Below are positions 1 through 64,000 of a stretch of DNA of 64,000 nt, one piece after another (the first letter of the stretch is position 1; the number at the start of each line of letters is the position of its first letter). A program made the position numbers and the translations under genes. The DNA is taken from positions 65,825-129,824 of the forward strand of contig JAJDCR010000015.1 of the NCBI GenBank assembly GCA_029260735.1. The letters run 5' to 3'. The notes under the pieces were generated by a model. The model was not told the origin of the DNA. It made no database searches and saw only the letters and a list, made by a program, of their open reading frames with translations. Source of the stretch: Planctomycetota bacterium (GTDB taxonomy: Bacteria > Planctomycetota > Uabimicrobiia > Uabimicrobiales > Uabimicrobiaceae).

Positions 1-38
1 TGGTTTTAGATTGTCTTCTTCCTCCTCGGCAATGGTAT

Positions 39-1019
39 TTGATTTTAGTCTTGATTTCATCAGCTTTACTCATATTTCACTATCTTCAAATCCAATCTCC
101 CACAATTGTCTTGATCTTTTTTTTATGGACAACAACCGCTCTTTGTCTAAAATATAAGGAGCTACAAACCTTTGCAATAAATAGCTCCGATAAAGAAAAG
201 ATAAATTTTGTTTTTCAAAACAAGGAAAGCATTAAAGAGTCTCCTGTTGAAGAAACTGAAAATAATAAAGATATCAAAGAGTCTCGCTTTCCACAGAATG
301 TGGTTCTAGACCAAATTCCTAAAGTTATTTTCCAGACCGATTGCCAAGGACAAATTCTCTATGCTAACCAGTTTGGTCGAGAGATGTTTTCCTTTGATGA
401 TAGGCAAAATTTTGGTTCGTTAATAAAAAGCCAACAAGAGAGAGAGATTTTCCTAAAGACCCTAGAACAATACTCCAACAACAAACCTTCTATTTTAAAA
501 TTCAATCTGAAAAAGAAAAATGGGATTGGTATTATTGCCCAAGTTCAAGTTAAAAAACTTCAAGTTCAAAGACTTTCTGGAGAAAACCATTCTTCCACTT
601 TTATGCTTTTAGTGGAAGACAAAACAGAGCACCATTTACTTCTCACAGTAATAGAGCAAGAAAGAAAAAAATTTTTCCAGATTGCAGAAAATCTTCCCCT
701 GGCTTTATGGGTTACATCTCATGATCAAACTTATGTTAATTATGTAAACAATGGATATACCCAAATCTGGGGAAAAAAGAAAAAAACCCTTCTTCAAGAT
801 AGCCAAAGTTGGTTGGAGCAAGTTCACCAAAGTGATCGATTGCGAGTCAAAAAAAGCTTAATGGAATCTCGCTCTAAACAAACTTTTTGGAAAGAAGAGT
901 ATCATCTCAACTTGCCAGGTAATAGAGAAATTAAAATTTTACACCGTTGCTTTTTTGTTTCCGCAAATTCTTCAACTTTACCTAATATTGTAAATATTGC
1001 AGAGGAAATATCTTTGTGA
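39..1019 (+). CDS. Membrane-anchored tandem PAS-domain sensor protein (possibly 5'-partial)
   Basis: Two PAS-like segments (FQTDCQGQILYANQFGREMF...; LALWVTSHDQTYVNYVNNGYTQIWG...) after a hydrophobic N-terminus. The frame is open back to position 3 and the annotated start is a TTG, so the gene may begin upstream of the window. The TGA stop overlaps the GTG start of the next ORF (GTGA). Confidence 0.5.
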   Translation: MILVLISSALLIFHYLQIQSPTIVLIFFLWTTTALCLKYKELQTFAINSSDKEKINFVFQNKESIKESPVEETENNKDIKESRFPQNVVLDQIPKVIFQTDCQGQILYANQFGREMFSFDDRQNFGSLIKSQQEREIFLKTLEQYSNNKPSILKFNLKKKNGIGIIAQVQVKKLQVQRLSGENHSSTFMLLVEDKTEHHLLLTVIEQERKKFFQIAENLPLALWVTSHDQTYVNYVNNGYTQIWGKKKKTLLQDSQSWLEQVHQSDRLRVKKSLMESRSKQTFWKEEYHLNLPGNREIKILHRCFFVSANSSTLPNIVNIAEEISL

Positions 1020-1441
1020 ACCAACTAAGAGGAGTTATTGTCGGCCTAAATCGGCAAAAAAACTTTGCCTTAATTAAAGTAAAAGTCCACCCAGAATTTC
1101 TTTTTCAAGTCTTTGTTATCTATGTTGAGGAAAACAGTAACTTCATCCAAGAGAAACGGCCAGTCATTTTATTATTCAAAGAAGTAGAAGTCGTTTTAGC
1201 TAAAACTTTCTCTTCTAATATTAGCATTTTAAATCAGTTTTCTGCTTTCATCCAAAAAAAAGAAGACGGACATCTTTTAACTCAAGTTCACTTAGATTTT
1301 TTTTCTCATTCACTCACAGCAATTGTTCCCACTTCTTTTATTGAACAAATGCAAATAAAAAAAGGAGAAAAGGTGTTCTGGATGATAAAGGCGAACGAAA
1401 TTACTCTCATTGATGATGGGAAAAATATCCCAAGCACCTAA
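1016..1441 (+). CDS. Small TOBE-like (transport-associated OB / Mop-like) domain protein
   Basis: The N-terminal NQLRGVIVGL... and a second NQFSAFIQKK...GEKVFWMIKANEITLI segment fit the two-repeat TOBE pattern. It is translationally coupled to the upstream PAS gene. Confidence 0.4.
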   Translation: MNQLRGVIVGLNRQKNFALIKVKVHPEFLFQVFVIYVEENSNFIQEKRPVILLFKEVEVVLAKTFSSNISILNQFSAFIQKKEDGHLLTQVHLDFFSHSLTAIVPTSFIEQMQIKKGEKVFWMIKANEITLIDDGKNIPST

Positions 1442-1526
1442 AACTTCATATTTTTCGCTGCCGAATAATAGGATAAACATTATTAAAAGAGTTTTGGAAA
1501 AATTCTTTTTTTTAACTTCATCTGTG

Positions 1527-1636
1527 AGGATGTGTTTTCATTCAGCTATTTCACGACTTAGCAATACTGAGTTCAAGGTAATTTCCTTACTATTGCTAAA
1601 AAAATACAACAAATTAAGCTGAATGAAGACACATCC
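1527..1636 (+). repeat. ~110-bp small element with 20-bp terminal inverted repeats (copy 1)
   Basis: GGATGTGTTTTCATTCAGCT at 1529-1548 pairs with AGCTGAATGAAGACACATCC at 1617-1636. The 68-bp core is ~85-90% identical to the core of the copy at 53480-53590 in opposite orientation. Confidence 0.7.
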
Positions 1637-1739
1637 TAAATAATTTCGTAGAAATTACTTCAAAAAAATCATAGAATAAGGAATACTAGATGAAAAAAAT
1701 CCCAATAAGTGTTCTTCTCCATATTCTAGGAAAATCCTC

Positions 1740-3824
1740 ATGAAGGATGATTTAATGAGTGTTGCCTTGGTTATAATTAGTGGTTGCCAAAAAAGAGAGG
1801 TAATCATCCTCCGCGAGGGGGACAAAATTGCTATCGGGCGAGATCCGGAATGTGATTTCCAGCTCTCTGATGCAAGTGTTTCTCGTAAACACTGTTACAT
1901 CTCACACTCTAATGGAAATACGTGGGTAGAAGATGCTGATAGTATGAACGGTATTTTTATCAACGAAGAACCCGTCAAAAAAGGATCGATTATCCCAGGG
2001 AATATTATAAAAATAGGTTCTGTTCATCTCAAACTAAAAGGTAGCCTCCAGCCTCGCGAGGTAATCGAAAAAACCAAACGCATTAAAAACGAGAAGCAAA
2101 CTTTTCGAGCTATTCATACCAAAAAAAGAAGTGATACAACTTTTGCCATAGATGTCTCTCCCCTCATTCTTCAGCGCAACTTAATTCTTTTGCATGACAC
2201 TGTGAAACTTATCCAACAAAGAACCAGTGTTCCTGAGTTACTTAGCGCTGTTTTAGAAACTCTCCTAAGCAAATTCCTTGTCGAACGAGGATGTTTTGTT
2301 TTAAAGGTCAACAATGAAGAAATAACGTCTGACTTCATCTATCGAACTAGAATAGAAAAAGACGGTGAAGAGTACTTCTCCGATGAAACTTTCTCCATTA
2401 ACTATGTTGTCCTTAACCAAGTTTTAAACCAAGGAGAAGGGCTTATCGGAGAAGGGATCTTGTGCGAAAACGAAAGTAGAGCTCATTCTAATCTCTTTTC
2501 CATTATTTGTGTTCCTATTGATGTTCATAATGGAATTCAAGGAGCGGTCTACCTGGAATCTCATCAAGGCGGACGTGGTTTTCGAAAAGAAGATCTAGAT
2601 CTTATTACCGCAGTAAGTCGTCAAGTAGGATTTGCCGTAGAAAAAACTCTTTTAGTCGAAAAAATAGCAGCTTCTGAACAACGTTTTAGAAATATTTACC
2701 AGTCTATCGTAGAAAACTATACCGATCTCCTCTATCGGCGCAATGCCGATCGCTCTTTTGCCATAATAAGCCCTTCAGTAGAGAGTTTTTTGGGAGTTTC
2801 TTTGGAAATTCTTTGGGAAAATCATAAAATTTGGGATAACTGCATTTATCCAGAAGATCGAAAGTTTGTCCTAAAAGAACAAGAGCAAGTATTCCAAGGT
2901 AAACACCTTTGTTTAGAATATCGAATGATTAAAGGTAATGGAGAAATTATCTGGGTAGAAGAAACCAGCTATCCGATTCGAAACAAAGCCAATCAAATAA
3001 CTTGTATGCAAGCAACAGTTAAAGACATCACTGAACGGAAAAAAAGTACTATTGAGTTGAAAAAATCTAATGAACAGCTGAAAAAATTTGCTAAGTTAGT
3101 TACTCATGATCTAAAGGAACCTCTTCGCAAGATCATTATGTTCGGGGATATTTTTAATAAAAAATATCTTAGTATTCTAGACGAAAAGGGCGTAGAGTAT
3201 GCAAAAAGAACTGTAAACGCTGCTCATACAATGCTGAATCTTTTAGAGAACCTTCGTAAGTATATTGATATACTAGTAACCCCTTGCCGAATCAGCCAAG
3301 TTGACTTACATGTTGTGGCTAACAAAGTAAAACAAGAGTTAGCTCCTCAAATATCTGAACTCAAGGGGGAGATGGAGATAGGGGAACTTCAAGTCATTGA
3401 AGCGGATCCTCAAAGAATTGCCCAAATGATCTACCATTTGGTTAAGAACTCATTAAAATATTCTAGTGATAAACCTCCTTTTGTAAAAATTTACAGTACC
3501 CTAGAGACTCAAAATGTTAGCGGTGAAATTTTTCATAATTGCCAAGTTTGCAAGATTTTTGTAGAAGATAATGGTGTCGGAATTGAAGAAAGGCACACAG
3601 CTCGCATCTTTGAGTTATGCAAAAAACTTCAATTTAGCCAGAGTGAAGTAGGAATAGGCTTAGCTGTATGTCAGAAAATTGCAGAGCAACATAGAGGTAG
3701 TATTGAGGTAAAAAGTAAGCCAGGACAAGGCTCCGTGTTTATAGTATCCTTGCCATTCCAAAAAAGACCACAACAGCAACAAGAAACAAAGGAAATTTTC
3801 CAAGTAAAAAGAGAAGTCAGGTAA
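1740..3824 (+). CDS. FHA-GAF-PAS sensor histidine kinase
   Basis: N-terminal FHA motif (GRDPECDFQL...SRKHCYI...NGIFIN), then GAF and PAS segments, a HisKA H-box (LVTHDLKEPLRKI) and an HATPase_c G-boxes (DNGVGIEE...GIGLAVCQKIAEQHRGSIEVKSKPGQGSVF). Confidence 0.8.
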   Translation: MKDDLMSVALVIISGCQKREVIILREGDKIAIGRDPECDFQLSDASVSRKHCYISHSNGNTWVEDADSMNGIFINEEPVKKGSIIPGNIIKIGSVHLKLKGSLQPREVIEKTKRIKNEKQTFRAIHTKKRSDTTFAIDVSPLILQRNLILLHDTVKLIQQRTSVPELLSAVLETLLSKFLVERGCFVLKVNNEEITSDFIYRTRIEKDGEEYFSDETFSINYVVLNQVLNQGEGLIGEGILCENESRAHSNLFSIICVPIDVHNGIQGAVYLESHQGGRGFRKEDLDLITAVSRQVGFAVEKTLLVEKIAASEQRFRNIYQSIVENYTDLLYRRNADRSFAIISPSVESFLGVSLEILWENHKIWDNCIYPEDRKFVLKEQEQVFQGKHLCLEYRMIKGNGEIIWVEETSYPIRNKANQITCMQATVKDITERKKSTIELKKSNEQLKKFAKLVTHDLKEPLRKIIMFGDIFNKKYLSILDEKGVEYAKRTVNAAHTMLNLLENLRKYIDILVTPCRISQVDLHVVANKVKQELAPQISELKGEMEIGELQVIEADPQRIAQMIYHLVKNSLKYSSDKPPFVKIYSTLETQNVSGEIFHNCQVCKIFVEDNGVGIEERHTARIFELCKKLQFSQSEVGIGLAVCQKIAEQHRGSIEVKSKPGQGSVFIVSLPFQKRPQQQQETKEIFQVKREVR

Positions 3825-3956
3825 ACTTGGCATCCAAAAAGAGAAAAATAGTGTTGTTTTGTAAGAAAGTTCCCATGAAATTTTTTTTCACTATCTTTGC
3901 AAAACTTTTTCACTGGAAACCCCTTACTATTATTTAAACCTGTATGGAAAAATCTC

Positions 3957-5096
3957 ATGGACAAGGTTAATATATTATTTGTAAAAGAGACTTTAGGCGA
4001 TCAAGCAAAAGAATCTTTTTTTTCTCCAGAAGAAAATTCTTTTTCTCATCAAATAACATATGCTGAAAATATAGAGGATGCTTGCCATCTTTTAACATCA
4101 GAAGAACCCGACGTTATCTTAATAGATGCTCAACTCATTTTTAGCACAAAAGATGTAAAAAACATTATCAAAGCAGCTACAATAAAACCTGTTATTGTTT
4201 TGTCGCCTATTGAAAACGAAGATCTTGCGACGCGGTGTTTACGAGAAGGTGTCCAAGATTTTCTAGAACCAAGTGTTTTTAAGAATCCCTTACTTTTTCG
4301 AAAAGCTCTGATCTATGCCAAAGAACGTAAACAAGCAGAAAAAGAATTACAAATCCGTAACGAAAATTTGGAGAATAGTAATTGGGAGCTTAAGAGTTTT
4401 ACTTCCGCAGCATCTCATGATCTTCAGGAACCTCTTCGTAAAGTAAGAGCCTTTTGCGATATACTAGATAGAAGATTTTCTTCTAATATTCCTGAAGAAG
4501 CTCAGGATTATTTTGATCGCATTAAAAATGCGGCTGCTCGTATGCAAAGATTAATTCAAGACTTACTAACTCTCTCAAAAATCACGAATCAAAATAAACC
4601 GTTAACTTGTGTTGATTTAAATGACGTTGTTCAAGGCGTCTTGGGAGATTTAGAAATCAGGCTAAGAGAAACAGAAGGAACTGTTGAAGTTGGGGATTTA
4701 CCTCATATTGATGCCGATTTAGTCCAAATGAGACAACTCTTTCAAAATTTAATTGGCAATGCTTTAAAGTTTCACGAAAAAGGACAAAAAGCAAAAGTAG
4801 AAATTTTTTGCCGCCGAATAGAGGATGTTAAAGAAAATTCAGAGACTTTGAATAATTTTTGTGAGATTGTCGTTCAAGATCATGGTATTGGCTTCGATGA
4901 AAAATATAGAAGTCGTATTTTTATAGCTTTTGAACGTCTTCATAGCCGAGGCAAATATGAAGGAACAGGAGTAGGTTTAGCTATTTGTCGAAAAATTATT
5001 GAGCGTCATAATGGAAAAATAGAGGTCGAAAGTAAGCCGGGTGAAGGTGCCCGTTTTATTGTTTACCTACCTGTAAAGCATACTCGTACATCCTGA
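3957..5096 (+). CDS. Hybrid receiver (REC)-histidine kinase
   Basis: REC-like N-terminus (VILIDAQL...VIVLSP), HisKA H-box (ASHDLQEPLRKV) and HATPase_c (QDHGIGFDE...GTGVGLAICRKIIERHNGKIEVESKPGEGARF). The track start at 3897 is a TTG; the in-frame ATG at 3957 (MDKVNILFV) is the more plausible start. Confidence 0.75.
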   Translation: MDKVNILFVKETLGDQAKESFFSPEENSFSHQITYAENIEDACHLLTSEEPDVILIDAQLIFSTKDVKNIIKAATIKPVIVLSPIENEDLATRCLREGVQDFLEPSVFKNPLLFRKALIYAKERKQAEKELQIRNENLENSNWELKSFTSAASHDLQEPLRKVRAFCDILDRRFSSNIPEEAQDYFDRIKNAAARMQRLIQDLLTLSKITNQNKPLTCVDLNDVVQGVLGDLEIRLRETEGTVEVGDLPHIDADLVQMRQLFQNLIGNALKFHEKGQKAKVEIFCRRIEDVKENSETLNNFCEIVVQDHGIGFDEKYRSRIFIAFERLHSRGKYEGTGVGLAICRKIIERHNGKIEVESKPGEGARFIVYLPVKHTRTS

Positions 5097-5171
5097 AATT
5101 TTTATTGCACTCCATTAAACTTCTTGCTAAAATAGCGGCCGCTAATAATCTAAAATTTCGCAAAAATCAGG

Positions 5172-7622
5172 ATGGAGATTTTTATGCAAAGGCTCAAAAC
5201 TATTGGAGATATTCAGACTGCTGCTGAGCGTCTAGAAAATTCTGCTCTCCAGTGGTTAAATTCTTGCTCTACTGCCTCCGTTAATGAAAAAATTGTAACG
5301 GGACAAAAGCACCTCCAAGAATGCCTAAAAATCTGTAGCCAACCATGGAAATCTATTATTATGGGGCAAAGTGGAGGCGAAAAGAATCTCTTATTGAACG
5401 CATTGCTTGATTCAACAGAGCTCATTCCCAGTCAACACAAACAAAATATTTGCAATACATTGGAAATTTCCTTAGAATTTCGCTCAGCCAAAAAGCCTCC
5501 TACTCTTGAAAAAAGCCAACTAATTTTAGTAAACAAAGAACAGTCTTTTTCTATTGTAAATAAATTCTTGCAACTTTTGTCTGATAAATCGATTTCACTA
5601 CCTACCCAAATAGAATCATGGGACGATCTTCAGCTCATCGAGGACATATTAGTTTCCGCTCCTGCATCATCTATTATGTCTTACCAAGCGATAGAGTATA
5701 TTATTGCTTTAAAAAATAATATATCCTTGATTTCAGACAAAGGGCATATTTTTGATATATCCTCTTATCAGTTAAACTCGTGCCTTTTCTCCGAAAATCT
5801 TAGCCTGGCTAATACTGAAAAAAGTCTAGCTGAATTTCAGCAACAGTGTCTCGATATTCAAGAAAAACAACCTTCTCTGTTATCTTCTCATAGCAAATTA
5901 GAAACGTCAGAAATTCTCGCGATTTTCCCCCTGATTTATAAGGTTTTTATGTCTGTGGATGTCTGGGAAGATCCTTTTCAAGAAAAACTAGGCTCTGCAA
6001 CTAATCCAATTATTTTTATCAATATTCCTGACTTAAGCAAGCAGAGTTCAGTAAAGGATCTCGTTCTTTTAGAAAAAGAAATTTTTCATATCCACTCTCT
6101 CTTATTTGTTTTAGATAGCGCTCATGTGGTTAACAATAAAATTTCTGAACTAGAGAGGCTTTTTTGGGATCAATTAAAAAAACTAGGTGATCGAACGATT
6201 TTGGCCTTCAATCGATTTGAAAAATTTCCCTACTTTTCCTCCTCTAATTATTCTGAGTTTTGTAATAGAGGCGACAAAACTGGTTTTTCTTCCATTCTTC
6301 AGTTGAGTAAAAGTATCTGCAATGATTTTTCTAACCAAGTTTACTTGTGTTCTGCTGTAAGTTATCTTTTTGAATCTCGTATGGAAAGAAGTAATTGGGT
6401 ATTTGGAAAATCGCAATGGTTTGCTAATGGAGAACGCCAAGCTAGCCATTCTCTTTTTAAAAGAAATCGTTCTCAGATTGAAAAATACATATACCAATTG
6501 TCCACTGATCCTAAGTTAAAACTCGAGAAACAAAGTAAACTTACTCTTGAAAAATATTTAGAAAAAGCAGGTGTTCCCAAGCTAAGGAATGCTTTAATTC
6601 GAATGTCCAAAGATAAAGGACAACAATACATTAAAGAAAAAGCTCTCCATGCTTTACACTCAGCTTACACCATTTTAACGAAAGCTTTACCTCAAAATGG
6701 TGAACCCAGCATAAATATAGAAATAACCAGTTTAGCTCAAAAATTTTATCGAGACTTAGAAGTTGCTATCGCAGATGCTTTCCCAAGTGGGCCAAGTCAT
6801 TTTCAAAAACTAATGGTTCGCGATAAAAATGAAGATTTACCTCTTTGGGAAATAATGGAAAGACATATTTCTTCTCGCATTGTCAACTGGCCAGAATGGT
6901 TTGCTATCTTAAATCAAAATCAAGAAGATAGACAAGATCAAAAAGAAATTCACTTTGAAGAAGGTCGAGAAACAAAAACATTCGGAAGATACAACAAACT
7001 AAAAAAAAGTGGAACAGAAGTTCCCAAAGAGTTTGAGGCTTTCAATGAACGTTTTCAAGAAACGGCCGAAGAAATCTATACTTATTCTTTAGAGATGATT
7101 GAAAAATCGATCCTTTATAGTATCGAAAGGTTTGAAAATCACCCTGATTATCAGCAAATTTGTGAAACTTTTCGATCAGCCATTGACTTAGATAAACTAA
7201 TGCAAAGTGAAGAGGGCTTACCTTTAATGGATGCCTGGAAGCCAAGTCAAATGGCAAAAGAAGACATTTTACCGGAGATTATTGAACGGGTAAAAGATGA
7301 AACAGAAGCCATGAAAAACCTTCGATATCCCTATGATGTCCATAAACCTTGTAATTGGAATATGGCTCTAATTGTTCGTATTCAAGTACAGATTTTAAAG
7401 ACGCTGAGAGATCGTATTTCTCGATTAATTGCTTCGGCTGAAGCTAATTTCCAGAGCTTTTTTATTAATGAAATTTTTCGAGGAGAAATTTTACCTTTAG
7501 TTCGTGGTTCTTTACATAACAACCAGTTCTTAGCGGCCATAGTAAAAACAGATGGTCTTTCTCCCACAACAGGAAATGAAACTTTACGCGATATTTTAGG
7601 AAGCATTAAGGTGCTTCAATAG
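5172..7622 (+). CDS. Large hypothetical protein, possibly a dynamin-like GTPase paralog with degenerate G motifs
   Basis: ATG preceded by an AGGA RBS. GQSGGEKNLLLNALL resembles a dynamin P-loop but lacks GKS/T; NIPDL resembles G3 (DxPG) and NRFE resembles G4 (NKxD). These are weak motif-level similarities only. Confidence 0.35.
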   Translation: MEIFMQRLKTIGDIQTAAERLENSALQWLNSCSTASVNEKIVTGQKHLQECLKICSQPWKSIIMGQSGGEKNLLLNALLDSTELIPSQHKQNICNTLEISLEFRSAKKPPTLEKSQLILVNKEQSFSIVNKFLQLLSDKSISLPTQIESWDDLQLIEDILVSAPASSIMSYQAIEYIIALKNNISLISDKGHIFDISSYQLNSCLFSENLSLANTEKSLAEFQQQCLDIQEKQPSLLSSHSKLETSEILAIFPLIYKVFMSVDVWEDPFQEKLGSATNPIIFINIPDLSKQSSVKDLVLLEKEIFHIHSLLFVLDSAHVVNNKISELERLFWDQLKKLGDRTILAFNRFEKFPYFSSSNYSEFCNRGDKTGFSSILQLSKSICNDFSNQVYLCSAVSYLFESRMERSNWVFGKSQWFANGERQASHSLFKRNRSQIEKYIYQLSTDPKLKLEKQSKLTLEKYLEKAGVPKLRNALIRMSKDKGQQYIKEKALHALHSAYTILTKALPQNGEPSINIEITSLAQKFYRDLEVAIADAFPSGPSHFQKLMVRDKNEDLPLWEIMERHISSRIVNWPEWFAILNQNQEDRQDQKEIHFEEGRETKTFGRYNKLKKSGTEVPKEFEAFNERFQETAEEIYTYSLEMIEKSILYSIERFENHPDYQQICETFRSAIDLDKLMQSEEGLPLMDAWKPSQMAKEDILPEIIERVKDETEAMKNLRYPYDVHKPCNWNMALIVRIQVQILKTLRDRISRLIASAEANFQSFFINEIFRGEILPLVRGSLHNNQFLAAIVKTDGLSPTTGNETLRDILGSIKVLQ

Positions 7623-7649
7623 AACATGGCGAGAATGTCTCCTGAATTA

Positions 7650-7680
7650 AGGAAGTTTCGATGAAACTTCCTTTCATTTT
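7650..7680 (+). terminator. Rho-independent terminator
   Basis: Perfect 10-bp stem AGGAAGTTTC/GAAACTTCCT with a 3-nt loop, followed by a T-rich tract (TTCATTTTCTT), 28 nt after the stop of the 5172-7622 gene. Confidence 0.7.
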
Positions 7681-7774
7681 CTTAAACTTTCATCGATTTT
7701 CTTTCAACTGTTTTCTCTCAATCTAGAATGGGTTTACTTTATCATTTTAGATACCTTACTAGGAAAGGTCTCTT

Positions 7775-10700
7775 ATGACTGAAAATCTTAAGTTTTATCC
7801 TTCGCATAAAACAATAACCATCAACCCGATAGATCCTATTGGAGAACTAAGATATTTTCTTGAGGGATTTTCTGGCGAAATCAGCCAAAAGGAAATCACT
7901 CTTAAGTATGCATTTCCTGCTAAGTTAGGGACAGCTTCTCCGACTGTAAAGGAAAAAATACGAGGTATTTTGATTCAAATTTTAGATATTACTCACTTTA
8001 GTGTGGAATCAGGAAGAGGTCAAGCAACTATAACCGTTCCTGTATCTCGTATCAGTGATCCTAATTTGCTACCCCAAGAATCTCCTATTACTGTTCCTAT
8101 TTTAGTCAAGTTGATAAAAGCAGCTTCTGAAAATGAAGAGCAAGTAGAGTTTAAGTGTTCTCAAGAACTTATCATCGATACAGAACACTCTCCTTCTGAG
8201 CACGAACAAGATATGGAGACTTCTGACGAAGTTCAAGACGACGATGCTTTCAGCCAAGGCTACGATGAAGGAATGGATGAAGGCAGTGGTGCTGATGACG
8301 ATGATCATGATGGTGAAGGAATGGATGATAATTATTCTGGTGGGCAAGACGACTCTGATGAAGAGGAAGAAGAAGGATATGCTAGTCCAGGTGGGCCACG
8401 AGAAATATCAGAAGCAGGGTTATATAGTGGTCTAATTGCCATAGATTATGGTACGACAAACTCTGCCATCGTAGTAAGAGATCCTCGCTATGCTGCAGAA
8501 GAAGTACGTGGGCAACTTAGTAGTGAGCAGTGGCTATCTCTATGTGAATGGGTTAACTCTTGGTTGGCCGAACATTTATCAAAAATAGACCCAAATGAAA
8601 CAGATCTTTTTGTAGAAAACTTAACTCGAATTGTTCCTAATGCAGATCTTCCCACTTGTGGTACTCCTGAAGACGAAATAAAACGCTCTTTAGTTAAACT
8701 TGATGATGTAGTTAGGGAACAAGTTCTCAAAGAGACTCTCTGCCGGCTTTCTAACTTCTCCCAAGAAGGAACCAATGCCAAAATTTTAAAAGATATTGCT
8801 CCTGAAGTAATGTTTGGCTTTGAATCAGTTATTGATTCTAAGAGTTTAGAATCTCAAAGATACTTTGTTTTGGAACTCGACGAAAATGCAGGCCCGGGCC
8901 CTATTCCTAGTGCCCTTCAAATTGTCTCAGCTCCAGCAACAGAAGATCTAGGGATTTTAATACAAGAAACACGAGTAGATATGGGAGCTCGGGTTGGTCT
9001 TTTACTCAGAAGCGCAGCTAGTGGTGGTGCAGACATCCGACAATTTGTTTTATCTATAAAAAGATACTTCGGTCGAGATGAAGTGATTGAAGTCGTTCCT
9101 GTCGAAAATGGAACTTCTCCTATTCAATTTCCTGCTGATATTCTTTGTCGATTAACCTATCGTGAACTGATTACTCGTGCCGTTAATGACATTCACCGTC
9201 GTGCAGATGCAGGACAGTTTCAAGATGCCCAGTGGCCTTGCTCAGTAGTAGCCACTTTCCCTACCTCTTATCCTGCTTCTTTACGCCGAAGCCTCAAAGA
9301 GATTTTGACCGACCTTAACATCAAAGAAATTGATACTCGTTTTGATGAGGCGACTGCTGCTGCTATATATTATATATGGCGAGAAGTTGGTGCCGACCCT
9401 GTCTGTGGAATGAATGGTTTGATGGCTCGATGCCGCAAAGATCGTCATGGACGCTCTTACCAAAATATCCTTCTCTATGACTTGGGAGGAGGAACAACAG
9501 ACATAGCTCTTATTCAACTGATTTACGAAGAGTTAGCTATTTTCGAGCCTGACGAAGATAAAGGAAATGGCGGCCGCTACTTCCGAATTACTCCTCGTCT
9601 TCTTGGTACGACAGGACACCGCTACATCGGAGGTGATTTAATCACCCTTTGGCTCTTCCGATTAGTAAAATCCAAGCTGGCTGATTGTCTTCTAACTTTG
9701 ATTATGGAAAAGAACATCGATCCTCCAATGGACAGTCCTCTAAGCCAACTTCTTCTTAATCTGCCCGAGGATTTAGTTGAAACTGATATGGAAGACGAAG
9801 ATGCTCCTCCTCGTTATCGCCGTGGCTCGCTCTTAGAGTGGACTAGTCATCCTATGCAACAAATGTCAAAGTACAACAACCTCAATGAAACTGTTCTTGA
9901 TTTGTTAGTACCTACTTGCTTTGCGAGTGACTCTTCACGCATTCCTTATTTCTTTACTCTTTGGGAAATGACAGAAGAATTAAAGAAAATTCTAGGAACT
10001 CCAGTAACAACCGATGCAGGAAGTGGCTTAGCCGTAGAGTGGCCAGAAGAAACAGAACTCGACAGTGGTTTACTTTACAACTTTGTTCAATCCGCTCATC
10101 CTTGGCTAACAGACTCTGGTTTGATCCAGCAAGATGATCTTCGTCTTTCTGTCACTCAAACTGAGCTAACTCGCACCGCAAAGGACCCTATCAATCAGTC
10201 TCTTAGCTTAGCAGTCAGTCTTTCTAAAGCTAGATTGTTAACTCAAGAGCACCACGATCGAATTGATAGATTAATTCTTTCTGGTCAATCTTGTAACATG
10301 CAATGTGTCCAGACTGTTGCGAATGAAGTTTTCCGAGATAGCGACGGAGTTTTTGATTACGATCCGGCCAATGTTCGGTTTGATCGTGAGTCTGCCAAAA
10401 CATCTGTTGCCATTGGGGCCTGTATTGGTCGCTATCTAGAATCGGTTAGAATTGATCCTTACAACGAAAAAACGAGAGAAATGCTTCGTGATGGTTACGA
10501 TCAAATAGAATTGGTTATTGAAAACCTTTTCACTTATCTATCATGTCGCTTAGCTTATGACTCTCTGGTTGCTATGGTAACAATTTTTGACCAAGGTCAC
10601 GAGTTGAATTTACGATCTTTCACTGATCGTCGTCCTGTTGCTCGGACTTCTATCAATAACTTACGTCCGGTTCAGGAGAAATTCTGGATTTACCGTATTG

Positions 10701-11542
10701 ATTTTGAAGGAGCTGAACCTCAGTATCTAGGTTTAATCAACTCAGAGGCCGTTTGTTTTGATCACGAATTCGAAGATTTCCGTAAATTCCGCGAAGATTA
10801 TTTAGTTGGTTTTGAAGCTGATGCAGAACTATTTGTTCGAGCCTTCTTCCTTCCCAAAGGGCTTAAGACTATCCAAGCCAAAAACTATAGGGAGGCTGTT
10901 GAAGGTGAAGCGACATCTGAGTTAATTCGTCAAGGTAATGCGTCCTCCGCTGATTCACAGGAAGATAATCTTTCTCCGGAAGAAGAAGAAATCAATAATG
11001 CGTATGGTAGTGGAGAATACGAACAAACTAACGACGATGTCGATGACTTTGCTGGTGAAGACGACGTTGACTTTGAAGAAAAAGAGGGAGAAAGTCCTGC
11101 AGATTTCGCAGTCAATGAAGAAGAGGAAGAAGTCGATGAAGAATCTCTACCGGTTCTAGATCGAACAATTACTAGCCAGGAAATATTCGATCGTCGCACA
11201 GCGATTAAAGCAGGTGCTCAACTTAAATATATTATTGAGTATCCTGATGGTTCGCGCTACCGATGCGCAATCAGTGAGCCTCTTCCTATTCGGGAGAAAT
11301 ATGAGTTTTACATGGAAGACTACAGCGAAAATGGTTCTTTTGATCCCAACAGTGACCCTACTTTATTAGCGAAATTCTCTTTGGATGAAGAAGACACCGA
11401 TGAAGCGACTCTTATCTTAGATGAAAGAGGACAGCTTATCATGTTAACCACGGCTCTCTATGATATCCAAATTTGGGCTGACATTGAGTATGTCCCTCAA
11501 AAAATGGATATTCATTACGATCCATTCTGTGGATACCACTAG
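7775..11542 (+). CDS. Giant acidic protein containing an Hsp70/actin-fold (ASKHA) ATPase domain
   Basis: Hsp70 phosphate-1 (LIAIDYGTTNSAIVV), connect-1 (DEATAAAIYY) and phosphate-2 (LLYDLGGGTTDIALIQL) motifs are present. Two long D/E-rich low-complexity stretches flank the domain. ATG with an AGGAAAGG RBS. Confidence 0.6.
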   Translation: MTENLKFYPSHKTITINPIDPIGELRYFLEGFSGEISQKEITLKYAFPAKLGTASPTVKEKIRGILIQILDITHFSVESGRGQATITVPVSRISDPNLLPQESPITVPILVKLIKAASENEEQVEFKCSQELIIDTEHSPSEHEQDMETSDEVQDDDAFSQGYDEGMDEGSGADDDDHDGEGMDDNYSGGQDDSDEEEEEGYASPGGPREISEAGLYSGLIAIDYGTTNSAIVVRDPRYAAEEVRGQLSSEQWLSLCEWVNSWLAEHLSKIDPNETDLFVENLTRIVPNADLPTCGTPEDEIKRSLVKLDDVVREQVLKETLCRLSNFSQEGTNAKILKDIAPEVMFGFESVIDSKSLESQRYFVLELDENAGPGPIPSALQIVSAPATEDLGILIQETRVDMGARVGLLLRSAASGGADIRQFVLSIKRYFGRDEVIEVVPVENGTSPIQFPADILCRLTYRELITRAVNDIHRRADAGQFQDAQWPCSVVATFPTSYPASLRRSLKEILTDLNIKEIDTRFDEATAAAIYYIWREVGADPVCGMNGLMARCRKDRHGRSYQNILLYDLGGGTTDIALIQLIYEELAIFEPDEDKGNGGRYFRITPRLLGTTGHRYIGGDLITLWLFRLVKSKLADCLLTLIMEKNIDPPMDSPLSQLLLNLPEDLVETDMEDEDAPPRYRRGSLLEWTSHPMQQMSKYNNLNETVLDLLVPTCFASDSSRIPYFFTLWEMTEELKKILGTPVTTDAGSGLAVEWPEETELDSGLLYNFVQSAHPWLTDSGLIQQDDLRLSVTQTELTRTAKDPINQSLSLAVSLSKARLLTQEHHDRIDRLILSGQSCNMQCVQTVANEVFRDSDGVFDYDPANVRFDRESAKTSVAIGACIGRYLESVRIDPYNEKTREMLRDGYDQIELVIENLFTYLSCRLAYDSLVAMVTIFDQGHELNLRSFTDRRPVARTSINNLRPVQEKFWIYRIDFEGAEPQYLGLINSEAVCFDHEFEDFRKFREDYLVGFEADAELFVRAFFLPKGLKTIQAKNYREAVEGEATSELIRQGNASSADSQEDNLSPEEEEINNAYGSGEYEQTNDDVDDFAGEDDVDFEEKEGESPADFAVNEEEEEVDEESLPVLDRTITSQEIFDRRTAIKAGAQLKYIIEYPDGSRYRCAISEPLPIREKYEFYMEDYSENGSFDPNSDPTLLAKFSLDEEDTDEATLILDERGQLIMLTTALYDIQIWADIEYVPQKMDIHYDPFCGYH

Positions 11543-11549
11543 AGAACGA

Positions 11550-11576
11550 AAGCTTCCTTGCTAAGCAAGGAAGCTT
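11550..11576 (+). terminator. Rho-independent terminator
   Basis: Perfect 12-bp stem AAGCTTCCTTGC/GCAAGGAAGCTT with a 3-nt loop, 8 nt after the stop of the Hsp70-like gene. Confidence 0.6.
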
Positions 11577-11608
11577 ATCTGAAATTGTTATTAAGTACTA
11601 TATATGTT

Positions 11609-11700
11609 GGAGGGCGAGGCTCTTGCCGAGCAGGAGATGTGCCTTGCTCGGCAGTATGTTATCTTCGCACATCTCCTGCGCGGCAGGAGCCTTGCCCTCC
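11609..11700. repeat. GC-rich long imperfect hairpin (34-bp arms)
   Basis: GGAGGGCGAGGCTCTTGCCGAGCAGGAGATGTGC pairs with GCACATCTCCTGCGCGGCAGGAGCCTTGCCCTCC with 3 mismatches. It is ~65% GC in a ~38% GC background and generates several overlapping spurious ORFs on both strands. Confidence 0.6.
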
Positions 11701-11779
11701 ATCTTAGGTTTAAAATTAAAAATACACCGCGATACTACTCGCCAATTACCCTTCTTTATTATTCTAGAGGGAGCACTCC

Positions 11780-13171
11780 GTGGCCTCATCAGACACTTCT
11801 TTGGAATCTCTTCTACAAATACTAACACACGCCCCCGAAGAAGGCGAGCGAGTCTTAATTCGTTCTGCTGTCAGCTTGCTAAGAGAAGTATGTAACTCCC
11901 AAAGCAATTCTCTAAATACAAACTTAGATAGTACAGCAAAAAAAGTGCGTGACATTTTAGATGAAATTCTTGATGAAACAGCTGATTCAAAGAAAATAGC
12001 TGATTCAAAGAAAAAAATAGAAGAGATTTACGAGGAAGAAGACCATAAAGCAGAAGAAGTTCTACCTCTTCCAGAAGAACCTGAATATTCTAAGAACTTG
12101 GATGCTTTTGATGACCCTGACGAAACAGAAGGAGTTATCTTTCCTGACAGCGAAGTCGAAAAAGAAACAGTATTTGCTAATCCAGAAGAAACTTCCTTAC
12201 TTCAACTAGTAGAAAAATGGAACGCTAAAGAAGAACCTTGGTTTCATATACCTGTTTCAGCTAAACAAAACTATGAAAATACTTTGAGAGAAATTATTTA
12301 CTCTGCTGCAGCTGTCCGTAGTAATTTAGCTACAGCTTGCATAGCCAATCGCTCTATGAAAGATGACTCTAAAAGATTTGAGCGCTACTGGAAACAAATT
12401 GTTCAACAAGCACAAAAGGATGGTTATGAGATATTTCCCAAACAATTTGGAAGGTTAGCTGAACCCGAAGGTAAGGTTATTTACTCTTGTCGTCCTCGTT
12501 TAGAAAAGCAAGAAAACGCTCTTTTAGTGCCAGGCTTAGCTAGTAAAGGAAAAGAAATATTTTCTCCTCTTAGCTTAGTTACTTTACCTCCTAAACAAAA
12601 CTTTCCAGAAGACCATCCACATAAGGATTTACCTGCCCAGTGGCGTGCCATCTTAGGAGAACTTGAACTACTTCTCACTCACTTAGATATTCAAAATGAA
12701 GTTGTTTGCAGCATCGAAAGTATTAATAACAAGAAAAAAATAGAGCCTTATAGTCAATGCAAAGAGTCCGTGCAAAATGAAATAAAAAGACGAGCCAACG
12801 CTCTTTGTAATGCGATCAACCAAAAGGAAAGTATCTACCGTTTGGCGACTAATTACTGGAGAGTAGAAGAATGTTTTTGGAGCGTGTATCACGGAGATGA
12901 TCGACCTACGGGGTATTCCTTTTTTGATCGCCTTCGACGCAGAACCCAAGCTTGGCGAACCACTATTCGTAATCAAGATCAATTGCTAGTGAGAGATTTT
13001 TCTCCAGGGGTTCAATCTCTTGCTTCTATTAATAAATACATTGGTAATATTATTCTTGAGCGAAAAGAGGGGGTCAGTCCAGGTACAGTTTTGCGAGAGA
13101 TTCGTCCTTCTATTATTGTCCAAGTAAACAAAGTTACTCGTTTACTAAAAGGAAGAGTTATTTCAACTTAA
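11780..13171 (+). CDS. Hypothetical protein (no recognisable domain)
   Basis: Long ORF with no internal Met for ~190 residues, so the start is GTG 11780 (AGAGGGAG RBS 8 nt upstream) or a nearby TTG. Composition is coding-like. Confidence 0.5.
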   Translation: MASSDTSLESLLQILTHAPEEGERVLIRSAVSLLREVCNSQSNSLNTNLDSTAKKVRDILDEILDETADSKKIADSKKKIEEIYEEEDHKAEEVLPLPEEPEYSKNLDAFDDPDETEGVIFPDSEVEKETVFANPEETSLLQLVEKWNAKEEPWFHIPVSAKQNYENTLREIIYSAAAVRSNLATACIANRSMKDDSKRFERYWKQIVQQAQKDGYEIFPKQFGRLAEPEGKVIYSCRPRLEKQENALLVPGLASKGKEIFSPLSLVTLPPKQNFPEDHPHKDLPAQWRAILGELELLLTHLDIQNEVVCSIESINNKKKIEPYSQCKESVQNEIKRRANALCNAINQKESIYRLATNYWRVEECFWSVYHGDDRPTGYSFFDRLRRRTQAWRTTIRNQDQLLVRDFSPGVQSLASINKYIGNIILERKEGVSPGTVLREIRPSIIVQVNKVTRLLKGRVIST

Positions 13172-13275
13172 AACAGTAGCCAGAATTCTGAATCCAGTAG
13201 CCAGCATCGAACCCTGGCTTCGCTTCGGGGTAAAAAATGGAAGAAACTTTGAGCTTTTCGTAGCTCGTGAGTCGG

Positions 13276-13376
13276 TTCGTAATCTTAATCGTACTCGTAC
13301 TCGTAATCGTAATCGAAAAAAAAAGAAAAGATTACGATTACGATTTACGATTAAGATTACGAATCGAGTTACGATT
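13276..13376. repeat. Long hairpin built from CGTAAT/CGTACT hexamer repeats
   Basis: Arms TTCGTAATCTTAATCGTACTCGTACTCGTAATCGTAATCG and ATTACGATTACGATTTACGATTAAGATTACGAA around an A-rich loop. Its translation gives the spurious RLRLRVRV ORF. Confidence 0.6.
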
Positions 13377-13517
13377 TTATCCTGGTACAACTCTCATAGA
13401 TATTGAAGTTTCTTAGGAGTAGCCAGTAGAAAAATACAACGCCAGTGAATAGCCACAAACAAAGACAAGATCTTTAGATGTGATGCTAAATCCTTTTGAA
13501 AATAATTATCGGTAAAA

Positions 13518-14345
13518 ATGAGCCAAATATTAGATCTTTTTCAATATCCTTTTATGCAACGAGCCCTTCTTGTGGGCCTACTTCTATCAATAGTGTGTTC
13601 TATTCTTTCTGTTTTTGTCGTTTTGCGCCGAATGGCTTTTGTTGGCCATGGAATCAGTCATGCCGCTTTTGGTGGGATTGCTTTCGCTCTTCTCGTCGGC
13701 TGGACTCCTGCCTGGGGGGCAGCAATATCTTGCCTTCTGGCGGGCTTTTTCATCGCATGGTTTGGCCATAGTAAAAGAATTTCTGAAGATAGTGCTATTG
13801 GCTTAGCCTTAACAATAACAATGGCTTTAGGAAGTATTTTTATTGCTTTACGCCAAAGCTATACTCCCGATATCTATGGCTACTTATTCGGAAATATTCT
13901 TCTTATTGGCCAAGAAGATCTTTTTCTGATCATCACAATTTGTTTTTTAAACATTGTGCTTTTAGCTTTTTTCTTCCAAGCCTTTTATTCTATTTCTTTT
14001 CATGAAGAGCTTGCCTGGGTTGATGGCTTACCTATTCATAAACTCCGCTTCCTTTTGATTAGCATGTTGGCTCTTTTGATTGTGGTTTCGGTTAAATTAA
14101 TCGGGGTTGTTCTGATTTCGGCTTTTTTACTTATCCCTGGTCTTACTGCCTGCCAGCTCAGTTCACGTATAAACTGGATTTTTCTTCTGGCTTGCTGTAT
14201 CGGAAGCTCTTCTGTTTTTTTCGGCCTCATTATCTCTGCTATCTATGACCTCCCTTCAGGAGCAGTCATTGTTGTACTTCAATTTATTTGCTTTATTTTA
14301 GCTTTGATTTTTCAAAAGATATCTGCATCCAGAGGTCTTCCCTAA
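13518..14345 (+). CDS. Metal (Zn/Mn) ABC transporter permease, ZnuB/MntB (ABC-3) family
   Basis: The N-terminus (FMQRALLVGLLLSIVCSILSVFVVLRRMAFVGHGISHAAFGG) matches the ABC-3 permease signature, and the protein has ~8 predicted TM helices. Confidence 0.8.
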   Translation: MSQILDLFQYPFMQRALLVGLLLSIVCSILSVFVVLRRMAFVGHGISHAAFGGIAFALLVGWTPAWGAAISCLLAGFFIAWFGHSKRISEDSAIGLALTITMALGSIFIALRQSYTPDIYGYLFGNILLIGQEDLFLIITICFLNIVLLAFFFQAFYSISFHEELAWVDGLPIHKLRFLLISMLALLIVVSVKLIGVVLISAFLLIPGLTACQLSSRINWIFLLACCIGSSSVFFGLIISAIYDLPSGAVIVVLQFICFILALIFQKISASRGLP

Positions 14346-14378
14346 ACTCGAAAGCCACAGACTCACAAGGAAAATACA

Positions 14379-17300
14379 ATGCAGGGACAAATCCAAATTT
14401 TAAACTTACCAACTCGTCCCATATACACTATTAACTCTGGAGATTTTTTAGTTTTAGGACGCGGACGTAATGCTGATATTATTTTAGAAAAAGATAACTC
14501 CGTCTCTCGTTTACACTGTAAAATTTACTATCAAAAGAAACAATTCTGGATTGAAGATCTAGGAAGCCGCAACCGGACTGTTCTTAATAGCAAACCCATC
14601 TCTATTCGACAAGCCCTTGCTCACAAAAGTAAGTTTAGAATTGGAAAATACTCTCTTCTTTTTACAATCAAAGAATTTCCTCAAGCTCTCCCTCTCGAAA
14701 ATGACCAAGAAGTTTTTGCCCAAATCAAACGCCAAGATAAACTCCTGGGAAAAATAGCGATGAAGTTAGAACTTCTCAGCAAAGCAGATTTAAATAAAAC
14801 AGTTGAACTGCAAGAAGAAATGGCTGAGGAAGGCCCTTATATCGACTTGGCAGATATTCTCCTACAAGAGCACTACCTTAGCATTAACGACCTCAAAAAA
14901 ATTCAGAACTACAAAACAGATGATTCTTTTCGGGTTCCTGGTTACAAATTACAAGAACTAATTGGTTTTGGGGGTATGGGTCGTATTTATACAGGCCGTC
15001 AACTAAGTACAGGTGAGGTCGTAGCGATTAAGATCCTCTCTGATGTAGACGATAAAAATAAAATGCAAATGAGCCAGCAGTTTATCCAAGAAGCTAAGGC
15101 TATTGCCAAACTCGATCATATCAATATTGTTTCGGGCATTGATTTTGGATTTTCTGGTAAACATATCTATATCGTTATGGAGTATGTGGATGGGCCTACT
15201 TTAAGTCAAGCTGTAAAAGAAGAGGGAGGAAGATTTCTTCCCGATAAGGCTTTAGATATAATCAAGCAAGTAGCTAGAGCATTAGAACACGCCCACCAAA
15301 GAAACTTAGTTCATCGCGATATTAAAACAGAAAACATTCTTTTGACCTTTGATCATGTCGCAAAACTTTGTGATTTTGGTTTGGTTCGAGAGGTCGGAGT
15401 GCGCGATGAAATTGATCAGGTCTTTGGCACTGTTGCCTTTATGAGCCCAGAGCAATGTAAAGGTAAAGTAGAAGTAGATATTCGTAGTGATATTTACTCT
15501 CTGGGAACAGTTTTTTATCGAATTCTCTTTGGCCGTCTCCCTTTTGTAGGAAGCAAACAAGAAATTAGAGATCAACACGTTCATAAACCTCTAGTTTTTC
15601 CTAATGAAGGTCGCCATCATCAGAAGATCGAACTTGCTAAAATCATTCAAAAAATGATGGCCAAAAAACCCAGCCAGCGTTACCAAACTCCAGAAGAACT
15701 CCTTTCCGCTCTAAAAGAGCAAGATAAGCTCTTTGAAAAGTTTGATATTTCAAATACAGAAGAAATTTCCGTTTTCGAAATAGAGCAAAAATCATCCTCA
15801 AAAGACCTTTCTTTTGAGGCAACGGAGATTCGTCCCATTCCCTATGTAAACGAAACGCAAGCTATTTTTGCTGCAAATCTTAATCTCAAAAATCGCAATA
15901 AATGGCTTATTGCTCTGATCACTTTAGTCTTTGTATCTCTCGCATTTTTTTGGTGGCAAAGACACAGAGAAGAGCAAAGCAATGAAAAACTTCTTCACGA
16001 TAAAATCACACAAAGCTTAGAGAATAGTACAGAGCAAACTTTAGCTTTCTATCAGGAGTATCGAGTTCTCTATGGGGAACACTCTCGTCACACACTTTTA
16101 AAAGAAAAAATTCAAAGTAGTCTCTACAAAAAAGCTTGGGAAGCAAAAGAACAAAAGGCTCCTATCCAAGCGAGTTTTCTTTGCCAGAAAATTCTGGAAA
16201 TAGATAAAGAAACATCTTTAGCTCAACAAGCAAGTAAGTTACAAAAGCAAATTCAACAAGACAGTCGACTTCTTCAAAAAGAGAAGAGGTTTTGGGAAAG
16301 CTATCGCCAAGTCCAATTATCTATGGAAAAAGCGATAAAAACAGGAGTAGAAGAAGATTGGGAAAAAGCCCAGGAAAAACTTTCTCGGATGAACTCAAGG
16401 CCACTTCCTAAAGAGTTCAAGAAAGAGTTCAAAAAAGAATTAAAAAAGCTCACAAGAGAGCTTTACGATGCTCGCGAAAAAGAAAAGCTACTGCACTACC
16501 GCTTTTATCCAGCAGAAGAGTTAAAACTTCCCCCACAAAAGAAGGATTCAACTATTTTAGCTGTCCAAATGGAAAAACTTCACTTGGGAGCACAAACAAG
16601 TTTCTCCAGCTTAAAGAAAGCTTTTTTTCAATTCCAAGACAAATACATTTACTGCTTGAATCCAAAAAATGGAGAGACTCTCTGGACACATCATTTAGGT
16701 TCTTTGGCACAAGTTCAGTTCATTTTTCTAAATGACTTTAAAGTAACAAAGAACATGGAGGAAATCGATCATATTCTCGTCAGCTCTCCAGAACAATCAG
16801 CTATTTGGCTTTTTGATATTAGAGGAAAATTAGTCTGGTCTTGCATTTTACCACAAACAATCAGAAGTAAGCTTCATTATCACAGTCAAAAATTGTTTGT
16901 TGCTTGCCAAGGAGGAAATCTTTATCAAATTTTTTTAGCAACAGGAGAAATCCAGGGAGCATTTTGCACAGTAGGAGAAAGTTCTTACTTTACGATTCAT
17001 CCAAAAACAAACGGACTTTACATCGCAAGTGAAGATGGCTATATCTACGGCTTTCATGCCATAGATGGGAAACTTCTTTCTCGTACCCCTTACGAGGGAG
17101 TATGTCAAGCTATTAGATGGGGCAATGACAAACGAATTGTCATGCTTGTGAAAAAGGTTAACAACAAGGTCGAAAAAGAAAAAAAGAAACAGATTATAGT
17201 CTACGATACTTCAAAAGTTTCTCATTGGAATCTCACGAAAAAAGAAACTTATGATTTTCCACCAAAAACGATAAAGGAATATGTTTTTGAAGATTTGGTT

Positions 17301-18659
17301 TTTGCTGTTACCTCGACGAATGAAATCTTTAGTTTAAATTTATCTTTCCCTTCTCCATCTTGGGACAATTTCCATTTTTGGAAGAAAACGGAAAATTTTC
17401 TTTTTACGGAAAACCCTTTAAAAAAACACTCTTTCTACCTCATAACAAACTCTATTGAAAAACTAGAGTTTGATCCCAAAATCAAAAAAATAAAAATCCA
17501 GACTTCCTTTCCTTTTAGTGCAAAAATCACTCCAGCAAGCTCTTTGCAGAAAAGCTCTGGTCTAATTTATTTAAGTTCTTTGCATTATCCGCAAAGTAAA
17601 GATCTCCTTACTTTGGCTATGAAAGAAGATGGCAAAAAAATTTGGCTGAGAAGACTATCTCTTTCCATTCAGCCAAGCAAAGCGATTACTCAAGACAAAA
17701 ATCTTTGGCTTAGTCGTACAGACGGAGCTTTGGTCTTTTCTAAAGCTTCCCCTAGTCAAATTCTTCCTCGTTACAAAATATCTGCTGGACATCCTGTTAT
17801 TCCTATTCAGACAAATCTAGAGTTACTTTCTCAGCCTGGCACACCAGATCGCATACTAGTTTTACGAGATAAAGGTAAGTCTAAAGTTATTGACTCCCGA
17901 GGTAAAACAATCCGTCTCTTTACTCCTCGCCTAAAAATTCACTCCGATGAATTTCTTGGCTTAAGTAGTTACCAACAAAAAATTCTTTTTTTAGCCCATA
18001 AAGACCAACTATCCATTCTTTCTCTCAAAAATGGTAAGCCCCTCTATTCTTCCTACCACTCTTCGAGCTCTCTTACAACCAAACCTCTATTTTACAAAGG
18101 GTCTCTCTTTGTCGGAAACGCAAAAGGAGAACTTCTTCATCTTCGTCTCACGGGTAAAAAAAGCAAGCAATGCAAACTTTACTGGAAATACGCTAGCGAA
18201 GGTGCTATCCACACATCTCCCATAGTCTCTCAAAACAAGATTTACTCTGCTAACGAAAAAGGCCAGTTTTTTGCTCTTCATATTCAAAACAAAAAACTCC
18301 TTTGGCAATACCTTGGTCTTGCCCCTATTCACAGCCAAGTTCTTTTTTACCAAGATAAGTTCTACTTTGGAGATGATGAAGGTTATATTCAGGCCCTTGA
18401 CCTCCAAGGAAAACTCCTCTGGCGCACTCAAGTTCCAGGAGCCATTATTCATAAACCCATTATCTATGGAAAACGTATCTATTTTGTAAATACATTATCA
18501 GAGTGTTTTGGGTTAGACAAAGACAAAGGGGAGTTGATTTGGAAGGAAAAAATTTCAGGAGGAGAAATAACGGCCTATTTCCACTACAATCGTTGCTTGT
18601 ATATGGGAACAGACCGAGGATTTCTATATGTAGTTAGAGATATTGCTCTGAAGAAATAA
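14379..18659 (+). CDS. FHA domain - Ser/Thr protein kinase - TM - PQQ-like beta-propeller protein
   Basis: FHA motif (GRGRNADIIL...SRLHCKIY...GSRNRTVLN). Hanks kinase motifs GFGGMGRIY, VAIK, HRDIKTENILL, DFG and SPE. A TM segment (LIALITLVFVSLAFFWW) and C-terminal PQQ/BamB-like repeats (GYIQALDLQGKLLWRT...). Confidence 0.85.
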   Translation: MQGQIQILNLPTRPIYTINSGDFLVLGRGRNADIILEKDNSVSRLHCKIYYQKKQFWIEDLGSRNRTVLNSKPISIRQALAHKSKFRIGKYSLLFTIKEFPQALPLENDQEVFAQIKRQDKLLGKIAMKLELLSKADLNKTVELQEEMAEEGPYIDLADILLQEHYLSINDLKKIQNYKTDDSFRVPGYKLQELIGFGGMGRIYTGRQLSTGEVVAIKILSDVDDKNKMQMSQQFIQEAKAIAKLDHINIVSGIDFGFSGKHIYIVMEYVDGPTLSQAVKEEGGRFLPDKALDIIKQVARALEHAHQRNLVHRDIKTENILLTFDHVAKLCDFGLVREVGVRDEIDQVFGTVAFMSPEQCKGKVEVDIRSDIYSLGTVFYRILFGRLPFVGSKQEIRDQHVHKPLVFPNEGRHHQKIELAKIIQKMMAKKPSQRYQTPEELLSALKEQDKLFEKFDISNTEEISVFEIEQKSSSKDLSFEATEIRPIPYVNETQAIFAANLNLKNRNKWLIALITLVFVSLAFFWWQRHREEQSNEKLLHDKITQSLENSTEQTLAFYQEYRVLYGEHSRHTLLKEKIQSSLYKKAWEAKEQKAPIQASFLCQKILEIDKETSLAQQASKLQKQIQQDSRLLQKEKRFWESYRQVQLSMEKAIKTGVEEDWEKAQEKLSRMNSRPLPKEFKKEFKKELKKLTRELYDAREKEKLLHYRFYPAEELKLPPQKKDSTILAVQMEKLHLGAQTSFSSLKKAFFQFQDKYIYCLNPKNGETLWTHHLGSLAQVQFIFLNDFKVTKNMEEIDHILVSSPEQSAIWLFDIRGKLVWSCILPQTIRSKLHYHSQKLFVACQGGNLYQIFLATGEIQGAFCTVGESSYFTIHPKTNGLYIASEDGYIYGFHAIDGKLLSRTPYEGVCQAIRWGNDKRIVMLVKKVNNKVEKEKKKQIIVYDTSKVSHWNLTKKETYDFPPKTIKEYVFEDLVFAVTSTNEIFSLNLSFPSPSWDNFHFWKKTENFLFTENPLKKHSFYLITNSIEKLEFDPKIKKIKIQTSFPFSAKITPASSLQKSSGLIYLSSLHYPQSKDLLTLAMKEDGKKIWLRRLSLSIQPSKAITQDKNLWLSRTDGALVFSKASPSQILPRYKISAGHPVIPIQTNLELLSQPGTPDRILVLRDKGKSKVIDSRGKTIRLFTPRLKIHSDEFLGLSSYQQKILFLAHKDQLSILSLKNGKPLYSSYHSSSSLTTKPLFYKGSLFVGNAKGELLHLRLTGKKSKQCKLYWKYASEGAIHTSPIVSQNKIYSANEKGQFFALHIQNKKLLWQYLGLAPIHSQVLFYQDKFYFGDDEGYIQALDLQGKLLWRTQVPGAIIHKPIIYGKRIYFVNTLSECFGLDKDKGELIWKEKISGGEITAYFHYNRCLYMGTDRGFLYVVRDIALKK

Positions 18660-18677
18660 AGCGAATCTTGCTAAAAC

Positions 18678-19301
18678 CTAAGCTCTCTTAAATCTTAGTA
18701 AAACAACTCCACCTAAAGCCAAGAAAATGAAACTTGATGGCTCAGGAACAGTTTCGGTTAAAACTCCCGCCTCTCCATTAACGAAAAAATGAGTGCTTGA
18801 AAAACCATTCTGGCTATATCCCCCACCTCCACCACGAAAAAAATAGTTAGGGCTTCCTATATCACTGCTACCAGTGGGAGCAGAACCACTTCCTGATGCT
18901 CCCAAAAAATTACTTCCAAAAATGACACCATAAAAGCCAGCGTCTAAAACAACAGAAAGATTTCCGGTTACCACAGCAGAAGTACTCGGAAAATTCATAA
19001 CAACATGTCCTAGTACATCAGGAGTGTTTAAAACATCACTATCAGGAAAATCCGTTAGACTAGTTAAACGAACAATCGCTCCAAAAAAAGTTCCTGTTCC
19101 TAAAAAGTGTCCACCAATCTCAGTCGTGGTTGCTGTTGAACCAACTTGAAATCTGCCTCCTAAGAATTGATTGGCGACAGTAACTCCGGCCCCGATTCCC
19201 GTAGGCCCCAAGTTTGAGCTTTCATAGATAGTAGCGGTATGACCAGAAACTAATAGACCAAGGCAAAGCAAAATAGAAGCAAGTATTGTTTTGTTTTTCA
19301 T
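18678..19301 (-). CDS. Secreted Gly/Thr-rich protein with a C-terminal PEP-CTERM sorting signal
   Basis: N-terminal signal peptide (MKNKTILASILLCLGLLVSG). The C-terminus VPEPSSFIFLALGGVVLLRFKRA shows the VPEP motif, a TM helix and a basic tail. Confidence 0.75.
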   Translation of the reverse strand: MKNKTILASILLCLGLLVSGHTATIYESSNLGPTGIGAGVTVANQFLGGRFQVGSTATTTEIGGHFLGTGTFFGAIVRLTSLTDFPDSDVLNTPDVLGHVVMNFPSTSAVVTGNLSVVLDAGFYGVIFGSNFLGASGSGSAPTGSSDIGSPNYFFRGGGGGYSQNGFSSTHFFVNGEAGVLTETVPEPSSFIFLALGGVVLLRFKRA

Positions 19302-19463
19302 CTTTTGTCCTTTTGATTTTTATTAATTTACACTGCAACAAATGTTAACTGTACAATATTTTCCAAAAAAATCTACTAGGATTTTTTGATTTATAAAAAA
19401 TTATATAAAATCTTTCTTTTTCATAGCTTAGAGCGTAATTTATTTAACTTGTCCATTCTTTAC

Positions 19464-19490
19464 CTTACTCTACTTTTTGAGTTTGAAACA
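19464..19490. repeat. 27-bp exact direct repeat (copy A) flanking the Rpn-gene segment
   Basis: CTTACTCTACTTTTTGAGTTTGAAACA is identical to 20550-20576. Copy B encodes the last codons (FQTQKVE*) of the STAS gene on the minus strand. Confidence 0.8.
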
Positions 19491-19604
19491 CTGAAGAGAG
19501 TCCGAATAAGTCAAGAACTGTCCTAACACCTGATAAAATAACCTCAAACAAAAAAGAAAGTGGCAAAGTACCACTTATATAGAGTAAAATCTTAGGAGAA
19601 TGTT

Positions 19605-20302
19605 TTGAATAAAGATAAAGACAAAAAGAAAAAAGGCAAAGGGAAACCAAGGAACAAGCATGACCTTGGCTACAAACAATTGCTCTCCTTCATTGAAATG
19701 TTTCGCCAATTAATCCAAGGCTATACCGATGAAGATTGGAAGGAAAAACTCGACTACTCAAGAGCACAGCGCGTCGATAAAGAGTATGTTTTACCGGACT
19801 TTAAGGAAAAAGAATCGGATATCGTTTACAAAGTCCCTTTAATAGACAAGGAAAAAAACGAAAAGGAAATTTTTTTGTTTGTCTTGATTGAGCACCAGTC
19901 TACTGTTGATCATTCTATCGCTTTTCGTTTACTTTTCTACTTAACTCATGTTTGGTATGATATGAGCTGTGGAAAACCTTTATGCAGTGGGTCGTTCGCT
20001 TTTTTCAGGATCGAAATGATCCTTCCAACAAAGACATAATTGACGATTTTGATTTCGAAAACAAAAATAAAGAGGAGATTACTACCATGATCGAAACTTT
20101 ACCTGGTCGACTGGTTGAACAAGGTTTCGTTAAAGGCTTGGCAAAAGGAGAGGTTTTAGGCTTGCTTAAAGGTATGAATATTATTTATCCTGGAATTATT
20201 GAAAAATATAAAGAGAGAGTTGATAATGCTCAAGCTGAAGCAGAATTTCAATCTCTCGAAAAAGAAATTCTCCAAGATATAGAGTCTCGCAAGAAAGACT
20301 AA
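19605..20302 (+). pseudogene. Degraded Rpn/YhgA-family (PD-(D/E)XK, Transposase_31-like) recombination-promoting nuclease gene
   Basis: HDLGYKQLL N-motif and LIEHQSTVD (compare Rpn LLEHQSTPD). The gene is split by a frameshift into ORFs 19605-20039 and 19982-20302. The C-terminal GxxxG repeats (VEQGFVKGLAKGEVLGLLKG) are Rpn-like. The total length (~232 aa) is shorter than intact Rpn proteins (~300 aa). Confidence 0.65.
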
Positions 20303-20328
20303 AAAATCTCTCCTTCCCACAAAAAAAA

Positions 20329-20371
20329 GGCAGCTAAAAAGAAAAATATAAATTTTTCTCTTTAGCTGCCC
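20329..20371 (+). terminator. Hairpin downstream of the Rpn pseudogene
   Basis: 10-bp stem GGCAGCTAAA/TTTAGCTGCC with a 23-nt loop. There is no clear T-tract, so this is a weak terminator call. Confidence 0.35.
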
Positions 20372-20549
20372 TTTCCCCTCTTCTCTTTCCTGCCCTCTCC
20401 TAGTATACTAAACCTATCTCTACTCGTTCTTTGAAATAAAAAACCTCACTTAAGCAAATTTCATCCCCAGCCAAAAACCTTGCTTAGGAAAATCCCAAAA
20501 CCTCTCTCTAAAACTGCGCTAGGCCTTAGTTATCAATACAACGCCTGGA

Positions 20550-20576
20550 CTTACTCTACTTTTTGAGTTTGAAACA
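20550..20576. repeat. 27-bp exact direct repeat (copy B)
   Basis: Identical to 19464-19490 and overlaps the 3' end and stop of the STAS gene. Confidence 0.8.
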
Positions 20577-22035
20577 TGCTCTCAACCGGATCGGCTTGCT
20601 TAGGCATCTTCATCCAGTAAAAACTCATCGCGGTAATAAAGGCACCAATCGCAAGAACAAAGCCAAAAGGAGAAACTCCCCCTCCAAAAATCTGAGCGAT
20701 TTTTTGTAGTGCCACCACTATGGCTGGTAGGCTTTCACGGAGATTAATGTCTAGAGTATCAAAGAGAACAGAGAGTATGGGGGAAGCTATTCCAAAATAA
20801 AGAGCTATCTTGGCAATGGTTTGCTTGGTTACACTGAAGGGAGTGCGAATGATATCGACAACTTTCCCTTGGTAGTAAATTTCAATACAGGCTCGGGGAA
20901 AATTGCCTTCTGCAATGGGAGTTATATGAAAATTAGCCTCACTCATTTCGGGGCTAATATCAACAGTTTTGCTTTGGGGGATAACAAGGCATCCAGGTAA
21001 GTAGGGAACCACTTCGATCTGAGGACGTTCACTGGTCACCGTAATTTTTTGTTCCCCTTCGACTTGAGCAACAATTTTATGAGTAATTTCTTGGAGCTTG
21101 CCTTCGGAAAAAACGGCCATTAAAGGAAAACTGCAAAAGGGATTCATTTGTCGAAAATAACGAACAGTAGAATTACGCCGAATTTCTGAGAAAGTTTTTT
21201 TAGCGCGAAGGGGGCTTTTTTCTTTTTTAACGGACTCTTTTACTGGGGCAATAAGTTTAGCGACTTCTTGGTCGGTCAAAGTTTCTTCATACTCAGTAAC
21301 AGTTCTTTGACGCCTAGGAGCAGAAGATGATCTGCGTTCGGCCTTAGTGGAACTCGAAGAGCCTCCTTTAGCAGAAGATGTACTCTTTTTTATGACAACA
21401 AGATTTTTAGGAGGACGAGCAGGTGCGACGGGAACACTGCTTTGAGAACTGCTAGGGGAATTAGTGGGGGCACTTTTTACTGGTTTAGGTTTTACCGGAA
21501 TAGCAGGAATACCAGGAGCTGATTCATCAGAAAGATTTTTTCTTCCTACAGGAGGGAGACCTTCTATCGAAGGTACACTCTCGGCTTGGAGAGCAGCACT
21601 TTCTTCTGAGGGAAGGAGTAAATCAGGAGAAATACTCTTCTTTCCCTCTTTTGCTTGGGCCTTTTTTAAGGATTGTTCCATCGCTTGGAGAGCTAGCTCT
21701 TCAGTTTCGTATATGTGTAAAACGGGCATGAGTCCGAGCATTTCAAAAAGTACTTTCACTTTGCCTGGAACATTAACCAGCTTAACGGCCCCTCCTGCTT
21801 CTTCAAATTGATCCACATACTTGATCAATAGCCCCATTCCTGTACTATTGAGATAGTTCACTTCAGAAAAAATAAGAATAAGATATTTGATATTTTGTCG
21901 ATGAAAGTCATCTAGCTGAATTTCAAACTGCCGCACAGTGATTCCATCAACAGAGCCTTTAATTTTTAAAACACAAACAGGTTCATCGTTGGATAGCTTG
22001 CACATGCTCGAACTAAATAGAAGATTATCTGACAT
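20551..22035 (-). CDS. STAS (anti-sigma-factor antagonist-like) domain protein with Pro/Ser-rich linker and C-terminal membrane-associated domain
   Basis: N-terminal SpoIIAA-like STAS fold (KIKGSVDGITVRQFEIQL...NYLNSTGMGLL...VKLVNVPGKVKVLFEMLGL) with a candidate phospho-Ser/Thr in the NSTG loop. A long P/S/A/K-rich linker is followed by hydrophobic C-terminal helices. Confidence 0.65.
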   Translation of the reverse strand: MSDNLLFSSSMCKLSNDEPVCVLKIKGSVDGITVRQFEIQLDDFHRQNIKYLILIFSEVNYLNSTGMGLLIKYVDQFEEAGGAVKLVNVPGKVKVLFEMLGLMPVLHIYETEELALQAMEQSLKKAQAKEGKKSISPDLLLPSEESAALQAESVPSIEGLPPVGRKNLSDESAPGIPAIPVKPKPVKSAPTNSPSSSQSSVPVAPARPPKNLVVIKKSTSSAKGGSSSSTKAERRSSSAPRRQRTVTEYEETLTDQEVAKLIAPVKESVKKEKSPLRAKKTFSEIRRNSTVRYFRQMNPFCSFPLMAVFSEGKLQEITHKIVAQVEGEQKITVTSERPQIEVVPYLPGCLVIPQSKTVDISPEMSEANFHITPIAEGNFPRACIEIYYQGKVVDIIRTPFSVTKQTIAKIALYFGIASPILSVLFDTLDINLRESLPAIVVALQKIAQIFGGGVSPFGFVLAIGAFITAMSFYWMKMPKQADPVESMFQTQKVE

Positions 22036-22153
22036 AAAGCTTTGCCCCTCTAAATAAATATTAACTTAGCAGCAAGTGCCCACATGGCGTACTCTACGCT
22101 ATAATTACAAATCCAACACCGCTGTCCTATCTTAGCTATTCATAATTTTTTTT

Positions 22154-23677
22154 TCAAGGCCCAATAATAATTTCCAGTCTACGAATCCAGTATTGACTTT
22201 GGGCAGAAAAATCCATCGCAATGGCAATATCGTTACGTCCTTGGATCAAAAAAGACTCGAGGGGAAACTCTTCTTCGACAAAACCCATATCTCCTACACT
22301 ATACTTTTCCTTGAAAACTTTACCGTTAATGAGGATCGTAATCGGAGAATACCCCTGCTTGCCACCTACGGCAGCCGTTAAGTGATTAAAGCGTAAGAAT
22401 GCTCTAGGAGGAACGTGGGGAAGGGTAAACCCCAAATGAAGCCGAGACCCTTGGTTAAAAGCTAAACATTTAAAATCAGGATGGCTCGCTAAAGCTTGAT
22501 TTCCGATAACTTGCATATTCTCAAGAAGAGGCTGATTTTCTTGCCATTTAAAACTAGCCCATGTACCAACAGGGAACACAACTTCTTTTGTCTCATCTAT
22601 TGCTTGATCTATGGGAGGTGTTTTTTTTATTAAAGAAGAGTTCTCTGTTGAGGAGACTTCTGTTTTCGACTTAGGAGGAAACTGAGAAGCAGAAATTTTA
22701 ATTTGCGAAAGATAAAAACCAATAAAAAGGAAAGCTAAGACAGAGGCATTAATGATCAGAATCGTTTTATTTCTCTCTAGATTTAAATACAAAGTTATCC
22801 ACCAAGGACGAGGCTTTGCGATAATTGATTTACCTTCGATAAAACGTCGGATATCATCTTTCATTTCCCGAGCACTTTGATAGCGACGTTCTCGGCTTTT
22901 CTCCAATGCTTTCAGAATAATAACTTCGACATCCTGAGGGATTTTTCGGTTGAAATGACTTGGTTTAAGAGGGTTTTTTTTGAATATTTGAGTGATTACT
23001 TCGGCAGCACTACTTCCTCGAAAAGGAGTTTGCCCTGCCAGTACTTCATAAAGCATCGCCCCCAAAGAGTAAACATCGGAACGCTCGTCAATCTTACGAA
23101 TAGCTCCATTTGCTTGTTCAGGCGGCATGTAAGCGACTGTTCCCATAATGGTACCTGTACGCGTCATTCGAGTTTGATTACGTGTGCTCTTTGCTAGGCC
23201 AAAATCCATAATAATAGGGTTGCCCCTTTTATCGATCATTATGTTAGAAGGTTTCAAATCTCGATGGATCACTCCCTGACTATGCGAATAAGAAATGCCA
23301 TCCGCAATTTGCTCAAACATATTCAGTGCTTTTTTAACCGGAAATTGCTTCTTTTTTATGAGACTAGAAAGGGGAGAACCTTCCACAAAGTCCATTGTAA
23401 AATAATGTCGGTTGTCGATTTCCCCGGCATCGTAAAGAGAAACAATGTTGGGGTGACGTAATTTAGCCGTGGCTGCTATTTCACGAGAAAAACGTTGGAC
23501 AGAATCTTTATTGCGCGATGCTTCTCCTAGCATAATCTTAATGGCAATACTACGGGAGGTCTGAGGATCAAATGCTTTATAGACAACCCCCATTCCTCCG
23601 CGTCCTAATTCTTCTTGAATCTCATATCGACCAAAGCGATTATTAGAAGAACCAGGGTGGGCTGCTGTAGTTTTCAT
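22154..23677 (-). CDS. Ser/Thr protein kinase with single TM and ~200-aa extracytoplasmic C-terminal domain
   Basis: Hanks motifs GRGGMGVVYKA, AIKIM, HRDLKPSNIMI, DFGLAK and APE, followed by a TM helix (ILIINASVLAFLFIGFYL). Confidence 0.85.
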   Translation of the reverse strand: MKTTAAHPGSSNNRFGRYEIQEELGRGGMGVVYKAFDPQTSRSIAIKIMLGEASRNKDSVQRFSREIAATAKLRHPNIVSLYDAGEIDNRHYFTMDFVEGSPLSSLIKKKQFPVKKALNMFEQIADGISYSHSQGVIHRDLKPSNIMIDKRGNPIIMDFGLAKSTRNQTRMTRTGTIMGTVAYMPPEQANGAIRKIDERSDVYSLGAMLYEVLAGQTPFRGSSAAEVITQIFKKNPLKPSHFNRKIPQDVEVIILKALEKSRERRYQSAREMKDDIRRFIEGKSIIAKPRPWWITLYLNLERNKTILIINASVLAFLFIGFYLSQIKISASQFPPKSKTEVSSTENSSLIKKTPPIDQAIDETKEVVFPVGTWASFKWQENQPLLENMQVIGNQALASHPDFKCLAFNQGSRLHLGFTLPHVPPRAFLRFNHLTAAVGGKQGYSPITILINGKVFKEKYSVGDMGFVEEEFPLESFLIQGRNDIAIAMDFSAQSQYWIRRLEIIIGP

Positions 23678-23874
23678 AACAAAACTTCTCCCTTTGCTAG
23701 TTTCCTGAGAATAGTCATATTTTTAATTTTATCACGATCTTCATCGAAGCCAAGGTTTTTTATTCTTATGCATTTTTTTCCAAGTGCCTTGTTTCTTTTC
23801 TTTAGAACTTTTAGTAAAATATAGTTAATGCAGATAAAAAGAAACTAAATCGAATCTTGGCATAAGGTCTTTTT

Positions 23875-26800
23875 ATGAACTTTTGTATTGCTTATCCAGT
23901 TGATGGGGGCACCCCCGAAGATTCCCACATTGTTTTGGTTCGTACTTATCGAGGGCAAGAACATATTTGCCAAGGAGGAGGGCGCTCTGGTCTTCGAAGT
24001 AATTCAGGAGCTGCTTTTATTTGGGAACGAGTCGCAAGCTCTTTCCAGCAGAAGTATGCTTTGGAGTTTTCCCCTCTTCCGCTCTCAAATCCCCACATAA
24101 AACCAGAAAATTTATCCGACTGCGGTGACTCTGATGCTCTGGCTTGTGCTTTAGCTGTAGGTCTAAGGTCTAGTCAAAAAGAAGAGTATCTTGATCCTAC
24201 AAAATATCCTTTGATTCTGGCTTCTTGTTCTTTTCAATTAACAAACAAGAAACAAGGCTTACGTGGACTAAAACTAGAAGCAGTTACTGATGAAAAGAAT
24301 TTAAAAAGCTCTCTGAGATCTCTCCAAAACAAATGGGCCTGTGCCTGTAACAACAAAGCCAAGGCTCTCATTCTACATAACGACGACGCTTATTTACTAG
24401 CAGACTTTATCAATGTCCCAGTATTTCCGGTAAGTAGTAGTTCTCTAACTCAAATACTCTCTAAAGACTCCCCATTACCAGTTCTTCTTTCTTGCCAAAA
24501 AAAAGATATGTCTCTAGTCGCTAATAATCTAGATATAGACGGTTCTATTTTCCAAGATTCATCTTCCTCTCATTCGGAGAAATTTCCTCCAGAACCTTTC
24601 CGCTTCTTATCTCCTTTTACAAAAAAAGAAGAGAGTATTTTTTTTGGTCGTGAACAAGAAATACATAAGTTAGCAAATACTTTACTTGACCGAGATAGTG
24701 CTTCTGTTTTTTTACTTTTCGGTCAGTCTGGAGTGGGTAAATCCTCTTTTCTTTTTGCAGGACTCATACCTTATTTAGAAAGACAGTTGTGCCAAGTTGT
24801 TTATTTCTCAGGACAAAATTCTTTCGAAAGCTCTCTGGAAAACTTACCTCCGAAAAAAGAAGGTTTCTGGATTAAATTTAGTTCTCTTTGGAATAATAGT
24901 TCTAGTCCAGAGGAGATAAAAAACTCATGGCTAGAAAAAGAGGAGGAGTTAGAGCAACCTCTGATTGTTATTATGGATCAATGGGAAGAAGTTTTAGCAG
25001 AGTCATCACAATTCAGTAAAGACTGGGGAATGTTTTGTCAGACTCTGGAGTGTATCTTTGGTGACTATGACACAAAACCTCAAGGACGATTGATTCTTTC
25101 TTTTCGTAAAGAGTGGCTTTCTCTCGTCGAAAACTCTCTATCTAATCTCCGCCCTTTTCCAGGCAATTTTTTCTTACGTCCTTTGAGTAGAGAAGGTATT
25201 ATTCAAATAATTGAGGGATTAGATAAGAATGAAGAGCTGAGAAATCACTACTCTTTTTTTTGGGAGCCGGGCCTCTCAGAAATTATGGCAGATGGTTTTC
25301 TGACAGACCATGAATCTCCCTTGGCTCCATTTTTACAAATCCTCCTTAGCTTAATGTGGGAAGAATCTGATACCCAAAAACGAAAAGTTTACTTTACCTT
25401 AGACCTCTATCACAAAGTGATCCGCCAAGGCATTTTTGCTAAATATGTCAAGCAACATATAGAAAATCTTGCTGTAGATCGAGAAACGGCGATCAATTCT
25501 GGACTCATTTTAGACATTTTAGACTTTCATATCTTTCTAAACCGAGCTCAAGAACGTTCCCTTGAAGAATTAGAGAAACAATACTCTCATCTTCCTCCTG
25601 GGCTACTGAAAGACATTTTAACCACATTAAAAAATAGTTATTTACTCTGTGATTCTTCACCGGAGAGAGGGAAACGTGCTCAGTTTATTCGACTTGCTCA
25701 TGACAGTTTAGCTCCCATTATTCATGAAGAGGTAAAAAAATCCCACCGAATCGGACAACGATCTCGTCGTATACTAGAGAGCCAAATAGTCAGTTGGCGA
25801 GATAATCACCATGATCTCTTAAGTAATTTTGACTTAGAGACAATTGAACAAGGTCGTCCAGCAATGCGAGCATTAAGCCAAGAGGAAGAAGAGCTTGTTA
25901 GTTCTAGCCATAAGATGGGAGGTATATCTTCTCTTATTGCAACAGTTCAAAGTAATAGTGATAATCAAGCTAAGCTCAAAGCATTGTCGGCAATGCGTCT
26001 TTATCCAGAGAGACACGAGGTCATTATCCCCGCCATGATAAAGCTTATGGAAAAAGCACATGAAGACGACCAAGTAAAAAGAATAGCTGTTGAAATCATT
26101 GGAGAAATGGCAAAGGAAGCAGGCGTCACCATTCCTATACTTGTTGACTTGGTTAAAGCAGGTGAAAACTATCTTTTTGAAGCGATGAATGCTCTCATTA
26201 GAATGGAAGAAATCTCTCGCCCAGCTCTTCAGGTACTTTGCCAAAGTTCACGGGAAAGTATTCGCTTAAACGTTGTTCGAGGTTTTTCTTTAGTCAAAAT
26301 AGAAGGATGCCTACCTTTCTTACTTAAAATGATTGAGAAAGAATCTAGTGGTAAAGTAAAAAAAGAAGCCTACAAAGCTCTAGGGGTAACTTTAGGCTTT
26401 CAATTTCATGAAGAAAAAAAAATCACTAGCAATAACGTTGAGTACTGTTTAGGCCACTATGTTCACGAACAAACAGGAATGGAATTCGTTTTTTTTCCCA
26501 GCGGATCTTTTATGATGGGAAGTGATGAGCGCGATAACTTAGCAAGTGAAAACGAAAGGCCTCGTCATTTTGTTTCCCTGTCTCCTTTCTTCATTTCTCG
26601 TTATCTTGTCACCCAGAAAATATGGGAAGATGTTATGGGGAATAACCCCTCTTACTTCAAAAACGAGCATAAACCAGTAGAAACTGTTACTTGGCATGAT
26701 TGCCAAGAGTTTTGCCAAAAAACAAAGCTACAGCTACCGAGCGAAGAACAGTGGGAGTATGCTTGTCGAGGAGGAACAACAAGTCGTTTTTATTGGGGAC

Positions 26801-27180
26801 CAAATTGGGATCGAAGTAAAATTAACAGTGCTTCCTATTGGGCCAAAGAAGATCTTGTTACCCATACCCAGTGGAAAGAATTTGGTTTTCTGGAAAAATG
26901 GAAAGAACTCAAAGGAGAAACTTCTCTTGTGGGAAATTTCTCTGTCAATCCTTTTGGTTTGTATGATATGCTAGGAAATGTCTGGGAGTGGTGCGAAGAC
27001 AACTGGTCACCGTCTTATGAAAAAGGAAAAAATGCTCCTACCGGAAATGGCCTAGAGCGAGCTTGTCGAGGAGGCTGTGCTTGGTATGCCGCACAAGATT
27101 GTCGGTGCGCTAGCCGAGTAGGAGACTCGGCTGATAACTGCGATTGTTATTTGGGTTTTCGAGTAGTGAAAAATATTTAA
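23875..27180 (+). CDS. Multidomain protein: unknown N-domain - P-loop (STAND-like) NTPase - HEAT repeats - FGE-sulfatase (SUMF1/EgtB/PvdO-family) domain
   Basis: Walker A LLFGQSGVGKSSFLF preceded by FFGREQEIHKL. HEAT/PBS-lyase-like repeats (LSAMRLYPERHEVIIPAMIKLMEKAHEDDQVKRIAVEIIGEMA). C-terminal FGE-domain motifs (RPRHFVSLSPFFISRYLVTQ, ETVTWHDCQEFCQ, LPSEEQWEYACRGG, LYDMLGNVWEWCEDNW, GFRVV). Confidence 0.75.
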   Translation: MNFCIAYPVDGGTPEDSHIVLVRTYRGQEHICQGGGRSGLRSNSGAAFIWERVASSFQQKYALEFSPLPLSNPHIKPENLSDCGDSDALACALAVGLRSSQKEEYLDPTKYPLILASCSFQLTNKKQGLRGLKLEAVTDEKNLKSSLRSLQNKWACACNNKAKALILHNDDAYLLADFINVPVFPVSSSSLTQILSKDSPLPVLLSCQKKDMSLVANNLDIDGSIFQDSSSSHSEKFPPEPFRFLSPFTKKEESIFFGREQEIHKLANTLLDRDSASVFLLFGQSGVGKSSFLFAGLIPYLERQLCQVVYFSGQNSFESSLENLPPKKEGFWIKFSSLWNNSSSPEEIKNSWLEKEEELEQPLIVIMDQWEEVLAESSQFSKDWGMFCQTLECIFGDYDTKPQGRLILSFRKEWLSLVENSLSNLRPFPGNFFLRPLSREGIIQIIEGLDKNEELRNHYSFFWEPGLSEIMADGFLTDHESPLAPFLQILLSLMWEESDTQKRKVYFTLDLYHKVIRQGIFAKYVKQHIENLAVDRETAINSGLILDILDFHIFLNRAQERSLEELEKQYSHLPPGLLKDILTTLKNSYLLCDSSPERGKRAQFIRLAHDSLAPIIHEEVKKSHRIGQRSRRILESQIVSWRDNHHDLLSNFDLETIEQGRPAMRALSQEEEELVSSSHKMGGISSLIATVQSNSDNQAKLKALSAMRLYPERHEVIIPAMIKLMEKAHEDDQVKRIAVEIIGEMAKEAGVTIPILVDLVKAGENYLFEAMNALIRMEEISRPALQVLCQSSRESIRLNVVRGFSLVKIEGCLPFLLKMIEKESSGKVKKEAYKALGVTLGFQFHEEKKITSNNVEYCLGHYVHEQTGMEFVFFPSGSFMMGSDERDNLASENERPRHFVSLSPFFISRYLVTQKIWEDVMGNNPSYFKNEHKPVETVTWHDCQEFCQKTKLQLPSEEQWEYACRGGTTSRFYWGPNWDRSKINSASYWAKEDLVTHTQWKEFGFLEKWKELKGETSLVGNFSVNPFGLYDMLGNVWEWCEDNWSPSYEKGKNAPTGNGLERACRGGCAWYAAQDCRCASRVGDSADNCDCYLGFRVVKNI

Positions 27181-27343
27181 ATCCAGAATCCAGAATTAAT
27201 ACAGGCTTCTTACACATAGGAACGAAAAAAAGCTAAAGGCTAGGAAAAATAAGAGTGAAAACACGCATTTGGATTTGCTTGTTTTTCAGGTATCGTATAA
27301 ATAGTGCGTAATAGACTAACTTATTAGAAAAGAGATCAGAAAT

Positions 27344-28450
27344 ATGACGAGTTCAGCCAGAGAACCTAACTGGGAAAAAATTCACGTAGCTATTATGGCA
27401 GGAGGAGGAGGAACTCGATTTTGGCCTTTAAGTCGTGAAAATCTCCCTAAGCAGTTTTTACGTTTTGTCGATAATAAGTCTATGCTACGCCTTAGCACAG
27501 AGCGTTTGTTGGGAAAAATTTCTCCTGAGAGAATTTGGATTTTAACCAATCATGTTTATCGAGATCTAATTGAGGAAGAACTACCGGAAATTCCTGCTGA
27601 GAATATTCTGGTCGAACCTTCTCGACGAGATACTTCTGCTGCTATTATGCTCGGGACTGCTATTATTGAAAAGAGCGATCCTGATAGTAAAATGCTCGTA
27701 CTTACCTCTGACCATTTAATTTTTCCTCAGGAAGAGTTTTTTCGCACTCTTTCAGCGGCATGTCTGGCTTTAGAAGATCGACCAGAAACTCTCTTTGTTT
27801 TTGGGATTTCTCCTAGTGAACCAGCTATTCATTTTGGTTACTTGAATCGGGGAACACATTGGCAGGATATAAATGGTCTTCCTATTTATGAAGTTTCCCG
27901 TTTTGTAGAAAAGCCTAATCTAGCAGTGGCAAAAGAATACTTTCATTCAGGAAACTACTACTGGAATAGCGGCATGTTCGCTTGGAAAGTAAGCACAATT
28001 ATGGATCAGCTAAGAGTTCTTTTGCCCCTTCATTATAAAGGGGCAAGAGAACTTCAAAAAGCTTGGCAAACCCCAGGTTGGCCAGATCAACTAACCCACG
28101 TTTTTCAAAATCTTCCCAAAATATCCATTGATTATGGAGTGATGGAAAAAGCTGCTTCTGTTGCTCTTGTGGAAGCGAGTTTTGAATGGAATGATGTGGG
28201 AACTTGGGATGCTTTGGAAGAAATCTATCCACAAGAAAATAACAATGTTGTTTTAGGAAAACACTTAGGAATCAAAACGAAAGGTTGCATCATTCACAGC
28301 GAGAAACAATTAATCACAACCATTGGATTAGAAGACCTAGTTATTGTGAGTACGGATGATGCTCTTCTTATCGTTCCCAAAAAAGAAGTAAACCAAGTTA
28401 AAGGTTTAGTGAATCAATTAAAAGAAAAAGGCTTCGAAAAATACTGTTGA
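27344..28450 (+). CDS. manC: Mannose-1-phosphate guanylyltransferase (GDP-mannose pyrophosphorylase)
   Basis: N-terminal nucleotidyltransferase signature IMAGGGGTRFWPLSRENLPKQFL. A ~370-aa monofunctional GMP; the KxEKP-like FVEKP and the overall organisation are typical. Confidence 0.8.
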   Translation: MTSSAREPNWEKIHVAIMAGGGGTRFWPLSRENLPKQFLRFVDNKSMLRLSTERLLGKISPERIWILTNHVYRDLIEEELPEIPAENILVEPSRRDTSAAIMLGTAIIEKSDPDSKMLVLTSDHLIFPQEEFFRTLSAACLALEDRPETLFVFGISPSEPAIHFGYLNRGTHWQDINGLPIYEVSRFVEKPNLAVAKEYFHSGNYYWNSGMFAWKVSTIMDQLRVLLPLHYKGARELQKAWQTPGWPDQLTHVFQNLPKISIDYGVMEKAASVALVEASFEWNDVGTWDALEEIYPQENNNVVLGKHLGIKTKGCIIHSEKQLITTIGLEDLVIVSTDDALLIVPKKEVNQVKGLVNQLKEKGFEKYC

Positions 28451-28457
28451 GGATACT

Positions 28458-31040
28458 ATGCAAATTTTTCGTGGAAATGAAAAAGAATTAAAAGATCAGT
28501 TTGATATAAACCCTTTGGGGGTTGTTTTTATTGGTCTTTTGCGAAGTAAAAAGGTTTATCTAACCGAACCTGTTTTAGAGCTGTGTACAAAAAAATCTCC
28601 TTTAGAAGGTCTCATTAAAAATCGTACACTTCTTTCCACCCTAGATAATTTCCCAGATTTTGAAGCTCTACAAACTATCCATGATCCAGAGCGTAACTTT
28701 CCTCTCACTATTTTAGATGTGGGTACGGAGAGGGTGATTGCTTTATCAGACGAAATTTTAGCAGAAGAAGGATGGCAGCAAAGTAGTGAAGCAGAACCTT
28801 CTTCTACTGCTTTAAAAACTGCCCACAGTCACTTGAGTGGACTAGAAAGCCTCTTTTCTTCTGAAGAAATCGCTCGGCTTAAAATTGCTATTGCGACAGC
28901 CGTTTCCCCTGATGAAAGAATAGAGTCTATTCGAAAAATGACTTTTTCTCAATTAGAAAAGCGAGAAAAATTTCTCCTCTTTTTTCACGCCCTCGCAGAC
29001 AAAAATGTTGAAGTTCGGACAGAAGCAATTCTAGCTCTAGAAAAAAGTGGCTTTCAGCCTGAAATTGCAGAAGAAATGCTCTCTTTGAACAAAGGGGACG
29101 ACGAACAAAAAGAATATGCTATAGGTAGTCTAAGCAAAATATTTTCCGAAGTGGGAGAACTAGAGCAAGGAGCCATTTTACAAATTATTTTAACTTTGCT
29201 GCAAGATTCTCATTACGAACATATAGGGGAGCTCCTTTTCCAAGCCGTAGACGATTTTTCTCCTCATCTACCAGCAAACCAAGGCATGTTAGAACGTATT
29301 ATGGCTACGGCTCTGAAAAACTTAGTAAGTAAATTTAATCTCTACCACAAAAAAATCTATAACATTCTTTTAAACCTAGATAAAATTGACCATGATCTTC
29401 TGGAAGATTTTCTCTGGCATGAGTTATCCAAAAGCTCTGGGCGCAATCAAAGATCTTTCTTTTTGGTTTTACTATGCGAAATTCAAGTTCGGGAAGAACG
29501 TATTCCTGTGGTTATGGAACAGGCCATCCGAGAGATCAGTTTTGGGGACGAACTAGATCCCTTTTATTTACAACTTCTAGGCTCTCTTCATCAAATGGGA
29601 GAAAAAACAGTAACTTCTCTTCTCGAACGACTCCAAGAGTCTGATCGTGTAGGAGAACGCATTCAGATTGTCGGTCTATTAGATAATGTCTGCCGAGAGT
29701 ATTCTTTACCCTTGCCACAAAAAGAAGAAATCATCAAAGTTTATATCGACATTTTTTCCCTAGCCCACAACAAACTTCGAGAGTCTATGTTGGATTCTAT
29801 TTTACTAAGTGATCCCGACCTTCCCGCTCGCTTAAAAACTCAACTGGCCCGAGAAGCTTTGGTAGATATTCACAGCGAAGGATTTGACCAATTTCCAGAC
29901 GTGGTTCGATCAGCTCTTCTCCAGATAAAAAAACCTGCTATTGACGCCATCTTGCAAGTTTTACGTAACCCTTTGAATACCATGCAGGCTGTTCGAGCAA
30001 CGGATTTCCTGGGAGATGTTGTTTTAGAGCTGGATCTCAGTCATGCCTCAGAAGTGGGAAAAATTAAAGATTTCTGCTTTAAGCAAATTAAAAAAAATCC
30101 TGAAAACGTCCGAGAATTGTTTAAGGTTTTAGGAAAAATAGTCTTGGCCAAAGCAACTCAAAAAGATGATGCTCAGAGCATTGTCCATTATCTATTAGAT
30201 AATGTTTGTAAATCTCATCCTTATGCTATTTTAGAAGCCCTGGGTTGGGCAGGCTCAAGCCCTCTCTTGGAGGAAGAAGTCACTACCGATATTTGCTGTT
30301 TGCTAATGGCTCTTCTCGACAACCGTCTTCCCGAGAACATTTCCAAAACAACTCAAAACGATGAAGGCACCCGCTATGAGTTTGACTTCAAAACAACGGC
30401 CTATACAGATCTCCTCCCTATTCTGATATCCGGTTTAGAAAGAATCGCTACGGGCTCTAGTACCTCGGAATCAATTCGTCGATTGATTGTCAATAAGCTT
30501 CTGGGAAAATGGAAACGACTAGTCTCTCATAAACTCGTTTGGGGACCTAAAAACATCACCGACTTAGGTAAGACTATTTACCGCTTGTCCATTAATCCAG
30601 TAATGGAAGCTCCGATTAAAATCCAGCTAGTCGAAGCTCTCTTTGCTAAAGTGGCTATTTTTTCTATCACAGAGCTTTTGGCTGAGATTCTGTCCCAAGC
30701 AAAAGAGGAAGAGCTACTGGAATGGTCTGCTCGTTTATGTGAAAAACTCTTAGAATTTGCCACTCACCAAGAGTACCAAAACCAAGAAGACAAAGAGGTA
30801 ATTCTTCGTTGCATTGGCACAATGTTAAAAGCCCCTTCTCTCTCTCCCAAGAGTCGGGAATCTAGTCGATATAGAGAGAATATGCTCTACCAATTATTTG
30901 AAGGACTGCGGGAGAAAGTTTTTGGGGTGAATAATATTTTAAAAGACCTTCTTTCTTCCCCTCACATACCGAAAAAACTTCAAAAGGAAATTGGAAAACG
31001 TCTTCCCAAGCCTACTCGACTTGTATTAAAAAACTCTTAA
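28458..31040 (+). CDS. Large alpha-helical (HEAT/ARM-like) hypothetical protein
   Basis: Starts 7 nt after manC with a GAGGA RBS. It is helical-repeat rich and has no catalytic motif I can see. Confidence 0.5.
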   Translation: MQIFRGNEKELKDQFDINPLGVVFIGLLRSKKVYLTEPVLELCTKKSPLEGLIKNRTLLSTLDNFPDFEALQTIHDPERNFPLTILDVGTERVIALSDEILAEEGWQQSSEAEPSSTALKTAHSHLSGLESLFSSEEIARLKIAIATAVSPDERIESIRKMTFSQLEKREKFLLFFHALADKNVEVRTEAILALEKSGFQPEIAEEMLSLNKGDDEQKEYAIGSLSKIFSEVGELEQGAILQIILTLLQDSHYEHIGELLFQAVDDFSPHLPANQGMLERIMATALKNLVSKFNLYHKKIYNILLNLDKIDHDLLEDFLWHELSKSSGRNQRSFFLVLLCEIQVREERIPVVMEQAIREISFGDELDPFYLQLLGSLHQMGEKTVTSLLERLQESDRVGERIQIVGLLDNVCREYSLPLPQKEEIIKVYIDIFSLAHNKLRESMLDSILLSDPDLPARLKTQLAREALVDIHSEGFDQFPDVVRSALLQIKKPAIDAILQVLRNPLNTMQAVRATDFLGDVVLELDLSHASEVGKIKDFCFKQIKKNPENVRELFKVLGKIVLAKATQKDDAQSIVHYLLDNVCKSHPYAILEALGWAGSSPLLEEEVTTDICCLLMALLDNRLPENISKTTQNDEGTRYEFDFKTTAYTDLLPILISGLERIATGSSTSESIRRLIVNKLLGKWKRLVSHKLVWGPKNITDLGKTIYRLSINPVMEAPIKIQLVEALFAKVAIFSITELLAEILSQAKEEELLEWSARLCEKLLEFATHQEYQNQEDKEVILRCIGTMLKAPSLSPKSRESSRYRENMLYQLFEGLREKVFGVNNILKDLLSSPHIPKKLQKEIGKRLPKPTRLVLKNS

Positions 31041-31054
31041 TCTAGGGAAAAATT

Positions 31055-32947
31055 ATGGAAAAAAAACAAAAAAGAAAAGCCGCTCGGGAAATTTTTAACC
31101 AACAAATCTATCAAAATATTATGGAGGAAGCCCCCGACGAAGAAGATAATGACTTCTTTGAAGCACAGCAACAAGCTATTGAAGTACAAGCTGCTCCCAA
31201 TATGATGCCTATGCCAGCGGCACTTGCACCTTCTCCTCAGAAGGCAAAGGTAAGAAAAATCCAAGTAGACGAGCAATTGACATCGGAAGAGCTCCAACAA
31301 GAAAAAGGGGGACTCCATGTTCGAGAAACAGGCTGGGGGCCTTGGCGAACCGTCATTGTTCCCCCCAATGCCTATGTTGTCCATACTCGTCGAGGCCAAA
31401 GTAAACCTGTAACCGTTGGTCTGGGAGCTTCTTTTCGTTATAACTCCAGAACCGATAGTTACATTGTTGCTCCTGCTACCATGCAAACAATTGGAATTGT
31501 TGCCCAGGGGATTAGTCGAGAAAAGCAAGGCATTAGTGTTCTCGCTTACGTCCAGTGGCTTATCAGTGACTTTTCCATTGCCTACCAAAGATTAGATTTT
31601 TCCGATATTAAAGACCCCATGGGAATTGTGAGCGCACAACTTCGAGAACAAGCCGAAGCGGCGATCAAAGACAAAATATCTACGATGTCCGTCGAAGAGA
31701 TTCTTGCTGACAAAGCAACTATCATAGAAGAGTTAACCCAGCGCCTAAAAACAGTCGCAGAAGGACATCATACCAATGAAGAAGAGAGTCTAGGCGGGCT
31801 AGGAATTAAAATTGTTACGGTTCAGATAAAAGAAGCCTTTGTTTCTTCCCAAAAACTATGGGAGCATTTACAGGAACCTTTCCGTAACGAGCGAGAGCGA
31901 GAAGCTCGCTTGAGTCGTTTACGAGTAGAAGAAGAAATCCGCCAGCAAGAACTACAAAACCAGAAGAAAATTGAAAATGCCCAGGCCGATACCCAAACTG
32001 AAATAGATAAATTTAAAGCAAAAAAAGAGAGCGAATCTTTAGCTGTAATCATTGAAGAGAGATTAGCTCGCGAAGAAATTGAAATGAAAGAGGAAGAAAA
32101 ATCTATTTTTCTCAAAGAAACCACAGAGTTGGCTCGGCGTACTTCTGAAGAAAAATTAAACGAAGAAGAAGAAACTCAAAAGAAAAACTTTGCTCTACTC
32201 CAGTTACAGTATGAAAAAGAAAAAGCCATACAAAAACGTACCTTAGAGCTGGAAAGAAGACTAGAAGAGAAAGCAGCCGAAGAAAAAACTCGGATGAAAG
32301 AGCTGGAATACGAACAAAGGCTATTAGAGTACGAACATAAGTTTAGAGTCAAAGAACTCGAAGACCAAAAAACTCTTTCAGAAAAAGAGCATGGGCTAAA
32401 CCTCGTCAGACTAAAAAATCAAAGTGAAATCAAAAGAATACAGCTAGAAGGCGAAATAAAAAAACAAGAATTTGAATTTGAACTGGGACAAAAAAAGAAA
32501 AAAGACTCTGGAGAACTTTCCTATTTTCTCCGAGAAAAAGAATTATCTAACCTTCGCTTAGAACAAGAAATCAAAAACCTTGTTCAACCTGGAGATCTTA
32601 GTCGTCGTCTCATTGATGTTCTTCCTGACTTAGCCGAAGCCATGCCTGACATTCAGGAGATGAAAACTCTTCAAATCTCAGGAGAAGGGGGCGGAGGATT
32701 TGACGCTCTCAATACTTTTATTGCAAAACTTTTAGCAGTAACTCAAAGCTTGGGGTTGCCAAAACTAGGTTCAGTGAACTATACTAAAGATAATGATCCT
32801 ATTTTAGTAAAAGAAGAAGAAAAGCAAAAAGCAGCGGAGTTTTTGAACAAAGAAAACTCTTCTGAGTTTTCTTCTTCAGGGGAAACATCTAGTGAAGTTT
32901 ACGAGAAAAAAGAACTAGACAAAGATTTGGACACTTTTGAGGAATAG
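31055..32947 (+). CDS. SPFH/band-7 (flotillin-like) protein with long E/K-rich coiled-coil tail
   Basis: SPFH-like core (GISREKQGISVLAYVQWLISD...QLREQAEAAIKDKISTMSVEEILADKATIIEELTQRLK...GIKIVTVQIKEAF), then ~300 aa of EK-rich heptad-like sequence. ATG with an AGGGA RBS, 14 nt after the previous stop. Confidence 0.65.
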   Translation: MEKKQKRKAAREIFNQQIYQNIMEEAPDEEDNDFFEAQQQAIEVQAAPNMMPMPAALAPSPQKAKVRKIQVDEQLTSEELQQEKGGLHVRETGWGPWRTVIVPPNAYVVHTRRGQSKPVTVGLGASFRYNSRTDSYIVAPATMQTIGIVAQGISREKQGISVLAYVQWLISDFSIAYQRLDFSDIKDPMGIVSAQLREQAEAAIKDKISTMSVEEILADKATIIEELTQRLKTVAEGHHTNEEESLGGLGIKIVTVQIKEAFVSSQKLWEHLQEPFRNEREREARLSRLRVEEEIRQQELQNQKKIENAQADTQTEIDKFKAKKESESLAVIIEERLAREEIEMKEEEKSIFLKETTELARRTSEEKLNEEEETQKKNFALLQLQYEKEKAIQKRTLELERRLEEKAAEEKTRMKELEYEQRLLEYEHKFRVKELEDQKTLSEKEHGLNLVRLKNQSEIKRIQLEGEIKKQEFEFELGQKKKKDSGELSYFLREKELSNLRLEQEIKNLVQPGDLSRRLIDVLPDLAEAMPDIQEMKTLQISGEGGGGFDALNTFIAKLLAVTQSLGLPKLGSVNYTKDNDPILVKEEEKQKAAEFLNKENSSEFSSSGETSSEVYEKKELDKDLDTFEE

Positions 32948-33000
32948 GCAATTTTTTCCCAAAGCACAAAACTGGGAAAAGAAATTGTGAAAGGTTAGTT

Positions 33001-34203
33001 ATGTTTGGAAAATCATTCATCTCACTCCTTGTTTTTCTGGCTATAGGAGGACTTGTCGCAAACGAAGTCTCTTATCCTCAACAAGAAGTCGAAAAAATCT
33101 TCTCTGAACTTGTTGATGAAGATGCCCATGTGCGCGATAGTGCCACCGAAAGAATGGCCCTTTTGGGAAAAGTCGCATTCGACCATGTTGTCGAAAAATT
33201 TCCTCAAGTAAATTACCAAGTGCGACGACAAATTGTTACCATACTCGATAAAATACACACTCCCCAAGCATTAGATTTACTTTTTTTAGCTCTTCAAGAT
33301 CCCGACGAGGGAGTGAGAAACCGAGTAGCCTTGGCTTTACTTAATCTTTCGGAAAGCCCCGATAAAATTATCACACGCTTAGATGCGGTTGAAAATCCTC
33401 GCTCTGAAGTCCGCTCAACGATTCAAGATATAAAGAATAGTTTTCTTTACAAGTTTGTCGAAATAGAATTGGCCGAAGAAATTTCTCCCCAAGGAGGCTA
33501 TGGATTTTATGATGGGCAATTTGACAGCTTAAAAGAAGTAGGCGAAACAATCATCGCTCCTTTATCAGATATCTTTTGCAATGGAAACTATAGCTACATA
33601 CAAAAATCACTCAATGAAGGCCATCAATTAGAGAAACAATTCAAGATGAGAATGTTAGCAGGGCAAGCTCTCGGTGAATTGTCTGAAATAATGAGCAAAG
33701 GAAACAAACGAATGGTTATTCGTAGACTAAGAGGTTTAGCTTACAGCTCTCTTGGTGATGAAGAAATCCGCCGAATTGCCTCCTGTGCCCGCTATAAGCT
33801 CGGCGATAAGATTGAATTTGAAAGACAAGTAAAACAACATCTAAAAAATATTAGCCTAACCCAAACTCCAGACAGTTACCGCGAGCTCGCTATGCTCTAT
33901 CTTCGAGTCAACGAGTCGGAAAAGGGCATACTGTATTTAAAAATGTCGATTTCCCTCTGCCAACAGGCCGGTCTTGAGAATGAAGCAGGCCTAGACTACT
34001 ACAACCTAGCATGCGCTTACTCTTATATCAATAATATAGAGGAAGCCATCACTGCTCTCCTAAAAGCGGTTGATCTAAAGTATGAAGATGTTGAGTGGAT
34101 GAAGCAAGATGGAGATCTGCGCAACCTCCACGACGACCCTCGTTTTCAGGAGATTATTAAGAAGCTGGAGGAGAAAAAGGAGCTACTGAAGAGGAAGAAG
34201 TGA
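33001..34203 (+). CDS. Secreted HEAT (PBS-lyase-type)/TPR repeat protein
   Basis: Signal peptide (MFGKSFISLLVFLAIGGLVA). HEAT-like repeats (DEDAHVRDSATERMALLG...QVRRQIVTILDKI...DEGVRNRVALALLNL). C-terminal TPR-like helices. Confidence 0.6.
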   Translation: MFGKSFISLLVFLAIGGLVANEVSYPQQEVEKIFSELVDEDAHVRDSATERMALLGKVAFDHVVEKFPQVNYQVRRQIVTILDKIHTPQALDLLFLALQDPDEGVRNRVALALLNLSESPDKIITRLDAVENPRSEVRSTIQDIKNSFLYKFVEIELAEEISPQGGYGFYDGQFDSLKEVGETIIAPLSDIFCNGNYSYIQKSLNEGHQLEKQFKMRMLAGQALGELSEIMSKGNKRMVIRRLRGLAYSSLGDEEIRRIASCARYKLGDKIEFERQVKQHLKNISLTQTPDSYRELAMLYLRVNESEKGILYLKMSISLCQQAGLENEAGLDYYNLACAYSYINNIEEAITALLKAVDLKYEDVEWMKQDGDLRNLHDDPRFQEIIKKLEEKKELLKRKK

Positions 34204-34355
34204 CCGCTGATTAAACGGATTTTTCGGATTAATATGATTTTTGTTTGTGATTTTTGGATTGGTTGGGTGCGCTTCGCTTTTGATGAGTTTGCTTAATTGT
34301 CTGAACCGCTGATTTAACGGATTTTTCGGATTACGCTGATTTTTGTTCGTGGGAA
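34204..34355. repeat. Tandem ~50-bp direct repeat pair (102-bp period)
   Basis: CCGCTGATTAAACGGATTTTTCGGATTAATATGATTTTTGTTTGTG and CCGCTGATTTAACGGATTTTTCGGATTACGCTGATTTTTGTTCGTG, beginning immediately after the stop codon at 34203. Confidence 0.7.
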
Positions 34356-34474
34356 TCTAGGATTCTATACGCTGAAAACGTTACACATCAGCACAGGATA
34401 AAGTGAGCCAAAGTCAAATGGTATCCTGTGTCACTGTTGAAATAAGGATAGGTATTGGGATGTGACCCAAGAGA

Positions 34475-35220
34475 AAAAGTATCCCCGAAGGGGATTAACG
34501 TGAATAGCCCTGGGTTTCCAACCCAGGGGAAATTTAAGAACACCCCCACAGATCGCCCTGAAGGGGCGAAACATCTTTAGTGTCACCCCTTCAGGGTGAA
34601 TCTGAGACGAAATATATTTTCCCCTGGGTTAAAAACCCTTACTTTTATACACATAATTTTGTGAAACGAAAATTTGGTATTTTAAAATTTAAGAGTTTGT
34701 GTGATCGTTATACGTCATTACGTTAGGTTATCGAATACGTCGGAAACCCCGATGTTATCGGGACCTGACATATTACATCCCTCCGGGATACCAATTGTGC
34801 ATTGAGACAGGTTAGTTTTATTCTAAGCAAATATTATTTGCATTGAGTTTTAGTGGTATTAATCGCATCCAGAAATGTTTTATTATCGCGGATATTGTTA
34901 CGTCAGATTTCTCTTGGCGATGTGTCATTTACATGATTGTTTGATAATCACGTACAGCTACCTACGCTTAAACAAATCTAATGTGCCGCAATTATGCCAC
35001 TCGAACCTAACATTAATGGCATTTACTTAGAATAAAACTAACCTACCTTAATGCACAATTGGTATCCCGATAGGGATGTAATATGTCAGGCCCCGATAAC
35101 ATCGGGGTTTCCGACGTATTCGATAATCTAACGTAATCATACCAAGAAGTTAAACTTGTGTATAAGAGTAAGGGTTAAAAACCCAGGGCTATTCACGTTA
35201 ATCCCCTTCGGGGATACTTT
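34475..35220. repeat. ~745-bp foldback: nested near-perfect inverted repeat (arms ~230-300 bp, ~160-bp unique centre), no ORF
   Basis: 34475-34527 is the reverse complement of 35172-35220 (AAAGTATCCCCGAAGGGGATTAACGTGAATAGCCCTGGGTTT...). 34605-34654 matches 35150-35180. 34690-34832 is the reverse complement of 34993-35140 (..TACGTTAGGTTATCGAATACGTCGGAAACCCCGATGTTATCGGGACCTGACATATTACATCCCT..) with >90% identity. The left arm carries an extra 77-bp insert (34528-34604) that has its own 11-bp perfect hairpin. Confidence 0.8.
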
Positions 35221-35365
35221 TCAAAATTCTCTATTCTTATTTCAACAGCAGTTGAGCCAAAGTCCTCCAGGGAACACAGTACTTAGCACGGTTTTTAATA
35301 ATCTTTGTCAAAAACTATTTCAGATAAACCTCAGGGAACAACAGTCAAACTAAGGAGCAATCAAT

Positions 35366-36487
35366 TTGAAAAAAACGCTTGTCTATCTATTCTTCCTTTC
35401 TCTTTTATCCTCTCTCCTCTATGCCGACCTAGCTTCGCAATACGAGTCGGCTTATCGTTTAGCCCGCGATAAGGAGGCTCTGAATTTTTCAGACGCAACA
35501 GCGCAGGCTTGGAGTGAAGGTTTTTTGCTGAAAAAAGCGGTTTTTTCGGGAATCGGTTTGCTTGCACAGTATGAGGAAGCAAGTCAATTTGCTTTGGCTG
35601 AGGAAGGCTTGCGTTTGTCCTTGGAAGAAGCGGATCAGTGGGCGAAAAAACTGTTGATTTTGCGCGGGCAAATCGGGGCGGATGCTAGTTTAAGAGATGA
35701 GCTAAATCGTTTTCTAGAAGAAGTGTTTTTAGAGGAAGAAGAGGCTCTGGAGTGGTCTTTGGAGTTTTTTCAATCCGATGCTCCTCTTTATTCTCGCCAA
35801 GGGCTTCTAGAGCGATATACCGATGTCTACTCTTTTGCCCGTGAGAATATCTTTTTTTCTTTTACTCACGAAGAGGCCTTGAAATTAGCGAAAGACTTTA
35901 TCGGGCAACGATTCTACTTCCAACCAGGAATTCCTCTTTTAAGCCAGTATGTTCTCGCCTACAATTTTGCTTTTTCTTCTGAAGGACTGCGCATGACAGA
36001 TGAAGAGGCCCGTGCATGGGCAGAAGAATTTGTCTTAAGCCGAGGTGCTCTAAACCCTAGCCAGAACTTGGAAAATCAATTTCAAGATGCAGAGAATTTT
36101 GCCTTTGCCACAGGAGGCCTAGAAAAAAATAGAAACGAAGCTCGGGATTGGGCTGTTGTCTATATTCAGAAAAAAGGATTGCCTGATATTTCGATTAACC
36201 TCTTCCGACAATACCGCGAAGCCTACTTCTTTGCTTACAACGGACAGGTTCTTTCTCTCATTCGTAAAGTTAGAGATGCTCCGCCGGGCGTTTTTTTGAG
36301 CGATGAAGCAATGAAGTGGTCCCAAAAATTTATTGCCCAACGTTCCGAAATTAAGGGAGAAGAGGATCTTTTAGAGAAATACTTTCAGGCTCTTAATTTT
36401 GCTTACTCTAGCGAAGGCTTGAAGCTTGAAATAGAAGCGGCGCGGGCTTGGGCTATCGGTTTTTTAGAGAAGGAGGAAGTACGATGA
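35366..36487 (+). CDS. Secreted tandem-repeat protein (about six 40-45-aa repeats, motif QYxxAYxFAxxxEGLxxxxEEAxxWA)
   Basis: TTG start with a perfect TAAGGAG RBS 9 nt upstream. Signal peptide (LKKTLVYLFFLSLLSSLLYA). The repeat is visible by eye. The stop overlaps the next gene's ATG (ATGA). Confidence 0.6.
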   Translation: MKKTLVYLFFLSLLSSLLYADLASQYESAYRLARDKEALNFSDATAQAWSEGFLLKKAVFSGIGLLAQYEEASQFALAEEGLRLSLEEADQWAKKLLILRGQIGADASLRDELNRFLEEVFLEEEEALEWSLEFFQSDAPLYSRQGLLERYTDVYSFARENIFFSFTHEEALKLAKDFIGQRFYFQPGIPLLSQYVLAYNFAFSSEGLRMTDEEARAWAEEFVLSRGALNPSQNLENQFQDAENFAFATGGLEKNRNEARDWAVVYIQKKGLPDISINLFRQYREAYFFAYNGQVLSLIRKVRDAPPGVFLSDEAMKWSQKFIAQRSEIKGEEDLLEKYFQALNFAYSSEGLKLEIEAARAWAIGFLEKEEVR

Positions 36488-37281
36488 AAATTATTATCTG
36501 CTCTTTATGCCTCACTCTTTCCCTACTTGTCGGGCAAGAGAAATCAGAAAAACTTTTAATCCCAGGATTCCGTTTTTTAGAGACAAAAACTTACCACTGC
36601 ATTAAACAAAGCTACAATATCGATATATATAAGCATAAGCAAACAGGAATGACCTTTTCTTTGATTCCTCAGGGAGATTTTTGGATGGGAAACGAAGGAA
36701 TTGATAAGCGAGAAATACCTGTTCATAAAGTCTCAGTTTCTTCTTTTTTACTTTCCCAAAAAGAAGTCTCTCAACAAGTTTGGCAGCAGGTTATGTCCAG
36801 TAACCCTTCTCTGAATCAGGGAAAAAGTTTACCCGTTGAAAATGTTAATTGGTTTGAGTGCCAAGAGTTTTGTCAACGTACAGGCCTTAAGTTGCCTAGT
36901 GAAGCCCAGTGGGAATACGCTTACCGAGCCGGAACAAAAACTTTGTATTACTGGGGAGAAGAAGACGGAAATGCTTATGCTTGGCAAGGAGAACTCACCT
37001 CTCCCACCCAAGAAGTCGGGCAAAAGAAACCCAACGCCTTTGGTCTTTATGATATGAGTGGCAATGCTTGGGAATGGTGCCAAGACACTTGGCATTGGAA
37101 TTACTACGGGTCTCCTAAGACAGCAAAGGCTTGGGAAGGTGGCAACGGTCTTTTTCGAGTATACCGAGGCGGAGGATTGGGAGTTTCAACTGTTTACGGC
37201 TCAGCTAGTAGCCGCTCTTGGTTTATAGCTGAGCGTAAATGGAAACAGTTGGGTTTTCGGGTTGCTGCTTATTTAGAATAG
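36484..37281 (+). CDS. Secreted FGE-sulfatase (SUMF1/EgtB/PvdO-family) domain protein, likely non-catalytic
   Basis: ATG 36484 overlaps the upstream stop and has a GAAGGAGGAAG RBS. Signal peptide MKIIICSLCLTLSLLVGQ. FGE-fold motifs (GMTFSLIPQGDFWMG, ENVNWFECQEFCQRTGLKLPSEAQWEYAYRAG, LYDMSGNAWEWCQD, RVYRGGG, GFRVA). It lacks the paired catalytic Cys of true FGE. Confidence 0.8.
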   Translation: MKIIICSLCLTLSLLVGQEKSEKLLIPGFRFLETKTYHCIKQSYNIDIYKHKQTGMTFSLIPQGDFWMGNEGIDKREIPVHKVSVSSFLLSQKEVSQQVWQQVMSSNPSLNQGKSLPVENVNWFECQEFCQRTGLKLPSEAQWEYAYRAGTKTLYYWGEEDGNAYAWQGELTSPTQEVGQKKPNAFGLYDMSGNAWEWCQDTWHWNYYGSPKTAKAWEGGNGLFRVYRGGGLGVSTVYGSASSRSWFIAERKWKQLGFRVAAYLE

Positions 37282-37317
37282 TCAGAAAAATAGTCAGAAA
37301 AACAATCGGCAGTGCTT

Positions 37318-38214
37318 CTACATTCCCGCCATAATGCCCAAATCTTTTTTCTTGCCTTTTCGGATCTCCTTCAATAACTCTCCCCAATTCGCAAAGCGTT
37401 CTTTGGGTCTGCGAGCAAGAAGACGCATTGTAATTTGCGCTAAATTTTCTGGTATTCCGTTGACCCTACGGGTGATCGGAACAGGCTCTTGGGTAAGTCT
37501 TTTTGTTGCTAAGTCGTAGCGTTGTTTAGCTTGGGAGCTATTTTCATACTTCCGAGAAACCCCAAAGGGAACACTCCCACTAAGAATACGGTAAATGCTC
37601 ACTCCTAAAGCGTACATATCTATTTTCGTCGATATAGTATTGGGCTTTTGTTTATGTTGGATAGCATGAATTCGAGCGACATATTCAGGAGCAAAATAGT
37701 GAGTTTTCCCGATAAGCTTGACCTCAGCATTGGCCTCTGCTTGGGTCATAGCTTGGTCAAAGTCAATAAGGGTGACTTTTCCATTTTGGATCATCATATT
37801 TTTAGTAGTAACATCTCGGTGAATGAGTCCTTTTTGGTGACAATATTCCAGGGCTTGGCAAACCTCCTCTAGCACAAGATAAGCTCTAGCAAAAGAAAAT
37901 TTTCCTTGGCGCAGAGCTTCCTCTAAGGTTTGTCCGGGAATAAAATTCATCAGGATATAAGGTTCTCCTCTTTCGGTTGTTCCCGTATCTTTTATATCAA
38001 TGATTTTGGAATGCCCTTTGAGAGTGCACAAGTTTCGATACTCTATCTCATGATTTCTCCAAGATAGTTGTTTTTGTTCATCCGTCGAATCGAATAAATT
38101 CTTTTCTCTATCTTGAGTGCAGTAGATTTTAATGGCATAACTATTATCTTCACACAAATAGACAGTTCCTGCTCGACCCCGTCCTAGCATTTTTTGCGTT
38201 TTATATTTACTCAT
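37318..38214 (-). CDS. Small atypical protein kinase-like protein
   Basis: Gly-loop GRGRAGTVY, AIKIY lysine, HRDVTTKNMMI catalytic loop, DFD in place of DFG, and APE. It is the last gene of the minus-strand STK-WD40/HtrA operon. Confidence 0.65.
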   Translation of the reverse strand: MSKYKTQKMLGRGRAGTVYLCEDNSYAIKIYCTQDREKNLFDSTDEQKQLSWRNHEIEYRNLCTLKGHSKIIDIKDTGTTERGEPYILMNFIPGQTLEEALRQGKFSFARAYLVLEEVCQALEYCHQKGLIHRDVTTKNMMIQNGKVTLIDFDQAMTQAEANAEVKLIGKTHYFAPEYVARIHAIQHKQKPNTISTKIDMYALGVSIYRILSGSVPFGVSRKYENSSQAKQRYDLATKRLTQEPVPITRRVNGIPENLAQITMRLLARRPKERFANWGELLKEIRKGKKKDLGIMAGM

Positions 38215-38286
38215 AATTCTCTTACTACCGTTCCTTAACCTGCTATCCAGCTTTTTTTGATTCTCCTGTGGTGTGCCCTGCTACCT

Positions 38287-39420
38287 CTAGTCGGAAATAT
38301 TTTGAAGAGTGACCTTTAAATCCATTTGTTTTTTTTCTCTTTGAACTGTAACAGTTACTTTTGTCCCTACGTCGTATAAATCTATTGCTTTATAAAGATC
38401 GTTAACCGTTTTGACAGACTCGCTATTAATTGCTATTATAATGTCCCCTAAGACAGCTTGGCCAGAAGGACTCCGTTTTGTAGGAACTATTCCCGCTTGA
38501 TCGGCACCACTCCCAGGAAAAACTCTTAAAACAAGAAGGCCTTCTAATCGACGATTGATGTAATCTTGAGCAAGAGTAACTCCCAATCCTGCTCGTTTTA
38601 CTTTTCCATAGCGAATCAATTGAGGAACAACAAAGTTTACTGTATCGGCAGGTACAGCAAACCCTACTCCGGCATAGGCTCCCGAAGGGCTATAAATAGC
38701 AGTATTCACTCCTATTAGACGACCAGCACTATCGAGAAGAGGTCCTCCTGAATTTCCCGGGTTAATAGCAGCATCGGTTTGGATTACTCCTTGGATAGGG
38801 CGCCCTGTACCCGCTTGAATTTCTCGTCCCAATCCACTAATAACGCCTGTAGTTAGAGTATAGTCTAAACCGAAGGGATTGCCTATTGCAAAAACTTTTT
38901 GTCCCACCTTAAGATCGCTAGACTCTCCGACGGCCAATGGACGAAGAACATTTTTAGGTGCATTGATTTTTAAAACGGCGAGATCTTTATCAGGAGCAAT
39001 TCCTACAAGGTTTGCCTTCCATACAGAATGATCAAAAAGCATTACTTCAGCAGCTTGGGCTTTTTGGATAACATGAAAATTGGTCACAATGTAGCCCTCT
39101 TCATTCCAAATAAACCCTGAACCTGTTCCTGCAGGTATTTTATGAACGTTCATAGTGAAAAAATCACGTTTCACAGATATAGTTGTGATATAAACAACAG
39201 AAGGAGATGCCTTTTCAAATAACTCAATAGTCGATTTTTCATCTTCTGCTAAATCACCACGAGCGATAACTGTTCGAGGTTCATATTTTTCTGTAGAAAA
39301 ATTTTCCCTCCAATGCTGGGCAAATAAATAGACTATACAAATAATCAACAAAACGTTAAGAATGCGATTTAAACGTCTTTCTCTTCTTTCTCTTTTTTCA
39401 TAAATAAAAGGCATAGTCAT
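38287..39420 (-). CDS. htrA: HtrA/DegP-family serine endoprotease with one PDZ domain, N-terminal membrane anchor
   Basis: Trypsin-fold catalytic triad context (TNFHVI...DLAVLKI...GNSGGPLLDSAGRLIGVNTAI) and a C-terminal PDZ (GLGVTLAQ...GDIIIAINSESVKTVNDL). Confidence 0.9.
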   Translation of the reverse strand: MTMPFIYEKRERRERRLNRILNVLLIICIVYLFAQHWRENFSTEKYEPRTVIARGDLAEDEKSTIELFEKASPSVVYITTISVKRDFFTMNVHKIPAGTGSGFIWNEEGYIVTNFHVIQKAQAAEVMLFDHSVWKANLVGIAPDKDLAVLKINAPKNVLRPLAVGESSDLKVGQKVFAIGNPFGLDYTLTTGVISGLGREIQAGTGRPIQGVIQTDAAINPGNSGGPLLDSAGRLIGVNTAIYSPSGAYAGVGFAVPADTVNFVVPQLIRYGKVKRAGLGVTLAQDYINRRLEGLLVLRVFPGSGADQAGIVPTKRSPSGQAVLGDIIIAINSESVKTVNDLYKAIDLYDVGTKVTVTVQREKKQMDLKVTLQNISD

Positions 39421-39448
39421 TCTTTCCCATTATAGTAATTAGTAATTT

Positions 39449-42400
39449 CTAATTTTCTTGCATCAGCTCTTCATTAAAGGGAGAGGCATCCCAAACTCGA
39501 ATTGTCTGATCATAACTCGTTGAAATAATTTTATAACCATCTGGAGAAAAAATGCAAGAGGTAACTCTATCTAAATGACCATCCAAAGTCAATATAGCTG
39601 TTTTTTCTTCTCGTGGAGTATTATTAGTGGCATCCCAAATTTTTATTTTATCGTCCATACTACCTGTCGCAACGCGTCTTCCATTGGGGCTAAAAGAGCA
39701 GCATAAAAGATTGCGGGTGTGACCAATAAAACGAGTAATGATTTCTTGCTTTTGGACATCCCATAAAAGTAAAGAATCCAAAGTTCCTTCAGAAGCAGAG
39801 ATTAATTTTTTACCATCTGGACTAAATTCTATTTGATTGACAGGATATTTATTGCCTTGTAAAACACCTTGAACTTTATCTGCTTCTAAATTGTAAAGAT
39901 ATATACGAGAGTCTTCTCCTGATGCAGCTAAAATTTTGCTGTTAGGATGAAAAGCACAAGTATTAACATCTGCTCGGTGTTGGTATTTTTTGATAATTTT
40001 TCCTGTTTGCACTTCTCTTATGATGACTTGATTATCTTTTCCCGCTGAGGCTAAGAGCTGTCCATCAGGGCTAAAAGTACAAGTCAAGATTTGTCCGGTA
40101 TGCTCTGACCATTTATGTAATATTTTTCCTGTTTTTAAGCTCCATATACCAAGAGTTCTATCATTGCCTGCTGTGGCTAAAATAGAGTTCACCAGATTAA
40201 AATCCATTTGATTTACAGAAGAAAGATGCCCAGCAAAGGGTATAGTTTTAGGAGTTTTCTCAATAAAGTCTTTTCCCTCAGGAAAAGACCAAACCCTTAC
40301 TCCGAAATAGACTCGCGGGGAAGCTGCCAATATTTTACCATCGGAACTAATTCCACAGGAATATAAGACGCTTCCCTCCTTATGAAAAAGACTCGGGTGT
40401 TTTCTCTCTTTGGCCTTAATATTCCAGAGCTTGAGTCTGCCTGTTGCACTGACAGAAACAAGCTGTTCTCCTCTAGAAGTATAAACACAGCGATTTATTT
40501 TGCCGACATGCCCTCCCAAAATAGATGTAGGCTGAGGTTTCTTAATATTCCACAGATAAACATTGTGGTCGTAACCTCCAGAGGCAAAGGTTTCACTATC
40601 GGGAGAAAATACAACTGTCTTAACTTTATCGGAATGTCCCACGTATGTTCGAAGAAGCTTTCCTCTTTTATAATCCCAAAGTCGGATCGTTCGGTCATAA
40701 CTTCCTGAAAGTAAATATTTTCCATCAGGACTAAAAGAACAGCTTTCCACTTTTTCTCGATGGGCTTTCAAAATATGAACTAGTTGGTAGGTCTGAGCAT
40801 CCCAAAGGGCAATAAGAGCATTGTCTCCTGTTGTAGCAAAAAACTTTCCATCAGGACTAAAGACACAACTAAAAATGTTGCTATTCCAAGTTTGGTTGTT
40901 AACTGTTTTTAGTTTTTTAATAGTTTTACCTGTTTTGATATCCCAAACAAGAATAGACTCTTGATTAGGGATAAGAGTTTCATTGTCTCGCGCTTCATAG
41001 GTAGATAATATGCTTTTTCCATCAGGAGAGAAAAGGCAAGAGGTCACTGCTTTTTCAAAAGTTAGAATTTTTTCTGCTTGTCCTGTTTGTACATTCCATA
41101 AAATGATTTTTCCATCAGCTCCTCCTGTCGCTAATAGCGTTCCATTGAGATTAAAGTCACAGCTAGTTACCTTTTGAGAGTGACCTTTAAACACTTGAAC
41201 GATTTTTTCTTTAACTAAATCAAAGAGTATAACTTCATTCATCATACAAACGGCAACAATGTTGCTCTCTGGCTTCATTTTACACTCATCAGGGTGACCT
41301 CGAAGAAGCCAACTCTTATCTTCATAATGAATCCGTCGTTGAATCCAGTTCCATTCCCAATCTCGAAGATCATTTTGATGTTTTTCCAAGTGCTCAAGGA
41401 GATTAAGAGCATCTAAGGTTTTATTTTCGTCAGCGTATTTGTTTGCTAAGATAATATTCGCATAGTAGGCCGAGTCAGAAGCTTCTTTCCGGGCCTGCTC
41501 TTCTTTTCGGAGAGCTTTTTCTTTCTCCTCTATCGCGATTAAAGTAATTTGTCTCTCATCTTCTACTTTTTGCTTTTCTCGCTCTACGTTTTTCTTTTCT
41601 TCCTTTACTTTTTCTCTTTCTATTTCGGCCACTCTTTGGGCTTCAACAGCAACATTTCTTTCATGTTGAATTCCCAGAATAAAGAGAGTTAGACTAAGGG
41701 AAAAAACCATTAAAGCAATTGCTATAACCAAAGATATATTTCGATTGCGAATAAGCCATTTTTTTATTTTTGTCGATGTTGTGGGAGGTTTTGCTTTGAT
41801 CGGTTTGTTGTCTAAATAGTTTTGGAGTTCTTTGCTTAAAGACCTGGCACTGGAATAGCGTTTTTCTGGTTTTTTCTCTAGACATTTTAGGCAAATGGCT
41901 TCCAGTTCTTTAGGAATGTCGGGGTTAAGAAGAGAAGGAGAGACAGGTTCTTCTCCGTAAACCTGCCGCAAAATATTTAAATATGTTTCCCCTTGAAAAG
42001 GACCACGCCCGGTTAACACTTCATAAAGAGTTGCTCCCAGAGAATAAACATCTGCTCGATGATCCACATTTCCATCCGCTTGTTCAGGGGGCATATAAGC
42101 AGGAGTTCCCATCATACCACCGGTTTGAGAGAGTTTTTCATCGCTATCAGTAATTTTTACTAGCCCAAAATCCATAATCTTAGGCTCATTCTCTTTTGTT
42201 AGCATAATATTTGAAGGCTTAATATCTCGGTGAATAATGCCATTTTCATGGGCAAGATGAAGAGCATCGCAGCATTTTTGGATAATTTTAACAAAGAGAG
42301 AAAGCTTTAATTTTTTCTCTCGGATAGCATTAGAGAGTGTTCCTCCCACAATATGCTCCATTGTGAAGTAGTTTTGGGGTTCGCTTCCTACTTCATAAAC

Positions 42401-42952
42401 TTCCACAATATTCGGATGTCTTAATTGAGCGGTGGCTTTTGCTTCTCTCAAAAAACGTTTAATTTGTATAGGATGCAAATTTCCTTCCGATAAAACCACT
42501 TTCAAAGCAACAGTTCTCTCCAGCTTAGTATCATAAACCTGATAAACCGCTCCCATTCCTCCACGACCTAATTCTTTTTCGATTCGATAATGAGCAAACA
42601 TTCCCATTGTTTGAACTTTTTGATGTGAGGAGATGTGAATAACTCCTTGGCACTTTTCACAAGTAATCGTATTGCCTGGAGTATTTTCTTTCGGGAGAAA
42701 ATAGATTTCTGAGCAAGAGGGACAAGTAAATATATGTAAGCTCATTTTTTCAAATATTTCACTCATCTTTTGATTACTAGCATACCCCTTTGATACTAAG
42801 ATAGAACTTAAGTTTGCACTTCTCCCTGTTTTTTCAACCTTGTCCAGTATTTGCATGCACTCTTGAACATGTTCTCCTTTGATTAACTTATAATCAATAA
42901 GTACACTGGAAAGGAGCTTGTCTTTTTGTGATGCCATAGGGCGTGTCCTCAT
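39449..42952 (-). CDS. Ser/Thr protein kinase - TM - coiled coil - WD40 beta-propeller protein
   Basis: Cys-rich N-terminus (CPSCSE...CEKCQG), Hanks motifs (LGRGGMGAVYQ, ALKVV, HRDIKPSNIML, DFGLVK, PPE), a TM helix, an EK-rich coiled coil and >12 WD40 repeats (GH...WD/WN). The true start is probably the second Met (42937, MASQKDK), because the first codons lie inside the repeated motif at 42938-42958. Confidence 0.9.
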   Translation of the reverse strand: MRTRPMASQKDKLLSSVLIDYKLIKGEHVQECMQILDKVEKTGRSANLSSILVSKGYASNQKMSEIFEKMSLHIFTCPSCSEIYFLPKENTPGNTITCEKCQGVIHISSHQKVQTMGMFAHYRIEKELGRGGMGAVYQVYDTKLERTVALKVVLSEGNLHPIQIKRFLREAKATAQLRHPNIVEVYEVGSEPQNYFTMEHIVGGTLSNAIREKKLKLSLFVKIIQKCCDALHLAHENGIIHRDIKPSNIMLTKENEPKIMDFGLVKITDSDEKLSQTGGMMGTPAYMPPEQADGNVDHRADVYSLGATLYEVLTGRGPFQGETYLNILRQVYGEEPVSPSLLNPDIPKELEAICLKCLEKKPEKRYSSARSLSKELQNYLDNKPIKAKPPTTSTKIKKWLIRNRNISLVIAIALMVFSLSLTLFILGIQHERNVAVEAQRVAEIEREKVKEEKKNVEREKQKVEDERQITLIAIEEKEKALRKEEQARKEASDSAYYANIILANKYADENKTLDALNLLEHLEKHQNDLRDWEWNWIQRRIHYEDKSWLLRGHPDECKMKPESNIVAVCMMNEVILFDLVKEKIVQVFKGHSQKVTSCDFNLNGTLLATGGADGKIILWNVQTGQAEKILTFEKAVTSCLFSPDGKSILSTYEARDNETLIPNQESILVWDIKTGKTIKKLKTVNNQTWNSNIFSCVFSPDGKFFATTGDNALIALWDAQTYQLVHILKAHREKVESCSFSPDGKYLLSGSYDRTIRLWDYKRGKLLRTYVGHSDKVKTVVFSPDSETFASGGYDHNVYLWNIKKPQPTSILGGHVGKINRCVYTSRGEQLVSVSATGRLKLWNIKAKERKHPSLFHKEGSVLYSCGISSDGKILAASPRVYFGVRVWSFPEGKDFIEKTPKTIPFAGHLSSVNQMDFNLVNSILATAGNDRTLGIWSLKTGKILHKWSEHTGQILTCTFSPDGQLLASAGKDNQVIIREVQTGKIIKKYQHRADVNTCAFHPNSKILAASGEDSRIYLYNLEADKVQGVLQGNKYPVNQIEFSPDGKKLISASEGTLDSLLLWDVQKQEIITRFIGHTRNLLCCSFSPNGRRVATGSMDDKIKIWDATNNTPREEKTAILTLDGHLDRVTSCIFSPDGYKIISTSYDQTIRVWDASPFNEELMQEN

Positions 42953-42958
42953 TCAGCT
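42938..42958 (+). repeat. Solo copy of the small-element terminal motif AGGGCGTGTCCTCATTCAGCT
   Basis: Matches the left TIR of the element at 53480-53500 with one mismatch, and the following ~25 nt (TTTTTTTACTTTTTTTAG) also resemble the element core. An inverted partner AGGACACGCCCT lies at 43730-43741. Confidence 0.6.
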
Positions 42959-43129
42959 TTTTTTTACTTTTTTTACTTTTTTTAGAAAATTTGGGGAAAA
43001 ATTTCTTTCCTATTGCCATCCCAAAATGAAAAGATTATGATATATTTTCACAAAATTGATAAAATCAAGGAAACTCAGCTTTCATGAGAATGATAGCAGT
43101 AGGTTCTAGGTTCCTTTAAGGTTTGCCTT

Positions 43130-43729
43130 ATGTATGAGTATAGTTATGCCATCCAAGATGTTTTGGATAATGTGGGCCAAATTGAAAAAATTGTATGGGA
43201 CATAAAAGAGGGGACTTTTCCCTTGTCTTTTTTTGATGAACAAGAAAATGTTGTTGATCTTTTTCCTGTGGATTGTGAAGGGGAATGCGTAGAATCATTG
43301 AGTTTGGATGATCAGCTGACACTCATTGAGCAAAATATAGAAGTTATGTCATTTATTCCCCCAGAAGATCCGCTAGAGTTGCGCCTAGTGATTGAAAGAG
43401 GGGCCTGTCAAATAGTCCATTATTTGGCTTTGCAACAAGACCTTCGTGAGCTCTTTCAGCTGAATCAGTTTATAGAAGAGAATGAACTAAGCTTTTTAGA
43501 CTTGGTTTCATCTATGTTTTCTTCTTCTGAATTTATCAATTATGCTCAGGTCGAAGTGACAAATAATTGCACTCTCTATCAATATCAAAGAAAACAGAAT
43601 CAAGAAAAGTTTGAAATCTATAAATATCGCTTACGCAATAGTCATCTTTATTTTGAAAATTTTAAAAATAAAGAATCATCCTCTAAAAAGGTTTTATCTC
43701 CCCCCAAAAAAATAGTTATTATAAATTAG
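43130..43729 (+). CDS. Hypothetical protein (199 aa), no recognisable domain
   Basis: ATG start and coding-like composition. It lies within the 42938-43741 segment bounded by the inverted 12-mers. Confidence 0.45.
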   Translation: MYEYSYAIQDVLDNVGQIEKIVWDIKEGTFPLSFFDEQENVVDLFPVDCEGECVESLSLDDQLTLIEQNIEVMSFIPPEDPLELRLVIERGACQIVHYLALQQDLRELFQLNQFIEENELSFLDLVSSMFSSSEFINYAQVEVTNNCTLYQYQRKQNQEKFEIYKYRLRNSHLYFENFKNKESSSKKVLSPPKKIVIIN

Positions 43730-43768
43730 GACACGCCCTAGTATCAGAGTTGAAATTTGCTTCCTATC

Positions 43769-46700
43769 TTATCTTCTTTTACGAAAACGCGATGTTACTA
43801 CTCCTGTCGCTTCGTCTTTGGACATATTTAGCATAACAAGAGCGGCCTCAATATCCTTTTTGTCAAAAGATTGTAAAGCATAAGAAGAGAAAATTTTCTC
43901 TTCTTTTTCTTCCTCTGTTAAACCCCATAGTTTTTTCCGATTTGCCATCCCCAAAAGAATAGGTAGTGCTTTAGTATCACCAATTTCACCAAGGGTTCGA
44001 CAACAAGCCCTTTTTGCACTTAAACTGCTAGTTGTTTCCAGAGTTTGAATGATACTTTCTGTTGCTTCTGCGCATTTTATCTTGCCCGCCATCATAACCA
44101 TTCTTCGCTGGATATTTTCAGGGATTTTTCTCTTTAAAGTTCGAATACAAATAGGATATTGCTGAGCTGGTTTCCACCCTTCTATTATAGACATAATATT
44201 GTTTTGGATATCAAGGTTCGGGCTAGAGAGGAGTATTTCATAAAACTTTTCTTGCTTTTCTGTCAGATCTTCTAGTACATCCAGAAGTCTATTAATAACT
44301 GCAGCATCTTGCTTTGGATGTATCAATCCATCCAGTTTTTCATCGACATTTCCTTGCCAACTCCTAAGTAGTTTTGCCAGGGTTTTTCTTTCTTCTTGAT
44401 TTGTATTTTTCTGAATCTCATCTAGAAGAATAGAAGAGGATCTCTCACCTAAAGTTTCTAAAATATCATGAGAAAAAGCTTTTTGGGCTTTATCCGAAGA
44501 GAAAAGATCTTGAGCAATTTGATTAAACTCTACTTCTTCTATGAGCTCATCTAAGGTTTCGTTAATGCCCACACCTAGATCACTTCGATCTCTTTGTTTA
44601 ATTAAACCTCGTAGAAGATCATGTGCTTTCTCGAATTCTTTTTCTCTATAGAGGTTTGTTAGAGAGTATTTGGCTATATCCAACAGCTTTTGGTGAACGG
44701 TTAGGTCTGGTTCAAGAGATAGAGCTCTTTGTAATTCAATGTTAAGAGAAACCAGTAAGAGGTTTTTTACATCATGAGGAAGTCTTTGTTTAAGCTCTGA
44801 AAGTAACTCACAAACTTGGAAGCGAACTCCTGCGATCTTGGAACGTAAATTGCTTGATATTTTTGTGACCAAAGTTTGAAATTCAGTTTGATCTTGCTTC
44901 TGCAGAGTGATCATAAGTTCTTCCATTCCTTCAACCATATCAGGATTAAACAGTTCCTCTTCGTCCATTCGCATAACCAAGTTGAGTTTTTCAGCTAAAT
45001 CCAATTCCACCCATGATTTTTCATCTCCTCCAGCTAATTCTTCTATTTCTAATTCTGGTTCCATTAGCTCTTGGATTTGCATCTCTTTGTATTCTTGGTT
45101 ATTGATGATAATATTATTGGTTTTGTGACGTTGGATAAAATCAGGCCAATAGTTTTCATCTTTTTCTGCATTAGCTGGTTGAGCTAATTGATGAGAAAAA
45201 TCGAGTAACTCTTGTAAAGAAACTTCTTTACGTAATGTACAACTGTGAATATTTTGAGTATTAAAAATACGCTGTATCACAAAAATTTGATTTCCAAAGA
45301 TATGTGGGTTCGCCATATAATTCTCGACAAGAAAGTCATTGTTAGCAATGGCAAAGCTTACTTTTTCTCGCTTTTGGAAAAAAGAATCCAGCGCCTTGGT
45401 TAAAAGCTCCACAGAAAAATTGAGAAGTTTGCTTTGAGAGGGATAGAGTTGAATGTTCTCAACAGAAGCGCAGAGATAACGAATTATGTCTCGCACTAGC
45501 CGAATACTTTCTTCTCCTAAAGTATCGTCCTCAAAAGACATCTCATCAGAAGCCTGTTCTAAGTCTCCCGAAGCTTGCTTGTTAGAAACATACACTTTTT
45601 GTAAAATATCAACAGATTTAATTTCTGCTTCATCTAAGAACTCAGTCCAGTAGTCAGGATTAAGAACAATTTTTTGTCCAGGCTCACCTAAAGCCCTCAT
45701 AATTTTTTCTAGCTCATAGCTCTCAATGTTAGCATCTAAAGTCATACTGGAAATATAGTGTCCTCGTAGTAGCTGATAAAACTCTCTCACAATGGGTGTA
45801 TCTTTTTCTAACTCTGCGTTATTCAAAAGGAGATACTTGTCTTCTATCTTAGTTATAAACCCCGTTAAGTTTTTCCAAGTTTTCTCCATACTTTTGTGAA
45901 GAGCCTTCACAGAGCTAGTGATTAAACTACTTCCTTCTGGGTATCTTTGAACTTGTTGTACTGATAAGGTAAAACTGTGCATCCACGACTTTAGATCCGA
46001 AATATCATTTTCGCTAAGCTCTACAGATTCAACAAATACTCTTTTCATACGACGGTTCAAATTCCCATTAAACATGTCCAGGTCTTCATCAGGCTCAAAA
46101 AGCTTTCTGCGTTCTTTTTCCCGCTTAGTAACCTGTGGATCTAAAGGAGAATTACCATAGCGAGATGATCGGTTGAGATGATGAGTTAAACCATGGCCTT
46201 CCCGACCGTCTCCTACCTTGTAGCGATTCATGAGTTGACTAACTTTTTCATGTACTCGACTTCGCATACTTTCATCAGCAATCTCATAGTAAATAAGATT
46301 CTGAAAGCTACTTTGTTTAAATCGAAAAACATCTTCCTCCGTTTCTTCGACTAAACCTAGTTGCTTTGCTTCTTCTATGAATTGACGTACTTGATCACCG
46401 GAGTATTCACTCGTTTCTTCTAGATAGTTAAAAGAAAAAGGATCTCCGATAACAGCAGCTTGCTGAATAAGAAGAGAAGATTCGCTTTGAAACTCTTTCA
46501 CTAGTTCTAAAATTAATTCTTCTAAACTGGCGGGAAGATCACCTTCTTCTATATCAAAAAACCATATCTCGCCTTTTTTTATTAGTTTTTCTCGATAGTA
46601 AAGAAGAGTTAAAGCATTTTCAATATAAGAAGCATTTCCTTGAGATAAGTCGTTTAAGATCCGAACTGTTTCAAGTGGATCGTAATCTTCTAAAACAGTA

Positions 46701-49700
46701 CTTAAAAAGCCCCGGATTTCTTCACTCGATAATCCTGGAAGAGACATCTCTTGCCAATTAGCTCTAGACCTAAACCGTTCTTCTAGTTTAAAAAAAGGAG
46801 TTTCGTCCACAATTAAATCGGTATTAATGGTTGCAATAACTTGTATGTTTACTTTCTGAATTCGAAGAAAATAATCGAAGACATAAAGAGTAACTTGATC
46901 TACATATTGAATATCATCAAGTAAAATAGCTAACTTTTCATCTTTTGCGATGTACTCTAAAAGAAAGCATATTCCTTCGTAAGTTGTTTTACGTATTTTT
47001 TCTAAGGGGACATTTGGAGATATTTTACTCGTTTTTACAGGGCGTAAAAAACGCAACAACGGTTTTAAGAAATGAATTTCTTCATCCCACATTTGTTTGA
47101 CAGCTTCTTCAATTTCCCCTGGTTTATCCATGAAGTATTGGTCTATAATTCTAGCAACACAACTATAAGGCTCCTCTATTTCAGCTTCTCGGCAACTATG
47201 GTAAAAGGCAAAACCAGCAAGTGCTTGGATTTCCCGCAAAAGCTTTGTCTTTCCGTACCCACGAGGAGAAGAAAACAATAAGATTTTTGCCGTTTCGGAG
47301 ACCAAAACACTTTTGGCTTGCTCTATTTCTTTTTCACATCCGAGCAATACAGGAGAAGAAAAATCAACAGCGGTAAGTACTAAGTTAGTACTAGAAGTAG
47401 GTGTTACAATAGCATTGCCACCTTTTTCCTTCACTTGAATTAAAGATTCTTGTCCCTTATCAATTAAATCATTGACCTTGTCATTTTCGCCAGAAAAAGC
47501 CAAAACAACACCGCTTAAACTAAGCTTTATTTGAGTTTCTGCAGCAGATGGATCTCCCTGAAATTTTTCTACATACTTGCGGGTTGTTTCTGCTAAGAGA
47601 AAAGATTTTCGAGAATTGGAGTAAGGCATCACTAAAGTAAAAGTTCCTGTACTTATCTCTCTATAAATATGCGCTCGGCCTTCAAGGGCAGAAATTAAAG
47701 CATCGAGAATATTTTCAAGAATTTCTTGGGTTTTAAGAGCCCCATAGAATTGAACATAGCTCTCAAAGTTATCTAAGTCGAGAATTATGAAAGATCCTGG
47801 AGTGTCTGTATCGAAGAGCTCTTGTAATTTTTCCTCTAGGTGCTCTCTTCCTTCTAGATGAAATACCTCTTTTTTTTCTTCTGATTCCATCATTTGAGAA
47901 TCTTCAGAAGACGAACTTTCTAAAGGATACTCTTTGTCTTGAAAACCTTTGTAGGAAACGTTTTTGACAGAATCCTCCTCAGAATTCTCTTCAGAAGATG
48001 GACTTTCAGAAGATCGACTTTCCAGAGGATACTCTTTGTTTTGAGAACCTTTGTAGGAAACGTTCTCAATAGAATCATCTACAGGAGACTCTCGAGAAGA
48101 TGGACTTTCAGAGGGATGCTCCATCTTTTGAAGATCTTCGAGAAACGAGTTTTCTTCCGGAACTCGTTTTTGGGTATCTTTCTCTTTGGAGTCTTTAAGT
48201 AAGCGCTCTGTTTGAATGAAAGCAGAGTGCCTCATAGTGTCAAAGAAAGACTTTGTTTCTCCAGATTCACAATTCGCAGAATCTGGAAAAGGATCCTCGC
48301 CATGTATTCCCGTTTGATTATTTGATTTAGTGATACTTCCTGTTTGTTCTGTATCCTTTTCCTTAGGTAAAGGAACTCTTTTTATCTTTTTAATGGAAGA
48401 AGATTTTAATTCATCTAATTTTTTTTGGGCATTGAGTTGAACTAGTTTGGGATCTATTTTCTCCGTATTACTTGGTCCCGATGTTATTTCTCTGGGCTCG
48501 CTAGGAGGACTCACTTTGAACATTTTTCTTGAGCGAGAGGCAGCCAAGTTAGCAGGATCTATTTTCTCTGTTGAGCTAGGGCCAAAGGTAATATTTTCTT
48601 TTGAAGAAGGAGCTTTTGATCTAATACCTGGATTAGAAGGTGGGTCTTGAGCTTTCAATCTTTTTGTATTGGAAAATGATGCGGTGTCATCCGTTCGCTG
48701 AGAAGAAGATTTAAATCTAATTCCTGTGAATGTTTTACTTGGGTCTAAGTTACTTGTATTACTAGGACCGGAAGTTATCCCTTGTCGCTCAGTGCTTGAT
48801 GGATTTTTACTAGGGGGAGAAATCATTATCGTTGGATCTGGCTTTTCTCCCACATCTAATTTTTCCAAATCTGTTTTACTAGGGGGAGAAATCATCATCG
48901 TTGGATCTAGTTTTTCTCCCGCATCTAATTTTTTCAAATCTGCTTTACTAGGAGGAGAAATCATCATCGTTGGATCTAGTTTTTCTCCCGCATCTAGTTT
49001 TTTCAAATCTGCTTTACTAGGGGGAGAAATCATCATCGTTGGATCTGGCTTTTTCCCCACATCCAATTTTTCCAAATCTGTTTTACTAGGGGGAGGAAAC
49101 ATGACTGTGGGATCAATATTTTCCTCAAGATCAAGCTTTCCATCTGTCTTAAATATCTTTACAGCCGCTAATTCTTCTGGAGAAAATTTTTCCGTCGAGC
49201 CACCTTCTTGATTAGCTATTTTATTTTCTAGAGCAGACCGAGGTAAAATTGCTTTGGCTTTTTTATCTCCAAACATTTTCTTAGTAGTGTTCTCTGGAAT
49301 AGAGGGGGAAGCGGGACTTACCACATCTGCCTGTGGACCACTTGATTGTAAGAATTTTTCCAGATCTTGCTTCATTTCTCGAGCGGTTTGGTAGCGCATT
49401 CTCTTATCGCGATGCAGTGATTTTAGGCAAATCTTTTCAAGAAAAGAAGAGATTTCAGGCTTTTTGCTACGCGGAGGAATGATATCTCCGTTACTTAGTC
49501 TTGCCAGAATAACATCAATAGTATCTCCCTGAAAAAGAGTCTCTCCTACAATCATTTCGTATAAAACAGCTCCCAAGGAATAAATATCTGCGCGAGAATC
49601 TATTTTAGCATCACCATGAGCTTGTTCATAGGACATATAAGAGATAGTTCCCATGATAAGACCTGTTTGAGAAATAGCAGGGACATCGCTATTGAGAAAC

Positions 49701-50191
49701 TTCACTAAACCAAAATCTGTTAAGTAAGGCTCACCATCAATCCCTATTAAAATATTGGAAGGTTTTATGTCACGATGAAGAAAACCCATTTGATGAGCAT
49801 AGTGCATAGCATCAAGTACTTTGATCATGATCAGACATGACTCTTCCAAAGTTATACTGAAGTTGTGCAGATGCCAAGAAAGAGAGCCCCCTTCGATAAA
49901 CTTCATTGTAAGAAAATGCAGCCCATCAACTTCGCCCATATCATATAGGGGTACTATGTTAGGATGATCTAACCGCGCAGTGGCGCGAGCTTCTCGAAAA
50001 AAACGAGTGATCGCATCTTGCTCAGAATCGCCTTTAAGAATTTTCAAGGCAACTTCACGCTCCAGAATAGTGTCGTTAGCCTTATAGACTTTTCCCATCC
50101 CCCCTTCGCCGATCATATTGAGAAGAACATACCTTCCCATACGATGCTCCTTCTTTTCTGGAGTGTTCGCGTTTTCATGGGATTCGTTCAT
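43769..50191 (-). CDS. Giant (2140-aa) multidomain signalling protein: Ser/Thr kinase - 21-aa tandem repeats - degenerate GGDEF-like domain - P-loop (STAND/AAA_16-like) ATPase - helical/HEAT repeats
   Basis: Kinase motifs (GEGGMGKVYKA, ALKIL, HRDIKPSNILI, DFGLVK). DPTMMISPPSKADLKKLDAGEKL repeated ~5 times. GGDEF-fold segment (FIILDLDNFESYVQFYGALKTQEIL...REISTGTFTLVMP) with GGDEF replaced by STGTF. Walker A SPRGYGKTKLL. C-terminal PBS-lyase HEAT-like repeats (AKRACCRTLGEIGDTKALPILL). Confidence 0.85.
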   Translation of the reverse strand: MNESHENANTPEKKEHRMGRYVLLNMIGEGGMGKVYKANDTILEREVALKILKGDSEQDAITRFFREARATARLDHPNIVPLYDMGEVDGLHFLTMKFIEGGSLSWHLHNFSITLEESCLIMIKVLDAMHYAHQMGFLHRDIKPSNILIGIDGEPYLTDFGLVKFLNSDVPAISQTGLIMGTISYMSYEQAHGDAKIDSRADIYSLGAVLYEMIVGETLFQGDTIDVILARLSNGDIIPPRSKKPEISSFLEKICLKSLHRDKRMRYQTAREMKQDLEKFLQSSGPQADVVSPASPSIPENTTKKMFGDKKAKAILPRSALENKIANQEGGSTEKFSPEELAAVKIFKTDGKLDLEENIDPTVMFPPPSKTDLEKLDVGKKPDPTMMISPPSKADLKKLDAGEKLDPTMMISPPSKADLKKLDAGEKLDPTMMISPPSKTDLEKLDVGEKPDPTIMISPPSKNPSSTERQGITSGPSNTSNLDPSKTFTGIRFKSSSQRTDDTASFSNTKRLKAQDPPSNPGIRSKAPSSKENITFGPSSTEKIDPANLAASRSRKMFKVSPPSEPREITSGPSNTEKIDPKLVQLNAQKKLDELKSSSIKKIKRVPLPKEKDTEQTGSITKSNNQTGIHGEDPFPDSANCESGETKSFFDTMRHSAFIQTERLLKDSKEKDTQKRVPEENSFLEDLQKMEHPSESPSSRESPVDDSIENVSYKGSQNKEYPLESRSSESPSSEENSEEDSVKNVSYKGFQDKEYPLESSSSEDSQMMESEEKKEVFHLEGREHLEEKLQELFDTDTPGSFIILDLDNFESYVQFYGALKTQEILENILDALISALEGRAHIYREISTGTFTLVMPYSNSRKSFLLAETTRKYVEKFQGDPSAAETQIKLSLSGVVLAFSGENDKVNDLIDKGQESLIQVKEKGGNAIVTPTSSTNLVLTAVDFSSPVLLGCEKEIEQAKSVLVSETAKILLFSSPRGYGKTKLLREIQALAGFAFYHSCREAEIEEPYSCVARIIDQYFMDKPGEIEEAVKQMWDEEIHFLKPLLRFLRPVKTSKISPNVPLEKIRKTTYEGICFLLEYIAKDEKLAILLDDIQYVDQVTLYVFDYFLRIQKVNIQVIATINTDLIVDETPFFKLEERFRSRANWQEMSLPGLSSEEIRGFLSTVLEDYDPLETVRILNDLSQGNASYIENALTLLYYREKLIKKGEIWFFDIEEGDLPASLEELILELVKEFQSESSLLIQQAAVIGDPFSFNYLEETSEYSGDQVRQFIEEAKQLGLVEETEEDVFRFKQSSFQNLIYYEIADESMRSRVHEKVSQLMNRYKVGDGREGHGLTHHLNRSSRYGNSPLDPQVTKREKERRKLFEPDEDLDMFNGNLNRRMKRVFVESVELSENDISDLKSWMHSFTLSVQQVQRYPEGSSLITSSVKALHKSMEKTWKNLTGFITKIEDKYLLLNNAELEKDTPIVREFYQLLRGHYISSMTLDANIESYELEKIMRALGEPGQKIVLNPDYWTEFLDEAEIKSVDILQKVYVSNKQASGDLEQASDEMSFEDDTLGEESIRLVRDIIRYLCASVENIQLYPSQSKLLNFSVELLTKALDSFFQKREKVSFAIANNDFLVENYMANPHIFGNQIFVIQRIFNTQNIHSCTLRKEVSLQELLDFSHQLAQPANAEKDENYWPDFIQRHKTNNIIINNQEYKEMQIQELMEPELEIEELAGGDEKSWVELDLAEKLNLVMRMDEEELFNPDMVEGMEELMITLQKQDQTEFQTLVTKISSNLRSKIAGVRFQVCELLSELKQRLPHDVKNLLLVSLNIELQRALSLEPDLTVHQKLLDIAKYSLTNLYREKEFEKAHDLLRGLIKQRDRSDLGVGINETLDELIEEVEFNQIAQDLFSSDKAQKAFSHDILETLGERSSSILLDEIQKNTNQEERKTLAKLLRSWQGNVDEKLDGLIHPKQDAAVINRLLDVLEDLTEKQEKFYEILLSSPNLDIQNNIMSIIEGWKPAQQYPICIRTLKRKIPENIQRRMVMMAGKIKCAEATESIIQTLETTSSLSAKRACCRTLGEIGDTKALPILLGMANRKKLWGLTEEEKEEKIFSSYALQSFDKKDIEAALVMLNMSKDEATGVVTSRFRKRR
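48800..49110. repeat. Intragenic 63-bp tandem repeat (~4.5 copies) encoding the 21-aa protein repeats
   Basis: ...GGGGGAGAAATCATCATCGTTGGATCTAGTTTTTCTCCCGCATCTAATTTTTTCAAATCTGCTTTACTAG... is repeated head-to-tail with few substitutions. Confidence 0.8.
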
Positions 50192-50297
50192 TGATTTTTC
50201 CTCGAATCAAAAAAACTCTGGTCTGGTGGTTGATAATGACACATCTTGCTAAATTATAATATCTTCCTCTATCGCTTTTCCATGAGAAAATGAAAAT

Positions 50298-52910
50298 TTA
50301 GAGTTGTCGTGCCTCACTTTGTAACTCCGTCAAAATATTGAGAGCTTCTACAGGAGTTAGATTTTCTATGCTCAATTGAGACAAAGTATCTATTACTTCC
50401 TCTCCCATCATCGTAAAAAGAGTCTCGTGTACTTTTCCATTTCCTCCAACAACACAACAATTGCTTGTAAATTTTCTTAAGTCAAGGGAATGTCGCTCCA
50501 AACGGCCCAGAATTTTTTTTGCCTGCAAAGTAACAGGTTTAGGAATACCTGCCAGACGAGCGACATCAATACCATAGCTTTTACTCGCACTACCTTCGAC
50601 AATTTTATGAAGAAAAGCGATTTCATTATTCCACTCTTGGACAGCAACATTAAAATTACGAATACTAGGATAGACTTCTGCTAAATCGGCCATTTCATGA
50701 TAGTGGGTAGCAAAAATCGTTCTAGCTTGAATATTCTTTTGAATATACTCAACTATAGACCAAGCTAAAGAAAGGCCATCAAAGGTACTTGTTCCACGCC
50801 CCACTTCATCCAGAGCAATAAAACTGTGTTTTGTTGCGTTATTTAAAATATTTGCTGTTTCGATCATTTCTACCATAAAAGTACTATGTCCTTTTGCAAT
50901 CTCATCGGAGGCACCGATTCGAGTAAAAATACGATCGACCACACCTATTCGAGCCGATTTAGCAGGAACATAAGAACCAATTTGGGCAAGCAAAATAATC
51001 AAAGCACTTTGCCTTACATAGGTAGATTTTCCAGCCATATTAGGTCCTGTTAGAATAATAATCTCTTGTCCTGGCCCCATATAAATATTATTGGAAACAA
51101 AAGAGCTATCAAGAGTAACATCCAGCACAGGATGACGTCCTTCTTCAATTTCTAACACTCGTGAATTTTCTATAGCCGGACAAATATATTTTCGTTCTCG
51201 GGCTAATGTTGCCAAAGAACTCAAACAGTCAAGACAGGAAATGGCATCGGCCAAACGACGAAGAGAGGGAAGATAGGTCTCTACCATATCTCGAACTTGG
51301 ACAAAAATTTCATATTCCAAAGTTTTACTTTTTTCGCTCGCAGAAAGAACCTTACTTTCATATTCTTTTAGCTCTGGAGTAATATAGCGCTCAGCATTTT
51401 TTAGAGTTTGTTTTCGGATGTAGTCTTCAGAAACTCGGTGGCTGTGAGTATGAGTTACTTCGATGTAGTATCCAAAAACTTTGTTAAAGCCCACTTTTAA
51501 TGTTGAAATGCCTGTTTTCTCAATTTCTTTTCGCTCATACTCCTTGAGCCAATTGCTACCAGATGTTTGCAGTTGGCGGAGCTCATCGAGTTCGGAATTG
51601 TAGCCATCTGAGATAATATCTCCTTCTTTAAGGTTCGATTTAGCTTCGGGATGGATGGCCGCTTCAAGTAAAGAAGTTAGTTCAGACATTTGGTCTAGAT
51701 TTTGCGACAACTGTTTCACGATTAAAGATCTAAACTCTGCCAAATGATGAGAGAGTAAAGGAACGACTTGAAGAGAGTTTTTAAGGGATAACAATTCTCT
51801 AGCATCGACTCTTTTATTAGCAACGCGAGCGCAAAGCCTTTCAATATCCTGAATTTGAGAAAGAAGCTCAACAACTTTTTTATGTTCTTTTTCGCACTCT
51901 AGAAAATCCTGAATCCCTACTTGACGAGCTCGGATCTTTTCGACAATGATAAGAGGAGCCGTAACCCATTGCGCCAAGAGTCGCCCTCCCATTGCAGTTC
52001 GAGTCCGATCAAGAACATGCAAAAGAGTTCCTTTTCGGGTACCCGCTCGTAGGGGTCTTTTTATTTCTAAACAATTACGAGTCGCCTGGTCTAAAGTCAT
52101 TCTTTCGCTAGCTTCATATTTTTCGATTTTATCAATATGAGCTAATGCTGTTTTTTGGGTTTCTTTTAGATAATGAAAAAGAGAACCTGCCGCTGATATC
52201 CCATGAGTTAAACTCTCGCATCCGTAGCCTTCAAGAGATGATACATTAAAATGATTCAAAAGAGTTCTTTCGGCATTTGTCTTCTCAAAAAACCAATCTG
52301 GACGTAAGGTTAAATAAATGCCTTGCCTTTGAAAGAATTCATCCAAGTCAACACTGCCATCCATTTCTGGCAAACTGAATTTTCTTTTGTTTTCGGGAAT
52401 AAGACACTCTATTGGATTAATGCGAGCAACCTCATCAGCAAGCTGAGCCGGAGAAAATTCCTGAACTTGAAAAATTCCTGTTGATATATCAACCCAAGCA
52501 ATTCCTATCTCTTTTTTACTAGGAAAAACCGAAAGAAGAAAATTATTACTTTTCTCCTCTAAAACACTGTCTTCTGTAACCGTGCCAGGCGTAATAATAC
52601 GAACAACATCTCTATCGACAATTCCATCGGCCTCCGAAGGGTCTTGGATTTGTTCGCAAATGGCAACTCGATGTCCTTCTCGAACGAGTTTGGCCAAATA
52701 GTTGTCAATCGCTTTGACAGGAACTCCTGCCATAGGAATGGCATTGGCTCCTTTACTTCTAGCGGTCAAAGCAATCCCCAATACTTTTGCCGCAAGATGC
52801 GCATCATCATAAAACATCTCATAGAAATCTCCCATTCTAAAAAATAGAATGGAGTCTTGATGTTTTTCTTTAATACGCGAATACTGCTGCATCATCGGGG
52901 TTTCCGACAT
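50298..52910 (-). CDS. mutS: DNA mismatch repair protein MutS
   Basis: MutS domain I ([32 protein letters not shown]), Walker [14 protein letters not shown], and a full-length protein of 870 aa. Confidence 0.95.
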
Positions 52911-52931
52911 GTTTTATAGCTCCTTGGCATG

Positions 52932-52967
52932 AAAAAAACCGAAACTCCAAAACGAGTTCGGTTTTTT
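52932..52967 (-). terminator. Bidirectional-type intrinsic terminator
   Basis: AAAAAAACCGAAACTCC-AAAAC-GAGTTCGGTTTTTT: a GC-containing stem with a 1-nt bulge, flanked by an A-tract and a T-tract, between the 149-aa gene and mutS. Confidence 0.7.
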
Positions 52968-53013
52968 AGATGTGGTTGTATGAATAATTAGAAATTTCCT
53001 TAGAAAAATGGAA

Positions 53014-53463
53014 CTAGCTCTTATTTTCGTCTGAAGATTCTTCAAACTCAATTTCTTCAATAGCTGGCTCTAAACGCCCAAACATTCTTTTGAGCGGAGG
53101 TTGTTCAAAAAATTCCGTCAGTTTTATTAAGTTTCCTGAAAATTCATCGATAACATCCACTGATTTGGCTACTTGGACTTCCATCTCTTGAATTCTTTGC
53201 AAAAGATTGCGCACAGAAGTCTCCACCATAGTCATTTTATCATTTATTTGCTTTTCTTTTTGTTGAACTTCTTTAATTCTCTCGTCACTTTTTTTGATGC
53301 TATCGCGAATTTCTTCCAAATAGCTTATCATATCTTCCAAAGCATCTGTTTGGGAAAAATTCTCGACAATTTTAGCAACCGCTTCTTGAAGTACAGCTCG
53401 GGTTCCTTGATCTACAAAGCCAGCGTATTCAGCTTCGTTACCATGCATTTTTTCCGTGTTCAT
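53014..53463 (-). CDS. Small coiled-coil hypothetical protein
   Basis: 149 aa with heptad-rich sequence (EVQQKEKQINDKMTMVETSVRNLLQRIQEMEVQ) and no known motif. Confidence 0.5.
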   Translation of the reverse strand: MNTEKMHGNEAEYAGFVDQGTRAVLQEAVAKIVENFSQTDALEDMISYLEEIRDSIKKSDERIKEVQQKEKQINDKMTMVETSVRNLLQRIQEMEVQVAKSVDVIDEFSGNLIKLTEFFEQPPLKRMFGRLEPAIEEIEFEESSDENKS

Positions 53464-53479
53464 ATTTTCTCCTGTAATT

Positions 53480-53590
53480 AGGGCATGTCCTCATTCAGCT
53501 TATTTTTTGTATTTTTTTAGCAATAGTAAGGAAACTGCCTTGAACTCAGTATTGTTAAGTCGTGAGATGGGCTGAATGAGGACACGCCCT
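53480..53590 (-). repeat. ~110-bp small element with 20-bp terminal inverted repeats (copy 2, opposite orientation to copy 1)
   Basis: AGGGCATGTCCTCATTCAGCT at 53480-53500 pairs with AGCTGAATGAGGACACGCCCT (as reverse complement) at 53570-53590. The reverse complement of its core (TCACGACTTAACAATACTGAGTTCAAGGCAGTTTCCTTACTATTGCTAAAAAAATACAA) is near-identical to the core of copy 1. Its right end abuts the stop codon of the dynamin-like gene. Confidence 0.7.
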
Positions 53591-56282
53591 ACTGTAAACC
53601 ATCTAATCGTCCTTGTTCTTCGCGAAATTCTTTGACTTCTCTAAAGAAATTACGAATAAAACTTTCTCGGCCTGCAATGTTCTCTTTCTGTGTCTCTGTC
53701 AAAACCCTGAAAGCCTGCAATTCATCACTGATTTCATCTTTATTCTTTCCAATTCCATTAGCTAACCAAAGAAGAGAGGTTAACAGCTCTTCTCCATCAG
53801 CTAAGACAAAAGGTCGTAGGCCAAAACCAGGCGCTGATTTTAGTTTCATATATGATTTAAAAGCATCAATGAATTGTCCCCCTCGAAGGAGACGGTCTGC
53901 TCCTGCCCCTAAGTAAGCCAACTTTTCTTTCTGTTCCTCTAAAGTATCTCGGATTTCCAATTTGTTTAATCGATTTTGTTCGTGTCCAATTTGGTGTAAA
54001 TCAACAGCCCGAAAAATAACATCGGCTTGAGCTGCTAGCCTTTGAAAATCTTCTTTTGCCCCGTCTATCTCTAAAAGTCTATCGTGAAAAAGAACAATGT
54101 TCGTTTTTTCTAAAAACCACTGTTCTCTTTCTTCTTGAGCAGAGGATACCATCATTTGCACAGGAAGAGTTGTACATGGCAAGGTGCCTTCTTTAGTATC
54201 ATAAAAGACTATTTTCGTCGATAATTGATCTTCGTGCAAAGATGTAAGGTCTCCAATCCAAGTCAGGTAGTCTCCTACTTCATGGGAAAAAGGAGTGCTA
54301 ATTAAAATTTGCTTACGACTTTCTCCAGGACAAAGTGTTTTTATGACGTGCCAAAACCTTTGGGTTTTTTTTGTAAAAACGATAGTTCTGACAGAATGAA
54401 GTAAAGGAAGCATCTTATCCATTTTGCCCAGAGTGCGGGTTGTTTGAGCAAAACGCTCTTGTTTCTTGCGGTACTTAAGAGCACTAAAACCCATCGTTTT
54501 CGTTCGTTGGTTATTGTCTCCGCTTAAAAGGACTTCCATCTCATCGCGAATAGCACGAATTCCAGATAGAAGAATTCGGTAAGGCTCAGGATCAACTCCT
54601 GCAGCCGAGGAGCTAACGTCATCTTTTCTTTGAGAAATAGCTGTTAGAATAGCACTAGTGCTATTTTTCCAATTTTCTATCCACTGTTGTAAGTAGCCGC
54701 TTAGTTTCACTCGATAGATACTATGATAATCTGAAATATCTGCCTTAAGCTCTTCTCTATCAATAAACATTTCCGTGACATTTTTTTCTTGGTATCCCCA
54801 ATCTCTTTTCTGAAGAAATTTTCCGAGTAGACGTTTAACACGTCCCCCGACTCCTATTTCAGCAATAGCTTCAACTTGCATGATTTCTTCATAGCGCTTG
54901 ATCTGCGGGAGGTTCGATTTTTGTTTTTGATATTCTGGCTTTACCGCTTGAAGATCTATGGATAATTCTTCGGCAATTTTTTTTAAGCGTTCTTCTATGA
55001 CATCCGTTTTTTGAAAAAACTCTTTTTCTATTCCCTTTACTTTGTCTCTTACTGTTGTGGACAAGTTTTCCAAATCTTCATCTTTCCACTCTTCCAAGGC
55101 TTTAGTAAAAAAATCTTTTACTCCACCAATGTCTTTTTGAAACTTCATAACATCAGGAAAATTTGCTTCCTGGTCAGAAGGAATCCCATTTTGTAGATCC
55201 TCAAGACGTTGTTTCTCTAAGTCTCGATAGTACTGAGCCTCTTTCTCTTTTCCCCGAGCACTAAAGTAATCTGTTTTTACTCGATCAAGAAGTTGTTGCA
55301 CCTCTTTTAAGAGAAGTCTAAGGCGTCTTTGGGCCATGTTTTTTGATAGACTCGCGTGAAGTTTTTCTAAAACAGCAACAACTTCCCCAAAACCACTTTC
55401 ATGCCACTCTTCTATTTCATTGGGATCTTCTTCAGGATTCTGTAGTCGACAATTTAAAGCTTGAATAGAGGATACCTGAATAACGTGAGCATCATGCAAA
55501 ACCATGGTCTGCTCTAAAAGATCCTTCACTCTTTTCGAATGCTTTTCTAGGGCCTGCTCAGCGCTCTCTAGAATTTTCCCCCCCTTCATGTAGCGAGGCT
55601 CCACTGCGTCTTTGTGAGTTTGCACGACAATGGCCGGTTTGGCTTCACTGCATATGTTACCTAAAGCCTTCAGGTTTTCTTTGTCACTGGTGGACTTGGT
55701 TGTAGTCAAAAATAAAACAACATCAACTAGAGGGATTAAAGTTCTCAAAGTAAGTTCTTCATGACCTTGAAGACCAAAAGCGTCTAGTCCAGGTGAATCG
55801 ATTAAATCATATTTCTCAGGTATCATCAAACGTGGCAAGTGAAGATGTATTTCTTGGACATTTTGTTCGTTTGTAGGATTTTCTTCTTCGTCGGCGTAGC
55901 GTTTGATCCACAGAGGGGTACACTCTTCTCCATCAAAGCTATATTCACTTTGGTCTTTAAAAAGAATGCGTAGCTTACGCTCGGAAGATTTGCGACACAT
56001 AACCAAAACCCCTGAGGTCGGTTGAGCACCACGAGGAAGTATATCCTCTCCAGCCAATGCATTAACAAAGGTTGATTTTCCTGCGGAAGTAATCCCTACT
56101 AGTCCAATTCTCAAAGAAGTCTTGACCCAATCGTTGGTGCGATCTTGGAGCCAACTTTTAAATCCATCAAAATATCCTTCTTGAGGTAGGGAACTGTTAA
56201 CGAGTTCTTTGATTTTTGTAATAGCCTCAGCCAGTTCTTCTTGACCCGCTGATTTATTAGGTGTTTGCATATGGTATCCCAA
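53589..56282 (-). CDS. Bacterial dynamin-like GTPase
   Basis: G1 GITSAGKST, G2 PTSG, G3 DSPGLDAFG and G4 THKD in dynamin-N order, followed by a long helical stalk. Confidence 0.6.
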   Translation of the reverse strand: MGYHMQTPNKSAGQEELAEAITKIKELVNSSLPQEGYFDGFKSWLQDRTNDWVKTSLRIGLVGITSAGKSTFVNALAGEDILPRGAQPTSGVLVMCRKSSERKLRILFKDQSEYSFDGEECTPLWIKRYADEEENPTNEQNVQEIHLHLPRLMIPEKYDLIDSPGLDAFGLQGHEELTLRTLIPLVDVVLFLTTTKSTSDKENLKALGNICSEAKPAIVVQTHKDAVEPRYMKGGKILESAEQALEKHSKRVKDLLEQTMVLHDAHVIQVSSIQALNCRLQNPEEDPNEIEEWHESGFGEVVAVLEKLHASLSKNMAQRRLRLLLKEVQQLLDRVKTDYFSARGKEKEAQYYRDLEKQRLEDLQNGIPSDQEANFPDVMKFQKDIGGVKDFFTKALEEWKDEDLENLSTTVRDKVKGIEKEFFQKTDVIEERLKKIAEELSIDLQAVKPEYQKQKSNLPQIKRYEEIMQVEAIAEIGVGGRVKRLLGKFLQKRDWGYQEKNVTEMFIDREELKADISDYHSIYRVKLSGYLQQWIENWKNSTSAILTAISQRKDDVSSSAAGVDPEPYRILLSGIRAIRDEMEVLLSGDNNQRTKTMGFSALKYRKKQERFAQTTRTLGKMDKMLPLLHSVRTIVFTKKTQRFWHVIKTLCPGESRKQILISTPFSHEVGDYLTWIGDLTSLHEDQLSTKIVFYDTKEGTLPCTTLPVQMMVSSAQEEREQWFLEKTNIVLFHDRLLEIDGAKEDFQRLAAQADVIFRAVDLHQIGHEQNRLNKLEIRDTLEEQKEKLAYLGAGADRLLRGGQFIDAFKSYMKLKSAPGFGLRPFVLADGEELLTSLLWLANGIGKNKDEISDELQAFRVLTETQKENIAGRESFIRNFFREVKEFREEQGRLDGLQ

Positions 56283-56621
56283 ATGTAGTATTTGTTGGGA
56301 ATGGTCGGGAAACGACCAATGTTTTGGATTATGGAGTAGCTGTTCGAGGTTTTGATTTTATTTAAGGTAATGATACTATCAAAAGAGAGGTAAAATCAAT
56401 AAAAAATTTGAGAATTCCCTTATCGAACCTCCCTTTTCCGTAATTTTATAGGAAGGACTTAATTATTTCAGGTACTTTTTGTTAGCATCCCAGGAAAATC
56501 TTGCTAAAATATTGATACTAATTTTAACTAAGAGTTCATAAGAGAACTCTGACTAACCCCCTCGCAAATTGTTTCTTAGCGATTTTTTTATTTTCCGGAA
56601 AGTGCTTGGTATTATACAGTT

Positions 56622-58142
56622 ATGACTGATGTGCGCGTACGAATAGCTCCTTCTCCGACAGGTGCTCCTCATGTAGGAACAGCTTATATTGCTTTATTTA
56701 ATTTAGTTTTTGCAAAAGTAAACCAAGGAAAATTTATTCTTCGAATAGAAGACACCGATCAAACTCGCTCTCGTAAGGTTTACGAAACGGCCGTCTTAGA
56801 TGCCCTAAAATGGGTAGGATTAAGCTGGGATGAAGGCCCTGATGTAGGCGGAAAATATGGCCCCTACCGTCAAAGTGAAAGAACGGAAATCTACCGTAAA
56901 TATGCAGAGCAACTAGTAGAAGAGGGCAAAGCCTACCGATGCTTTTGCACTCCAGAAATGCTCGAACAATTAAGAAAAGATCAAAAACCGATAAAAACGA
57001 ATAATATTTATCGTGATGCAGACGAAAAAACTATCCAAGATAAGCTAGAGAAAAATGAGCCTTATACAATTCGTTTGAAAGTTCCCGAAGAAGGGGAATG
57101 TGTTATCAGTGACCGCTTCCGAGAAGAAGTGCGTTACAATTATAGCGAAGTAGACGACCAGATTATTTTGAAATCAGATGGTTTTCCTACTTACCATTTA
57201 GCAAATGTTGTTGACGATCACTTAATGAAAATATCACACGTCATTCGAGGAGAAGAATGGTTAACATCTACTCCTAAACACGTTTTACTTTATGAGTACT
57301 TAGGGTGGGAAAAACCTGAATTCATTCATATGCCTCTTTTGAAGAACCCAGATGGCTCAAAACTATCTAAAAGAAAAAACCCTACTTCTATTTTCTACTA
57401 CCGAGAAGCAGGCTTTCTTCCTGAGGCACTTCTGAACTATCTTTCGTTGATGGGGTATTCTCGTCCCAATGGAGAAGAAAAATTTTCTCTAGAAGAAATG
57501 ATCGTTGACTTTGATATTAACAGAGTTAGTTTGGGAGGATCTGTTTTTGACTTACAAAAACTATCTTGGCTTTCCGGCAAGTATATCCGTGAGGATTTAA
57601 CCCCTCAGCAACTGGCTAAAAAGCTTGTAGCATGGCGGATAAACGAAGAGTTTATTGCTCAGCTCATGCCTCTTGTCAGTGAAAGAATGGATACTCTCGG
57701 AGATTTTATGCCTTTGGCTTCTTTTTTCTGGAGTCGAGACGTCGAGTACACAAGTGAAACTGTCTTGCCAAAAAAGAAAGAAGCTAAAGAAACAGCAGAA
57801 CTATTACAAGTTTTACTATTTGCTTTTGAAGAGCAGGAAGAGTGGTTAGCAGATCAAATTAGTATTTCTATTCGTGCTATTGCTCAAATACACGAATGGA
57901 AAATTCGCGAAATCACTCATCCTCTCTTTGTGGCCATTTCGGGAAAAAAAGTTGCTCCTCCTCTTTTTGACTCGATGGAGTACTTGGGTAAAGACATTTG
58001 TCGTGTTCGCATTGTCAAAGCCATGGAAACTTTAGGTGGGGTTTCTAAAAAAAGACTTCAAAAACTAGATTCGCTATGGAAAAAAAGTATGAAAGGTCAG
58101 TTTGAGGAACAGGTGTTAGAGATCCAGAAGCCGTCGGATTAA
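56622..58142 (+). CDS. gltX: Glutamyl-tRNA synthetase
   Basis: Class-I HIGH motif (PSPTGAPHVGTA), KMSKS motif (KLSKR), a full-length protein of 506 aa, and a GluRS-typical N-terminus (RVRIAPSPTG...RIEDTD). Confidence 0.95.
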   Translation: MTDVRVRIAPSPTGAPHVGTAYIALFNLVFAKVNQGKFILRIEDTDQTRSRKVYETAVLDALKWVGLSWDEGPDVGGKYGPYRQSERTEIYRKYAEQLVEEGKAYRCFCTPEMLEQLRKDQKPIKTNNIYRDADEKTIQDKLEKNEPYTIRLKVPEEGECVISDRFREEVRYNYSEVDDQIILKSDGFPTYHLANVVDDHLMKISHVIRGEEWLTSTPKHVLLYEYLGWEKPEFIHMPLLKNPDGSKLSKRKNPTSIFYYREAGFLPEALLNYLSLMGYSRPNGEEKFSLEEMIVDFDINRVSLGGSVFDLQKLSWLSGKYIREDLTPQQLAKKLVAWRINEEFIAQLMPLVSERMDTLGDFMPLASFFWSRDVEYTSETVLPKKKEAKETAELLQVLLFAFEEQEEWLADQISISIRAIAQIHEWKIREITHPLFVAISGKKVAPPLFDSMEYLGKDICRVRIVKAMETLGGVSKKRLQKLDSLWKKSMKGQFEEQVLEIQKPSD

Positions 58143-58160
58143 AATTTGGGTGAAAAAGTT

Positions 58161-61100
58161 ATGTCTGGTGCATTAAAGTTATTTCAAGCCTCTTCACATT
58201 TTGTAGCAAGAACAGTCGTTTTTATGGCAGAAGATCCTATTTTTGGCTTGCCCAGTGGCAAGATCACGGATATTTTTCTGCGCAATAAAGTTACCTTAGA
58301 TGGAATTCATTCTTGCTACGAAGATTCCGTCATAAGAACTTTCTCTAGTATAAAAGAAGCTCTCGTAACAAAAAAACCGGCTCAGAAAAGATTTGTGGGA
58401 TTCATACAAGAAAAACTACACAAGTTTTTTCAGGAAAATAAACAAGAAGCAAGTCAAAACAAAGCTAACTTAATTAAGCTTTGTGATGAAATCTGTGAAT
58501 CTAAGAACATGCAACGCTTGCTCAAACTCCATGACATAACAATTGTTAATGTAGAGGAAGCCTTTCGTAATATCATAGAAAGTTCATCCTCTCCTCTTTT
58601 ACCTAAAATTATAGACAAAGGACTAGCCGCTATTCTGGAAGGAAAGGCTAGTGAACCGCAGTTCCAATTCATTCGGAAAAGCGATTGGATTGCCAGCGTT
58701 ATGAGCTATCATTTTTATCAACTATGGTTCAAAAATCCTGATTTTAATTTTCCCCGAGATTGTATCGACTTTGCCGCTATGCAACAACGACTACTCTTCA
58801 TTGAAAAACAATTTCAAAGCTATCGGCAAGCGCATAACCAAAGCAAATCAAAACATGCTGCTAATAAAATGCAAAAATTTTTAGAAGCAAAAAACTACCA
58901 GAGACAATTTTTGAATAAGCAAGGCCCCATTTTAGAAAAACTCGAAAAATTTTCTCAACAATCAGAAAAACATCAGAGCAGGGTAGAAGTAGGCAGCATT
59001 TATGTCCAAGAAGATATTAAAGAAGATATTAAAGAAGAGCTTTTTGAAGACATCTCCAGTCCCATTCAAAATGAGGTCGATGAATTCGAAGGATTTGAGG
59101 ATGAACTCTCTTCTGATGAGGTTTACGATATAGATTTTTCTTCTCCTCCGATGATTTCTTCGATTCGAGAAAAAACAAAAAAACCGGAGAATTTTTCTTC
59201 CGAAATAGATGTTATATTTGATGAATCAGATTCATCTCCTGGCTCAGTCGAAGATATAGTAGTCTTAGATGAAGATAGTGGAATGGACATTCCTTCTCCT
59301 ATCCGCAAACCTGTAGTCGAGGCCGATAGAACCTTTGACAGTTCTTTACCTGAAGTCAGCTTAGATCCAGTTATTCGCTCTCAAGAAACAAAGAGACCTA
59401 TCACTGGTGTAATCGACAAAAAGACCTACGGAGCTACAGTTTTAGATAAAGACTCCCAAGGAGAAAAACCTAACTTAAATCGAGAAAAATTCTTAGAAGT
59501 TCAAAAAAACTTAGCTCCGATTATGTCCCTACTTTCTCCTGTAATCCAATTTAATCAATTTTTTGTTCGTCAAAAATTGACTCATTTCAAAAAGAATTTC
59601 CAAGATGCTAAAAAATGCTACGCTGAAATTGATGATAGTTACTCAGATAAAGCATATTTAGCGAATGACCTGGGAGTCATTTTAACTTCTCTATTTAAAC
59701 TGAGTGAAGCTCGTGAGATTTTAAAAAGTGCTAAAAAACTGGGGTCAGAACTTTCTAGCGATTTTCTTTATCAAGTAGAAAAGAACCTTTTCCTTCTTGC
59801 TTTACAGCAAAATAAAAATGATAAGGCTTCTAATCACCTAACTCGTATGCTAAGAAACTTTGAACAATCAAATGATCTTTACGATAAGGATCGATATAAC
59901 TTCAAGAAACTCTTAGGTATTGGCAGCTTAGGTATTTCTCTTGTTTGTGAAGATACCTACAACAAATCACTGGTTGTCTTACATCTTCTATGGAAAGACG
60001 CTCAAGTTGAAGTAAAGGAAGTTCTCTCTGCTCTTTCTGCTTGTGAAATGTCTTCTCATGCCTCTCGGGGAGCAAAAGTTTATGATATTGCCCAACAACG
60101 AGGTGGTCCTCTCTACGTGGTAAGAGAGTTTTGTCCAGGAATGAGTCTTCAGGAATACATCACAAAAAAGAAGAAGACACAGCCTCCCACTTTAGAAGAA
60201 GTTTTAACGATTGCTCGAGAAATTAGCTTAGCACTCAAAGCTTTACACCAAGCTCGCAAGCCTGTTATTCATAACAACTTAAAACCTAATAACATAATCT
60301 TTAATATGAAAACATCTAAAGTTTGCTTACTAGATGGAGGGCTACGCTACTTTTATCCTTCTCTCAACAAAATGAAGATAGCGCAAAAGCAAGCACGGGT
60401 AGGCAAAAGAGAAACCGTTGTTGAAAGCATATATATCAGTTCTCTTTATATGTCACCAGAGCGGCAAAAAGGGGCCATTGGAGCAGCTTGCGATATTTTT
60501 GCTCTAGGAAAAATACTCTTATTTTTGTTAACCGGAGAAACTTCTACTTCCGATAGTATTTCTACGATTCCCGAGCCAGCAAGAGTCCATATCTCTGGAA
60601 CCATCTCCAGAATGCTTCACCCTAAAGTTGATCAAAGACCAAGTGCAAAAGAGCTCGCTCGCGAGTTTGACCAAATATTAGCTAAGTTGACCGAAGAAGA
60701 AGAAGAGGAAGATATTTTTGGTGAATTGCTTGATGAAGCAGAAGAAGATATCATGCAAACTCCGCTTGGCGCAACTAACAGTTTTGAAGAAGAGCGAGAT
60801 CCTGTTGCTCTTACCGATGAAATTCCTATTCCCGTTTTACAAACTAAAATCCGAGCTATTCCTGTTCGTAAAAAATACTTTATGCCTGGTTTTTATTGGC
60901 AAGGAACGGAAATCGTTTGCGAAAAAGATGATTCTGTAATGTGCTACGTCCCCGAAGGAGAATTTTATCGAGGAAGCAAGGATATATACGCCAAACGCGA
61001 TGAACAGCCTGATGCTAAAGTCCATTTGGAAGCCTACCTTGTAGATAAAAATCTGGTTACCTGGGGCCAATACAAGAGATTTCTCAAAGAAACGAACAAC

Positions 61101-61688
61101 TGGATTAGTTGGCGCTGGAAAATGCCTCCTCTTCCAGAATGGGCTATAGAAGATGACCATCCTGTTGTCAATATAACTTGGGAACAAGCCAAAGCATACG
61201 CTCAGTGGGTAGAAAAAGATCTTCTAACCGAAGCGCAGTGGGAAAAAGCGGCTAAAGGAGGCGTTGTTTTAGAATCAGGTATCAGCAAAACAGCTAACCC
61301 AACTCCCCGGCGTTCTTTTCCCTGGGGTGATGACTCTCCCAATTTCCAAGGGCAATTCAGAGCTAACTACTGCAAATCTAAAAAGTTTGGTAGCAAAAGT
61401 ACTTCCCCTATAAGCACTTTTCCTCAAGGGGCCTCCCCCTATGGATGTATGGATATGTCAGGTAATGTCCATGAATGGTGTAATGATTGGTACGAGAGTT
61501 CTTATTACCGAAAAAAAGAAATCAAAAACCCCAAAGGGCCCAAAACCGGAAAAGAAAAATGTCTTCGCGGTGGAGCTTTTGATAGCGTTGCTCTCGACTT
61601 AAGTACAACAAGCCGTCATCGTGGGATGCCAGACATGACGAGTCCCAAAGTAGGTTTTCGTTGTGGTAAAACCCTGGGGAAAAAATAA
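58161..61688 (+). CDS. Multidomain protein: unknown N-domain - acidic linker - pseudokinase - FGE-sulfatase (SUMF1/EgtB/PvdO-family) domain
   Basis: ATG 58161 is the likely start (the track's TTG is at 58146), 19 nt after the gltX stop. The kinase fold has a degenerate catalytic loop IHNNLKPNNII (HRD becomes HNN) and DGG in place of DFG. The C-terminal FGE fold shows HPVVNITWEQAKAYAQW, LTEAQWEKAAKGG, MDMSGNVHEWCNDWY, LRGGAF and GFRCG. Confidence 0.75.
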   Translation: MSGALKLFQASSHFVARTVVFMAEDPIFGLPSGKITDIFLRNKVTLDGIHSCYEDSVIRTFSSIKEALVTKKPAQKRFVGFIQEKLHKFFQENKQEASQNKANLIKLCDEICESKNMQRLLKLHDITIVNVEEAFRNIIESSSSPLLPKIIDKGLAAILEGKASEPQFQFIRKSDWIASVMSYHFYQLWFKNPDFNFPRDCIDFAAMQQRLLFIEKQFQSYRQAHNQSKSKHAANKMQKFLEAKNYQRQFLNKQGPILEKLEKFSQQSEKHQSRVEVGSIYVQEDIKEDIKEELFEDISSPIQNEVDEFEGFEDELSSDEVYDIDFSSPPMISSIREKTKKPENFSSEIDVIFDESDSSPGSVEDIVVLDEDSGMDIPSPIRKPVVEADRTFDSSLPEVSLDPVIRSQETKRPITGVIDKKTYGATVLDKDSQGEKPNLNREKFLEVQKNLAPIMSLLSPVIQFNQFFVRQKLTHFKKNFQDAKKCYAEIDDSYSDKAYLANDLGVILTSLFKLSEAREILKSAKKLGSELSSDFLYQVEKNLFLLALQQNKNDKASNHLTRMLRNFEQSNDLYDKDRYNFKKLLGIGSLGISLVCEDTYNKSLVVLHLLWKDAQVEVKEVLSALSACEMSSHASRGAKVYDIAQQRGGPLYVVREFCPGMSLQEYITKKKKTQPPTLEEVLTIAREISLALKALHQARKPVIHNNLKPNNIIFNMKTSKVCLLDGGLRYFYPSLNKMKIAQKQARVGKRETVVESIYISSLYMSPERQKGAIGAACDIFALGKILLFLLTGETSTSDSISTIPEPARVHISGTISRMLHPKVDQRPSAKELAREFDQILAKLTEEEEEEDIFGELLDEAEEDIMQTPLGATNSFEEERDPVALTDEIPIPVLQTKIRAIPVRKKYFMPGFYWQGTEIVCEKDDSVMCYVPEGEFYRGSKDIYAKRDEQPDAKVHLEAYLVDKNLVTWGQYKRFLKETNNWISWRWKMPPLPEWAIEDDHPVVNITWEQAKAYAQWVEKDLLTEAQWEKAAKGGVVLESGISKTANPTPRRSFPWGDDSPNFQGQFRANYCKSKKFGSKSTSPISTFPQGASPYGCMDMSGNVHEWCNDWYESSYYRKKEIKNPKGPKTGKEKCLRGGAFDSVALDLSTTSRHRGMPDMTSPKVGFRCGKTLGKK

Positions 61689-61724
61689 TTTCCCAGCACC
61701 TATGTTAGAAAGAAAAATAGCTTC

Positions 61725-62489
61725 ATGAGAGTTTTTGCCATTTCGGATATACACATTGATTTTGAAGAGAATCGGCAATGGGTATGGAATCTCTCGCAAA
61801 AAGACTACCAAGAAGATATCCTTCTTGTTGCCGGTGATATACATAGCAAAATTCCTGAGGTTGCAAAAACTTTTGTTCAACTCAAAAAATGCTTTGCCCA
61901 AATTATGTTTGTTCCCGGTAATCATGATCTTTGGACATCTTTGGAACCCCAGTACTCTTCTCTAGAAAAATTCCGTCTTCTTCAAAAAACCTGCCAAGAA
62001 GAAGGTATTCAGACCACTCCTTTTAGCACAGGCAAGCTAACAATAGTCCCCCTCCTCTCCTGGTACGACTTTTCTTTTGGAAAACCGACGAACCAAGTAG
62101 TTTCTAGCTGGGGAGATTTCTATCGCTGTAAATGGCCCCCAGAGTTTGACATGCCTGCCATCACAAAGTTTTTTCTCGACGAAAACCAGCCCCTTCTAAA
62201 ATCTTACCCTGGAAAAGTGATCTCTTTTTCTCACTTTTTACCTCGGATAGACGTCATGCCTATTTTTAGTAAACGTGATCTCTTTCCTGTCTTAGGTAGT
62301 CGTCACCTAGATGAGCAAATACGCACAATTGGTTCTCAGCTACATATATACGGCCACTCTCACATCAACCAAGTCAAAGAAATTGATGGAGTGATTTATT
62401 TTAACAACGCCTATGGATACCCCCGAGAAACGAGAATCACCCGCAAAGAGCTCATCTGCCTTAACCACCAATTTGATATCTTATCTTAA
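61725..62489 (+). CDS. Calcineurin-like metallophosphoesterase
   Basis: MRVFAISDIHID, LLVAGDIHS, VPGNHDLW and GHSHI motifs. Confidence 0.75.
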   Translation: MRVFAISDIHIDFEENRQWVWNLSQKDYQEDILLVAGDIHSKIPEVAKTFVQLKKCFAQIMFVPGNHDLWTSLEPQYSSLEKFRLLQKTCQEEGIQTTPFSTGKLTIVPLLSWYDFSFGKPTNQVVSSWGDFYRCKWPPEFDMPAITKFFLDENQPLLKSYPGKVISFSHFLPRIDVMPIFSKRDLFPVLGSRHLDEQIRTIGSQLHIYGHSHINQVKEIDGVIYFNNAYGYPRETRITRKELICLNHQFDILS

Positions 62490-62688
62490 GATCACCCTAT
62501 TAGCTATTTATTAGCCAAAACTATTGTCTTCTATTAGCAATATTCCCTCTTTTTTCCCCCTCACTTCTCTATCCTTTATTTTATCTATCCTCCTTATTTT
62601 GGTACAAATTTTGCTTTACTATTAAATATAGAAAAATATTACCAGAATAGAAATAAAACAGAAGTAAAACCCGTCATAGATTAAAAAT

Positions 62689-63489
62689 ATGGGGAGAGAA
62701 AACATGGAAACAACAAAACTATCTCACGAGTCTCAAGATCTTGTTAATATCCAAGGATACAATCTCTACTACCATGATATAGAAGAAGCAATCTATGCCC
62801 AACAAAAGAACTATCCCCAAATTCGTCCTGGATGCGCAGCAGCCTTCTCTATCAAAGTAAGTGAACCAGAAAAACTCGTCATTTTTCAAGAAATCAATCC
62901 TAATCCAAACGGAGACTTTATCACAAACCAAATTGCTGACATTATCAGAAAAACTATTGAGCAAGACTTTAACATTTCCGTTCACTCCATAGTTCTTCTC
63001 GCTCCTGGCATTTTACCAAAAACTTCCAGTCGTAAAGTAATCCGTTTCGCTTGCAAAAAAGCTTTTTTGTCTAACTTTACCCAGTGCATTACTCATACCA
63101 TCTACCAAGATAGCGGATCAGTCTACATGGTTTCTAAAAATCCCGAAGAGAAACGAATTGAAAGAATCCTAAGCTCTTCGACTAATTCTTTTTCTCTAAA
63201 CAATTTCAAAACAAAAAAAAACAAGAGCACCGAGGAAAAAATTCAAGAATACATCATAGATTGGCTCTGCCAAGAAAATGAAATCTCTCACCACGAAATA
63301 TCTCTAAACAAAAATTTTCTCACTTATGATATTGACTCCATTCGAACAATTGAACTTTGTACTTACCTCGAAAAACATATTTCCTACATTGTACCTGAAA
63401 CGCTTATTTGGGATTATCCTAGCATAAAAGAATTATCCCAATTTTTGGCTCAAGAGCTTGAGAAAAGAAAAAAATTCGTTCTCATGTAA
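62689..63489 (+). CDS. Stand-alone fatty-acyl-AMP ligase C-terminal subdomain fused to an ACP-like (phosphopantetheine-binding) domain; probable gene remnant
   Basis: FAAL/AMP-binding C-terminal signature (GCAAAFSIK...HSIVLLAPGILPKTSSRKVIRFACKKAFL) and an ACP-like segment (EKIQEYIIDWLCQ...LTYDIDSIRTIEL). There is no AMP-binding core upstream, only ~200 bp of pyrimidine-rich noncoding DNA. Confidence 0.55.
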   Translation: MGRENMETTKLSHESQDLVNIQGYNLYYHDIEEAIYAQQKNYPQIRPGCAAAFSIKVSEPEKLVIFQEINPNPNGDFITNQIADIIRKTIEQDFNISVHSIVLLAPGILPKTSSRKVIRFACKKAFLSNFTQCITHTIYQDSGSVYMVSKNPEEKRIERILSSSTNSFSLNNFKTKKNKSTEEKIQEYIIDWLCQENEISHHEISLNKNFLTYDIDSIRTIELCTYLEKHISYIVPETLIWDYPSIKELSQFLAQELEKRKKFVLM

Positions 63490-63519
63490 AAACTTTCTGA
63501 ATATACAGTTAAATAAAAG

Positions 63520-63678
63520 CATTGAAGAAGAAAAGAAGCTCACGCAAAGACGCAAAGATCGCAAAGAAGAATATAAAATAATATTCCTGTTAATGAAATG
63601 AAACTTCTCCCTATTTATCTTTGTATTTATTCTTTGCGATCTTTGCGTCTTTGCGTGAGCTTCTTTTCTTCTTCAATG
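63520..63678. repeat. Very long near-perfect hairpin (~47-bp arms, ~54-nt loop)
   Basis: CATTGAAGAAGAAAAGAAGCTCACGCAAAGACGCAAAGATCGCAAAGAAGAATA pairs with TATTCTTTGCGATCTTTGCGTCTTTGCGTGAGCTTCTTTTCTTCTTCAATG with a single 3-nt indel. Confidence 0.8.
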
Positions 63679-63785
63679 GCAAAACTCCAAAAAGTAAATC
63701 TTGATCGATCCCTCTCAAGATGGTAATCTAGCCACACATCACTTAATCATCCTCTTCTCTCACTCACTCAAGAACCAAAACAACT

Positions 63786-64000
63786 ATGCCAAAAAACCCT
63801 GCCTCTAATCTATGGTTTCTTCTCAGTGCCAATATTCTCAGCCATACCGGAACCGGGATTACCATGATCGCTATTCCTTGGCTCTTAGTCAAAAAAGAAC
63901 ATGGAGAAACACTTTACGGCTACACCACTCTAGCGGTTATGCTTCTCTCTATTTTTTTTCTCCCCTACATCGGATCTTTAGTCGACCGTGTCTCTCGAAA
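63786..64000 (+). CDS. MFS transporter (5' part; continues beyond window)
   Basis: ATG 63786. Hydrophobic TM1/TM2 and an MFS motif-A-like GSLVDRVSRK at the window edge. Not in the ORF track because the ORF is unterminated. Confidence 0.6.
   Translation, partial: MPKNPASNLWFLLSANILSHTGTGITMIAIPWLLVKKEHGETLYGYTTLAVMLLSIFFLPYIGSLVDRVSR

Follow-up and report, generated by a model that had tools for sequence, protein, structure and literature searches.

The question raised by this locus is what kind of element lies behind a short intergenic repeat with inverted ends that occurs twice, 52 kb apart, in the window (that is, the whole 64,000-nucleotide stretch of planctomycete DNA analyzed here) and is also represented there by a half copy and a decayed end. 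The original prediction had left several options side by side, namely a MITE-like element, a REP-like element, or a small structured RNA gene. Our analyses confirm that the repeat family is real and suggest that its members are probably MITEs, each with a 109-bp non-coding body bounded by terminal inverted repeats (TIRs) of ~20 bp and lying between TAs, which would be moved in trans.

A repeat family defined by its terminal inverted repeats

The full copies and the TIR matches on which the family is based are as follows, the latter being those obtained with the 20-mer GGRYGTGTYYTCATTCAGCT at up to 3 mismatches.

1527-1637, + strand: copy 1, full 111-bp element with TIRs at 1527-1547 and 1617-1637
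53480-53590, - strand: copy 2, full 111-bp element with TIRs at 53480-53500 and 53570-53590
1528-1547, + strand: TIR 20-mer match
1617-1636, - strand: TIR 20-mer match
42939-42958, + strand: TIR 20-mer match
53481-53500, + strand: TIR 20-mer match
53570-53589, - strand: TIR 20-mer match

These are the only five matches in the window, as compared with 0.05 expected from dinucleotide shuffles, and five or more were reached in 0 of 100 such shuffles; the two-copy inverted-repeat family that had been predicted is therefore present in the sequence. Its dimensions had been given as ~110 bp with 20-bp TIRs, and these need a slight revision, because both copies measure 111 bp and the TIR spans 21 nt (AGGG...AGCT, consensus AGGGCGTGTCCTCATTCAGCT), or 22 nt with the flanking T/A counted. 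The consensus is matched exactly at 42938-42958, and the arms at 53480-53500 and 53570-53590 differ from it by one substitution each. Both ends of copy 1 carry the variant AGGATGTGT(T/C)TTCATTCAGCT, and those of copy 2 are of the type AGGGC(G/A)TGTCCTCATTCAGC(C/T). The inner part of the TIR, TCATTCAGC, is invariant in all five window TIRs, and within each full copy the two arms are complementary at 20 of 21 positions. In terms of composition, the TIRs (57% GC in copy 2) surround cores of only 28-30% GC, as compared with 38.4% for the window, and such GC-rich TIRs around an AT-rich core would fit ends that are held by protein recognition.

As had been predicted, copy 2 is inverted relative to copy 1, and it has the same orientation when read on the - strand. 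The body of copy 1 comprises 109 bp (GGA...TCC), with GA on its left and TA on its right, and the AT-rich cores are 69 bp long in each copy. The interiors of the two copies are 92.6% identical over 81 nt with one indel (BLASTN, E 1e-25) and 93% identical over an ungapped stretch of 67 nt, so that a shared core of ~68 bp was correctly anticipated, but its identity, put at ~85-90%, had been underestimated. The predicted internal palindrome TTAGCAATA/TATTGCTAA was also found in the copies. The coding capacity of the elements is nil, with only spurious frames of 56-70 aa crossing them. Folding had been proposed as a way to check the prediction, and both copies proved strongly hairpin-forming: as RNA, each copy forms one long hairpin on either strand (-39 to -52 kcal/mol), with z scores of -6.5 to -9.2 against shuffles, none of which was as stable.

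It is of note that the TIRs are less alike between copies 1 and 2 than the cores are. Three TIR positions have changed on both arms together (G-C to A-T, C-G to T-A, and C-G to T-A), and two further positions have changed on one arm only, all of these changes replacing GC by AT and thereby following the composition of the host. Concerted changes of this kind would be unusual for simple decay after insertion, because independent decay would not be mirrored on both arms. With two sequences to compare, they might reflect two master subfamilies with symmetric ends, as known for RUP subtypes (see below), conversion between arms in an extruded hairpin, or selection for pairing.

Genomic context and a reconstructed insertion site

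Copy 1 is located 85 nt 3' of a TOBE-domain ORF (1016-1441) and 102 nt 5' of a gene encoding an FHA-GAF-PAS histidine kinase (1740-3824), both on the + strand, and copy 2 is found between a dynamin-like GTPase gene (53589-56282) and a gene for a 149-aa coiled-coil protein, both on the - strand. If the half element described below is included, the three window loci are all oriented in the sense direction of their neighbors, being placed either between co-oriented genes or ahead of them. The two full copies had been described as neighboring signaling genes, which applies to copy 1 with its histidine kinase but not to copy 2, between the dynamin-like GTPase and the coiled-coil gene; such adjacency is in any case uninformative, because the window is full of kinases.

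Copy 2 is flanked by TA on both sides (53479-53480 and 53590-53591), as is the locus of the half element, and the flanks of copy 1 are GA and TA. With regard to a target-site duplication, which had been suggested as a check, the flanks at copy 2 and at the half-element locus would fit a duplicated TA, those of copy 1 are not alike, and no longer duplication is consistent across the copies. A 2-bp duplication of this sort is indistinguishable from a TIR beginning with TAGGG, because TA is itself palindromic. A longer target duplication was also considered, since TTACAG occurs on both sides of copy 2, but the two occurrences are offset by 3 nt and none alike was found elsewhere, and they were treated as chance.

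The position of copy 2 relative to its neighbors is informative in this respect. The dynamin-like GTPase gene ends in the TAG at 53589-53591 (- strand), a stop codon that consists of the flanking TA and the first G of the element, and 16 nt separate the other end of the element from the ATG with which the 149-aa gene begins (53461-53463). When copy 2 and one TA are deleted in silico, the sequence reads ...GGT TTA CAG TAA ttacAGGAGaaaat ATG AAC..., so that the rebuilt junction, CAG TAA TTACAGGAG, contains a TAA stop, then 14 nt with AGGAG, and then the ATG, and would be read as an ordinary tight, coupled operon junction. Such a clean rebuilt site supports insertion into a TA, after which the TAA would have become TAG. 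Of all the evidence for insertion into a TA, this stop-codon reconstruction is the strongest single item, and it concerns a reconstructed site rather than an observed empty site.

A half element and a decayed end between two kinase genes

The third locus of the family lies between the two full copies and comprises the following features.

42938-42999, - strand: partial element, with an intact 21-bp TIR (42938-42958) and ~40 nt of A-rich interior; TA at 42937-42938
43719-43739, - strand: decayed TIR end, matching at 16 of 21 positions, with the outer 13 nt exact and then TA
43130-43729, + strand: 199-aa acidic ORF between these two ends and between two kinase genes, on the opposite strand to the kinase genes

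The TIR at 42938-42958 had been predicted to recur there on its own. It is present, but not alone, because ~40-60 nt of A-rich interior beside it are matched by the profile of both copies (42999-42938, - strand, E 5e-5) and are similar to the right-hand portion of the full-length elements. The TA that flanks this TIR at 42937-42938 overlaps the ATG of a kinase-WD40 gene (42935-42937, - strand), and inside the TIR are a second in-frame ATG (42950-42952) and the motif GAGGA, 8 nt upstream of the kinase-WD40 start. An overlap with both the start codon and the promoter of this gene had been proposed; the start codon is indeed abutted or overlapped by the element, but the promoter part of the proposal is not supported.

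The decayed end is directed toward the TIR at 42938, from which it is ~0.8 kb away, and it contains the stop codon of the 199-aa ORF. An inverted partner of 12 bp had been placed at 43730-43741, and such a partner exists, although with another extent, namely a 13-nt exact match at 43728-43740 and a match of 16/21 over 43719-43739. At up to 5 mismatches to the TIR, only family members are recovered in the window, with 0.017-0.16 matches expected by chance.

Two facing ends with an ORF between them might suggest a composite transposon (42937-43740) with the 199-aa ORF as its transposase. This candidate was rejected, as the protein, which is acidic, belongs to no Pfam family, occurs on a single contig in each source, and has, besides a near-identical copy, only nine remote matches. 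In a word-index protein search, the 199-aa ORF retrieved only itself and one relative of 89% identity. A HMMER search against 1.84 billion representative proteins gave 10 matches with E up to 0.001, i.e. a 92%-identical copy from the close relative and nine remote proteins, eight of which are 173-219 aa in length; no informative Pfam family was found in the 8 remote homologues that were checked. The 199-aa ORF is a bystander or a captured gene, not a transposase, and it belongs to a very rare protein family.

The close relative was available as the Logan assembly of run DRR328265, in which MutS is 97% identical to the window MutS. By comparison, Candidatus Uabimicrobium sp. HlEnr_7 and Planctomycetota related to it have a MutS that is 63-65% identical to that of the window, which places the source among the planctomycetes close to them. 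The MutS neighborhoods of Ca. Uabimicrobium sp. HlEnr_7 and of one ENA contig are not syntenic with the window. The comparison with the DRR328265 relative concerns the half-element locus, where both genomes share the ends, the contigs of the relative stopping short of copy 2. There, the DNA is ~94% identical, the TIR carries 2 substitutions, and the relic has decayed several positions further. The ends at this locus are thus old, inherited by descent, and drifting at about the neutral rate, and purifying selection is not evident.

The same terminal inverted repeat in other organisms

The 21-mer AGGRYRTGTYYTCATTCAGCY was scanned against 596 Gb of species-representative genomes and against JGI metagenomes, neither of which contains the source genome. 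These scans returned 5 and 9 stretches, as compared with ~17 expected by chance, and most of the matches were single chance matches, several of them in homologous coding sequence. True terminal inverted pairs were found only at one locus of Neisseria perflava (L002) and at two metagenome loci (L008 and L010), as listed below.

L002, Neisseria perflava NZ_JALJYC010000007.1, 3866-4026: 161-bp hairpin element
L008, JGI metagenome Ga0182021 (57% GC), 983-1036: first element, 54 bp consisting of TIR, 12 nt, and TIR, with TA/TA flanks
L008, 1497 to contig end: second element, ~260 bp, with its right TIR interrupted by the contig end and the other end TA-flanked
L010, 569: TA-flanked TIR end that shares 10 more inner bases

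One arm of the Neisseria element is identical at 21 of 21 positions to the window arm at 53570-53590, and its inverted partner, with 4 mismatches to the consensus, starts 140 nt away. The element has a folding energy of -54 kcal/mol (z -12.9) and inverted repeats that reach ~45 nt, has no TA flanks, and is located between divergent genes encoding a cytochrome c'-like protein and a short-chain dehydrogenase. Its identification as a Correia element was considered and rejected, as the Correia core motifs are absent, and we know of no earlier description of this hairpin element.

An inverted partner with up to 4 mismatches within 600 nt would be expected ~1e-3 times over the 14 loci. Scans of viral contigs served as a negative control, and no convincing inverted partner was seen for any of the other scan matches or for the 17 control matches from the two viral scans; the sole "partner" at 5 mismatches, on viral contig L023, was ~730 nt off and on the outer side. 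BLASTN of the elements against plasmids and phages returned nothing meaningful, and no paper containing the TIR sequence was found by full-text search.

The interiors of the window family, the Neisseria element, and the L008 elements are unrelated, and only the TIR is common to them. A conserved end combined with free interiors looks like a TIR that is recognized by a transposase and speaks against the interior as the part that is functional in the different lineages. The stop-codon arrangement seen at copy 2 also occurs in the metagenome contig, where the TAG stop of an upstream ORF is formed by the flanking TA and the first G of the element at L008 982-984 and at L008 1496-1498, as in the window at 53589-53591. 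The pattern is thus found in 3 of about six well-defined insertions, and the TA of a stop codon may just be a harmless target.

Comparison with known systems and alternative explanations

The repeat unit of pneumococcus (RUP) duplicates TA, and RUP subtypes have different ends, as do copies 1 and 2 here. RUP is a 107-bp MITE of Streptococcus pneumoniae that is thought to be moved by IS630-Spn1, and it resembles the window elements in size (107 bp versus 109-111 bp), in having TIRs, in being non-coding, and in its base-paired fold (PMC3049150). It differs from them in that there is no sequence similarity and in that its host is known to carry a partner IS whose TIRs match. Correia elements (CREE) are ~105 or 155 bp long, have inverted repeats, are usually found at TA, have no known transposase, and lie 5' of many genes (PMC2649163), and their inverted repeats form a hairpin in mRNA that is bound or cleaved by RNase III (PMC2649163; PMC10969869). 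They are similar to the window elements in being small, bounded by inverted repeats, and usually located at TA, and they provide a model for a co-transcribed copy in this genome. On the other hand, the window elements have other TIR and core sequences, do not contain the CREE core ends CCGGTACGG and TCAGGACAA, and show neither a detectable IHF site nor a detectable outward promoter.

The reading that the elements are MITEs has to be weighed against a REPIN-like or TIR repeat that would be moved by an HUH (IS200/IS605-type) RAYT or TIRYT via a single-stranded hairpin and without target duplication. A REP unit is a palindrome of 20-40 bp tagged GTAG (or CGTC) at one end, and RAYT-like genes with long TIRs and moderately abundant TIR repeat families have been reported, many in Rhodopirellula baltica; likewise, REPINs and TIR repeats consist of inverted short units with a spacer, form a long hairpin, occur as singles, are located outside genes or downstream of coding regions, and have been reported in Planctomycetes (PMC3733652). 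The layout of the window elements, two inverted ~21-nt units ~69 nt apart in one long hairpin, is like that of a REP doublet, "solo" ends exist in the window, and the TA could belong to the repeat instead of a duplication. However, the 21-nt unit is not self-palindromic but pairs with the other unit across a distance of 69 nt, and a conserved tag is missing, as GTAG is present at 1 of 6 ends (TTAG, ATAG, CTAG, or TGAG at the others) and CGTC is absent; this speaks against the REP-like option of the original prediction. The GGGGWSAS motif, reported for several RAYT-associated TIRs, is also absent, there is no Y1 transposase among the 17 window ORFs scanned with Pfam, and the rebuilt site of copy 2 fits a 2-bp TA duplication. 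Taken together, we regard movement by a tyrosine transposase as quite unlikely. A functional structured RNA, i.e. a small RNA gene or an intercistronic processing or stability hairpin kept for that role, would account for the very stable fold, for the three stem pairs changed on both sides, for a core (93%) that is more conserved than the TIRs, and for the sense orientation at 3 of 3 loci. Yet the covariation carries little weight with two sequences only, the agreement in orientation would arise by chance in 1 of 8 cases, other organisms share the TIR and not the interior, and the truncated copy at the half-element locus is drifting at about the neutral rate in the DRR328265 relative. Strand-specific G-U pairing gave contradictory indications, as the two one-sided TIR changes give G-U on the sense strand, but a one-sided change in the 9-bp inner stem favors the opposite strand. 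No Rfam family was matched at the gathering threshold in the window or in L002, L008, L010, and L016, so that the match to a known riboswitch or sRNA family, named in the original prediction as a reason for reclassification, was not found; the best relaxed matches were to generic hairpin models, with 16-22 bits against thresholds of 45-230 (22 bits versus 65). Neither a sigma-70-type promoter nor an intrinsic terminator consensus was found in or beside the elements, and the copies are inside apparent operons, so that the small-RNA-gene option is not supported and we consider conservation for an RNA role to be very unlikely.

Another explanation would be a palindromic site for a regulatory protein, with half-sites TCATTCAGC/GCTGAATGA, ahead of regulated genes. 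At each of the three loci, a gene does start 0-102 nt downstream of the right-hand end, and the invariance of the inner TIR in the window would be in keeping with such a site, but the half-site spacing is 69 nt here and ranges from 12 to ~230 nt elsewhere, a binding site leaves the conserved interior unexplained, the neighboring genes have no functional link, and copy 2 is inside an operon junction rather than at a promoter; this explanation is highly improbable. Other candidates that were set aside are a hammerhead-like CUGAUGA in the TIR, which has the wrong spacing and nothing in Rfam, and an integron attC site, as the ends have no GTTRRRY core.

Proposed mode of mobility and implications

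The MITE-like option is the one favored by the evidence, i.e. the TIRs, the small size, the lack of an ORF, the TA flanks, the clean rebuilt site, the truncated and decayed ends, and the unrelated interiors elsewhere. The elements show several generic properties of MITEs, being short and non-coding (111 bp), having TIRs, and occurring as several dispersed copies in the window, which also contains a decay series that runs from the intact copies to the half element (E 5e-5) and on to the 16/21 end. The window, the 36 fetched loci, and the plasmid and phage collections yielded neither a transposase nor a longer element with these TIRs, and among the 17 window ORFs compared with Pfam there was no transposase except a truncated YhgA-like ORF without a link to the TIRs. 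This 144-aa ORF (19605-20039) matches the first half only of a YhgA-like putative transposase family (PF04754, E 6e-16) and is probably a truncated gene.

Movement of a MITE family of this kind might proceed as follows. A transposase encoded elsewhere would bind the inner TIR TCATTCAGC and cut at the GGG termini; by analogy with RUP, the leading guess for this enzyme would be a DDE transposase of the IS630-like, TA-duplicating kind, with a tyrosine RAYT or TIRYT as the alternative. Insertion of the element would then take place at TA sites in gene-poor gaps; where such a site belongs to a TAA stop codon, the terminal G would regenerate TAG. Once inserted, the window elements are probably co-transcribed in the neighboring mRNAs, given the sense orientation of all three loci with respect to co-oriented genes. 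On the model of Correia elements, the transcribed 21-bp stem could then provide a double-stranded target of the RNase III type or a stabilizing hairpin, and at the half-element locus the end of the element may supply the sequence just upstream of the kinase-WD40 start, including the Shine-Dalgarno-like motif GAGGA.

From an evolutionary point of view, these are most likely an ordinary kind of genome parasite, notable only for a TIR that is common to Neisseria and to a metagenome organism. If this reading is correct, a MITE family would be added to a planctomycete lineage that has been little studied and is a relative of Candidatus Uabimicrobium, and three genes may be affected in their expression, through an operon junction with a 21-bp RNA stem, the leader of the histidine kinase gene, and the start region of the kinase-WD40 gene, respectively. 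The near base-for-base match of the TIR between the planctomycete and Neisseria would imply either recent horizontal spread or a very conservative interface between transposase and DNA, and the shared TIR would offer a handle for finding the enzyme; the current understanding of mobile DNA would be unchanged. A more far-reaching proposal, which we put forward as speculative and rather unlikely, is that the end TAGGG(C/T)GTGT(C/T)(C/T)TCATTCAGC marks a family of hairpin mini-elements that crosses phyla (Planctomycetota, Neisseria, and at least one other), has its own transposase not yet linked to it, habitually lands in the TA of stop codons with the TAG being rebuilt, and leaves copies that can be co-opted, for example as an intercistronic hairpin or as the ribosome-binding region of the kinase-WD40 gene.

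Other features of the window

Several other inverted repeats are present in the window. The region 34200-35300 is a stretch of 1.1 kb without ORFs, located between the ORFs at 33001-34203 and 35366-36487, in which nested long inverted repeats extend over 34475-35221 with arms of 66 nt (97%), 76 nt (79%), 50 nt (96%), and 32 nt (88%); it also contains many small GC-rich hairpins and a direct repeat of ~50 nt at 34200-34340, and gave no Rfam match at the gathering threshold. A near-perfect palindrome of 159 bp at 63520-63678, with 52-nt arms (98%) and a 55-nt spacer, is found just after an ORF ending at 63489 and is unrelated in sequence to the TIR family. Two further intergenic hairpins occur at 11603-11706 and 13265-13374, one being GC-rich with 40-nt arms (88%) and the other having 29-nt arms (90%). 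Long palindromes between genes, of several kinds that are unrelated to one another, seem to be abundant in this genome.

The window also contains three serine/threonine kinase genes (22154-23677, 39449-42952, and 43769-50191) whose kinase domains are 66-81% alike in DNA, a similarity at the DNA level that indicates three paralogues within 30 kb. The gene encoding a 2140-aa kinase carries in-frame tandem repeats at 47903-48106 (102 bp, 2 copies) and 48806-49150 (69 bp, ~5 copies), the 69-bp repeats encoding DPTMMISPPSKxDLxKLD peptide units.

What the first reader, a model, noticed from the sequence alone, without database searches (positions are those of the whole stretch)
19464..20576. Rpn/YhgA-family nuclease pseudogene flanked by exact 27-bp direct repeats that duplicate the 3' end of the STAS gene
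The 1059-bp segment between the repeats carries only the frameshifted, internally shortened Rpn-like gene and a hairpin. The direct repeat is a perfect duplication of the last 9 codons plus stop of the neighbouring STAS gene, as would be produced by an insertion with target duplication. Rpn (Transposase_31) proteins promote recombination, but their mobility is not established. A copy with duplication-like flanks would be evidence that they can move, or that they provoke local duplication.
Basis: seen in the sequence. Interest (0 to 1): 0.6.

Follow-up and report, generated by a model that had tools for sequence, protein, structure and literature searches.

The report
Decayed rpn cassette with 27-bp flanks
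A broken copy of an Rpn anti-phage nuclease gene sits behind a membrane-protein gene in a planctomycete and is bracketed by a perfect 27-base duplication of that gene's end, which shows the gene arrived by insertion but does not show that Rpn moves itself.

Summary
An exact 27-bp direct repeat (19464-19490, 20550-20576) brackets 1059 bp, and it is the longest dispersed exact repeat in the 64-kb window. The right copy is the 3' end of the STAS gene: 2 nt of Met, 7 codons, the stop and 1 nt. That is not "9 codons plus stop".

The bracketed DNA is a single-gene rpn cassette. One out-of-frame deletion of about 320 bp removed the second half of the PD-(D/E)XK domain. The C-terminal RpnS-like module and a strong hairpin terminator are intact. 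The cassette has no terminal inverted repeats. No integrase, transposase or tRNA gene was found in the window.

No close relative of the locus could be retrieved, so the empty-site test could not be run.

About 65 other rpn loci were surveyed. Single-gene rpn units sit in several contexts with ragged ends and usually without flanking repeats, as published. Two other lineages have repeats that copy a neighbour gene's 3' end. In the Arsenophonus case, sister plasmids point to non-allelic module exchange rather than target-site duplication.

The most likely reading is a recombination- or repair-mediated insertion with a 27-bp target duplication. Self-transposition by Rpn is unlikely. Interest is moderate to low.

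The parts
19464..19490 (.). Left copy of the exact 27-bp direct repeat. It is non-coding and sits next to the AT-rich upstream region of the PEP-CTERM gene.
20550..20576 (.). Right copy of the 27-bp repeat. It is the functional 3' end of the STAS gene: 1 nt beyond the stop, the stop, 7 codons and 2 nt of Met.
19491..20549 (+). The 1059-bp bracketed segment, a single-gene rpn cassette that was about 1.38 kb before the internal deletion. It has no terminal inverted repeats. GC is 0.363, against 0.41-0.42 in the two flanking genes.
19605..19963 (+). N-terminal half of the Rpn nuclease (TTG start, Shine-Dalgarno AGGAGA at 19594-19599). It keeps the catalytic-core motifs ESDIVYKV and LIEHQST, but only Pfam PF04754 positions 1-99 of 203.
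19959..19964 (+). Junction of the internal out-of-frame deletion (WYD | YELWK). It removes about 106 codons, including the LPPVFPIVLYNG motif. An inferred TAT microhomology lies at the junction. The N-terminal frame then runs into a 25-codon nonsense tail ending at 20039.
19961..20302 (+). C-terminal part of Rpn in the shifted frame. It is open, with no stop codons, through to TAA at 20300-20302.
20087..20302 (+). Candidate RpnS-like intragenic ORF of 71 aa (MIETLP...). The Shine-Dalgarno sequence aagaggag (20070-20077) lies 9 nt upstream, inside the conserved KEEITTM stretch. The ORF contains the 4-residue-repeat zone (GFVKGLAKGEVLGL). Promoter-like sites lie at 20011-20040 and 20040-20068.
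   Evidence: positional analogy with RpnA M244 and its RBS, from PMC10400941 sections 6, 7 and 12
20326..20373 (-). Stem-loop of 20-23 bp. On the minus strand (dG -33 kcal/mol) it is followed by U8, so it is an intrinsic terminator for the STAS transcript. On the plus strand (dG -23) the U tail is weak. The stem is conserved downstream of the rpn remnant in L003.
20375..20549 (.). 175-bp C/T-rich spacer between the hairpin and the right repeat. It has no ORF, no Rfam match, and no similarity to the region outside the left repeat.
19558..19576 (-). Small minus-strand hairpin followed by a T-run, lying in the rpn leader. It is terminator-like.
19491..19524 (.). 34 nt immediately inside the left repeat that resemble an internal stretch of the STAS gene (20834-20867): 26 of 34 with one gap, LIRTLFSV against IIRTPFSV. 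This is unexplained.
   Evidence: (D5)
20551..22035 (-). Gene for a STAS-domain protein with a C-terminal membrane region. It is intact. Its C-terminal tail is not conserved in the three distant homologues.
18678..19301 (-). Gene for a PEP-CTERM-type secreted protein, co-directional with the STAS gene. It would lie 162 bp downstream of STAS in the inferred empty site.

Best explanation
The feature is a decaying single-gene rpn cassette in the chromosome of a Uabimicrobium-related planctomycete. Rpn genes encode a PD-(D/E)XK nuclease toxin (RpnL) with an intragenic antitoxin (RpnS), a type of anti-phage defence gene.

The cassette, originally about 1.38 kb, was inserted at the very end of the STAS gene. 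The insertion duplicated 27 bp of target, so the STAS reading frame stayed intact and an orphan copy of its last codons was left on the far side, next to the PEP-CTERM promoter region.

The most economical mechanism is inferred, not shown. A linear rpn-bearing fragment was captured at a staggered double-strand break, made by two nicks 27 nt apart in an AT-rich stretch. Fill-in of both overhangs and ligation by host repair functions followed. This would be a target duplication made by repair, not by a dedicated transposase.

Later, one out-of-frame deletion of about 320 bp at a 2-3 nt microhomology destroyed the nuclease. It left the C-terminal RpnS-like module (RBS, ATG at 20087, 71 codons) and the bidirectional terminator intact. 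The locus can therefore at most still make an orphan antitoxin-like peptide.

The two 27-bp copies are a substrate for precise excision.
For: Shown directly:
- The repeat is exact, unique and sharply bounded.
- The right copy is the STAS 3' end.
- Between the copies lies only an Rpn-family gene with its own Shine-Dalgarno site and leader, plus a hairpin.
- The hairpin is conserved with the rpn 3' end in the only related locus, L003, so it belongs to the cassette.
- Full-length relatives P0007 and P0008 define a single internal deletion that also causes the frameshift.
- Both halves are otherwise free of stop codons.
- The cassette GC (0.363) is below that of both flanking genes (0.41-0.42).
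- The 175-bp inner right flank has no similarity to the outer left flank. A homologous double crossover from an rpn-bearing allele would therefore not produce the repeat.

Context:
- In other lineages rpn moves as a minimal single-gene unit found in three or more contexts. This matches published comparative genomics (PMC10400941 section 5).
- The RpnS reading rests on positional analogy with E. coli RpnA (iTIS at M244, RBS in the K240/E241 codons, repeat site at H261). P0007 and P0008 also differ by three 4-residue units at exactly that place.
- Other rpn remnants also keep the 3' end: L003 and Arsenophonus L094.
Against: - No empty site could be examined, so the pre-insertion state is inferred.
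- A 27-bp duplication is long for a repair or transposition stagger.
- The enzyme that made the break is unknown, and host end-joining capacity was not assessed.
- The 34 nt just inside the left repeat resemble an internal STAS segment (p about 0.001-0.005 before correction). A clean one-step insertion does not predict this.
- In two other lineages, repeats that copy a neighbour's 3' end are 120-162 bp long and only 81-94% identical. These fit recombination between diverged alleles better than break fill-in.
- Expression of the RpnS-like ORF is untested. It has no Pfam DUF4351 match, and structure prediction was uninformative.
Confidence: 0.45

Rival explanations
1. By-product of homologous plus illegitimate recombination. 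In the homology-facilitated form, an rpn-bearing allele or replicon recombined with an rpn-less one using homology on one side and an illegitimate joint on the other. In the Campbell-type form, a circularised fragment carrying rpn and the 27-mer integrated by a single crossover in the 27-bp identity. Either way a piece of the neighbour gene's end is left duplicated.
For: Arsenophonus L091 has recT-[DR1]-rpn-[DR2]-acyltransferase with DR2 only 81% identical to DR1. Sister plasmids carry recT-rpn without DR2, and with either a different acyltransferase allele or none. In L020/L026, repeats of 130-162 bp at 92-94% identity cover the aminotransferase 3' end plus a promoter, and L026 has a third partial copy. 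27 bp is about the minimal length for efficient homologous or RecA-independent recombination in E. coli (from my own knowledge, not tested). Kingston et al. 2017 report that Rpn stimulates RecA-independent recombination (PMC5350276).
Against: The window repeat is short, 100% identical and sharply bounded, with no decayed homology continuing in register on either side. The model needs a donor that already carried the cassette exactly 1 nt past the STAS stop, plus a further illegitimate joint exactly 27 nt upstream. That takes more steps than a single staggered insertion.
Confidence: 0.2
2. The two 27-mers are attL and attR of a largely deleted integrative element (CIME-like remnant). The element used a tyrosine or serine integrase to insert into the 3' end of the STAS gene and carried rpn as defence cargo.
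For: A direct repeat that overlaps and restores the 3' end of the target gene is the classic signature of integrase-mediated insertion, and att cores of 20-30 bp are common (from my own knowledge). rpn genes are described as hitchhiking on mobile elements (PMC10400941 section 13). The cassette shows deletional decay.
Against: There is no integrase, excisionase or any other element gene in the 1059 bp, and none among the window ORFs of 150 aa or more that were scanned (all but three, two of them antisense overlaps). The window has no tRNA gene. Everything except rpn would have to be lost while both att sites stayed perfect.
Confidence: 0.12
3. Rpn-catalysed self-transposition. The Rpn nuclease encoded by this or a sister copy cut the target with a 27-nt stagger and mobilised its own gene, so the repeat is a true transposon TSD.
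For: The cassette is a single gene bracketed by a perfect duplication. The family has several copies, probably in the same assembly. Kingston et al. raised autonomous action as one possibility for rpnC.
Against: There are no terminal inverted repeats or defined end motifs. In two other rpn groups the shared unit has ragged left ends (45, 75 or 100 nt upstream of the ATG) and most contexts lack any flanking repeat. Where flanking repeats occur, their lengths are 27, about 40, 120, 130-162 and 257 bp, which is not the fixed stagger expected of one enzyme. Zhong et al. 2023 found no TSDs or TIRs, and no autonomous PD-(D/E)XK transposase is known.
Confidence: 0.08
4. The left 27-mer and its neighbouring 34 nt are a decayed, internally deleted remnant of a longer duplicated STAS 3' region from an older segmental duplication or rearrangement. 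rpn simply lies between the two.
For: The segment 19491-19524 resembles STAS 20834-20867 on the same strand and abuts the repeat (26 of 34; p about 0.001-0.005; LIRTLFSV against IIRTPFSV).
Against: Identity is 76% in the 34 nt but 27 of 27 in the repeat, which is hard to reconcile with a common age. The two segments are 257 nt apart in the gene, so an extra deletion is needed. The p-value is post hoc, with about 4-8 implicit tests.
Confidence: 0.07
5. Assembly artefact in a draft or metagenome-derived assembly.
For: The source is a contig-level assembly (a 162-kb contig). 27 is a k-mer size used by some assemblers (from my own knowledge).
Against: De Bruijn assemblers collapse repeats rather than create them. 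The intervening DNA is a coherent gene with a terminator, and both junctions lie in otherwise normal sequence.
Confidence: 0.04

Closest known systems
Rpn (YhgA-like, Pfam PF04754) recombination-promoting nucleases, i.e. RpnL/RpnS toxin with intragenic antitoxin (E. coli RpnA-E, plasmid RpnP2; Kingston 2017 PMC5350276; Zhong 2023 PMC10400941)
   Same: It has the same N-terminal PD-(D/E)XK core motifs (SD...EHQS). Its full-length relatives cover the whole PF04754 profile. The C-terminal tail is variable and built of 4-residue repeats. A conserved internal Met preceded by an in-frame RBS lies just upstream of the repeat zone. The gene has a single-gene, patchy, multi-copy distribution.
   Different: This copy lacks the second half of the nuclease domain and is frameshifted. 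It is bracketed by an exact 27-bp duplication of the neighbour gene's end, whereas the published survey reports no target-site duplications. The host is a planctomycete, and sequence identity to E. coli Rpn is low.
Stand-alone rpnS genes (ypaA/rpnESs, rpnCSs; DUF4351 proteins) and N-terminal/rpnS fusions by deletion (Zhong 2023, section 7)
   Same: Only the C-terminal small-protein module remains potentially expressible. Remnants in L003 and Arsenophonus L094 likewise keep the 3' end.
   Different: Here the module is still embedded in a broken full-length gene. It has no PF14261 match, and expression and antitoxin activity are untested.
Insertion sequences with unusually long target-site duplications (for example the IS1202 group, reported with TSDs up to about 24-29 bp; recalled from memory, not checked here)
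   Same: A direct repeat of about 27 bp brackets a unit of about 1-1.4 kb.
   Different: There is no DDE transposase, no terminal inverted repeats, and no evidence of identical copies with defined ends.
Integrase-mediated elements inserted in the 3' end of protein genes, and their deleted derivatives (CIMEs; for example ICESt1 in fda with 27-bp att repeats; recalled from memory)
   Same: The direct repeat overlaps and restores the 3' end of the target gene, and its length is similar.
   Different: There is no integrase or any other element gene. The bracketed DNA is only 1059 bp.
Homology-facilitated illegitimate recombination and non-allelic module exchange between related replicons (documented here for Arsenophonus phage-plasmids)
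   Same: It leaves rpn flanked by two copies of the upstream gene's 3' end.
   Different: There the copies are about 120 bp long and 81% identical and belong to different alleles. In the window the copies are 27 bp and identical.

Membership tests
Rpn / YhgA-like nuclease (PF04754, TIGR01784) | Significant match to the family profile | tested here: met
   The N-terminal ORF scores 59.1 bits against a cutoff of 21, E 6e-16, but covers only profile positions 1-99 of 203. The NCBIfam TIGR01784 match is weak (23 bits, below cutoff). Relatives P0008 and P0007 cover 1-195 of 203 (103 and 99 bits).
Rpn / YhgA-like nuclease (PF04754, TIGR01784) | PD-(D/E)XK core motifs (acidic residue in SD.., E-x-Q in EHQS) | tested here: met
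   ESDIVYKV and LIEHQST are present. These columns are invariant across 10 family members.
Rpn / YhgA-like nuclease (PF04754, TIGR01784) | Complete nuclease domain (second half, including the LPxVxPIVxYxG motif) in one reading frame | tested here: not met
   About 106 codons are deleted and the frame is shifted. It is therefore a pseudogene of the family, not a functional member.
Rpn / YhgA-like nuclease (PF04754, TIGR01784) | Nuclease activity, toxicity and phage defence | not testable with these tools
   These need expression and plaque assays.
RpnS intragenic or stand-alone antitoxin (DUF4351, PF14261) | Internal RBS and start codon shortly upstream of a variable 4-residue-repeat helix, with an ORF running to the rpn stop | tested here: met
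   aagaggag lies at 20070-20077, the ATG at 20087, and 71 codons are intact. P0007 and P0008 differ by three 4-residue units there. The layout matches RpnA M244/H261.
RpnS intragenic or stand-alone antitoxin (DUF4351, PF14261) | Profile or structural match to DUF4351 or the RpnAS structure | tested here: not met
   There is no PF14261 hit at E <= 1. A PDB profile search gave nothing relevant. The AF2 model has pLDDT 69 and Foldseek gave no hit with E < 1. The model quality makes the structural part inconclusive.
Insertion sequence / transposon | Target-site duplication directly abutting the element | tested here: inconclusive
   A perfect 27-bp direct repeat is present.
Insertion sequence / transposon | Terminal inverted repeats or conserved end motifs | tested here: not met
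   The first 80 nt against the reverse complement of the last 80 nt scores 12, against a shuffle mean of 12.5.
Insertion sequence / transposon | Encodes a recognised transposase (DDE, HUH, serine or tyrosine) | tested here: not met
   The only gene is the PD-(D/E)XK Rpn.
Insertion sequence / transposon | Several copies with identical, defined ends in different contexts | tested here: inconclusive
   This could not be tested for this lineage. In two other rpn lineages the right end lies at the stop codon plus 0-20 nt, but the left ends are ragged.
Integrase-mediated integrative element (att repeats at a gene 3' end) | Direct repeats overlapping and restoring the 3' end of the target gene | tested here: met
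Integrase-mediated integrative element (att repeats at a gene 3' end) | Integrase or recombinase gene within or next to the element | tested here: not met
   There is none in the 1059 bp. Pfam scans of all but three window ORFs of 150 aa or more found none (two of the three unscanned ORFs are antisense overlaps; the 2140-aa ORF 43769..50191 was not scanned).

The most novel reading that the evidence does not exclude
rpn cassettes are inserted by a recurrent, possibly Rpn-stimulated, mechanism that targets the 3' ends or terminator regions of genes and duplicates a variable stretch of target. The stretch is 27 bp in this window, about 40 bp in L080, and 120-162 bp in L091 and L020/L026. This would be a nick- or break-driven 'duplicative capture' route of defence-gene mobility, distinct from transposition and from site-specific integration. 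The window would then be its cleanest footprint.
Probability: 0.12. Interest if true: 0.7.

Novelty: new member of a known kind. Interest (0 to 1): 0.35.

Why it matters
How rpn genes spread is an open question. They are widespread nuclease toxin/antitoxin defence genes. Published work finds them patchy and horizontally mobile, but without transposon hallmarks. A single-gene rpn cassette bracketed by a perfect 27-bp duplication of target is a rare, clean insertion footprint. It could guide a search for the mechanism, such as staggered-break capture or short-homology recombination.

The locus also illustrates how these genes decay. The toxin half is lost first and the RpnS-like half is retained. 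This is the expected fate of a toxin-antitoxin gene, and it recurs in two other remnants seen here.

It remains one anecdote without an empty-site control. The wider survey shows that flanking repeats at rpn loci are a minority and arise in more than one way.

Tried and rejected
Searches for an empty site or for the paralogue loci all failed.
- Genome-contig scans with the STAS protein and with P0008 found nothing.
- The first metagenome scan, with the close-family alignment, found nothing.
- The look-up of encoding contigs has no record for P0001, P0007 or P0008.
- The clusters of STAS, PEP-CTERM and the neighbouring kinase are singletons.
- STAS homologues P0002-P0004 are too distant (53% identity over 42% of the protein), and their downstream genes are unrelated to the PEP-CTERM gene.
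- A relative with a 97% identical MutS exists only as a 4.3-kb Logan contig.

Ideas tested and rejected:
- The 27-mer as a common repeat. It has only 2 copies in the window at up to 3 mismatches. The rest of the genome could not be searched.
- Terminal inverted repeats: none.
- Known RNA families in 19200-20700: nothing near the gathering scores.
- Homology between the inner right spacer and the outer left flank: none.

RpnS membership tests led nowhere. Pfam and a PDB profile search gave nothing. The single-sequence AF2 model was of low confidence and Foldseek returned only noise.

Survey false leads:
- The flanking 'repeats' in L007-L012 are CRISPR repeats.
- L032 and L034 are tandem-array-type duplications that start inside rpn itself.
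- The one high-scoring 'control' (L041) is itself an rpn array.
- A parental recT'-acyltransferase arrangement for Arsenophonus was not found.
- L091 has no matches in the phage or E. coli collections at high identity.
Full report
OBSERVATION

The 27-mer CTTACTCTACTTTTTGAGTTTGAAACA occurs at 19464-19490 and 20550-20576, enclosing 1059 bp. With up to three mismatches on both strands these are the only two copies in the window, and 100 shuffles gave none. Outside one tandem-repeat protein gene it is the longest exact direct repeat in the 64 kb. The next dispersed repeat is 16 bp. Both edges are sharp.

The right copy is the 3' end of a 494-aa STAS-domain gene (20551..22035, minus strand; Pfam STAS E 5e-16). 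It contains 2 nt of a Met codon, the seven codons FQTQKVE, the stop and one further base. The left copy is non-coding and abuts the 162-bp AT-rich region upstream of a co-directional PEP-CTERM-type gene (18678..19301; Pfam 18.5 bits, just under cutoff).

WHAT LIES BETWEEN THE REPEATS

The ORF 19605-20039 (TTG start, AGGAGA Shine-Dalgarno site) matches Pfam Transposase_31/YhgA-like PF04754, but only profile positions 1-99 of 203 (59 bits). A database search found two full-length relatives from NCBI contigs of similar size, probably the same assembly: P0008 (340 aa) and P0007 (349 aa). They are 80-86% identical overall and up to 94% in the N-terminal half. Both cover the whole Pfam domain.

Alignment shows that the window copy lacks about 106 codons, from WYD|IYKN... 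to ...NEPNY|ELWK. The sequence continues in another frame from 19961 to the stop at 20302. The "frameshift" and the "internal shortening" are therefore one event. It is a deletion of about 320 bp, not a multiple of three, at an inferred TAT microhomology around 19959-19964. The catalytic-core motifs (ESDIVYKV, LIEHQST) survive, but the second half of the PD-(D/E)XK domain, including the conserved LPPVFPIVLYNG, is gone. Neither half has acquired stop codons, so the lesion is probably recent.

THE C-TERMINAL PART FITS THE RpnS ARCHITECTURE

Zhong et al. 2023 showed that rpn genes encode a toxic full-length nuclease (RpnL) and a small antitoxin (RpnS). RpnS is translated from an internal start just upstream of a helix built of variable 4-residue repeats. 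In RpnA the RBS lies in the K240/E241 codons, the start is M244 and the repeat site is H261. RpnS can also exist as a separate gene.

Here the stretch NKNKEEITTMIETL is invariant in all four close sequences. It supplies aagaggag at 20070-20077 and an ATG at 20087, followed by an intact 71-codon ORF. That ORF contains the repeat zone GFVKGLAKGEVLGL, and P0007 and P0008 differ there by exactly three 4-residue units. Promoter-like sites lie just upstream inside the gene.

The only related locus, L003 (ENA), also retains just this C-terminal part plus the hairpin. An Arsenophonus plasmid retains an 87-bp rpn 3' remnant. The remnant may therefore still make an orphan RpnS-like peptide. This is inference. 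It has no DUF4351 Pfam hit, no PDB sequence hit, and a low-confidence model with no structural match.

OTHER ANATOMY

A 20-23-bp stem-loop at 20326-20373 is very stable. On the minus strand (dG -33 kcal/mol, z -7) it is followed by U8, so it now terminates the STAS transcript. On the plus strand (dG -23) the U tail is weak. Its stem is conserved after the rpn remnant of L003, so it belongs to the cassette.

A second small minus-strand terminator-like hairpin lies in the rpn leader at 19558-19576. The 175-bp spacer 20375-20549 has no ORF, no Rfam match and no similarity to the region outside the left repeat. The segment has no terminal inverted repeats.

The window is ordinary chromosome, with MutS, GltX, many Ser/Thr kinases and FGE-sulfatase fusions. 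Pfam scans of all but three ORFs of 150 aa or more found no integrase or transposase, and no tRNA gene was found. The best named MutS hit is Candidatus Uabimicrobium sp. at 63% identity, which places the organism in the Planctomycetota.

THE EMPTY-SITE TEST COULD NOT BE DONE

The source genome and close relatives are absent from every searchable collection. The only STAS homologues are distant and have different neighbours.

SURVEY OF OTHER rpn LOCI

I fetched 80 metagenomic and 10 viral rpn loci. For each I compared 800 bp upstream with 800 bp downstream of the gene. The inverted orientation and pseudo-genes placed in the flanks served as controls.

Most loci have no flanking direct repeat. 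Two groups of near-identical rpn units, the L019 group and the L080 group, occupy three or more different contexts. This confirms that rpn moves as a minimal single gene. The right end lies at the stop codon plus 0-20 nt. The left ends are ragged, at 45, 75 or 100 nt upstream of the ATG, and most contexts lack repeats. This matches Zhong et al., who report no TIRs or TSDs, variable ends and no evidence for autonomous transposition.

The repeat-positive loci are heterogeneous:
- In L007-L012 the 'repeats' are CRISPR repeats, because rpn sits in or next to an array.
- L032 has a tandem-array-type duplication that starts inside rpn.
- L080 has a short repeat of about 40 bp.
- L013 has a 53-bp repeat that was not dissected.
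- Two cases resemble the window in duplicating the neighbour gene's 3' end. L020/L026 have 130-162 bp at 92-94% identity, covering the last ~97 nt of a class-V aminotransferase gene plus a promoter, with a third partial copy in L026 and signs of concerted evolution. L091 has about 120 bp at 81% identity, covering the last ~98 nt of recT plus a hairpin.

L091 turned out to be an Arsenophonus nasoniae phage-plasmid with many sequenced sisters. Plasmids paPv8 and paPv3 carry recT-rpn without the second repeat copy, and with a different acyltransferase allele or none. Plasmid pArsFIN3 has RelB and an rpn 3' remnant in the slot. The downstream copy in L091 is therefore a fragment of a different recT allele. 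It most simply arrived with the downstream acyltransferase module through non-allelic exchange between related replicons. It is not a target-site duplication of rpn.

Excluding the rpn array L041, non-rpn controls gave 0 of 32 hits. This compares with roughly 5-6 hits among about 50 rpn contexts. That suggests a weak association of rpn with local duplications. Zhong et al. also mention "different types of duplications".

INTERPRETATION FOR THE WINDOW

The repeat is a genuine duplication created when DNA was joined here, and the cassette is foreign to the STAS-PEP-CTERM interval. Unlike the other cases, the window repeat is short, perfect and sharply bounded. The inner right flank shows no homology with the outer left flank.

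The recombination models need a donor that already had the cassette exactly one base after the STAS stop, plus another illegitimate joint 27 nt upstream. A single insertion into a break staggered by 27 nt, followed by fill-in, needs fewer steps. I therefore favour that reading (about 0.45), with the cutting and joining enzymes unknown.

The rivals are as follows:
- Homology-facilitated or Campbell-type recombination: 0.2.
- att remnants of a deleted integrative element: 0.12. The signature fits, but no integrase or other element gene is present.
- Rpn-catalysed transposition: 0.08. There are no TIRs, the ends are ragged elsewhere, and repeat lengths vary.
- A remnant of an older STAS 3' duplication: 0.07.
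- Assembly artefact: 0.04.

One observation remains unexplained. The 34 nt just inside the left repeat resemble an internal STAS segment 257 nt upstream of the gene's end (26 of 34; p about 0.001-0.005 before correcting for 4-8 implicit tests). Their 76% identity is hard to reconcile with the 27 of 27 identity of the adjacent repeat.

VERDICT

The flanks show that the cassette was inserted with duplication of 27 bp of target. They do not show that Rpn mobilises itself, and comparable flanks elsewhere arise from ordinary recombination between replicons.

The object is a decayed member of a known family with an unusual, clean insertion footprint. It may also retain an orphan RpnS module. Novelty: new member of a known kind. 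Interest: about 0.35.

Noticed in passing
window 19491-19524 vs 20834-20867: The 34 nt immediately inside the left repeat resemble an internal stretch of the STAS gene on the same strand (26 of 34 with one gap; LIRTLFSV against IIRTPFSV; p about 0.001-0.005 uncorrected). No model explains this cleanly.
   Followed up: partly
L007-L012 (e.g. L007 2791-2889 and 4645-4900; rpn 2977-3942): In Caldicellulosiruptor-like metagenome contigs, an rpn gene sits between CRISPR repeats (GTTTGTAGCCTCCCCTTTGGGGATTGAAAC). A Cas3-like helicase gene lies upstream and a TnpB-like gene downstream. The rpn gene is embedded in, or splits, a CRISPR array.
   Followed up: partly
L026 2593-2754, 3970-4131, 4420-4509: Three copies of a segment comprising the 3' end of a class-V aminotransferase gene plus a TTGACA-17-TAAAAT promoter. 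rpn lies between copies 1 and 2, and a 288-bp segment of unknown content lies between copies 2 and 3. The copies show concerted evolution between the orthologous contigs L020 and L026.
   Followed up: partly
L094 (Arsenophonus pArsFIN3) 6492-6578; L095, L096: The slot downstream of recT in Arsenophonus phage-plasmids is variably occupied. It holds rpn, rpn plus acyltransferase, or a RelB antitoxin with an 87-bp rpn 3' remnant. recT itself is split by an IS91 in pArsFIN3. This looks like a defence/moron hotspot.
   Followed up: partly
L003 4249-5428: In the only related planctomycete contig, an rpn 3' remnant (C-terminal 150 codons plus hairpin) directly follows a pentapeptide-repeat ORF. The contig has 1.97x coverage, so frameshifts may be sequencing errors.
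   Followed up: partly
window 47903-48112 and 48805-49102: Tandem repeats of 102 bp (2.1 copies) and 69 bp (4.3 copies, 91% identical) lie inside the 2140-aa ORF 43769..50191 on the minus strand.
   Followed up: no
window 23875-27180, 36448-37281, 58146-61688: FGE-sulfatase domains occur repeatedly. They are fused to an nSTAND1 NTPase in one ORF and to a Ser/Thr kinase in another. At least six Ser/Thr kinase genes were seen in 64 kb, two of them with FHA domains. This signalling repertoire is what I would expect of Uabimicrobium-like planctomycetes (my own expectation, not checked here).
   Followed up: no
L041 1-618 and 2387-3004: Three rpn paralogues lie within 4 kb, with a 620-bp direct repeat at 95% identity. 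This is an rpn array of the tandem-duplication type described in the literature.
   Followed up: no

What the first reader, a model, noticed from the sequence alone, without database searches (positions are those of the whole stretch)
23875..27180. STAND-like NTPase + HEAT + FGE-sulfatase domain protein; FGE-sulfatase domains recur with kinases three times in the window
The FGE-sulfatase fold (SUMF1/EgtB/PvdO family) appears in three places. It is at the C-terminus of this NTPase, which is divergent from an STK gene. It is in a secreted protein (36484-37281) convergent with a kinase operon. And it is fused to a pseudokinase (58161-61688). This repeated pairing with (pseudo)kinase and NTPase signalling modules is hard to explain as a metabolic enzyme and suggests the domain serves as a ligand or redox sensing module, or a peptide-modifying module, in signalling. 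An NTPase+HEAT+effector-domain layout is also reminiscent of STAND-type defence or surveillance proteins. The unrecognised 240-aa N-domain could be an effector.
Basis: partly seen in the sequence, partly recalled or inferred. Interest (0 to 1): 0.65.

Follow-up and report, generated by a model that had tools for sequence, protein, structure and literature searches.

The report
STAND switch with Lon-like protease head
This gene encodes a bacterial NLR-like switch protein with a lectin-type (non-enzymatic FGE-like) sensor at its tail, a published architecture, but its unrecognised 240-residue head folds like a Lon protease, a head type not named in the four key papers I read.

Summary
ORF 23875-27180 (+, 1101 aa) has nSTAND1 at 241-646 (Pfam E 6e-30), weak HEAT repeats, and an FGE-sulfatase domain at 870-1099 (E 1.5e-41). 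Two more FGE domains lie at 36484-37281 (secreted) and 58146-61688 (fused to a pseudokinase).

None of the three is a credible formylglycine-generating enzyme. The C-x4-C copper-binding pair is missing and the window holds no sulfatase gene.

The layout, variable N-terminal effector, STAND NTPase and C-terminal FGS lectin-fold sensor, was already described by Kaur et al. 2021, Doré et al. 2024 and a 2026 Nature STAND survey.

In 5 of 5 related loci this domain follows a partner gene; in 4 of 5 the partner carries an anti-sigma-like H-x3-C-x2-C motif. The window has no such partner.

Kinase adjacency is not above chance (P about 0.11). I found no DGR and no defence-island context.

Verdict: a new variant of a known kind, of moderate interest.

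The parts
23875..27180 (+). Whole gene: Lon-like domain, nSTAND1 NTPase, HEAT-like helical region and FGE/C-type-lectin-fold domain (1101 aa)
   Evidence: ORF list and translation; Pfam. An identical protein, P0001, exists in NCBI on a 161,972-bp contig.
23875..24594 (+). N-terminal domain (residues 1-240): Lon-protease-fold domain, predicted Ser-Lys peptidase effector
24130..24132 (+). Codon of Ser86 (motif G-D-S-D-A-L-A-C-A-L-A), predicted nucleophile
   Evidence: Invariant in 55/55 and 36/36 aligned family members. It sits just before helix 88-99 of the model, as Lon Ser679 sits just before its helix (inference from secondary-structure order).
24223..24225 (+). Codon of Ser117 (motif L-x-S-C), invariant; positional counterpart of Lon Thr704
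   Evidence: Invariant. The equivalence to Lon is inferred from strand order, not from a superposition.
24331..24333 (+). Codon of Lys153 (motif S-L-x-N-K-W), predicted general base
   Evidence: Invariant. It lies in helix 143-159, 11 residues before strand ALILH. E. coli Lon Lys722 lies 11 residues before strand TVLIP (sequence).
24595..25812 (+). nSTAND1 NTPase module (residues 241-646), with Walker A at 24721-24747 and Walker B at 24961-24990
   Evidence: Pfam PF20703 E 6.1e-30; motifs located. 100+ homologs have CHAT, TIR or trypsin heads and WD40, TPR or FGE tails.
25813..26481 (+). Helical HEAT-like linker or sensor region (residues 647-869)
   Evidence: Pfam HEAT_2, 30 bits against a 27.7 cutoff, weak.
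26482..27171 (+). FGE-sulfatase / C-type-lectin-fold domain (residues 870-1099), predicted non-catalytic ligand sensor
   Evidence: Pfam E 1.5e-41. PDB sequence hits: human FGE 3e-19 and the DGR variable protein TvpA 4e-14. It lacks the C-x4-C pair.
27058..27153 (+). Loop between RGG and GFRV (residues 1062-1093). It is hypervariable among homologs and here carries six Cys.
   Evidence: Alignment of 28 alignable homologs. Cys enrichment P = 4e-5. No template-repeat copy in the window and no codon signature of DGR mutagenesis.
36484..37281 (+). Second FGE-domain gene (secreted, 46% identical to the target's FGE domain, no catalytic Cys). It overlaps the upstream gene 35366-36487 by ATGA.
58146..61688 (+). 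Third FGE-domain gene: unknown N-terminal region (about 580 aa), pseudokinase (nt 59895-60707) and FGE domain (nt 60939-61664)
   Evidence: Pfam; kinase motifs read; no catalytic Cys.
22154..23677 (-). Divergent Ser/Thr kinase gene next to the target. It is a neighbour only, with no evidence of a functional link.
   Evidence: Pfam Pkinase E 2.6e-57; adjacency statistics.

Best explanation
The gene encodes a cytoplasmic, NLR-like (STAND) sensor-switch-effector protein.

Shown:
- It has an intact nSTAND1 P-loop NTPase in the middle.
- A HEAT-like helical region and an FGE-type C-type-lectin-fold domain sit at the C-terminus. That domain lacks the formylglycine-generating active site.
- A 240-residue Lon-protease-fold domain with an invariant Ser/Lys pair sits at the N-terminus. 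In homologs this position holds caspase-like (CHAT), TIR or trypsin effectors.

Inferred:
- The lectin-fold domain, helped by the HEAT region, binds a macromolecular ligand through its variable RGG...GFRV loop.
- Binding releases the NTPase to exchange nucleotide and oligomerise.
- Oligomerisation brings the N-terminal Lon-like domains together and switches on Ser86/Lys153 proteolysis. Lon domains work as rings, and CalpL is activated by oligomerisation.
- The output is cleavage of one or more substrates. In relatives, the likely substrate or partner is the product of the gene immediately upstream, a small protein that often carries an anti-sigma-like H-x3-C-x2-C motif. This suggests regulated proteolysis that releases a downstream response, as in CalpL/CalpT/CalpS.
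- In this window no such partner is encoded. The substrate is therefore elsewhere in the genome, or the protease acts more broadly (abortive-infection-like).

Whether the trigger is an invader molecule (immunity) or an endogenous or environmental ligand (signalling) is not settled.
For: - Architecture: Pfam nSTAND1, HEAT and FGE; Walker A and B intact.
- Homologs: among the 120 homologs listed (188 below E 1e-5), the NTPase is flanked by CHAT, TIR or Trypsin_2 heads and by FGE, WD40 or TPR tails. The head position is therefore the swappable effector slot.
- Literature: Kaur et al. 2021 describe STAND NTPase-FGS systems, define nSTAND1, and propose FGS as an intracellular lectin-fold invader sensor (PMC8195603). 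Doré et al. 2024 describe nSTAND1+FGE(CLec) proteins as putative antigen sensors (PMC10907252). A 2026 survey shows STANDs with FGE-sulfatase sensors (PMC13581612).
- FGE domain is non-catalytic. HMMER puts Tyr at the human Cys336 position, with a 3-residue deletion in the active-site loop. The other two window domains have no Cys there. All 28 alignable nSTAND1-FGE homologs lack the pair and vary strongly in that loop. No sulfatase gene in the window.
- N-domain is a real family: 60 hits in 1.84 billion representatives, 15 below 1e-30, always at the N-terminus. It is fused to nSTAND1, nSTAND3/NACHT, HEAT, TPR, DUF4384 or FGE tails.
- Partner gene: all 5 related loci with visible upstream DNA have a tightly coupled upstream gene B. 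It is one family, with H-x3-C-x2-C in 4 of 5.
- CalpL precedent: a SAVED-Lon protease that cleaves the anti-sigma factor CalpT (abstracts of bioRxiv 10.1101/2024.05.08.593097 and 10.1101/2025.07.01.662501, listed).
Against: - There is no experiment; ligand, oligomerisation and proteolysis are all inferred.
- The Ser/Lys equivalence to Lon rests on fold match plus secondary-structure order, not on a residue-level superposition.
- Sequence methods see no link to Lon. The profile search against PDB found nothing, and hhalign against E. coli Lon found nothing.
- The window has no partner A or B gene and no second copy of the N-domain.
- There is no DGR reverse transcriptase or template repeat.
- There is no PADLOC hit for the protein beyond a P-loop fragment. 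Neighbours are a kinase, a STAS protein, a ManC-like enzyme, and HEAT and SPFH proteins, which is not a defence island.
- The six-Cys cluster in the sensor loop hints at metal or redox chemistry that this model does not explain.
Confidence: 0.55

Rival explanations
1. It is an ordinary signalling protein of this kinase-rich organism. The FGE-type domain senses an endogenous or environmental ligand (possibly metal or redox, via the Cys-rich loop). The STAND-gated Lon-like protease then performs regulated proteolysis of a transcription regulator, with no role in immunity.
For: - The window is a chromosomal signalling neighbourhood with MutS and GluRS, six Ser/Thr kinase genes, histidine kinases and a STAS protein.
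- There is no defence island and no significant PADLOC hit.
- In the 2026 survey only 198 of 589 STAND clades were classed as defence-associated (PMC13581612).
- Relatives are coupled to an anti-sigma-like partner, which is a signalling logic.
- The Cys cluster is unique to this protein.
Against: - Close NTPase homologs carry classic immune or death effectors (CHAT, TIR, trypsin).
- The closest full-architecture homolog, P0002, sits among a TIR gene and IS66 elements.
- Published analyses assign STAND-FGS proteins to conflict systems.
- This rival shares the mechanism of the best explanation and differs only in the biological trigger.
Confidence: 0.3
2. The N-terminal Lon-fold domain is not a protease. 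It is an adaptor or binding module, like the Lon-like domains of RadA/Sms, ComM and BrxL, or an 'effector-associated domain' that recruits a separate effector.
For: - There is no sequence-level match to Lon_C.
- Kaur et al. note that STAND-FGS proteins often carry EADs at the N-terminus.
Against: - Ser86 and Lys153 are invariant across 55 sequences that share only about 16-29% identity over their full lengths (25-43% within the N-domain). They fall at the positions of the Lon dyad in the order of secondary-structure elements.
- The EAD principle expects a second copy of the domain fused to an effector nearby. None is in the window, and none was seen in the five related loci apart from the gene itself.
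Confidence: 0.2
3. The FGE domains are working enzymes of the SUMF1/EgtB/OvoA/PvdO kind (formylglycine generation, sulfoxide synthase or similar), here fused to regulators.
For: - The Pfam FGE-sulfatase matches are strong (E 1e-40 to 1e-47).
- The best PDB sequence matches are human and bacterial FGEs.
- The target keeps a Cys that HMMER aligns with human Cys341, plus extra Cys nearby.
Against: - The Cys336 position is Tyr. The loop is 3 residues shorter and the spacing is C-x7-C-x-C, not C-x4-C. Domains 2 and 3 have no Cys there.
- Pfam reports no DinB-like iron-binding domain in any of the three proteins. EgtB and OvoA need that domain (established knowledge).
- NCBIfam scores are 47-77 bits against cutoffs of 350-500 for EgtB, PvdO, GldK and SenA.
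- No sulfatase gene lies in the 64 kb.
Confidence: 0.05
4. The target is a diversity-generating-retroelement (DGR) variable protein. Its FGE-domain loop is hypermutated from a template repeat elsewhere in the genome, making it an adaptive 'antigen receptor'.
For: - STAND-FGS proteins are frequent DGR targets, with the RT either nearby or elsewhere in the genome.
- The loop 1062-1093 is the region that varies among homologs.
- It is rich in residues reachable from AAY codons (C, Y, D, A, S, G, N).
- A PDB sequence match to the DGR protein TvpA exists.
Against: - No second copy of the 3' end of any of the three FGE domains exists in the window at word size 7.
- No reverse transcriptase appears among the window's ORFs.
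- Third codon positions in the loop are mixed and no different from the rest of the gene.
- The rest of the 162-kb contig and the genome could not be read.
Confidence: 0.12

Closest known systems
STAND NTPase-FGS conflict systems (Kaur, Iyer, Burroughs, Aravind 2021, eLife 10:e70394), also treated as putative antigen sensors by Doré et al. 2024 (PNAS) and shown as FGE-sulfatase-sensor STANDs in the 2026 Nature survey
   Same: The three-part order is the same: a variable N-terminal effector or adaptor, a STAND NTPase of the nSTAND1 clade, and a C-terminal FGS (Pfam FGE-sulfatase) lectin-fold domain lacking FGE chemistry.
   Different: - The head is a Lon-fold domain. The lists quoted in those papers (TIR, DRHyd, calcineurin, caspase, trypsin, kinase, FHA, EAD1/2/7/8, bDLD3) do not include it, and 'Lon' does not occur as a whole word in Kaur 2020 or 2021.
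- A HEAT-like region is inserted before the FGS domain.
- No DGR, no second EAD copy and no defence neighbours are in the window.
Lon protease proteolytic domain (MEROPS S16; E. coli Lon Ser679/Lys722) and Lon-fold relatives (LonB/LonC, birnavirus VP4)
   Different: - No detectable sequence similarity (8-15% identity in structural alignments; no Pfam Lon_C hit; hhalign negative).
- The domain is N-terminal and is followed by a STAND NTPase, rather than being C-terminal to an AAA+ unfoldase.
- It has about 60 extra residues.
CalpL-CalpT-CalpS (type III CRISPR SAVED-Lon protease, anti-sigma factor, ECF sigma factor)
   Same: A Lon-fold protease is fused to a ligand sensor and activated by sensor-driven oligomerisation. 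Relatives of the window's N-domain are encoded directly after a small partner with an anti-sigma-type H-x3-C-x2-C motif.
   Different: - The sensor is FGE/HEAT/TPR, with or without a STAND NTPase, not SAVED.
- There is no CRISPR or cyclic-nucleotide context.
- The window's gene has no partner gene.
- A sigma factor is suggested only weakly in one related locus.
Avs / bacterial NLR-like antiviral STANDs with N-terminal effectors
   Same: The logic is the same: a C-terminal sensor, a central STAND NTPase and an N-terminal effector that is activated on oligomerisation (established knowledge).
   Different: - The NTPase clade differs (nSTAND1).
- The sensor is a lectin fold rather than a TPR-like solenoid.
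- There is no PADLOC Avs hit.
- The effector type differs.
Formylglycine-generating enzyme (SUMF1) and its fold relatives EgtB, OvoA, PvdO, PorK/GldK and the DGR variable protein TvpA
   Same: The fold family is the same (Pfam PF03781; PDB sequence hits at 3e-19 to human FGE and 4e-14 to TvpA).
   Different: The catalytic Cys pair is missing, there is no DinB domain, and scores lie far below every equivalog cutoff.

Membership tests
STAND NTPase, nSTAND1 clade (Pfam PF20703) | Profile match above the curated threshold | tested here: met
   105.5 bits against a cutoff of 27.1, E 6.1e-30, profile positions 1-376 of 379.
STAND NTPase, nSTAND1 clade (Pfam PF20703) | Intact P-loop (Walker A GxxxxGK[ST]) and Walker B acidic residue | tested here: met
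   GQSGVGKSS at 283-291 and LIVIMDQWEE at 363-372.
STAND NTPase, nSTAND1 clade (Pfam PF20703) | NTP-dependent oligomerisation upon ligand binding | not testable with these tools
   Needs biochemistry or cryo-EM.
STAND NTPase-FGS conflict system (Kaur et al. 2021) | STAND NTPase followed by a C-terminal FGS (PF03781) domain, with an effector or EAD at the N-terminus | tested here: met
   Pfam order. The N-domain is a mobile N-terminal module with a protease fold. Description in PMC8195603.
STAND NTPase-FGS conflict system (Kaur et al. 2021) | Frequent (not obligatory) association with a DGR: reverse transcriptase, accessory protein and template repeat | tested here: not met
   Within the 64-kb window there is no TR copy, no RT among the ORFs and no codon signature.
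STAND NTPase-FGS conflict system (Kaur et al. 2021) | Extra copies of the same N-terminal adaptor fused to other effectors nearby (the EAD principle) | tested here: not met
   hmmsearch of the N-domain profile against the six-frame window finds only the gene itself.
Catalytic formylglycine-generating enzyme (SUMF1-type) | Two active-site Cys, five residues apart (human Cys336/Cys341), that bind Cu(I) | tested here: not met
   In the target, Tyr is at the Cys336 position, the loop has a 3-residue deletion, and the spacing is C-x7-C-x-C. Domains 2 and 3 have no Cys. The catalytic role of the pair is established knowledge.
Catalytic formylglycine-generating enzyme (SUMF1-type) | Sulfatase substrate genes in the neighbourhood | tested here: not met
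   No Sulfatase family hit among the 35 main ORFs scanned with Pfam.
EgtB / OvoA / SenA sulfoxide synthases, PvdO, PorK/GldK | Equivalog-level profile score and, for EgtB and OvoA, an N-terminal DinB-like iron-binding domain | tested here: not met
   NCBIfam scores are 17-77 bits against cutoffs of 350-500. No DinB domain in Pfam results.
Lon protease proteolytic domain (S16) | Lon_C fold | tested here: met
Lon protease proteolytic domain (S16) | Ser-Lys catalytic dyad at the conserved positions | tested here: inconclusive
   Ser86 and Lys153 are invariant in the family. They match Lon Ser679/Lys722 in secondary-structure order and spacing. No residue-level superposition or activity test was possible.
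Lon protease proteolytic domain (S16) | Sequence-profile membership (Pfam Lon_C) and fusion C-terminal to an AAA+ module | tested here: not met
   No Pfam hit at E<=10. The profile against PDB is negative and hhalign is negative. The domain is N-terminal to a STAND NTPase. It is therefore a distinct Lon-fold family, not a Lon orthologue.
CalpL/CalpT/CalpS-type protease signalling | Lon-fold protease with an adjacent anti-sigma partner and sigma factor | tested here: not met
   The window has no homolog of partner genes A or B. Five of 5 related loci have partner B (H-x3-C-x2-C in 4 of 5), but a sigma factor is only weakly suggested in one (Sigma70_r2 E 0.013).
CalpL/CalpT/CalpS-type protease signalling | SAVED cyclic-oligoadenylate sensor | tested here: not met
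   No SAVED domain in Pfam. The sensor is HEAT plus FGE.

The most novel reading that the evidence does not exclude
The N-terminal domain defines an undescribed family of sensor-coupled, Lon-fold Ser-Lys proteases. These normally act in a three-gene A-B-C module, cleaving the upstream anti-sigma-like (H-x3-C-x2-C) partner B when a C-terminal FGE-lectin, HEAT, TPR or STAND sensor binds its ligand. This would be a CalpL/CalpT-like regulated-proteolysis pathway that is wired to protein or glycan sensors and NLR-like switches instead of cyclic nucleotides. The window's protein would be the STAND-gated, partner-less form, with a unique Cys-rich (metal or redox?) sensor loop.
Probability: 0.3. Interest if true: 0.7.

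Novelty: new variant of a known kind. Interest (0 to 1): 0.5.

Why it matters
STAND/NLR-like proteins with lectin-fold (FGS) sensors are predicted bacterial pattern or antigen receptors. According to Doré et al. 2024, none had been characterised experimentally at that time.

Recognising the head of this one as a Lon-fold Ser-Lys protease adds a new effector type to that class. It also gives two point mutants to test (S86A, K153A).

The recurrent pairing of the same head with an anti-sigma-like partner in other genomes suggests an output that is transcriptional rather than suicidal. This parallels the CRISPR-associated CalpL system and gives a concrete candidate substrate.

The analysis also removes a false lead. 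The FGE-kinase neighbourhood pattern in this window is what chance predicts in a kinase-dense genome.

Tried and rejected
1. Exact-sequence look-ups of the target and of GluRS found no contig. The one genome-contig scan found only FGE-domain relatives in other organisms. I therefore could not read the rest of the 162-kb source contig, name the organism, or search the genome for a DGR or a partner gene. GluRS homologs suggest only an uncultivated lineage: 65-67% identity to unnamed metagenome proteins and 56-58% to 'candidate division CSSED10-310' MAGs.
2. The third homologous-protein search, using the N-domain alignment, returned nothing.
4. The afdb50 fold library was unavailable.
5. hhalign of the N-domain profile against the E. 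coli Lon protease domain and the profile search of PDB sequences were negative. The Lon link is visible only at the fold level.
6. DGR test: no TR-like repeat and no codon signature. I rejected DGR for the window but left it open for the genome.
7. I asked whether the second STAND-like protein in the window (43769-50191) is a paralog of the target's NTPase/HEAT part. BLASTP shows no similarity.
8. PADLOC, NCBIfam and Pfam on the N-domain alone gave nothing.
9. A literature search for Lon-type heads on STAND/NACHT proteins found none in the held library. No supplements are held for the 2026 survey. Absence from the library is not proof of absence.

Full report
**Observation.** The window carries an intact ORF at 23875-27180 (+), 1101 aa. 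Pfam places three modules on it:
- nSTAND1 (PF20703) on residues 241-646 (E 6.1e-30, 105.5 bits against a cutoff of 27.1);
- a weak HEAT_2 signal around 784-837;
- an FGE-sulfatase domain (PF03781) on 870-1099 (E 1.5e-41).

Walker A (GQSGVGKSS, 283-291) and Walker B (LIVIMDQWEE, 363-372) are intact.

One is a secreted 265-aa protein. Its true start is ATG 36484, behind an AGGAGG site, and it overlaps the stop of the upstream gene by ATGA. The other is an 1180-aa protein (58146-61688) with a kinase-like domain and a C-terminal FGE domain. That kinase domain has lost the VAIK Lys, the HRD Asp and DFG, so it is a pseudokinase by inspection.

**Surroundings.** The window is an ordinary chromosomal stretch (MutS, GluRS) from a signalling-rich, low-GC (about 38%) uncultivated bacterium. 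It has six genes with Ser/Thr-kinase-type domains among 32 main genes. It also has histidine kinases, a STAS protein, a dynamin-like protein, and a second STAND-like giant (STK-GGDEF-AAA_16-HEAT, 43769-50191).

With that kinase density, the chance that both stand-alone FGE genes lie next to a kinase gene is about 0.11. In both cases the kinase is on the opposite strand. Only the pseudokinase-FGE fusion is a physical link. No sulfatase gene, reverse transcriptase or recognised defence gene was found.

**The FGE domains are not FGEs.** HMMER alignments to human FGE put Tyr at the Cys336 position of the target. They also show a three-residue deletion in the active-site loop. One Cys aligns with Cys341, but the spacing is C-x7-C-x-C rather than C-x4-C. 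Domains 2 and 3 have no Cys there at all.

In the 28 nSTAND1-FGE homologs that could be aligned over this region, the pair is absent everywhere. The stretch between RGG(S) and GFR is the most variable part of the domain.

Scores against EgtB, OvoA, SenA, PvdO and GldK models are 17-77 bits against cutoffs of 350-500, and there is no DinB-type domain. The domain is best read as a C-type-lectin-fold binding module, as the literature proposes.

One oddity remains. The target's variable loop (residues 1062-1093) holds six Cys (P = 4e-5 relative to the rest of the protein). No homolog shares this.

**What is already known.** Kaur et al. 2021 (PMC8195603) describe exactly this class. A STAND NTPase (they coin nSTAND1) is followed by an FGS domain, and the N-terminus holds a changing set of adaptors (EAD1/2/7/8, bDLD3) or effectors (TIR, DRHyd, calcineurin, caspase, trypsin, kinase, FHA). 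They propose that FGS binds invader molecules directly, and they note frequent linkage to diversity-generating retroelements.

Doré et al. 2024 (PMC10907252) show DGR-diversified nSTAND1/NACHT-CLec proteins and call them putative antigen sensors. A 2026 STAND survey shows FGE-sulfatase sensors among prokaryotic STANDs (PMC13581612).

My homolog search agrees. The NTPase has over a hundred relatives at 30-38% identity, with CHAT, TIR or Trypsin_2 heads and FGE, WD40 or TPR tails. The overall architecture is therefore a known kind.

**The N-terminal 240 residues.** They match nothing in Pfam (E<=10), NCBIfam or PADLOC, and nothing among the 120 NTPase homologs.

An exhaustive HMMER search of 1.84 billion representatives found 60 relatives, 15 of them below 1e-30. 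In every one the domain is at the N-terminus, and the C-terminal parts vary. The tails include nSTAND1, nSTAND3/NACHT, HEAT, TPR, DUF4384 and FGE, including direct head+FGE and head+2xFGE proteins.

Alignment shows five invariant positions (P8, S86, S117, L150, K153) and these motifs: GFPVD, SGA, G-x-S-D-x-x-A-C-A-L-A, L-x-S-C, S-L-x-x-K-W and A-L-V-L-H-x-x-D-A. From the G-x-S...ALA motif I suspected a Lon-like Ser-Lys peptidase and tested it by fold.

The order of secondary-structure elements matches E. coli Lon. Ser86 sits just before helix 88-99, as Ser679 sits before its helix. Ser117 is on the next strand, as Thr704 is. Lys153 is in helix 143-159, 11 residues before strand ALILH, just as Lys722 lies 11 residues before TVLIP.

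This residue equivalence is an inference; I had no coordinates to superpose. Sequence methods do not see the relationship. The domain is therefore a separate Lon-fold family, not a Lon orthologue.

**Context of the head domain elsewhere.** In all five related loci where upstream DNA is visible (L067, L071, L072/73, L074, L076), the head-bearing gene is the last of three tightly packed genes.

The middle gene, B (138-259 aa), is one family in all five. In four of five it carries an H-x3-C-x2-C motif, the signature of zinc-binding anti-sigma factors. Pfam zf-HC2 scores E 6e-4 in L071.

The first gene, A, is one family in three loci. In a fourth it shows a weak Sigma70_r2 match.

This recalls CalpL-CalpT-CalpS, where a sensor-fused Lon-type protease cleaves an anti-sigma factor. 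The window itself has no A or B homolog and no second copy of the head.

**Mechanism proposed.**
- Shown: the domain order, the intact P-loop, the non-catalytic lectin-fold tail and the Lon-fold head with invariant Ser/Lys.
- Inferred: the FGE/HEAT tail binds a ligand, the nSTAND1 module oligomerises with NTP, the clustered Lon-like heads become active, and one or more substrates are cleaved. The substrate could be a B-type partner encoded elsewhere or a broader set.
- Confidence: about 0.55 for the whole chain, about 0.9 for the fold assignment, about 0.85 for 'not an FGE enzyme', and about 0.4 for an immune rather than housekeeping trigger.

**Rivals.**
- A non-immune signalling role shares the mechanism and differs in the trigger. 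It is favoured by the chromosomal signalling context and the lack of defence neighbours.
- A non-catalytic adaptor head (RadA/ComM/BrxL-like) is disfavoured by the invariant Ser/Lys.
- A working FGE/EgtB-type enzyme is disfavoured by the missing residues, missing domains and missing sulfatases.
- A DGR-diversified receptor shows no sign in the window, but the rest of the genome is unreadable.

**Novelty and score.** What I could not find described, in Pfam, NCBIfam, PADLOC, PDB sequences or the papers I read, is the Lon-fold head and its A-B-C module. I therefore rate the finding a new variant of a known kind, with interest 0.5.

The most novel reading not excluded is a new family of sensor-gated Lon-fold proteases acting on anti-sigma-like partners. 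I give that a probability of about 0.3 and an interest of 0.7 if true.

Noticed in passing
Related loci L067:6454-9503, L071:6418-10811, L072:4392-8723, L074:4798-10137, L076:4459-8451: There is a conserved three-gene module A-B-C with overlapping or <=4-bp junctions. C carries the Lon-fold head plus a variable sensor (FGE, HEAT, phosphonate-binding+FGE, or nSTAND1). B is one family in all five loci, with an H-x3-C-x2-C (anti-sigma-like) motif in four. A is one family in three loci. The window has no A or B homolog.
   Followed up: partly
window 27058-27153 (residues 1062-1093 of the target): Six cysteines (C1064, C1068, C1076, C1078, C1089, C1091) lie in the 32-residue variable loop of the FGE/lectin domain. 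Enrichment is P = 4e-5 against the rest of the protein, and the cluster is absent from all homologs examined. It may be a metal or redox site; this is unexplained.
   Followed up: partly
window 35366-36487 (+) and 36484-37281 (+): A 373-aa protein with a signal-peptide-like N-terminus and roughly 40-residue internal repeats (no Pfam or NCBIfam hit) overlaps the secreted FGE-domain gene by ATGA. This looks like a two-gene secreted operon, which explains the FGE gene's context better than the convergent kinase does.
   Followed up: partly
window 43769-50191 (-): This is a 2140-aa protein with Ser/Thr kinase, GGDEF, AAA_16 (STAND-like P-loop) and HEAT repeats. It is a second effector-NTPase-repeat giant in the window. 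BLASTP shows no relation to the target's NTPase/HEAT part.
   Followed up: partly
window 37318-42952 (-): Three same-strand genes sit in a row: a 298-aa Ser/Thr kinase, an HtrA-like Trypsin_2-PDZ protease (377 aa), and a 1167-aa kinase-WD40 (two propellers) protein.
   Followed up: no
window 14379-18659 (+) and 1740-3824 (+): FHA domains head both a 1426-aa kinase with a PQQ-type beta-propeller and a GAF-PAS histidine kinase. FHA-linked signalling is unusually dense in this window.
   Followed up: no
window 5172-13171 (+): Three large genes lie in a row: 816 aa with no family, 1255 aa with a weak SrfB match (E 1e-5, below cutoff), and 463 aa with a weak YscO-like match. They could be an SrfABC-like cluster.
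   Followed up: no
window 19605-20039 (+): A 144-aa fragment matches the YhgA-like Transposase_31 family (E 6e-16). It is the only mobile-element trace near the target gene.
   Followed up: no
window 53589-56282 (-): An 897-aa bacterial dynamin-like protein (Dynamin_N, E 3e-19) lies next to MutS.
   Followed up: no
L067:2526-4907 and L076:1-377, 12775-14451: Loci that carry relatives of the Lon-fold head also encode kinase-FGE fusions or FGE and kinase genes nearby. Kinases and FGE domains may simply be co-expanded in these large genomes.
   Followed up: no

Follow-up and report, generated by a model that had tools for sequence, protein, structure and literature searches.

ERIC, Correia, RUP and REP/BIME sequences are gene-less intergenic imperfect palindromes, rich in hairpins and sometimes nested, which can act as terminators or mRNA stabilisers, and their families are defined by many dispersed copies. 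MIC231 and the IS231-derived cassettes are short elements with the ends of an IS4-family insertion sequence, carry no transposase and are presumed to be mobilised in trans; MIC231 belongs to the IS231 subgroup, has CAT ends, is flanked by duplications of 10-12 bp and often includes passenger genes. These IS4-family-derived elements of Bacillus cereus are cited in PMC2266710 (refs B2 and B3), which also tabulates the end consensus of the IS50 subgroup, CW------Y---CA-A--W-, and gives a target duplication of 7-13 bp, about 10, for the IS4 family and usually 8-9 bp for the IS50 subgroup. The Tn5 outside end (OE) reads CTGACTCTTATACACAAGT (PMC3347997).

The locus described here is an intergenic spacer of 1162 nt (34204-35365) in a 64-kb window, the whole stretch of DNA that was analysed and to which all coordinates refer, and it leads from a HEAT/TPR protein gene to a secreted repeat-protein/FGE-sulfatase operon. 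An inverted repeat of 815 bp (34434-35248) occupies most of it. This repeat is not one palindrome but two nested elements, and it very probably represents a MITE of IS4/IS50 type that lies inside a second palindromic repeat.

The spacer, with ORF 33001-34203 and its stop codon on one side and ORF 35366-36487, which starts with TTG, on the other, is by far wider than any other gap in the window, the runner-up measuring 346 nt. Its longest ORF with a start codon comprises 65 aa and its longest stop-to-stop frame 73 aa, with none of 74 aa or more, and the ten longest stop-to-stop frames (36-73 aa) gave no Pfam match at E ≤ 1; the region, called noncoding in the first-pass annotation, has no convincing gene. 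An AAGGAG ribosome-binding site and the TTG codon that starts the downstream gene (35352-35368, + strand) were read from the sequence and are conserved in L006, a contig from an independent data set (run DRR328265). An oriC or partition site was set aside, as the genes on either side have no link with replication and the spacer does not coincide with a clear turning point of the cumulative GC skew. The tandem repeats claimed for this region turned out to be two direct copies of a 47-nt sequence (34203-34249 and 34305-34351, both + strand, 89% identical) that are not arranged head-to-tail: the first begins with the final base of the stop codon of the upstream gene, the starts are 102 nt apart with 55 unrelated nt between the copies, the window holds these two copies only, and Tandem Repeats Finder made no report at the pair.

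Folded as single-stranded DNA, the inverted repeat reaches -249.2 kcal/mol, compared with -83 ± 6 kcal/mol for shuffled sequences (z = -27). The foldback, annotated earlier as near-perfect and about 745 bp long, is thus real and far beyond chance, but it is 815 bp long and near-perfect only within blocks, the best of which match at 43/43 positions (34475-34517 versus 35221-35179), 64/66 (34717-34782 versus 35137-35072) and 45/50 (34783-34832 versus 35070-35021). Its left side has an extra ~111 nt (34518-34628) and an extra ~33 nt (34681-34713), for which the single 77-bp insert proposed before is too small; a unique centre does exist, although it spans about 121 nt (34867-34987, no ORF) rather than ~160 bp at 34833-34992. 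GC-rich perfect hairpins cluster in the spacer, which accounts for 7 of the 23 in the window. All four ATCCC-N(2-7)-GGGAT hairpins of the window also lie in the spacer, with none in eight fetched loci, and this confinement to one spacer within the window differs from REP, BIME and REPIN sequences, which are dispersed palindromic units. The whole appears as a single 815-bp inverted repeat because a foldback inner element sits between the halves of an outer palindrome.

The inner element (34638-35172, 535 bp) has the features of a non-autonomous IS4-family (IS50-subgroup-like) MITE with long foldback arms. Its left terminal inverted repeat, CTTACTTTTATACACATAA (34638-34656, + strand), agrees with the Tn5 outside end at 14/19 positions and its right one, CTTACTCTTATACACAAGT (35154-35172, - strand), at 18/19; the right end is the sole match to the outside end in the 64 kb at up to three mismatches, where 0.01 would be expected by chance. 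As in IS50/Tn5, both 19-bp ends conform to the subgroup consensus at 7/7 conserved positions, including the 5'-CT terminus, and the target duplication is about one helical turn. The two copies of this duplication, GGTTAAAAACC, abut the left end (34627-34637, + strand) and the right end (35173-35183, + strand), and they are direct, not inverted, as the AAAAA run has the same polarity in both, whereas a pure inverted-repeat model needs TTTTT on one side. Depending on where the terminus is placed, the duplication is 9, 11 or 13 bp long, because the target is itself a small hairpin (GGGTT-AAA-AACCC); a terminus aligned base for base with IS50 gives 11 bp, and 9 bp needs one extra C per end, so that the length lies inside the IS4-family range but fits the 8-9 bp of the subgroup only with this extra C. 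In silico removal of 34638-35183, that is, of the element and one duplicate, rejoins ...TTTTCCCCTGGGTTAAAAACC^CAGGGCTATTC... as a hairpin with a 9-bp stem and restores an uninterrupted 269-nt palindrome.

The left arm of the inner element (34638-34866, + strand, 229 nt) contains 53 nt found in that arm only, and the right arm (34988-35172, - strand, 185 nt) carries a ~44-nt deletion relative to both the left arm and L006. Across the aligned part, 162/176 positions are identical (92%), with 14 substitutions, while 53 + 9 nt are unaligned. No ORF with a start codon and at least 60 aa lies wholly inside the element, which, in contrast to IS50/Tn5, has no transposase gene and measures 535 bp against 1350-1550 bp for the subgroup (PMC2266710). 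The inverted repeat also reaches ~185-229 nt inward compared with 19 bp in IS50, and past the 19 bp IS50/Tn5 has no similarity to the element; with arms this much longer than the 19-bp IS50 ends, a simple internal deletion in an insertion sequence like IS50 does not account for it. MIC231 differs in other respects, since the ends here are of the IS50 type, a passenger gene is lacking and the foldback arms are long. The host differs as well, being an uncultured low-GC lineage whose nearest named relative among the matches is 'Candidatus Brocadiae bacterium', at 36% identity.

The outer element consists of a left part with the centre (34434-34637), which forms hairpins at 34481-34495, 34508-34528, 34553-34569 and 34583-34599, and a right part (35184-35248) with the hairpin ATCCCC-TTC-GGGGAT (35201-35215) followed by a T-rich run. 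Joined, the parts make up the 269-nt palindrome, whose halves are identical at 107/117 positions (91.5%) and whose DNA minimum free energy is -99.9 kcal/mol. The extra ~111 nt of the left arm is better explained as the centre of this palindrome; we had considered it as a separate small insertion between CCCTGGGTT repeats, an idea that was dropped once the IS50-like ends were recognised. The ends of the outer element (CTGTTGAAATAAGRATAG) adjoin only a common CA. Slightly farther out, the 12-nt direct repeat TGAGCCAAAGTC (family D7, 12/12, + strand) occurs 18 nt outside the palindrome on the left (34404-34415) and 4 nt outside it on the right (35253-35264), and it could be the target duplication of the outer element or a piece of an older duplication. 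The outer element is known from one copy, unlike ERIC, Correia, RUP and REP/BIME with their many dispersed copies. The window also holds another small TIR-bounded repeat family, and such repeats are therefore not peculiar to the spacer.

L006 provides a comparison with a related genome, its neighbouring proteins being 88-98% identical to those of the window and its fourfold-degenerate sites 66-76% identical. It contains CTTACTTTTATACACAAGA, a diverged copy of the end with some 65 nt that can be aligned, at a different site, 41 nt upstream of the orthologous start codon, where it abuts sequence aligning with the native spacer near 35326. This copy has the longer form seen in the left arm, the hairpins of the outer element are absent, and the contig breaks about 75 nt into the element, as may be expected of a sequence repeated in that genome. 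Counting against the MITE reading, the inner element has one copy in the window, and the source contig (161,972 bp) was assembled straight through it, as would hardly be expected if the source genome contained many near-identical copies. In the more distant TARA contigs L007 and L008 the gene pair is adjacent with a 213-nt spacer and no repeat, and in four loci with orthologues of the upstream gene at 36% identity (L001-L004) the gene order is lost. A 21-mer from the inner arm found no related copy in 185,579 species-representative genomes, a match in a Bacteroides MAG sharing 23 nt only and being judged chance, and none in viral contigs. Neither a 24-mer of the outer element in JGI metagenomes nor a 20-mer of it in viral contigs gave a match; the downstream gene, sought in JGI metagenomes by way of its protein, and the spacer, compared by BLASTN with collections of phages and plasmids, likewise gave none. 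Among the possibilities raised by the first-pass annotation, the foldback-type non-autonomous mobile element is the one borne out, by the IS50-like ends, the target-site duplication and the second insertion site in a related genome.

We propose that two palindromic repeats without genes inserted one after the other and so lengthened the spacer: the 269-nt palindromic element (34434-34637 and 35184-35248) settled there before the inner one, and a 535-bp non-autonomous element of the IS4 family, IS50 (Tn5)-subgroup type, later entered the loop of a small hairpin in the outer element, CCCTGGGTT-AAA-AACCCAGGG, duplicating 9-13 bp of target. The 19-bp ends would be bound by a Tn5-like DDE transposase whose gene lies elsewhere in the genome; this enzyme would excise the element by the cut-and-paste route of the family and join it to staggered cuts in the target. 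The gene of this partner, an IS4/IS50-type transposase, would be expected between CTTACTYTTATACACA ends. Pfam found no IS4-family transposase in the flanking ORFs and most other large ORFs of the window (39449-42952, 43769-50191 and 58146-61688 excepted). Mobilisation in trans is a presumed property of the element, which presumably also has no function for the host.

The symmetry of the locus could in principle have grown in place, template switching or hairpin-primed repair having produced one inverted duplication after another from a small hairpin, with the likeness to IS50 being coincidental. The spacer does show palindromes on three or more nested scales, each arm has related ATCCC...GGGAT hairpins in both orientations, and interrupted palindromes reportedly promote self-centred inverted duplications in E. 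coli (PMC3315005). Growth of this kind is nevertheless unlikely, as the 18/19 match to a transposase-binding end coincides exactly with the edge of the inner repeat, the repeat that flanks it is direct and not inverted, and a like end occurs at a different site in L006. An artefact of assembly or library preparation, either a foldback chimera or contamination by Tn5 tagmentation adapters, comes to mind with a metagenome-assembled genome and ends that resemble Tn5 sequence, but is hardly credible: an artefactual foldback would be an exact copy without a unique centre, whereas these arms have diverged by 14 substitutions and indels totalling more than 60 nt; the reagents used for tagmentation contain the mosaic end CTGTCTCTTATACACATCT (PMC3347997) and not the outside-end-like sequence found here; and the independent run behind L006 has a diverged copy of the end.

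Two functional readings put forward earlier also find little room. In one, recombination between the arms would flip the ~121-nt centre and so toggle the downstream secreted repeat-protein/FGE operon as an invertible, phase-variable switch. Arms of ~180 nt at 92% identity are adequate for homologous recombination and the element does lie upstream of a secreted-protein operon; however, Pfam detected no recombinase, invertase or integrase in the flanking ORFs and most other large ORFs of the window, and the centre offers one weak promoter-like site only (9/12, 34862 to 34833, - strand). Across the whole scanned region, a sigma-70 scan gave six promoter-like sites against 3.7 ± 1.9 in shuffles. 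Any transcript from the centre would moreover be halted before the gene by the terminator-like hairpins that face outward at either end of the repeat, and the distant TARA relatives keep the same gene pair with a spacer free of the repeat, which makes such a switch very improbable. To the other reading, a large structured RNA, and to the related idea of two divergent small-RNA genes transcribed outward to an ATCCCC-loop-GGGGAT hairpin and U-run, we attach equally little weight. There are seven stable GC-rich hairpins in an AT-rich spacer, with an outward terminator-like hairpin at 34495 to 34481 (- strand) and a similar hairpin with a T-rich tail at 35201-35215 (+ strand), but exact two-fold symmetry is typical of DNA-level repeats and not of RNA genes, the outer hairpins are missing from L006, and the spacing of the inward-facing promoter-like sites in the arms is conserved neither between the arms nor in L006. 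Rfam 15 gave no match at the gathering score in the whole window and no family beyond noise in the spacer even at E ≤ 10, where the best score was 22 bits against a cut-off of 55, and ARAGORN found no tRNA or tmRNA.

That leaves the stability of the structure, which had been called remarkable on the ground that SbcCD cleaves long hairpins and cruciforms. Like the long perfect palindromes on which SbcCD acts in E. coli, this locus could form a long hairpin when single-stranded, but those palindromes have near-identical arms and little or no spacer, whereas here ~121 nt separate arms that show 92% identity over 176 aligned nt and leave 62 nt unaligned. Long spacers and arm divergence lower the risk of hairpin and cruciform formation, as reviewed in PMC7999016 and reported in PMC10164571, and with diverged, indel-ridden arms around such a spacer most of the supposed paradox is gone. 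The claim was therefore overstated: the 'near-perfect palindrome' consists of two nested, diverged repeats that contain spacers, and no special stabilising mechanism is needed.

Under the preferred reading of nested transposon relics, the structure is best read as ordinary selfish DNA. It also suggests a rule for recognition, namely that the inner boundary of a large foldback should be inspected for transposon ends and a direct flanking repeat. The insertions have moved the upstream sequence ~800 nt farther from the operon, which is now preceded by terminator-like hairpins, although the biological consequence is probably small. It is improbable that the host has co-opted the nested palindromes to set expression of the operon, whether as an insulator, a long structured leader or an invertible cassette driven by RecA, and we hold with the same reserve the milder proposal that this Brocadiae-related uncultured planctomycete lineage harbours a Tn5-like transposase recognising a near-Tn5 outside end. 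The 18/19 match to the Tn5 outside end in this host does point to a cognate Tn5-like transposase there. IS50-type ends are thereby recorded in a poorly sampled, low-GC planctomycete-like lineage, and the milder proposal, if true, would make that lineage a natural, distant source of IS50-type specificity.

The spacer at 34204-35365 follows the stop codon of a gene for a HEAT/TPR-repeat protein (33001-34203) and extends to the TTG start codon of one for a secreted repeat protein (35366-36487, 373 aa), with an FGE-sulfatase-domain gene next. At 1162 nt, it is the biggest intergenic gap in the 64-kb window, the second biggest being 346 nt. A repeat search and gapped alignment located an inverted repeat at 34434-35248, and ssDNA folding of this stretch gave -249 kcal/mol compared with -83 +/- 6 in shuffles (z = -27), confirming the core of the first-pass annotation, a large foldback in a noncoding spacer. 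Its span is 815 bp rather than ~745 bp, and the description of the arms as near-perfect holds block by block, but not across the whole repeat; the best blocks are 34475-34517 versus 35221-35179 (43/43 identical), 34717-34782 versus 35137-35072 (64/66), and 34783-34832 versus 35070-35021 (45/50). As first noted, no ORF lies inside: the longest in the spacer is 65 aa, and Pfam searched at E <= 1 gave nothing for its ten longest stop-to-stop frames. What had been taken for tandem repeats is a pair of 47-nt direct copies (34203-34249 and 34305-34351), 89% identical, with starts 102 nt apart and 55 unrelated nt between them; TRF reported nothing in this region. Both copies have TGA just before them and CGGATT/GATTTTT motifs repeated inside, the first begins at the final base of the stop codon that closes the upstream gene, and there are only these two within the window.

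The leader of L006, a related Logan contig from run DRR328265, contains ~45 nt that can be aligned to an inner stretch of the arms and that finish with ...TGTGTATAAAAGTAAG. In the window, the inner element (34638-35172, 535 bp) has the left end CTTACTTTTATACACATAA (34638-34656) and the right end CTTACTCTTATACACAAGT (reverse complement of 35154-35172). The right end is identical at 18/19 positions to the Tn5/IS50 outside end CTGACTCTTATACACAAGT, as given in an oligonucleotide table (PMC3347997), and is the window's sole match at <=3 mismatches, with 0.01 expected by chance. At every one of the seven conserved positions, both ends agree with the consensus given for IS50-subgroup ends in 'IS4 family goes genomic' (PMC2266710), CW------Y---CA-A--W-. 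Furthermore, GGTTAAAAACC adjoins both ends in direct orientation (34627-34637 and 35173-35183), with AAAAA on both sides where a plain inverted repeat needs TTTTT on one; this is the pattern expected of a target-site duplication, and it explains the small gap in the initial gapped alignment of the arms. Because a small hairpin, GGGTT-AAA-AACCC, served as the insertion target, 9, 11 and 13 bp are all possible lengths for the duplication; duplications are about 10 bp in the IS4 family and 8-9 bp in the IS50 subgroup (PMC2266710).

Removing 34638-35183 in silico brings ...TTTTCCCCTGGGTTAAAAACC to CAGGGCTATTC... and restores a hairpin with a 9-bp stem, the twin of that at 34508-34528. The reconstructed outer palindrome (34434-34637 plus 35184-35248) is 269 nt long, with halves identical at 107/117 positions and a DNA MFE of -99.9 kcal/mol. 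Instead of the single 77-bp arm-specific insert first described, the left arm carries about 111 + 33 extra nt, and the 111-nt insert is the centre of the outer palindrome. The inner element is also a foldback, without an ORF, whose arms of 229 and 185 nt are identical at 162/176 aligned positions (92%) and enclose a unique centre of ~121 nt, not the ~160 bp (34833-34992) previously assigned. Thus, the 815-bp palindrome comprises two nested elements. An exact 12-nt direct repeat, TGAGCCAAAGTC, flanks the outer palindrome at 34404-34415 (18 nt away) and 35253-35264 (4 nt away), and could be the target duplication of that element or a piece of an older duplication.

In two more distant TARA contigs, the same gene pair (32% and 38% protein identity) is adjacent with 213 nt between and no repeat found in that spacer, so the expansion is lineage-specific. 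L006 carries the same operon, with proteins 88-98% identical and fourfold-degenerate sites 66-76%, and begins just 116 nt upstream of the orthologous gene. Its IS50-like end, CTTACTTTTATACACAAGA, precedes the start codon of the orthologue by 41 nt; ~65 nt are alignable with the window's left arm, at a stretch where the right arm has a ~44-nt deletion. The end adjoins GGCCTCCGCTTAAAC..., which aligns to the window's native spacer at ~35326, where the window has no insertion, and not to the outer palindrome, whose hairpins were searched for in L006 and not found. From these alignments, the simplest reading is that the window and L006 represent independent insertions of related elements into one spacer in two lineages. 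The first 31 nt of L006 1-116 cannot be aligned to the window, so the interior of its copy differs. L006 stops ~75 nt inside the element, which suggests, but does not prove, the behaviour of a short-read assembler at repeated sequence. No related copy turned up when 185,579 representative genomes were scanned with an inner-element 21-mer, and JGI metagenome scans (an outer-element 24-mer, and a protein-guided scan for the downstream gene) gave no match; together with a source assembly that runs through the whole element, these results count against an extensive family whose copies are nearly identical. The hairpin at 34742-34764 shares 23 nt exactly, GGAAACCCCGATGTTATCGGGAC, with a Bacteroides MAG contig (CAZSHV010000018.1, 4589-4611); the flanks are dissimilar, and this match was set aside as chance or as convergent hairpin sequence.

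The IS50-like ends, direct flanking repeat and second site in L006 favour the foldback-type non-autonomous mobile element among the options first proposed, and the sequence very probably represents an IS4/IS50-type MITE nested inside another palindromic repeat. Nested symmetry and recurrent ATCCC...GGGAT hairpins would suit a palindrome grown locally without transposition, but the same three features do not fit such growth, which we consider improbable. An invertible phase-variable switch is highly unlikely: it has no convincing internal promoter, the terminator-like hairpins point outward and would work against it, and no recombinase was found among the window ORFs scanned, namely those flanking the spacer and most of the other large ones. 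These ORFs yielded no IS4-type transposase either. A large structured RNA, for which an Rfam check of the region gave no support, is just as hard to credit. An artefact of assembly or tagmentation is the least plausible, as the arms have diverged, the ends are of the outside-end type whereas library kits use the mosaic-end type, and a diverged copy is present in an independent run. The argument that SbcCD makes the foldback remarkable is overstated. Longer and more similar arms raise the risk of hairpins and cruciforms, and longer spacers and greater divergence lower it (PMC7999016; PMC10164571), so persistence is unsurprising for interrupted, 92% identical arms around ~121 nt.

By analogy with IS50/Tn5, whose transposition route is summarised in PMC2266710, the MITE would be moved by a transposase from a gene elsewhere that binds its 19-bp ends, synapses them and excises the element, which would then enter its target at staggered cuts. 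Arms of this length mean that the inner element did not arise from an IS by internal deletion alone; its structure more closely resembles one end region duplicated in inverted orientation.

Other repeats occur in the window. A second family of small palindromic repeats is represented by two 111-nt copies (1527-1637 and 53480-53590), intergenic and beside gene starts, with 20-nt terminal inverted repeats, AGGGCRTGTCCTCATTCAGC, at their borders. A third left end (42938-42957) and a weaker right end (43720-43739) bracket ORF 43130-43729 (199 aa; no match in Pfam or NCBIfam), and this may be a larger, gene-carrying relative within that family. Just past ORF 62689-63489 (acyl-carrier-type PP-binding domain) is an intergenic inverted repeat (63520-63571/63627-63678) with 52-nt arms, 98% complementary, three CGCAAAGA units per arm and a 55-nt spacer. 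A perfect hairpin with a 12-bp stem (11550-11576) directly follows a 1255-aa ORF, and after it comes a GC-rich inverted repeat (11603-11706; 40-nt arms, 88% complementary, 24-nt spacer) within a 237-nt gap. At 19605-20302, short ORFs of 144 and 106 aa overlap; the first matches the N-terminal half of a YhgA/Rpn-family 'Transposase_31' nuclease, and the pair is probably a disrupted Rpn-type gene. ORF 43769-50191 (2140 aa, minus strand), with tandem repeats of 102 nt (47903-48106) and 69 nt (48806-49150), is a coding repeat protein.

The source is a metagenome-assembled NCBI contig of 161,972 bp, and the lineage is poorly sampled, as the upstream protein has its closest named relative in 'Candidatus Brocadiae bacterium', at 36% identity. 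The chromosomal neighbours are of ordinary type, including a nucleotidyl transferase, an SPFH protein, the HEAT/TPR protein, the FGE-sulfatase, Ser/Thr kinases, HtrA, MutS and GltX. Paralogous FGE-sulfatase domains lie 10 kb apart (26673-26799 versus 36831-36957; 127 nt, 72% identity), in a 1101-aa STAND-NTPase protein (23875-27180) and in the FGE-sulfatase gene downstream of the spacer. We saw no evidence in this analysis of a host function for the nested elements. The insertions set the operon ~800 nt further from the sequence upstream, and outward-facing terminator-like hairpins (34495->34481, minus strand; 35201-35215, plus strand) now precede it; effects of this added distance and of the hairpins on the downstream operon are possible.
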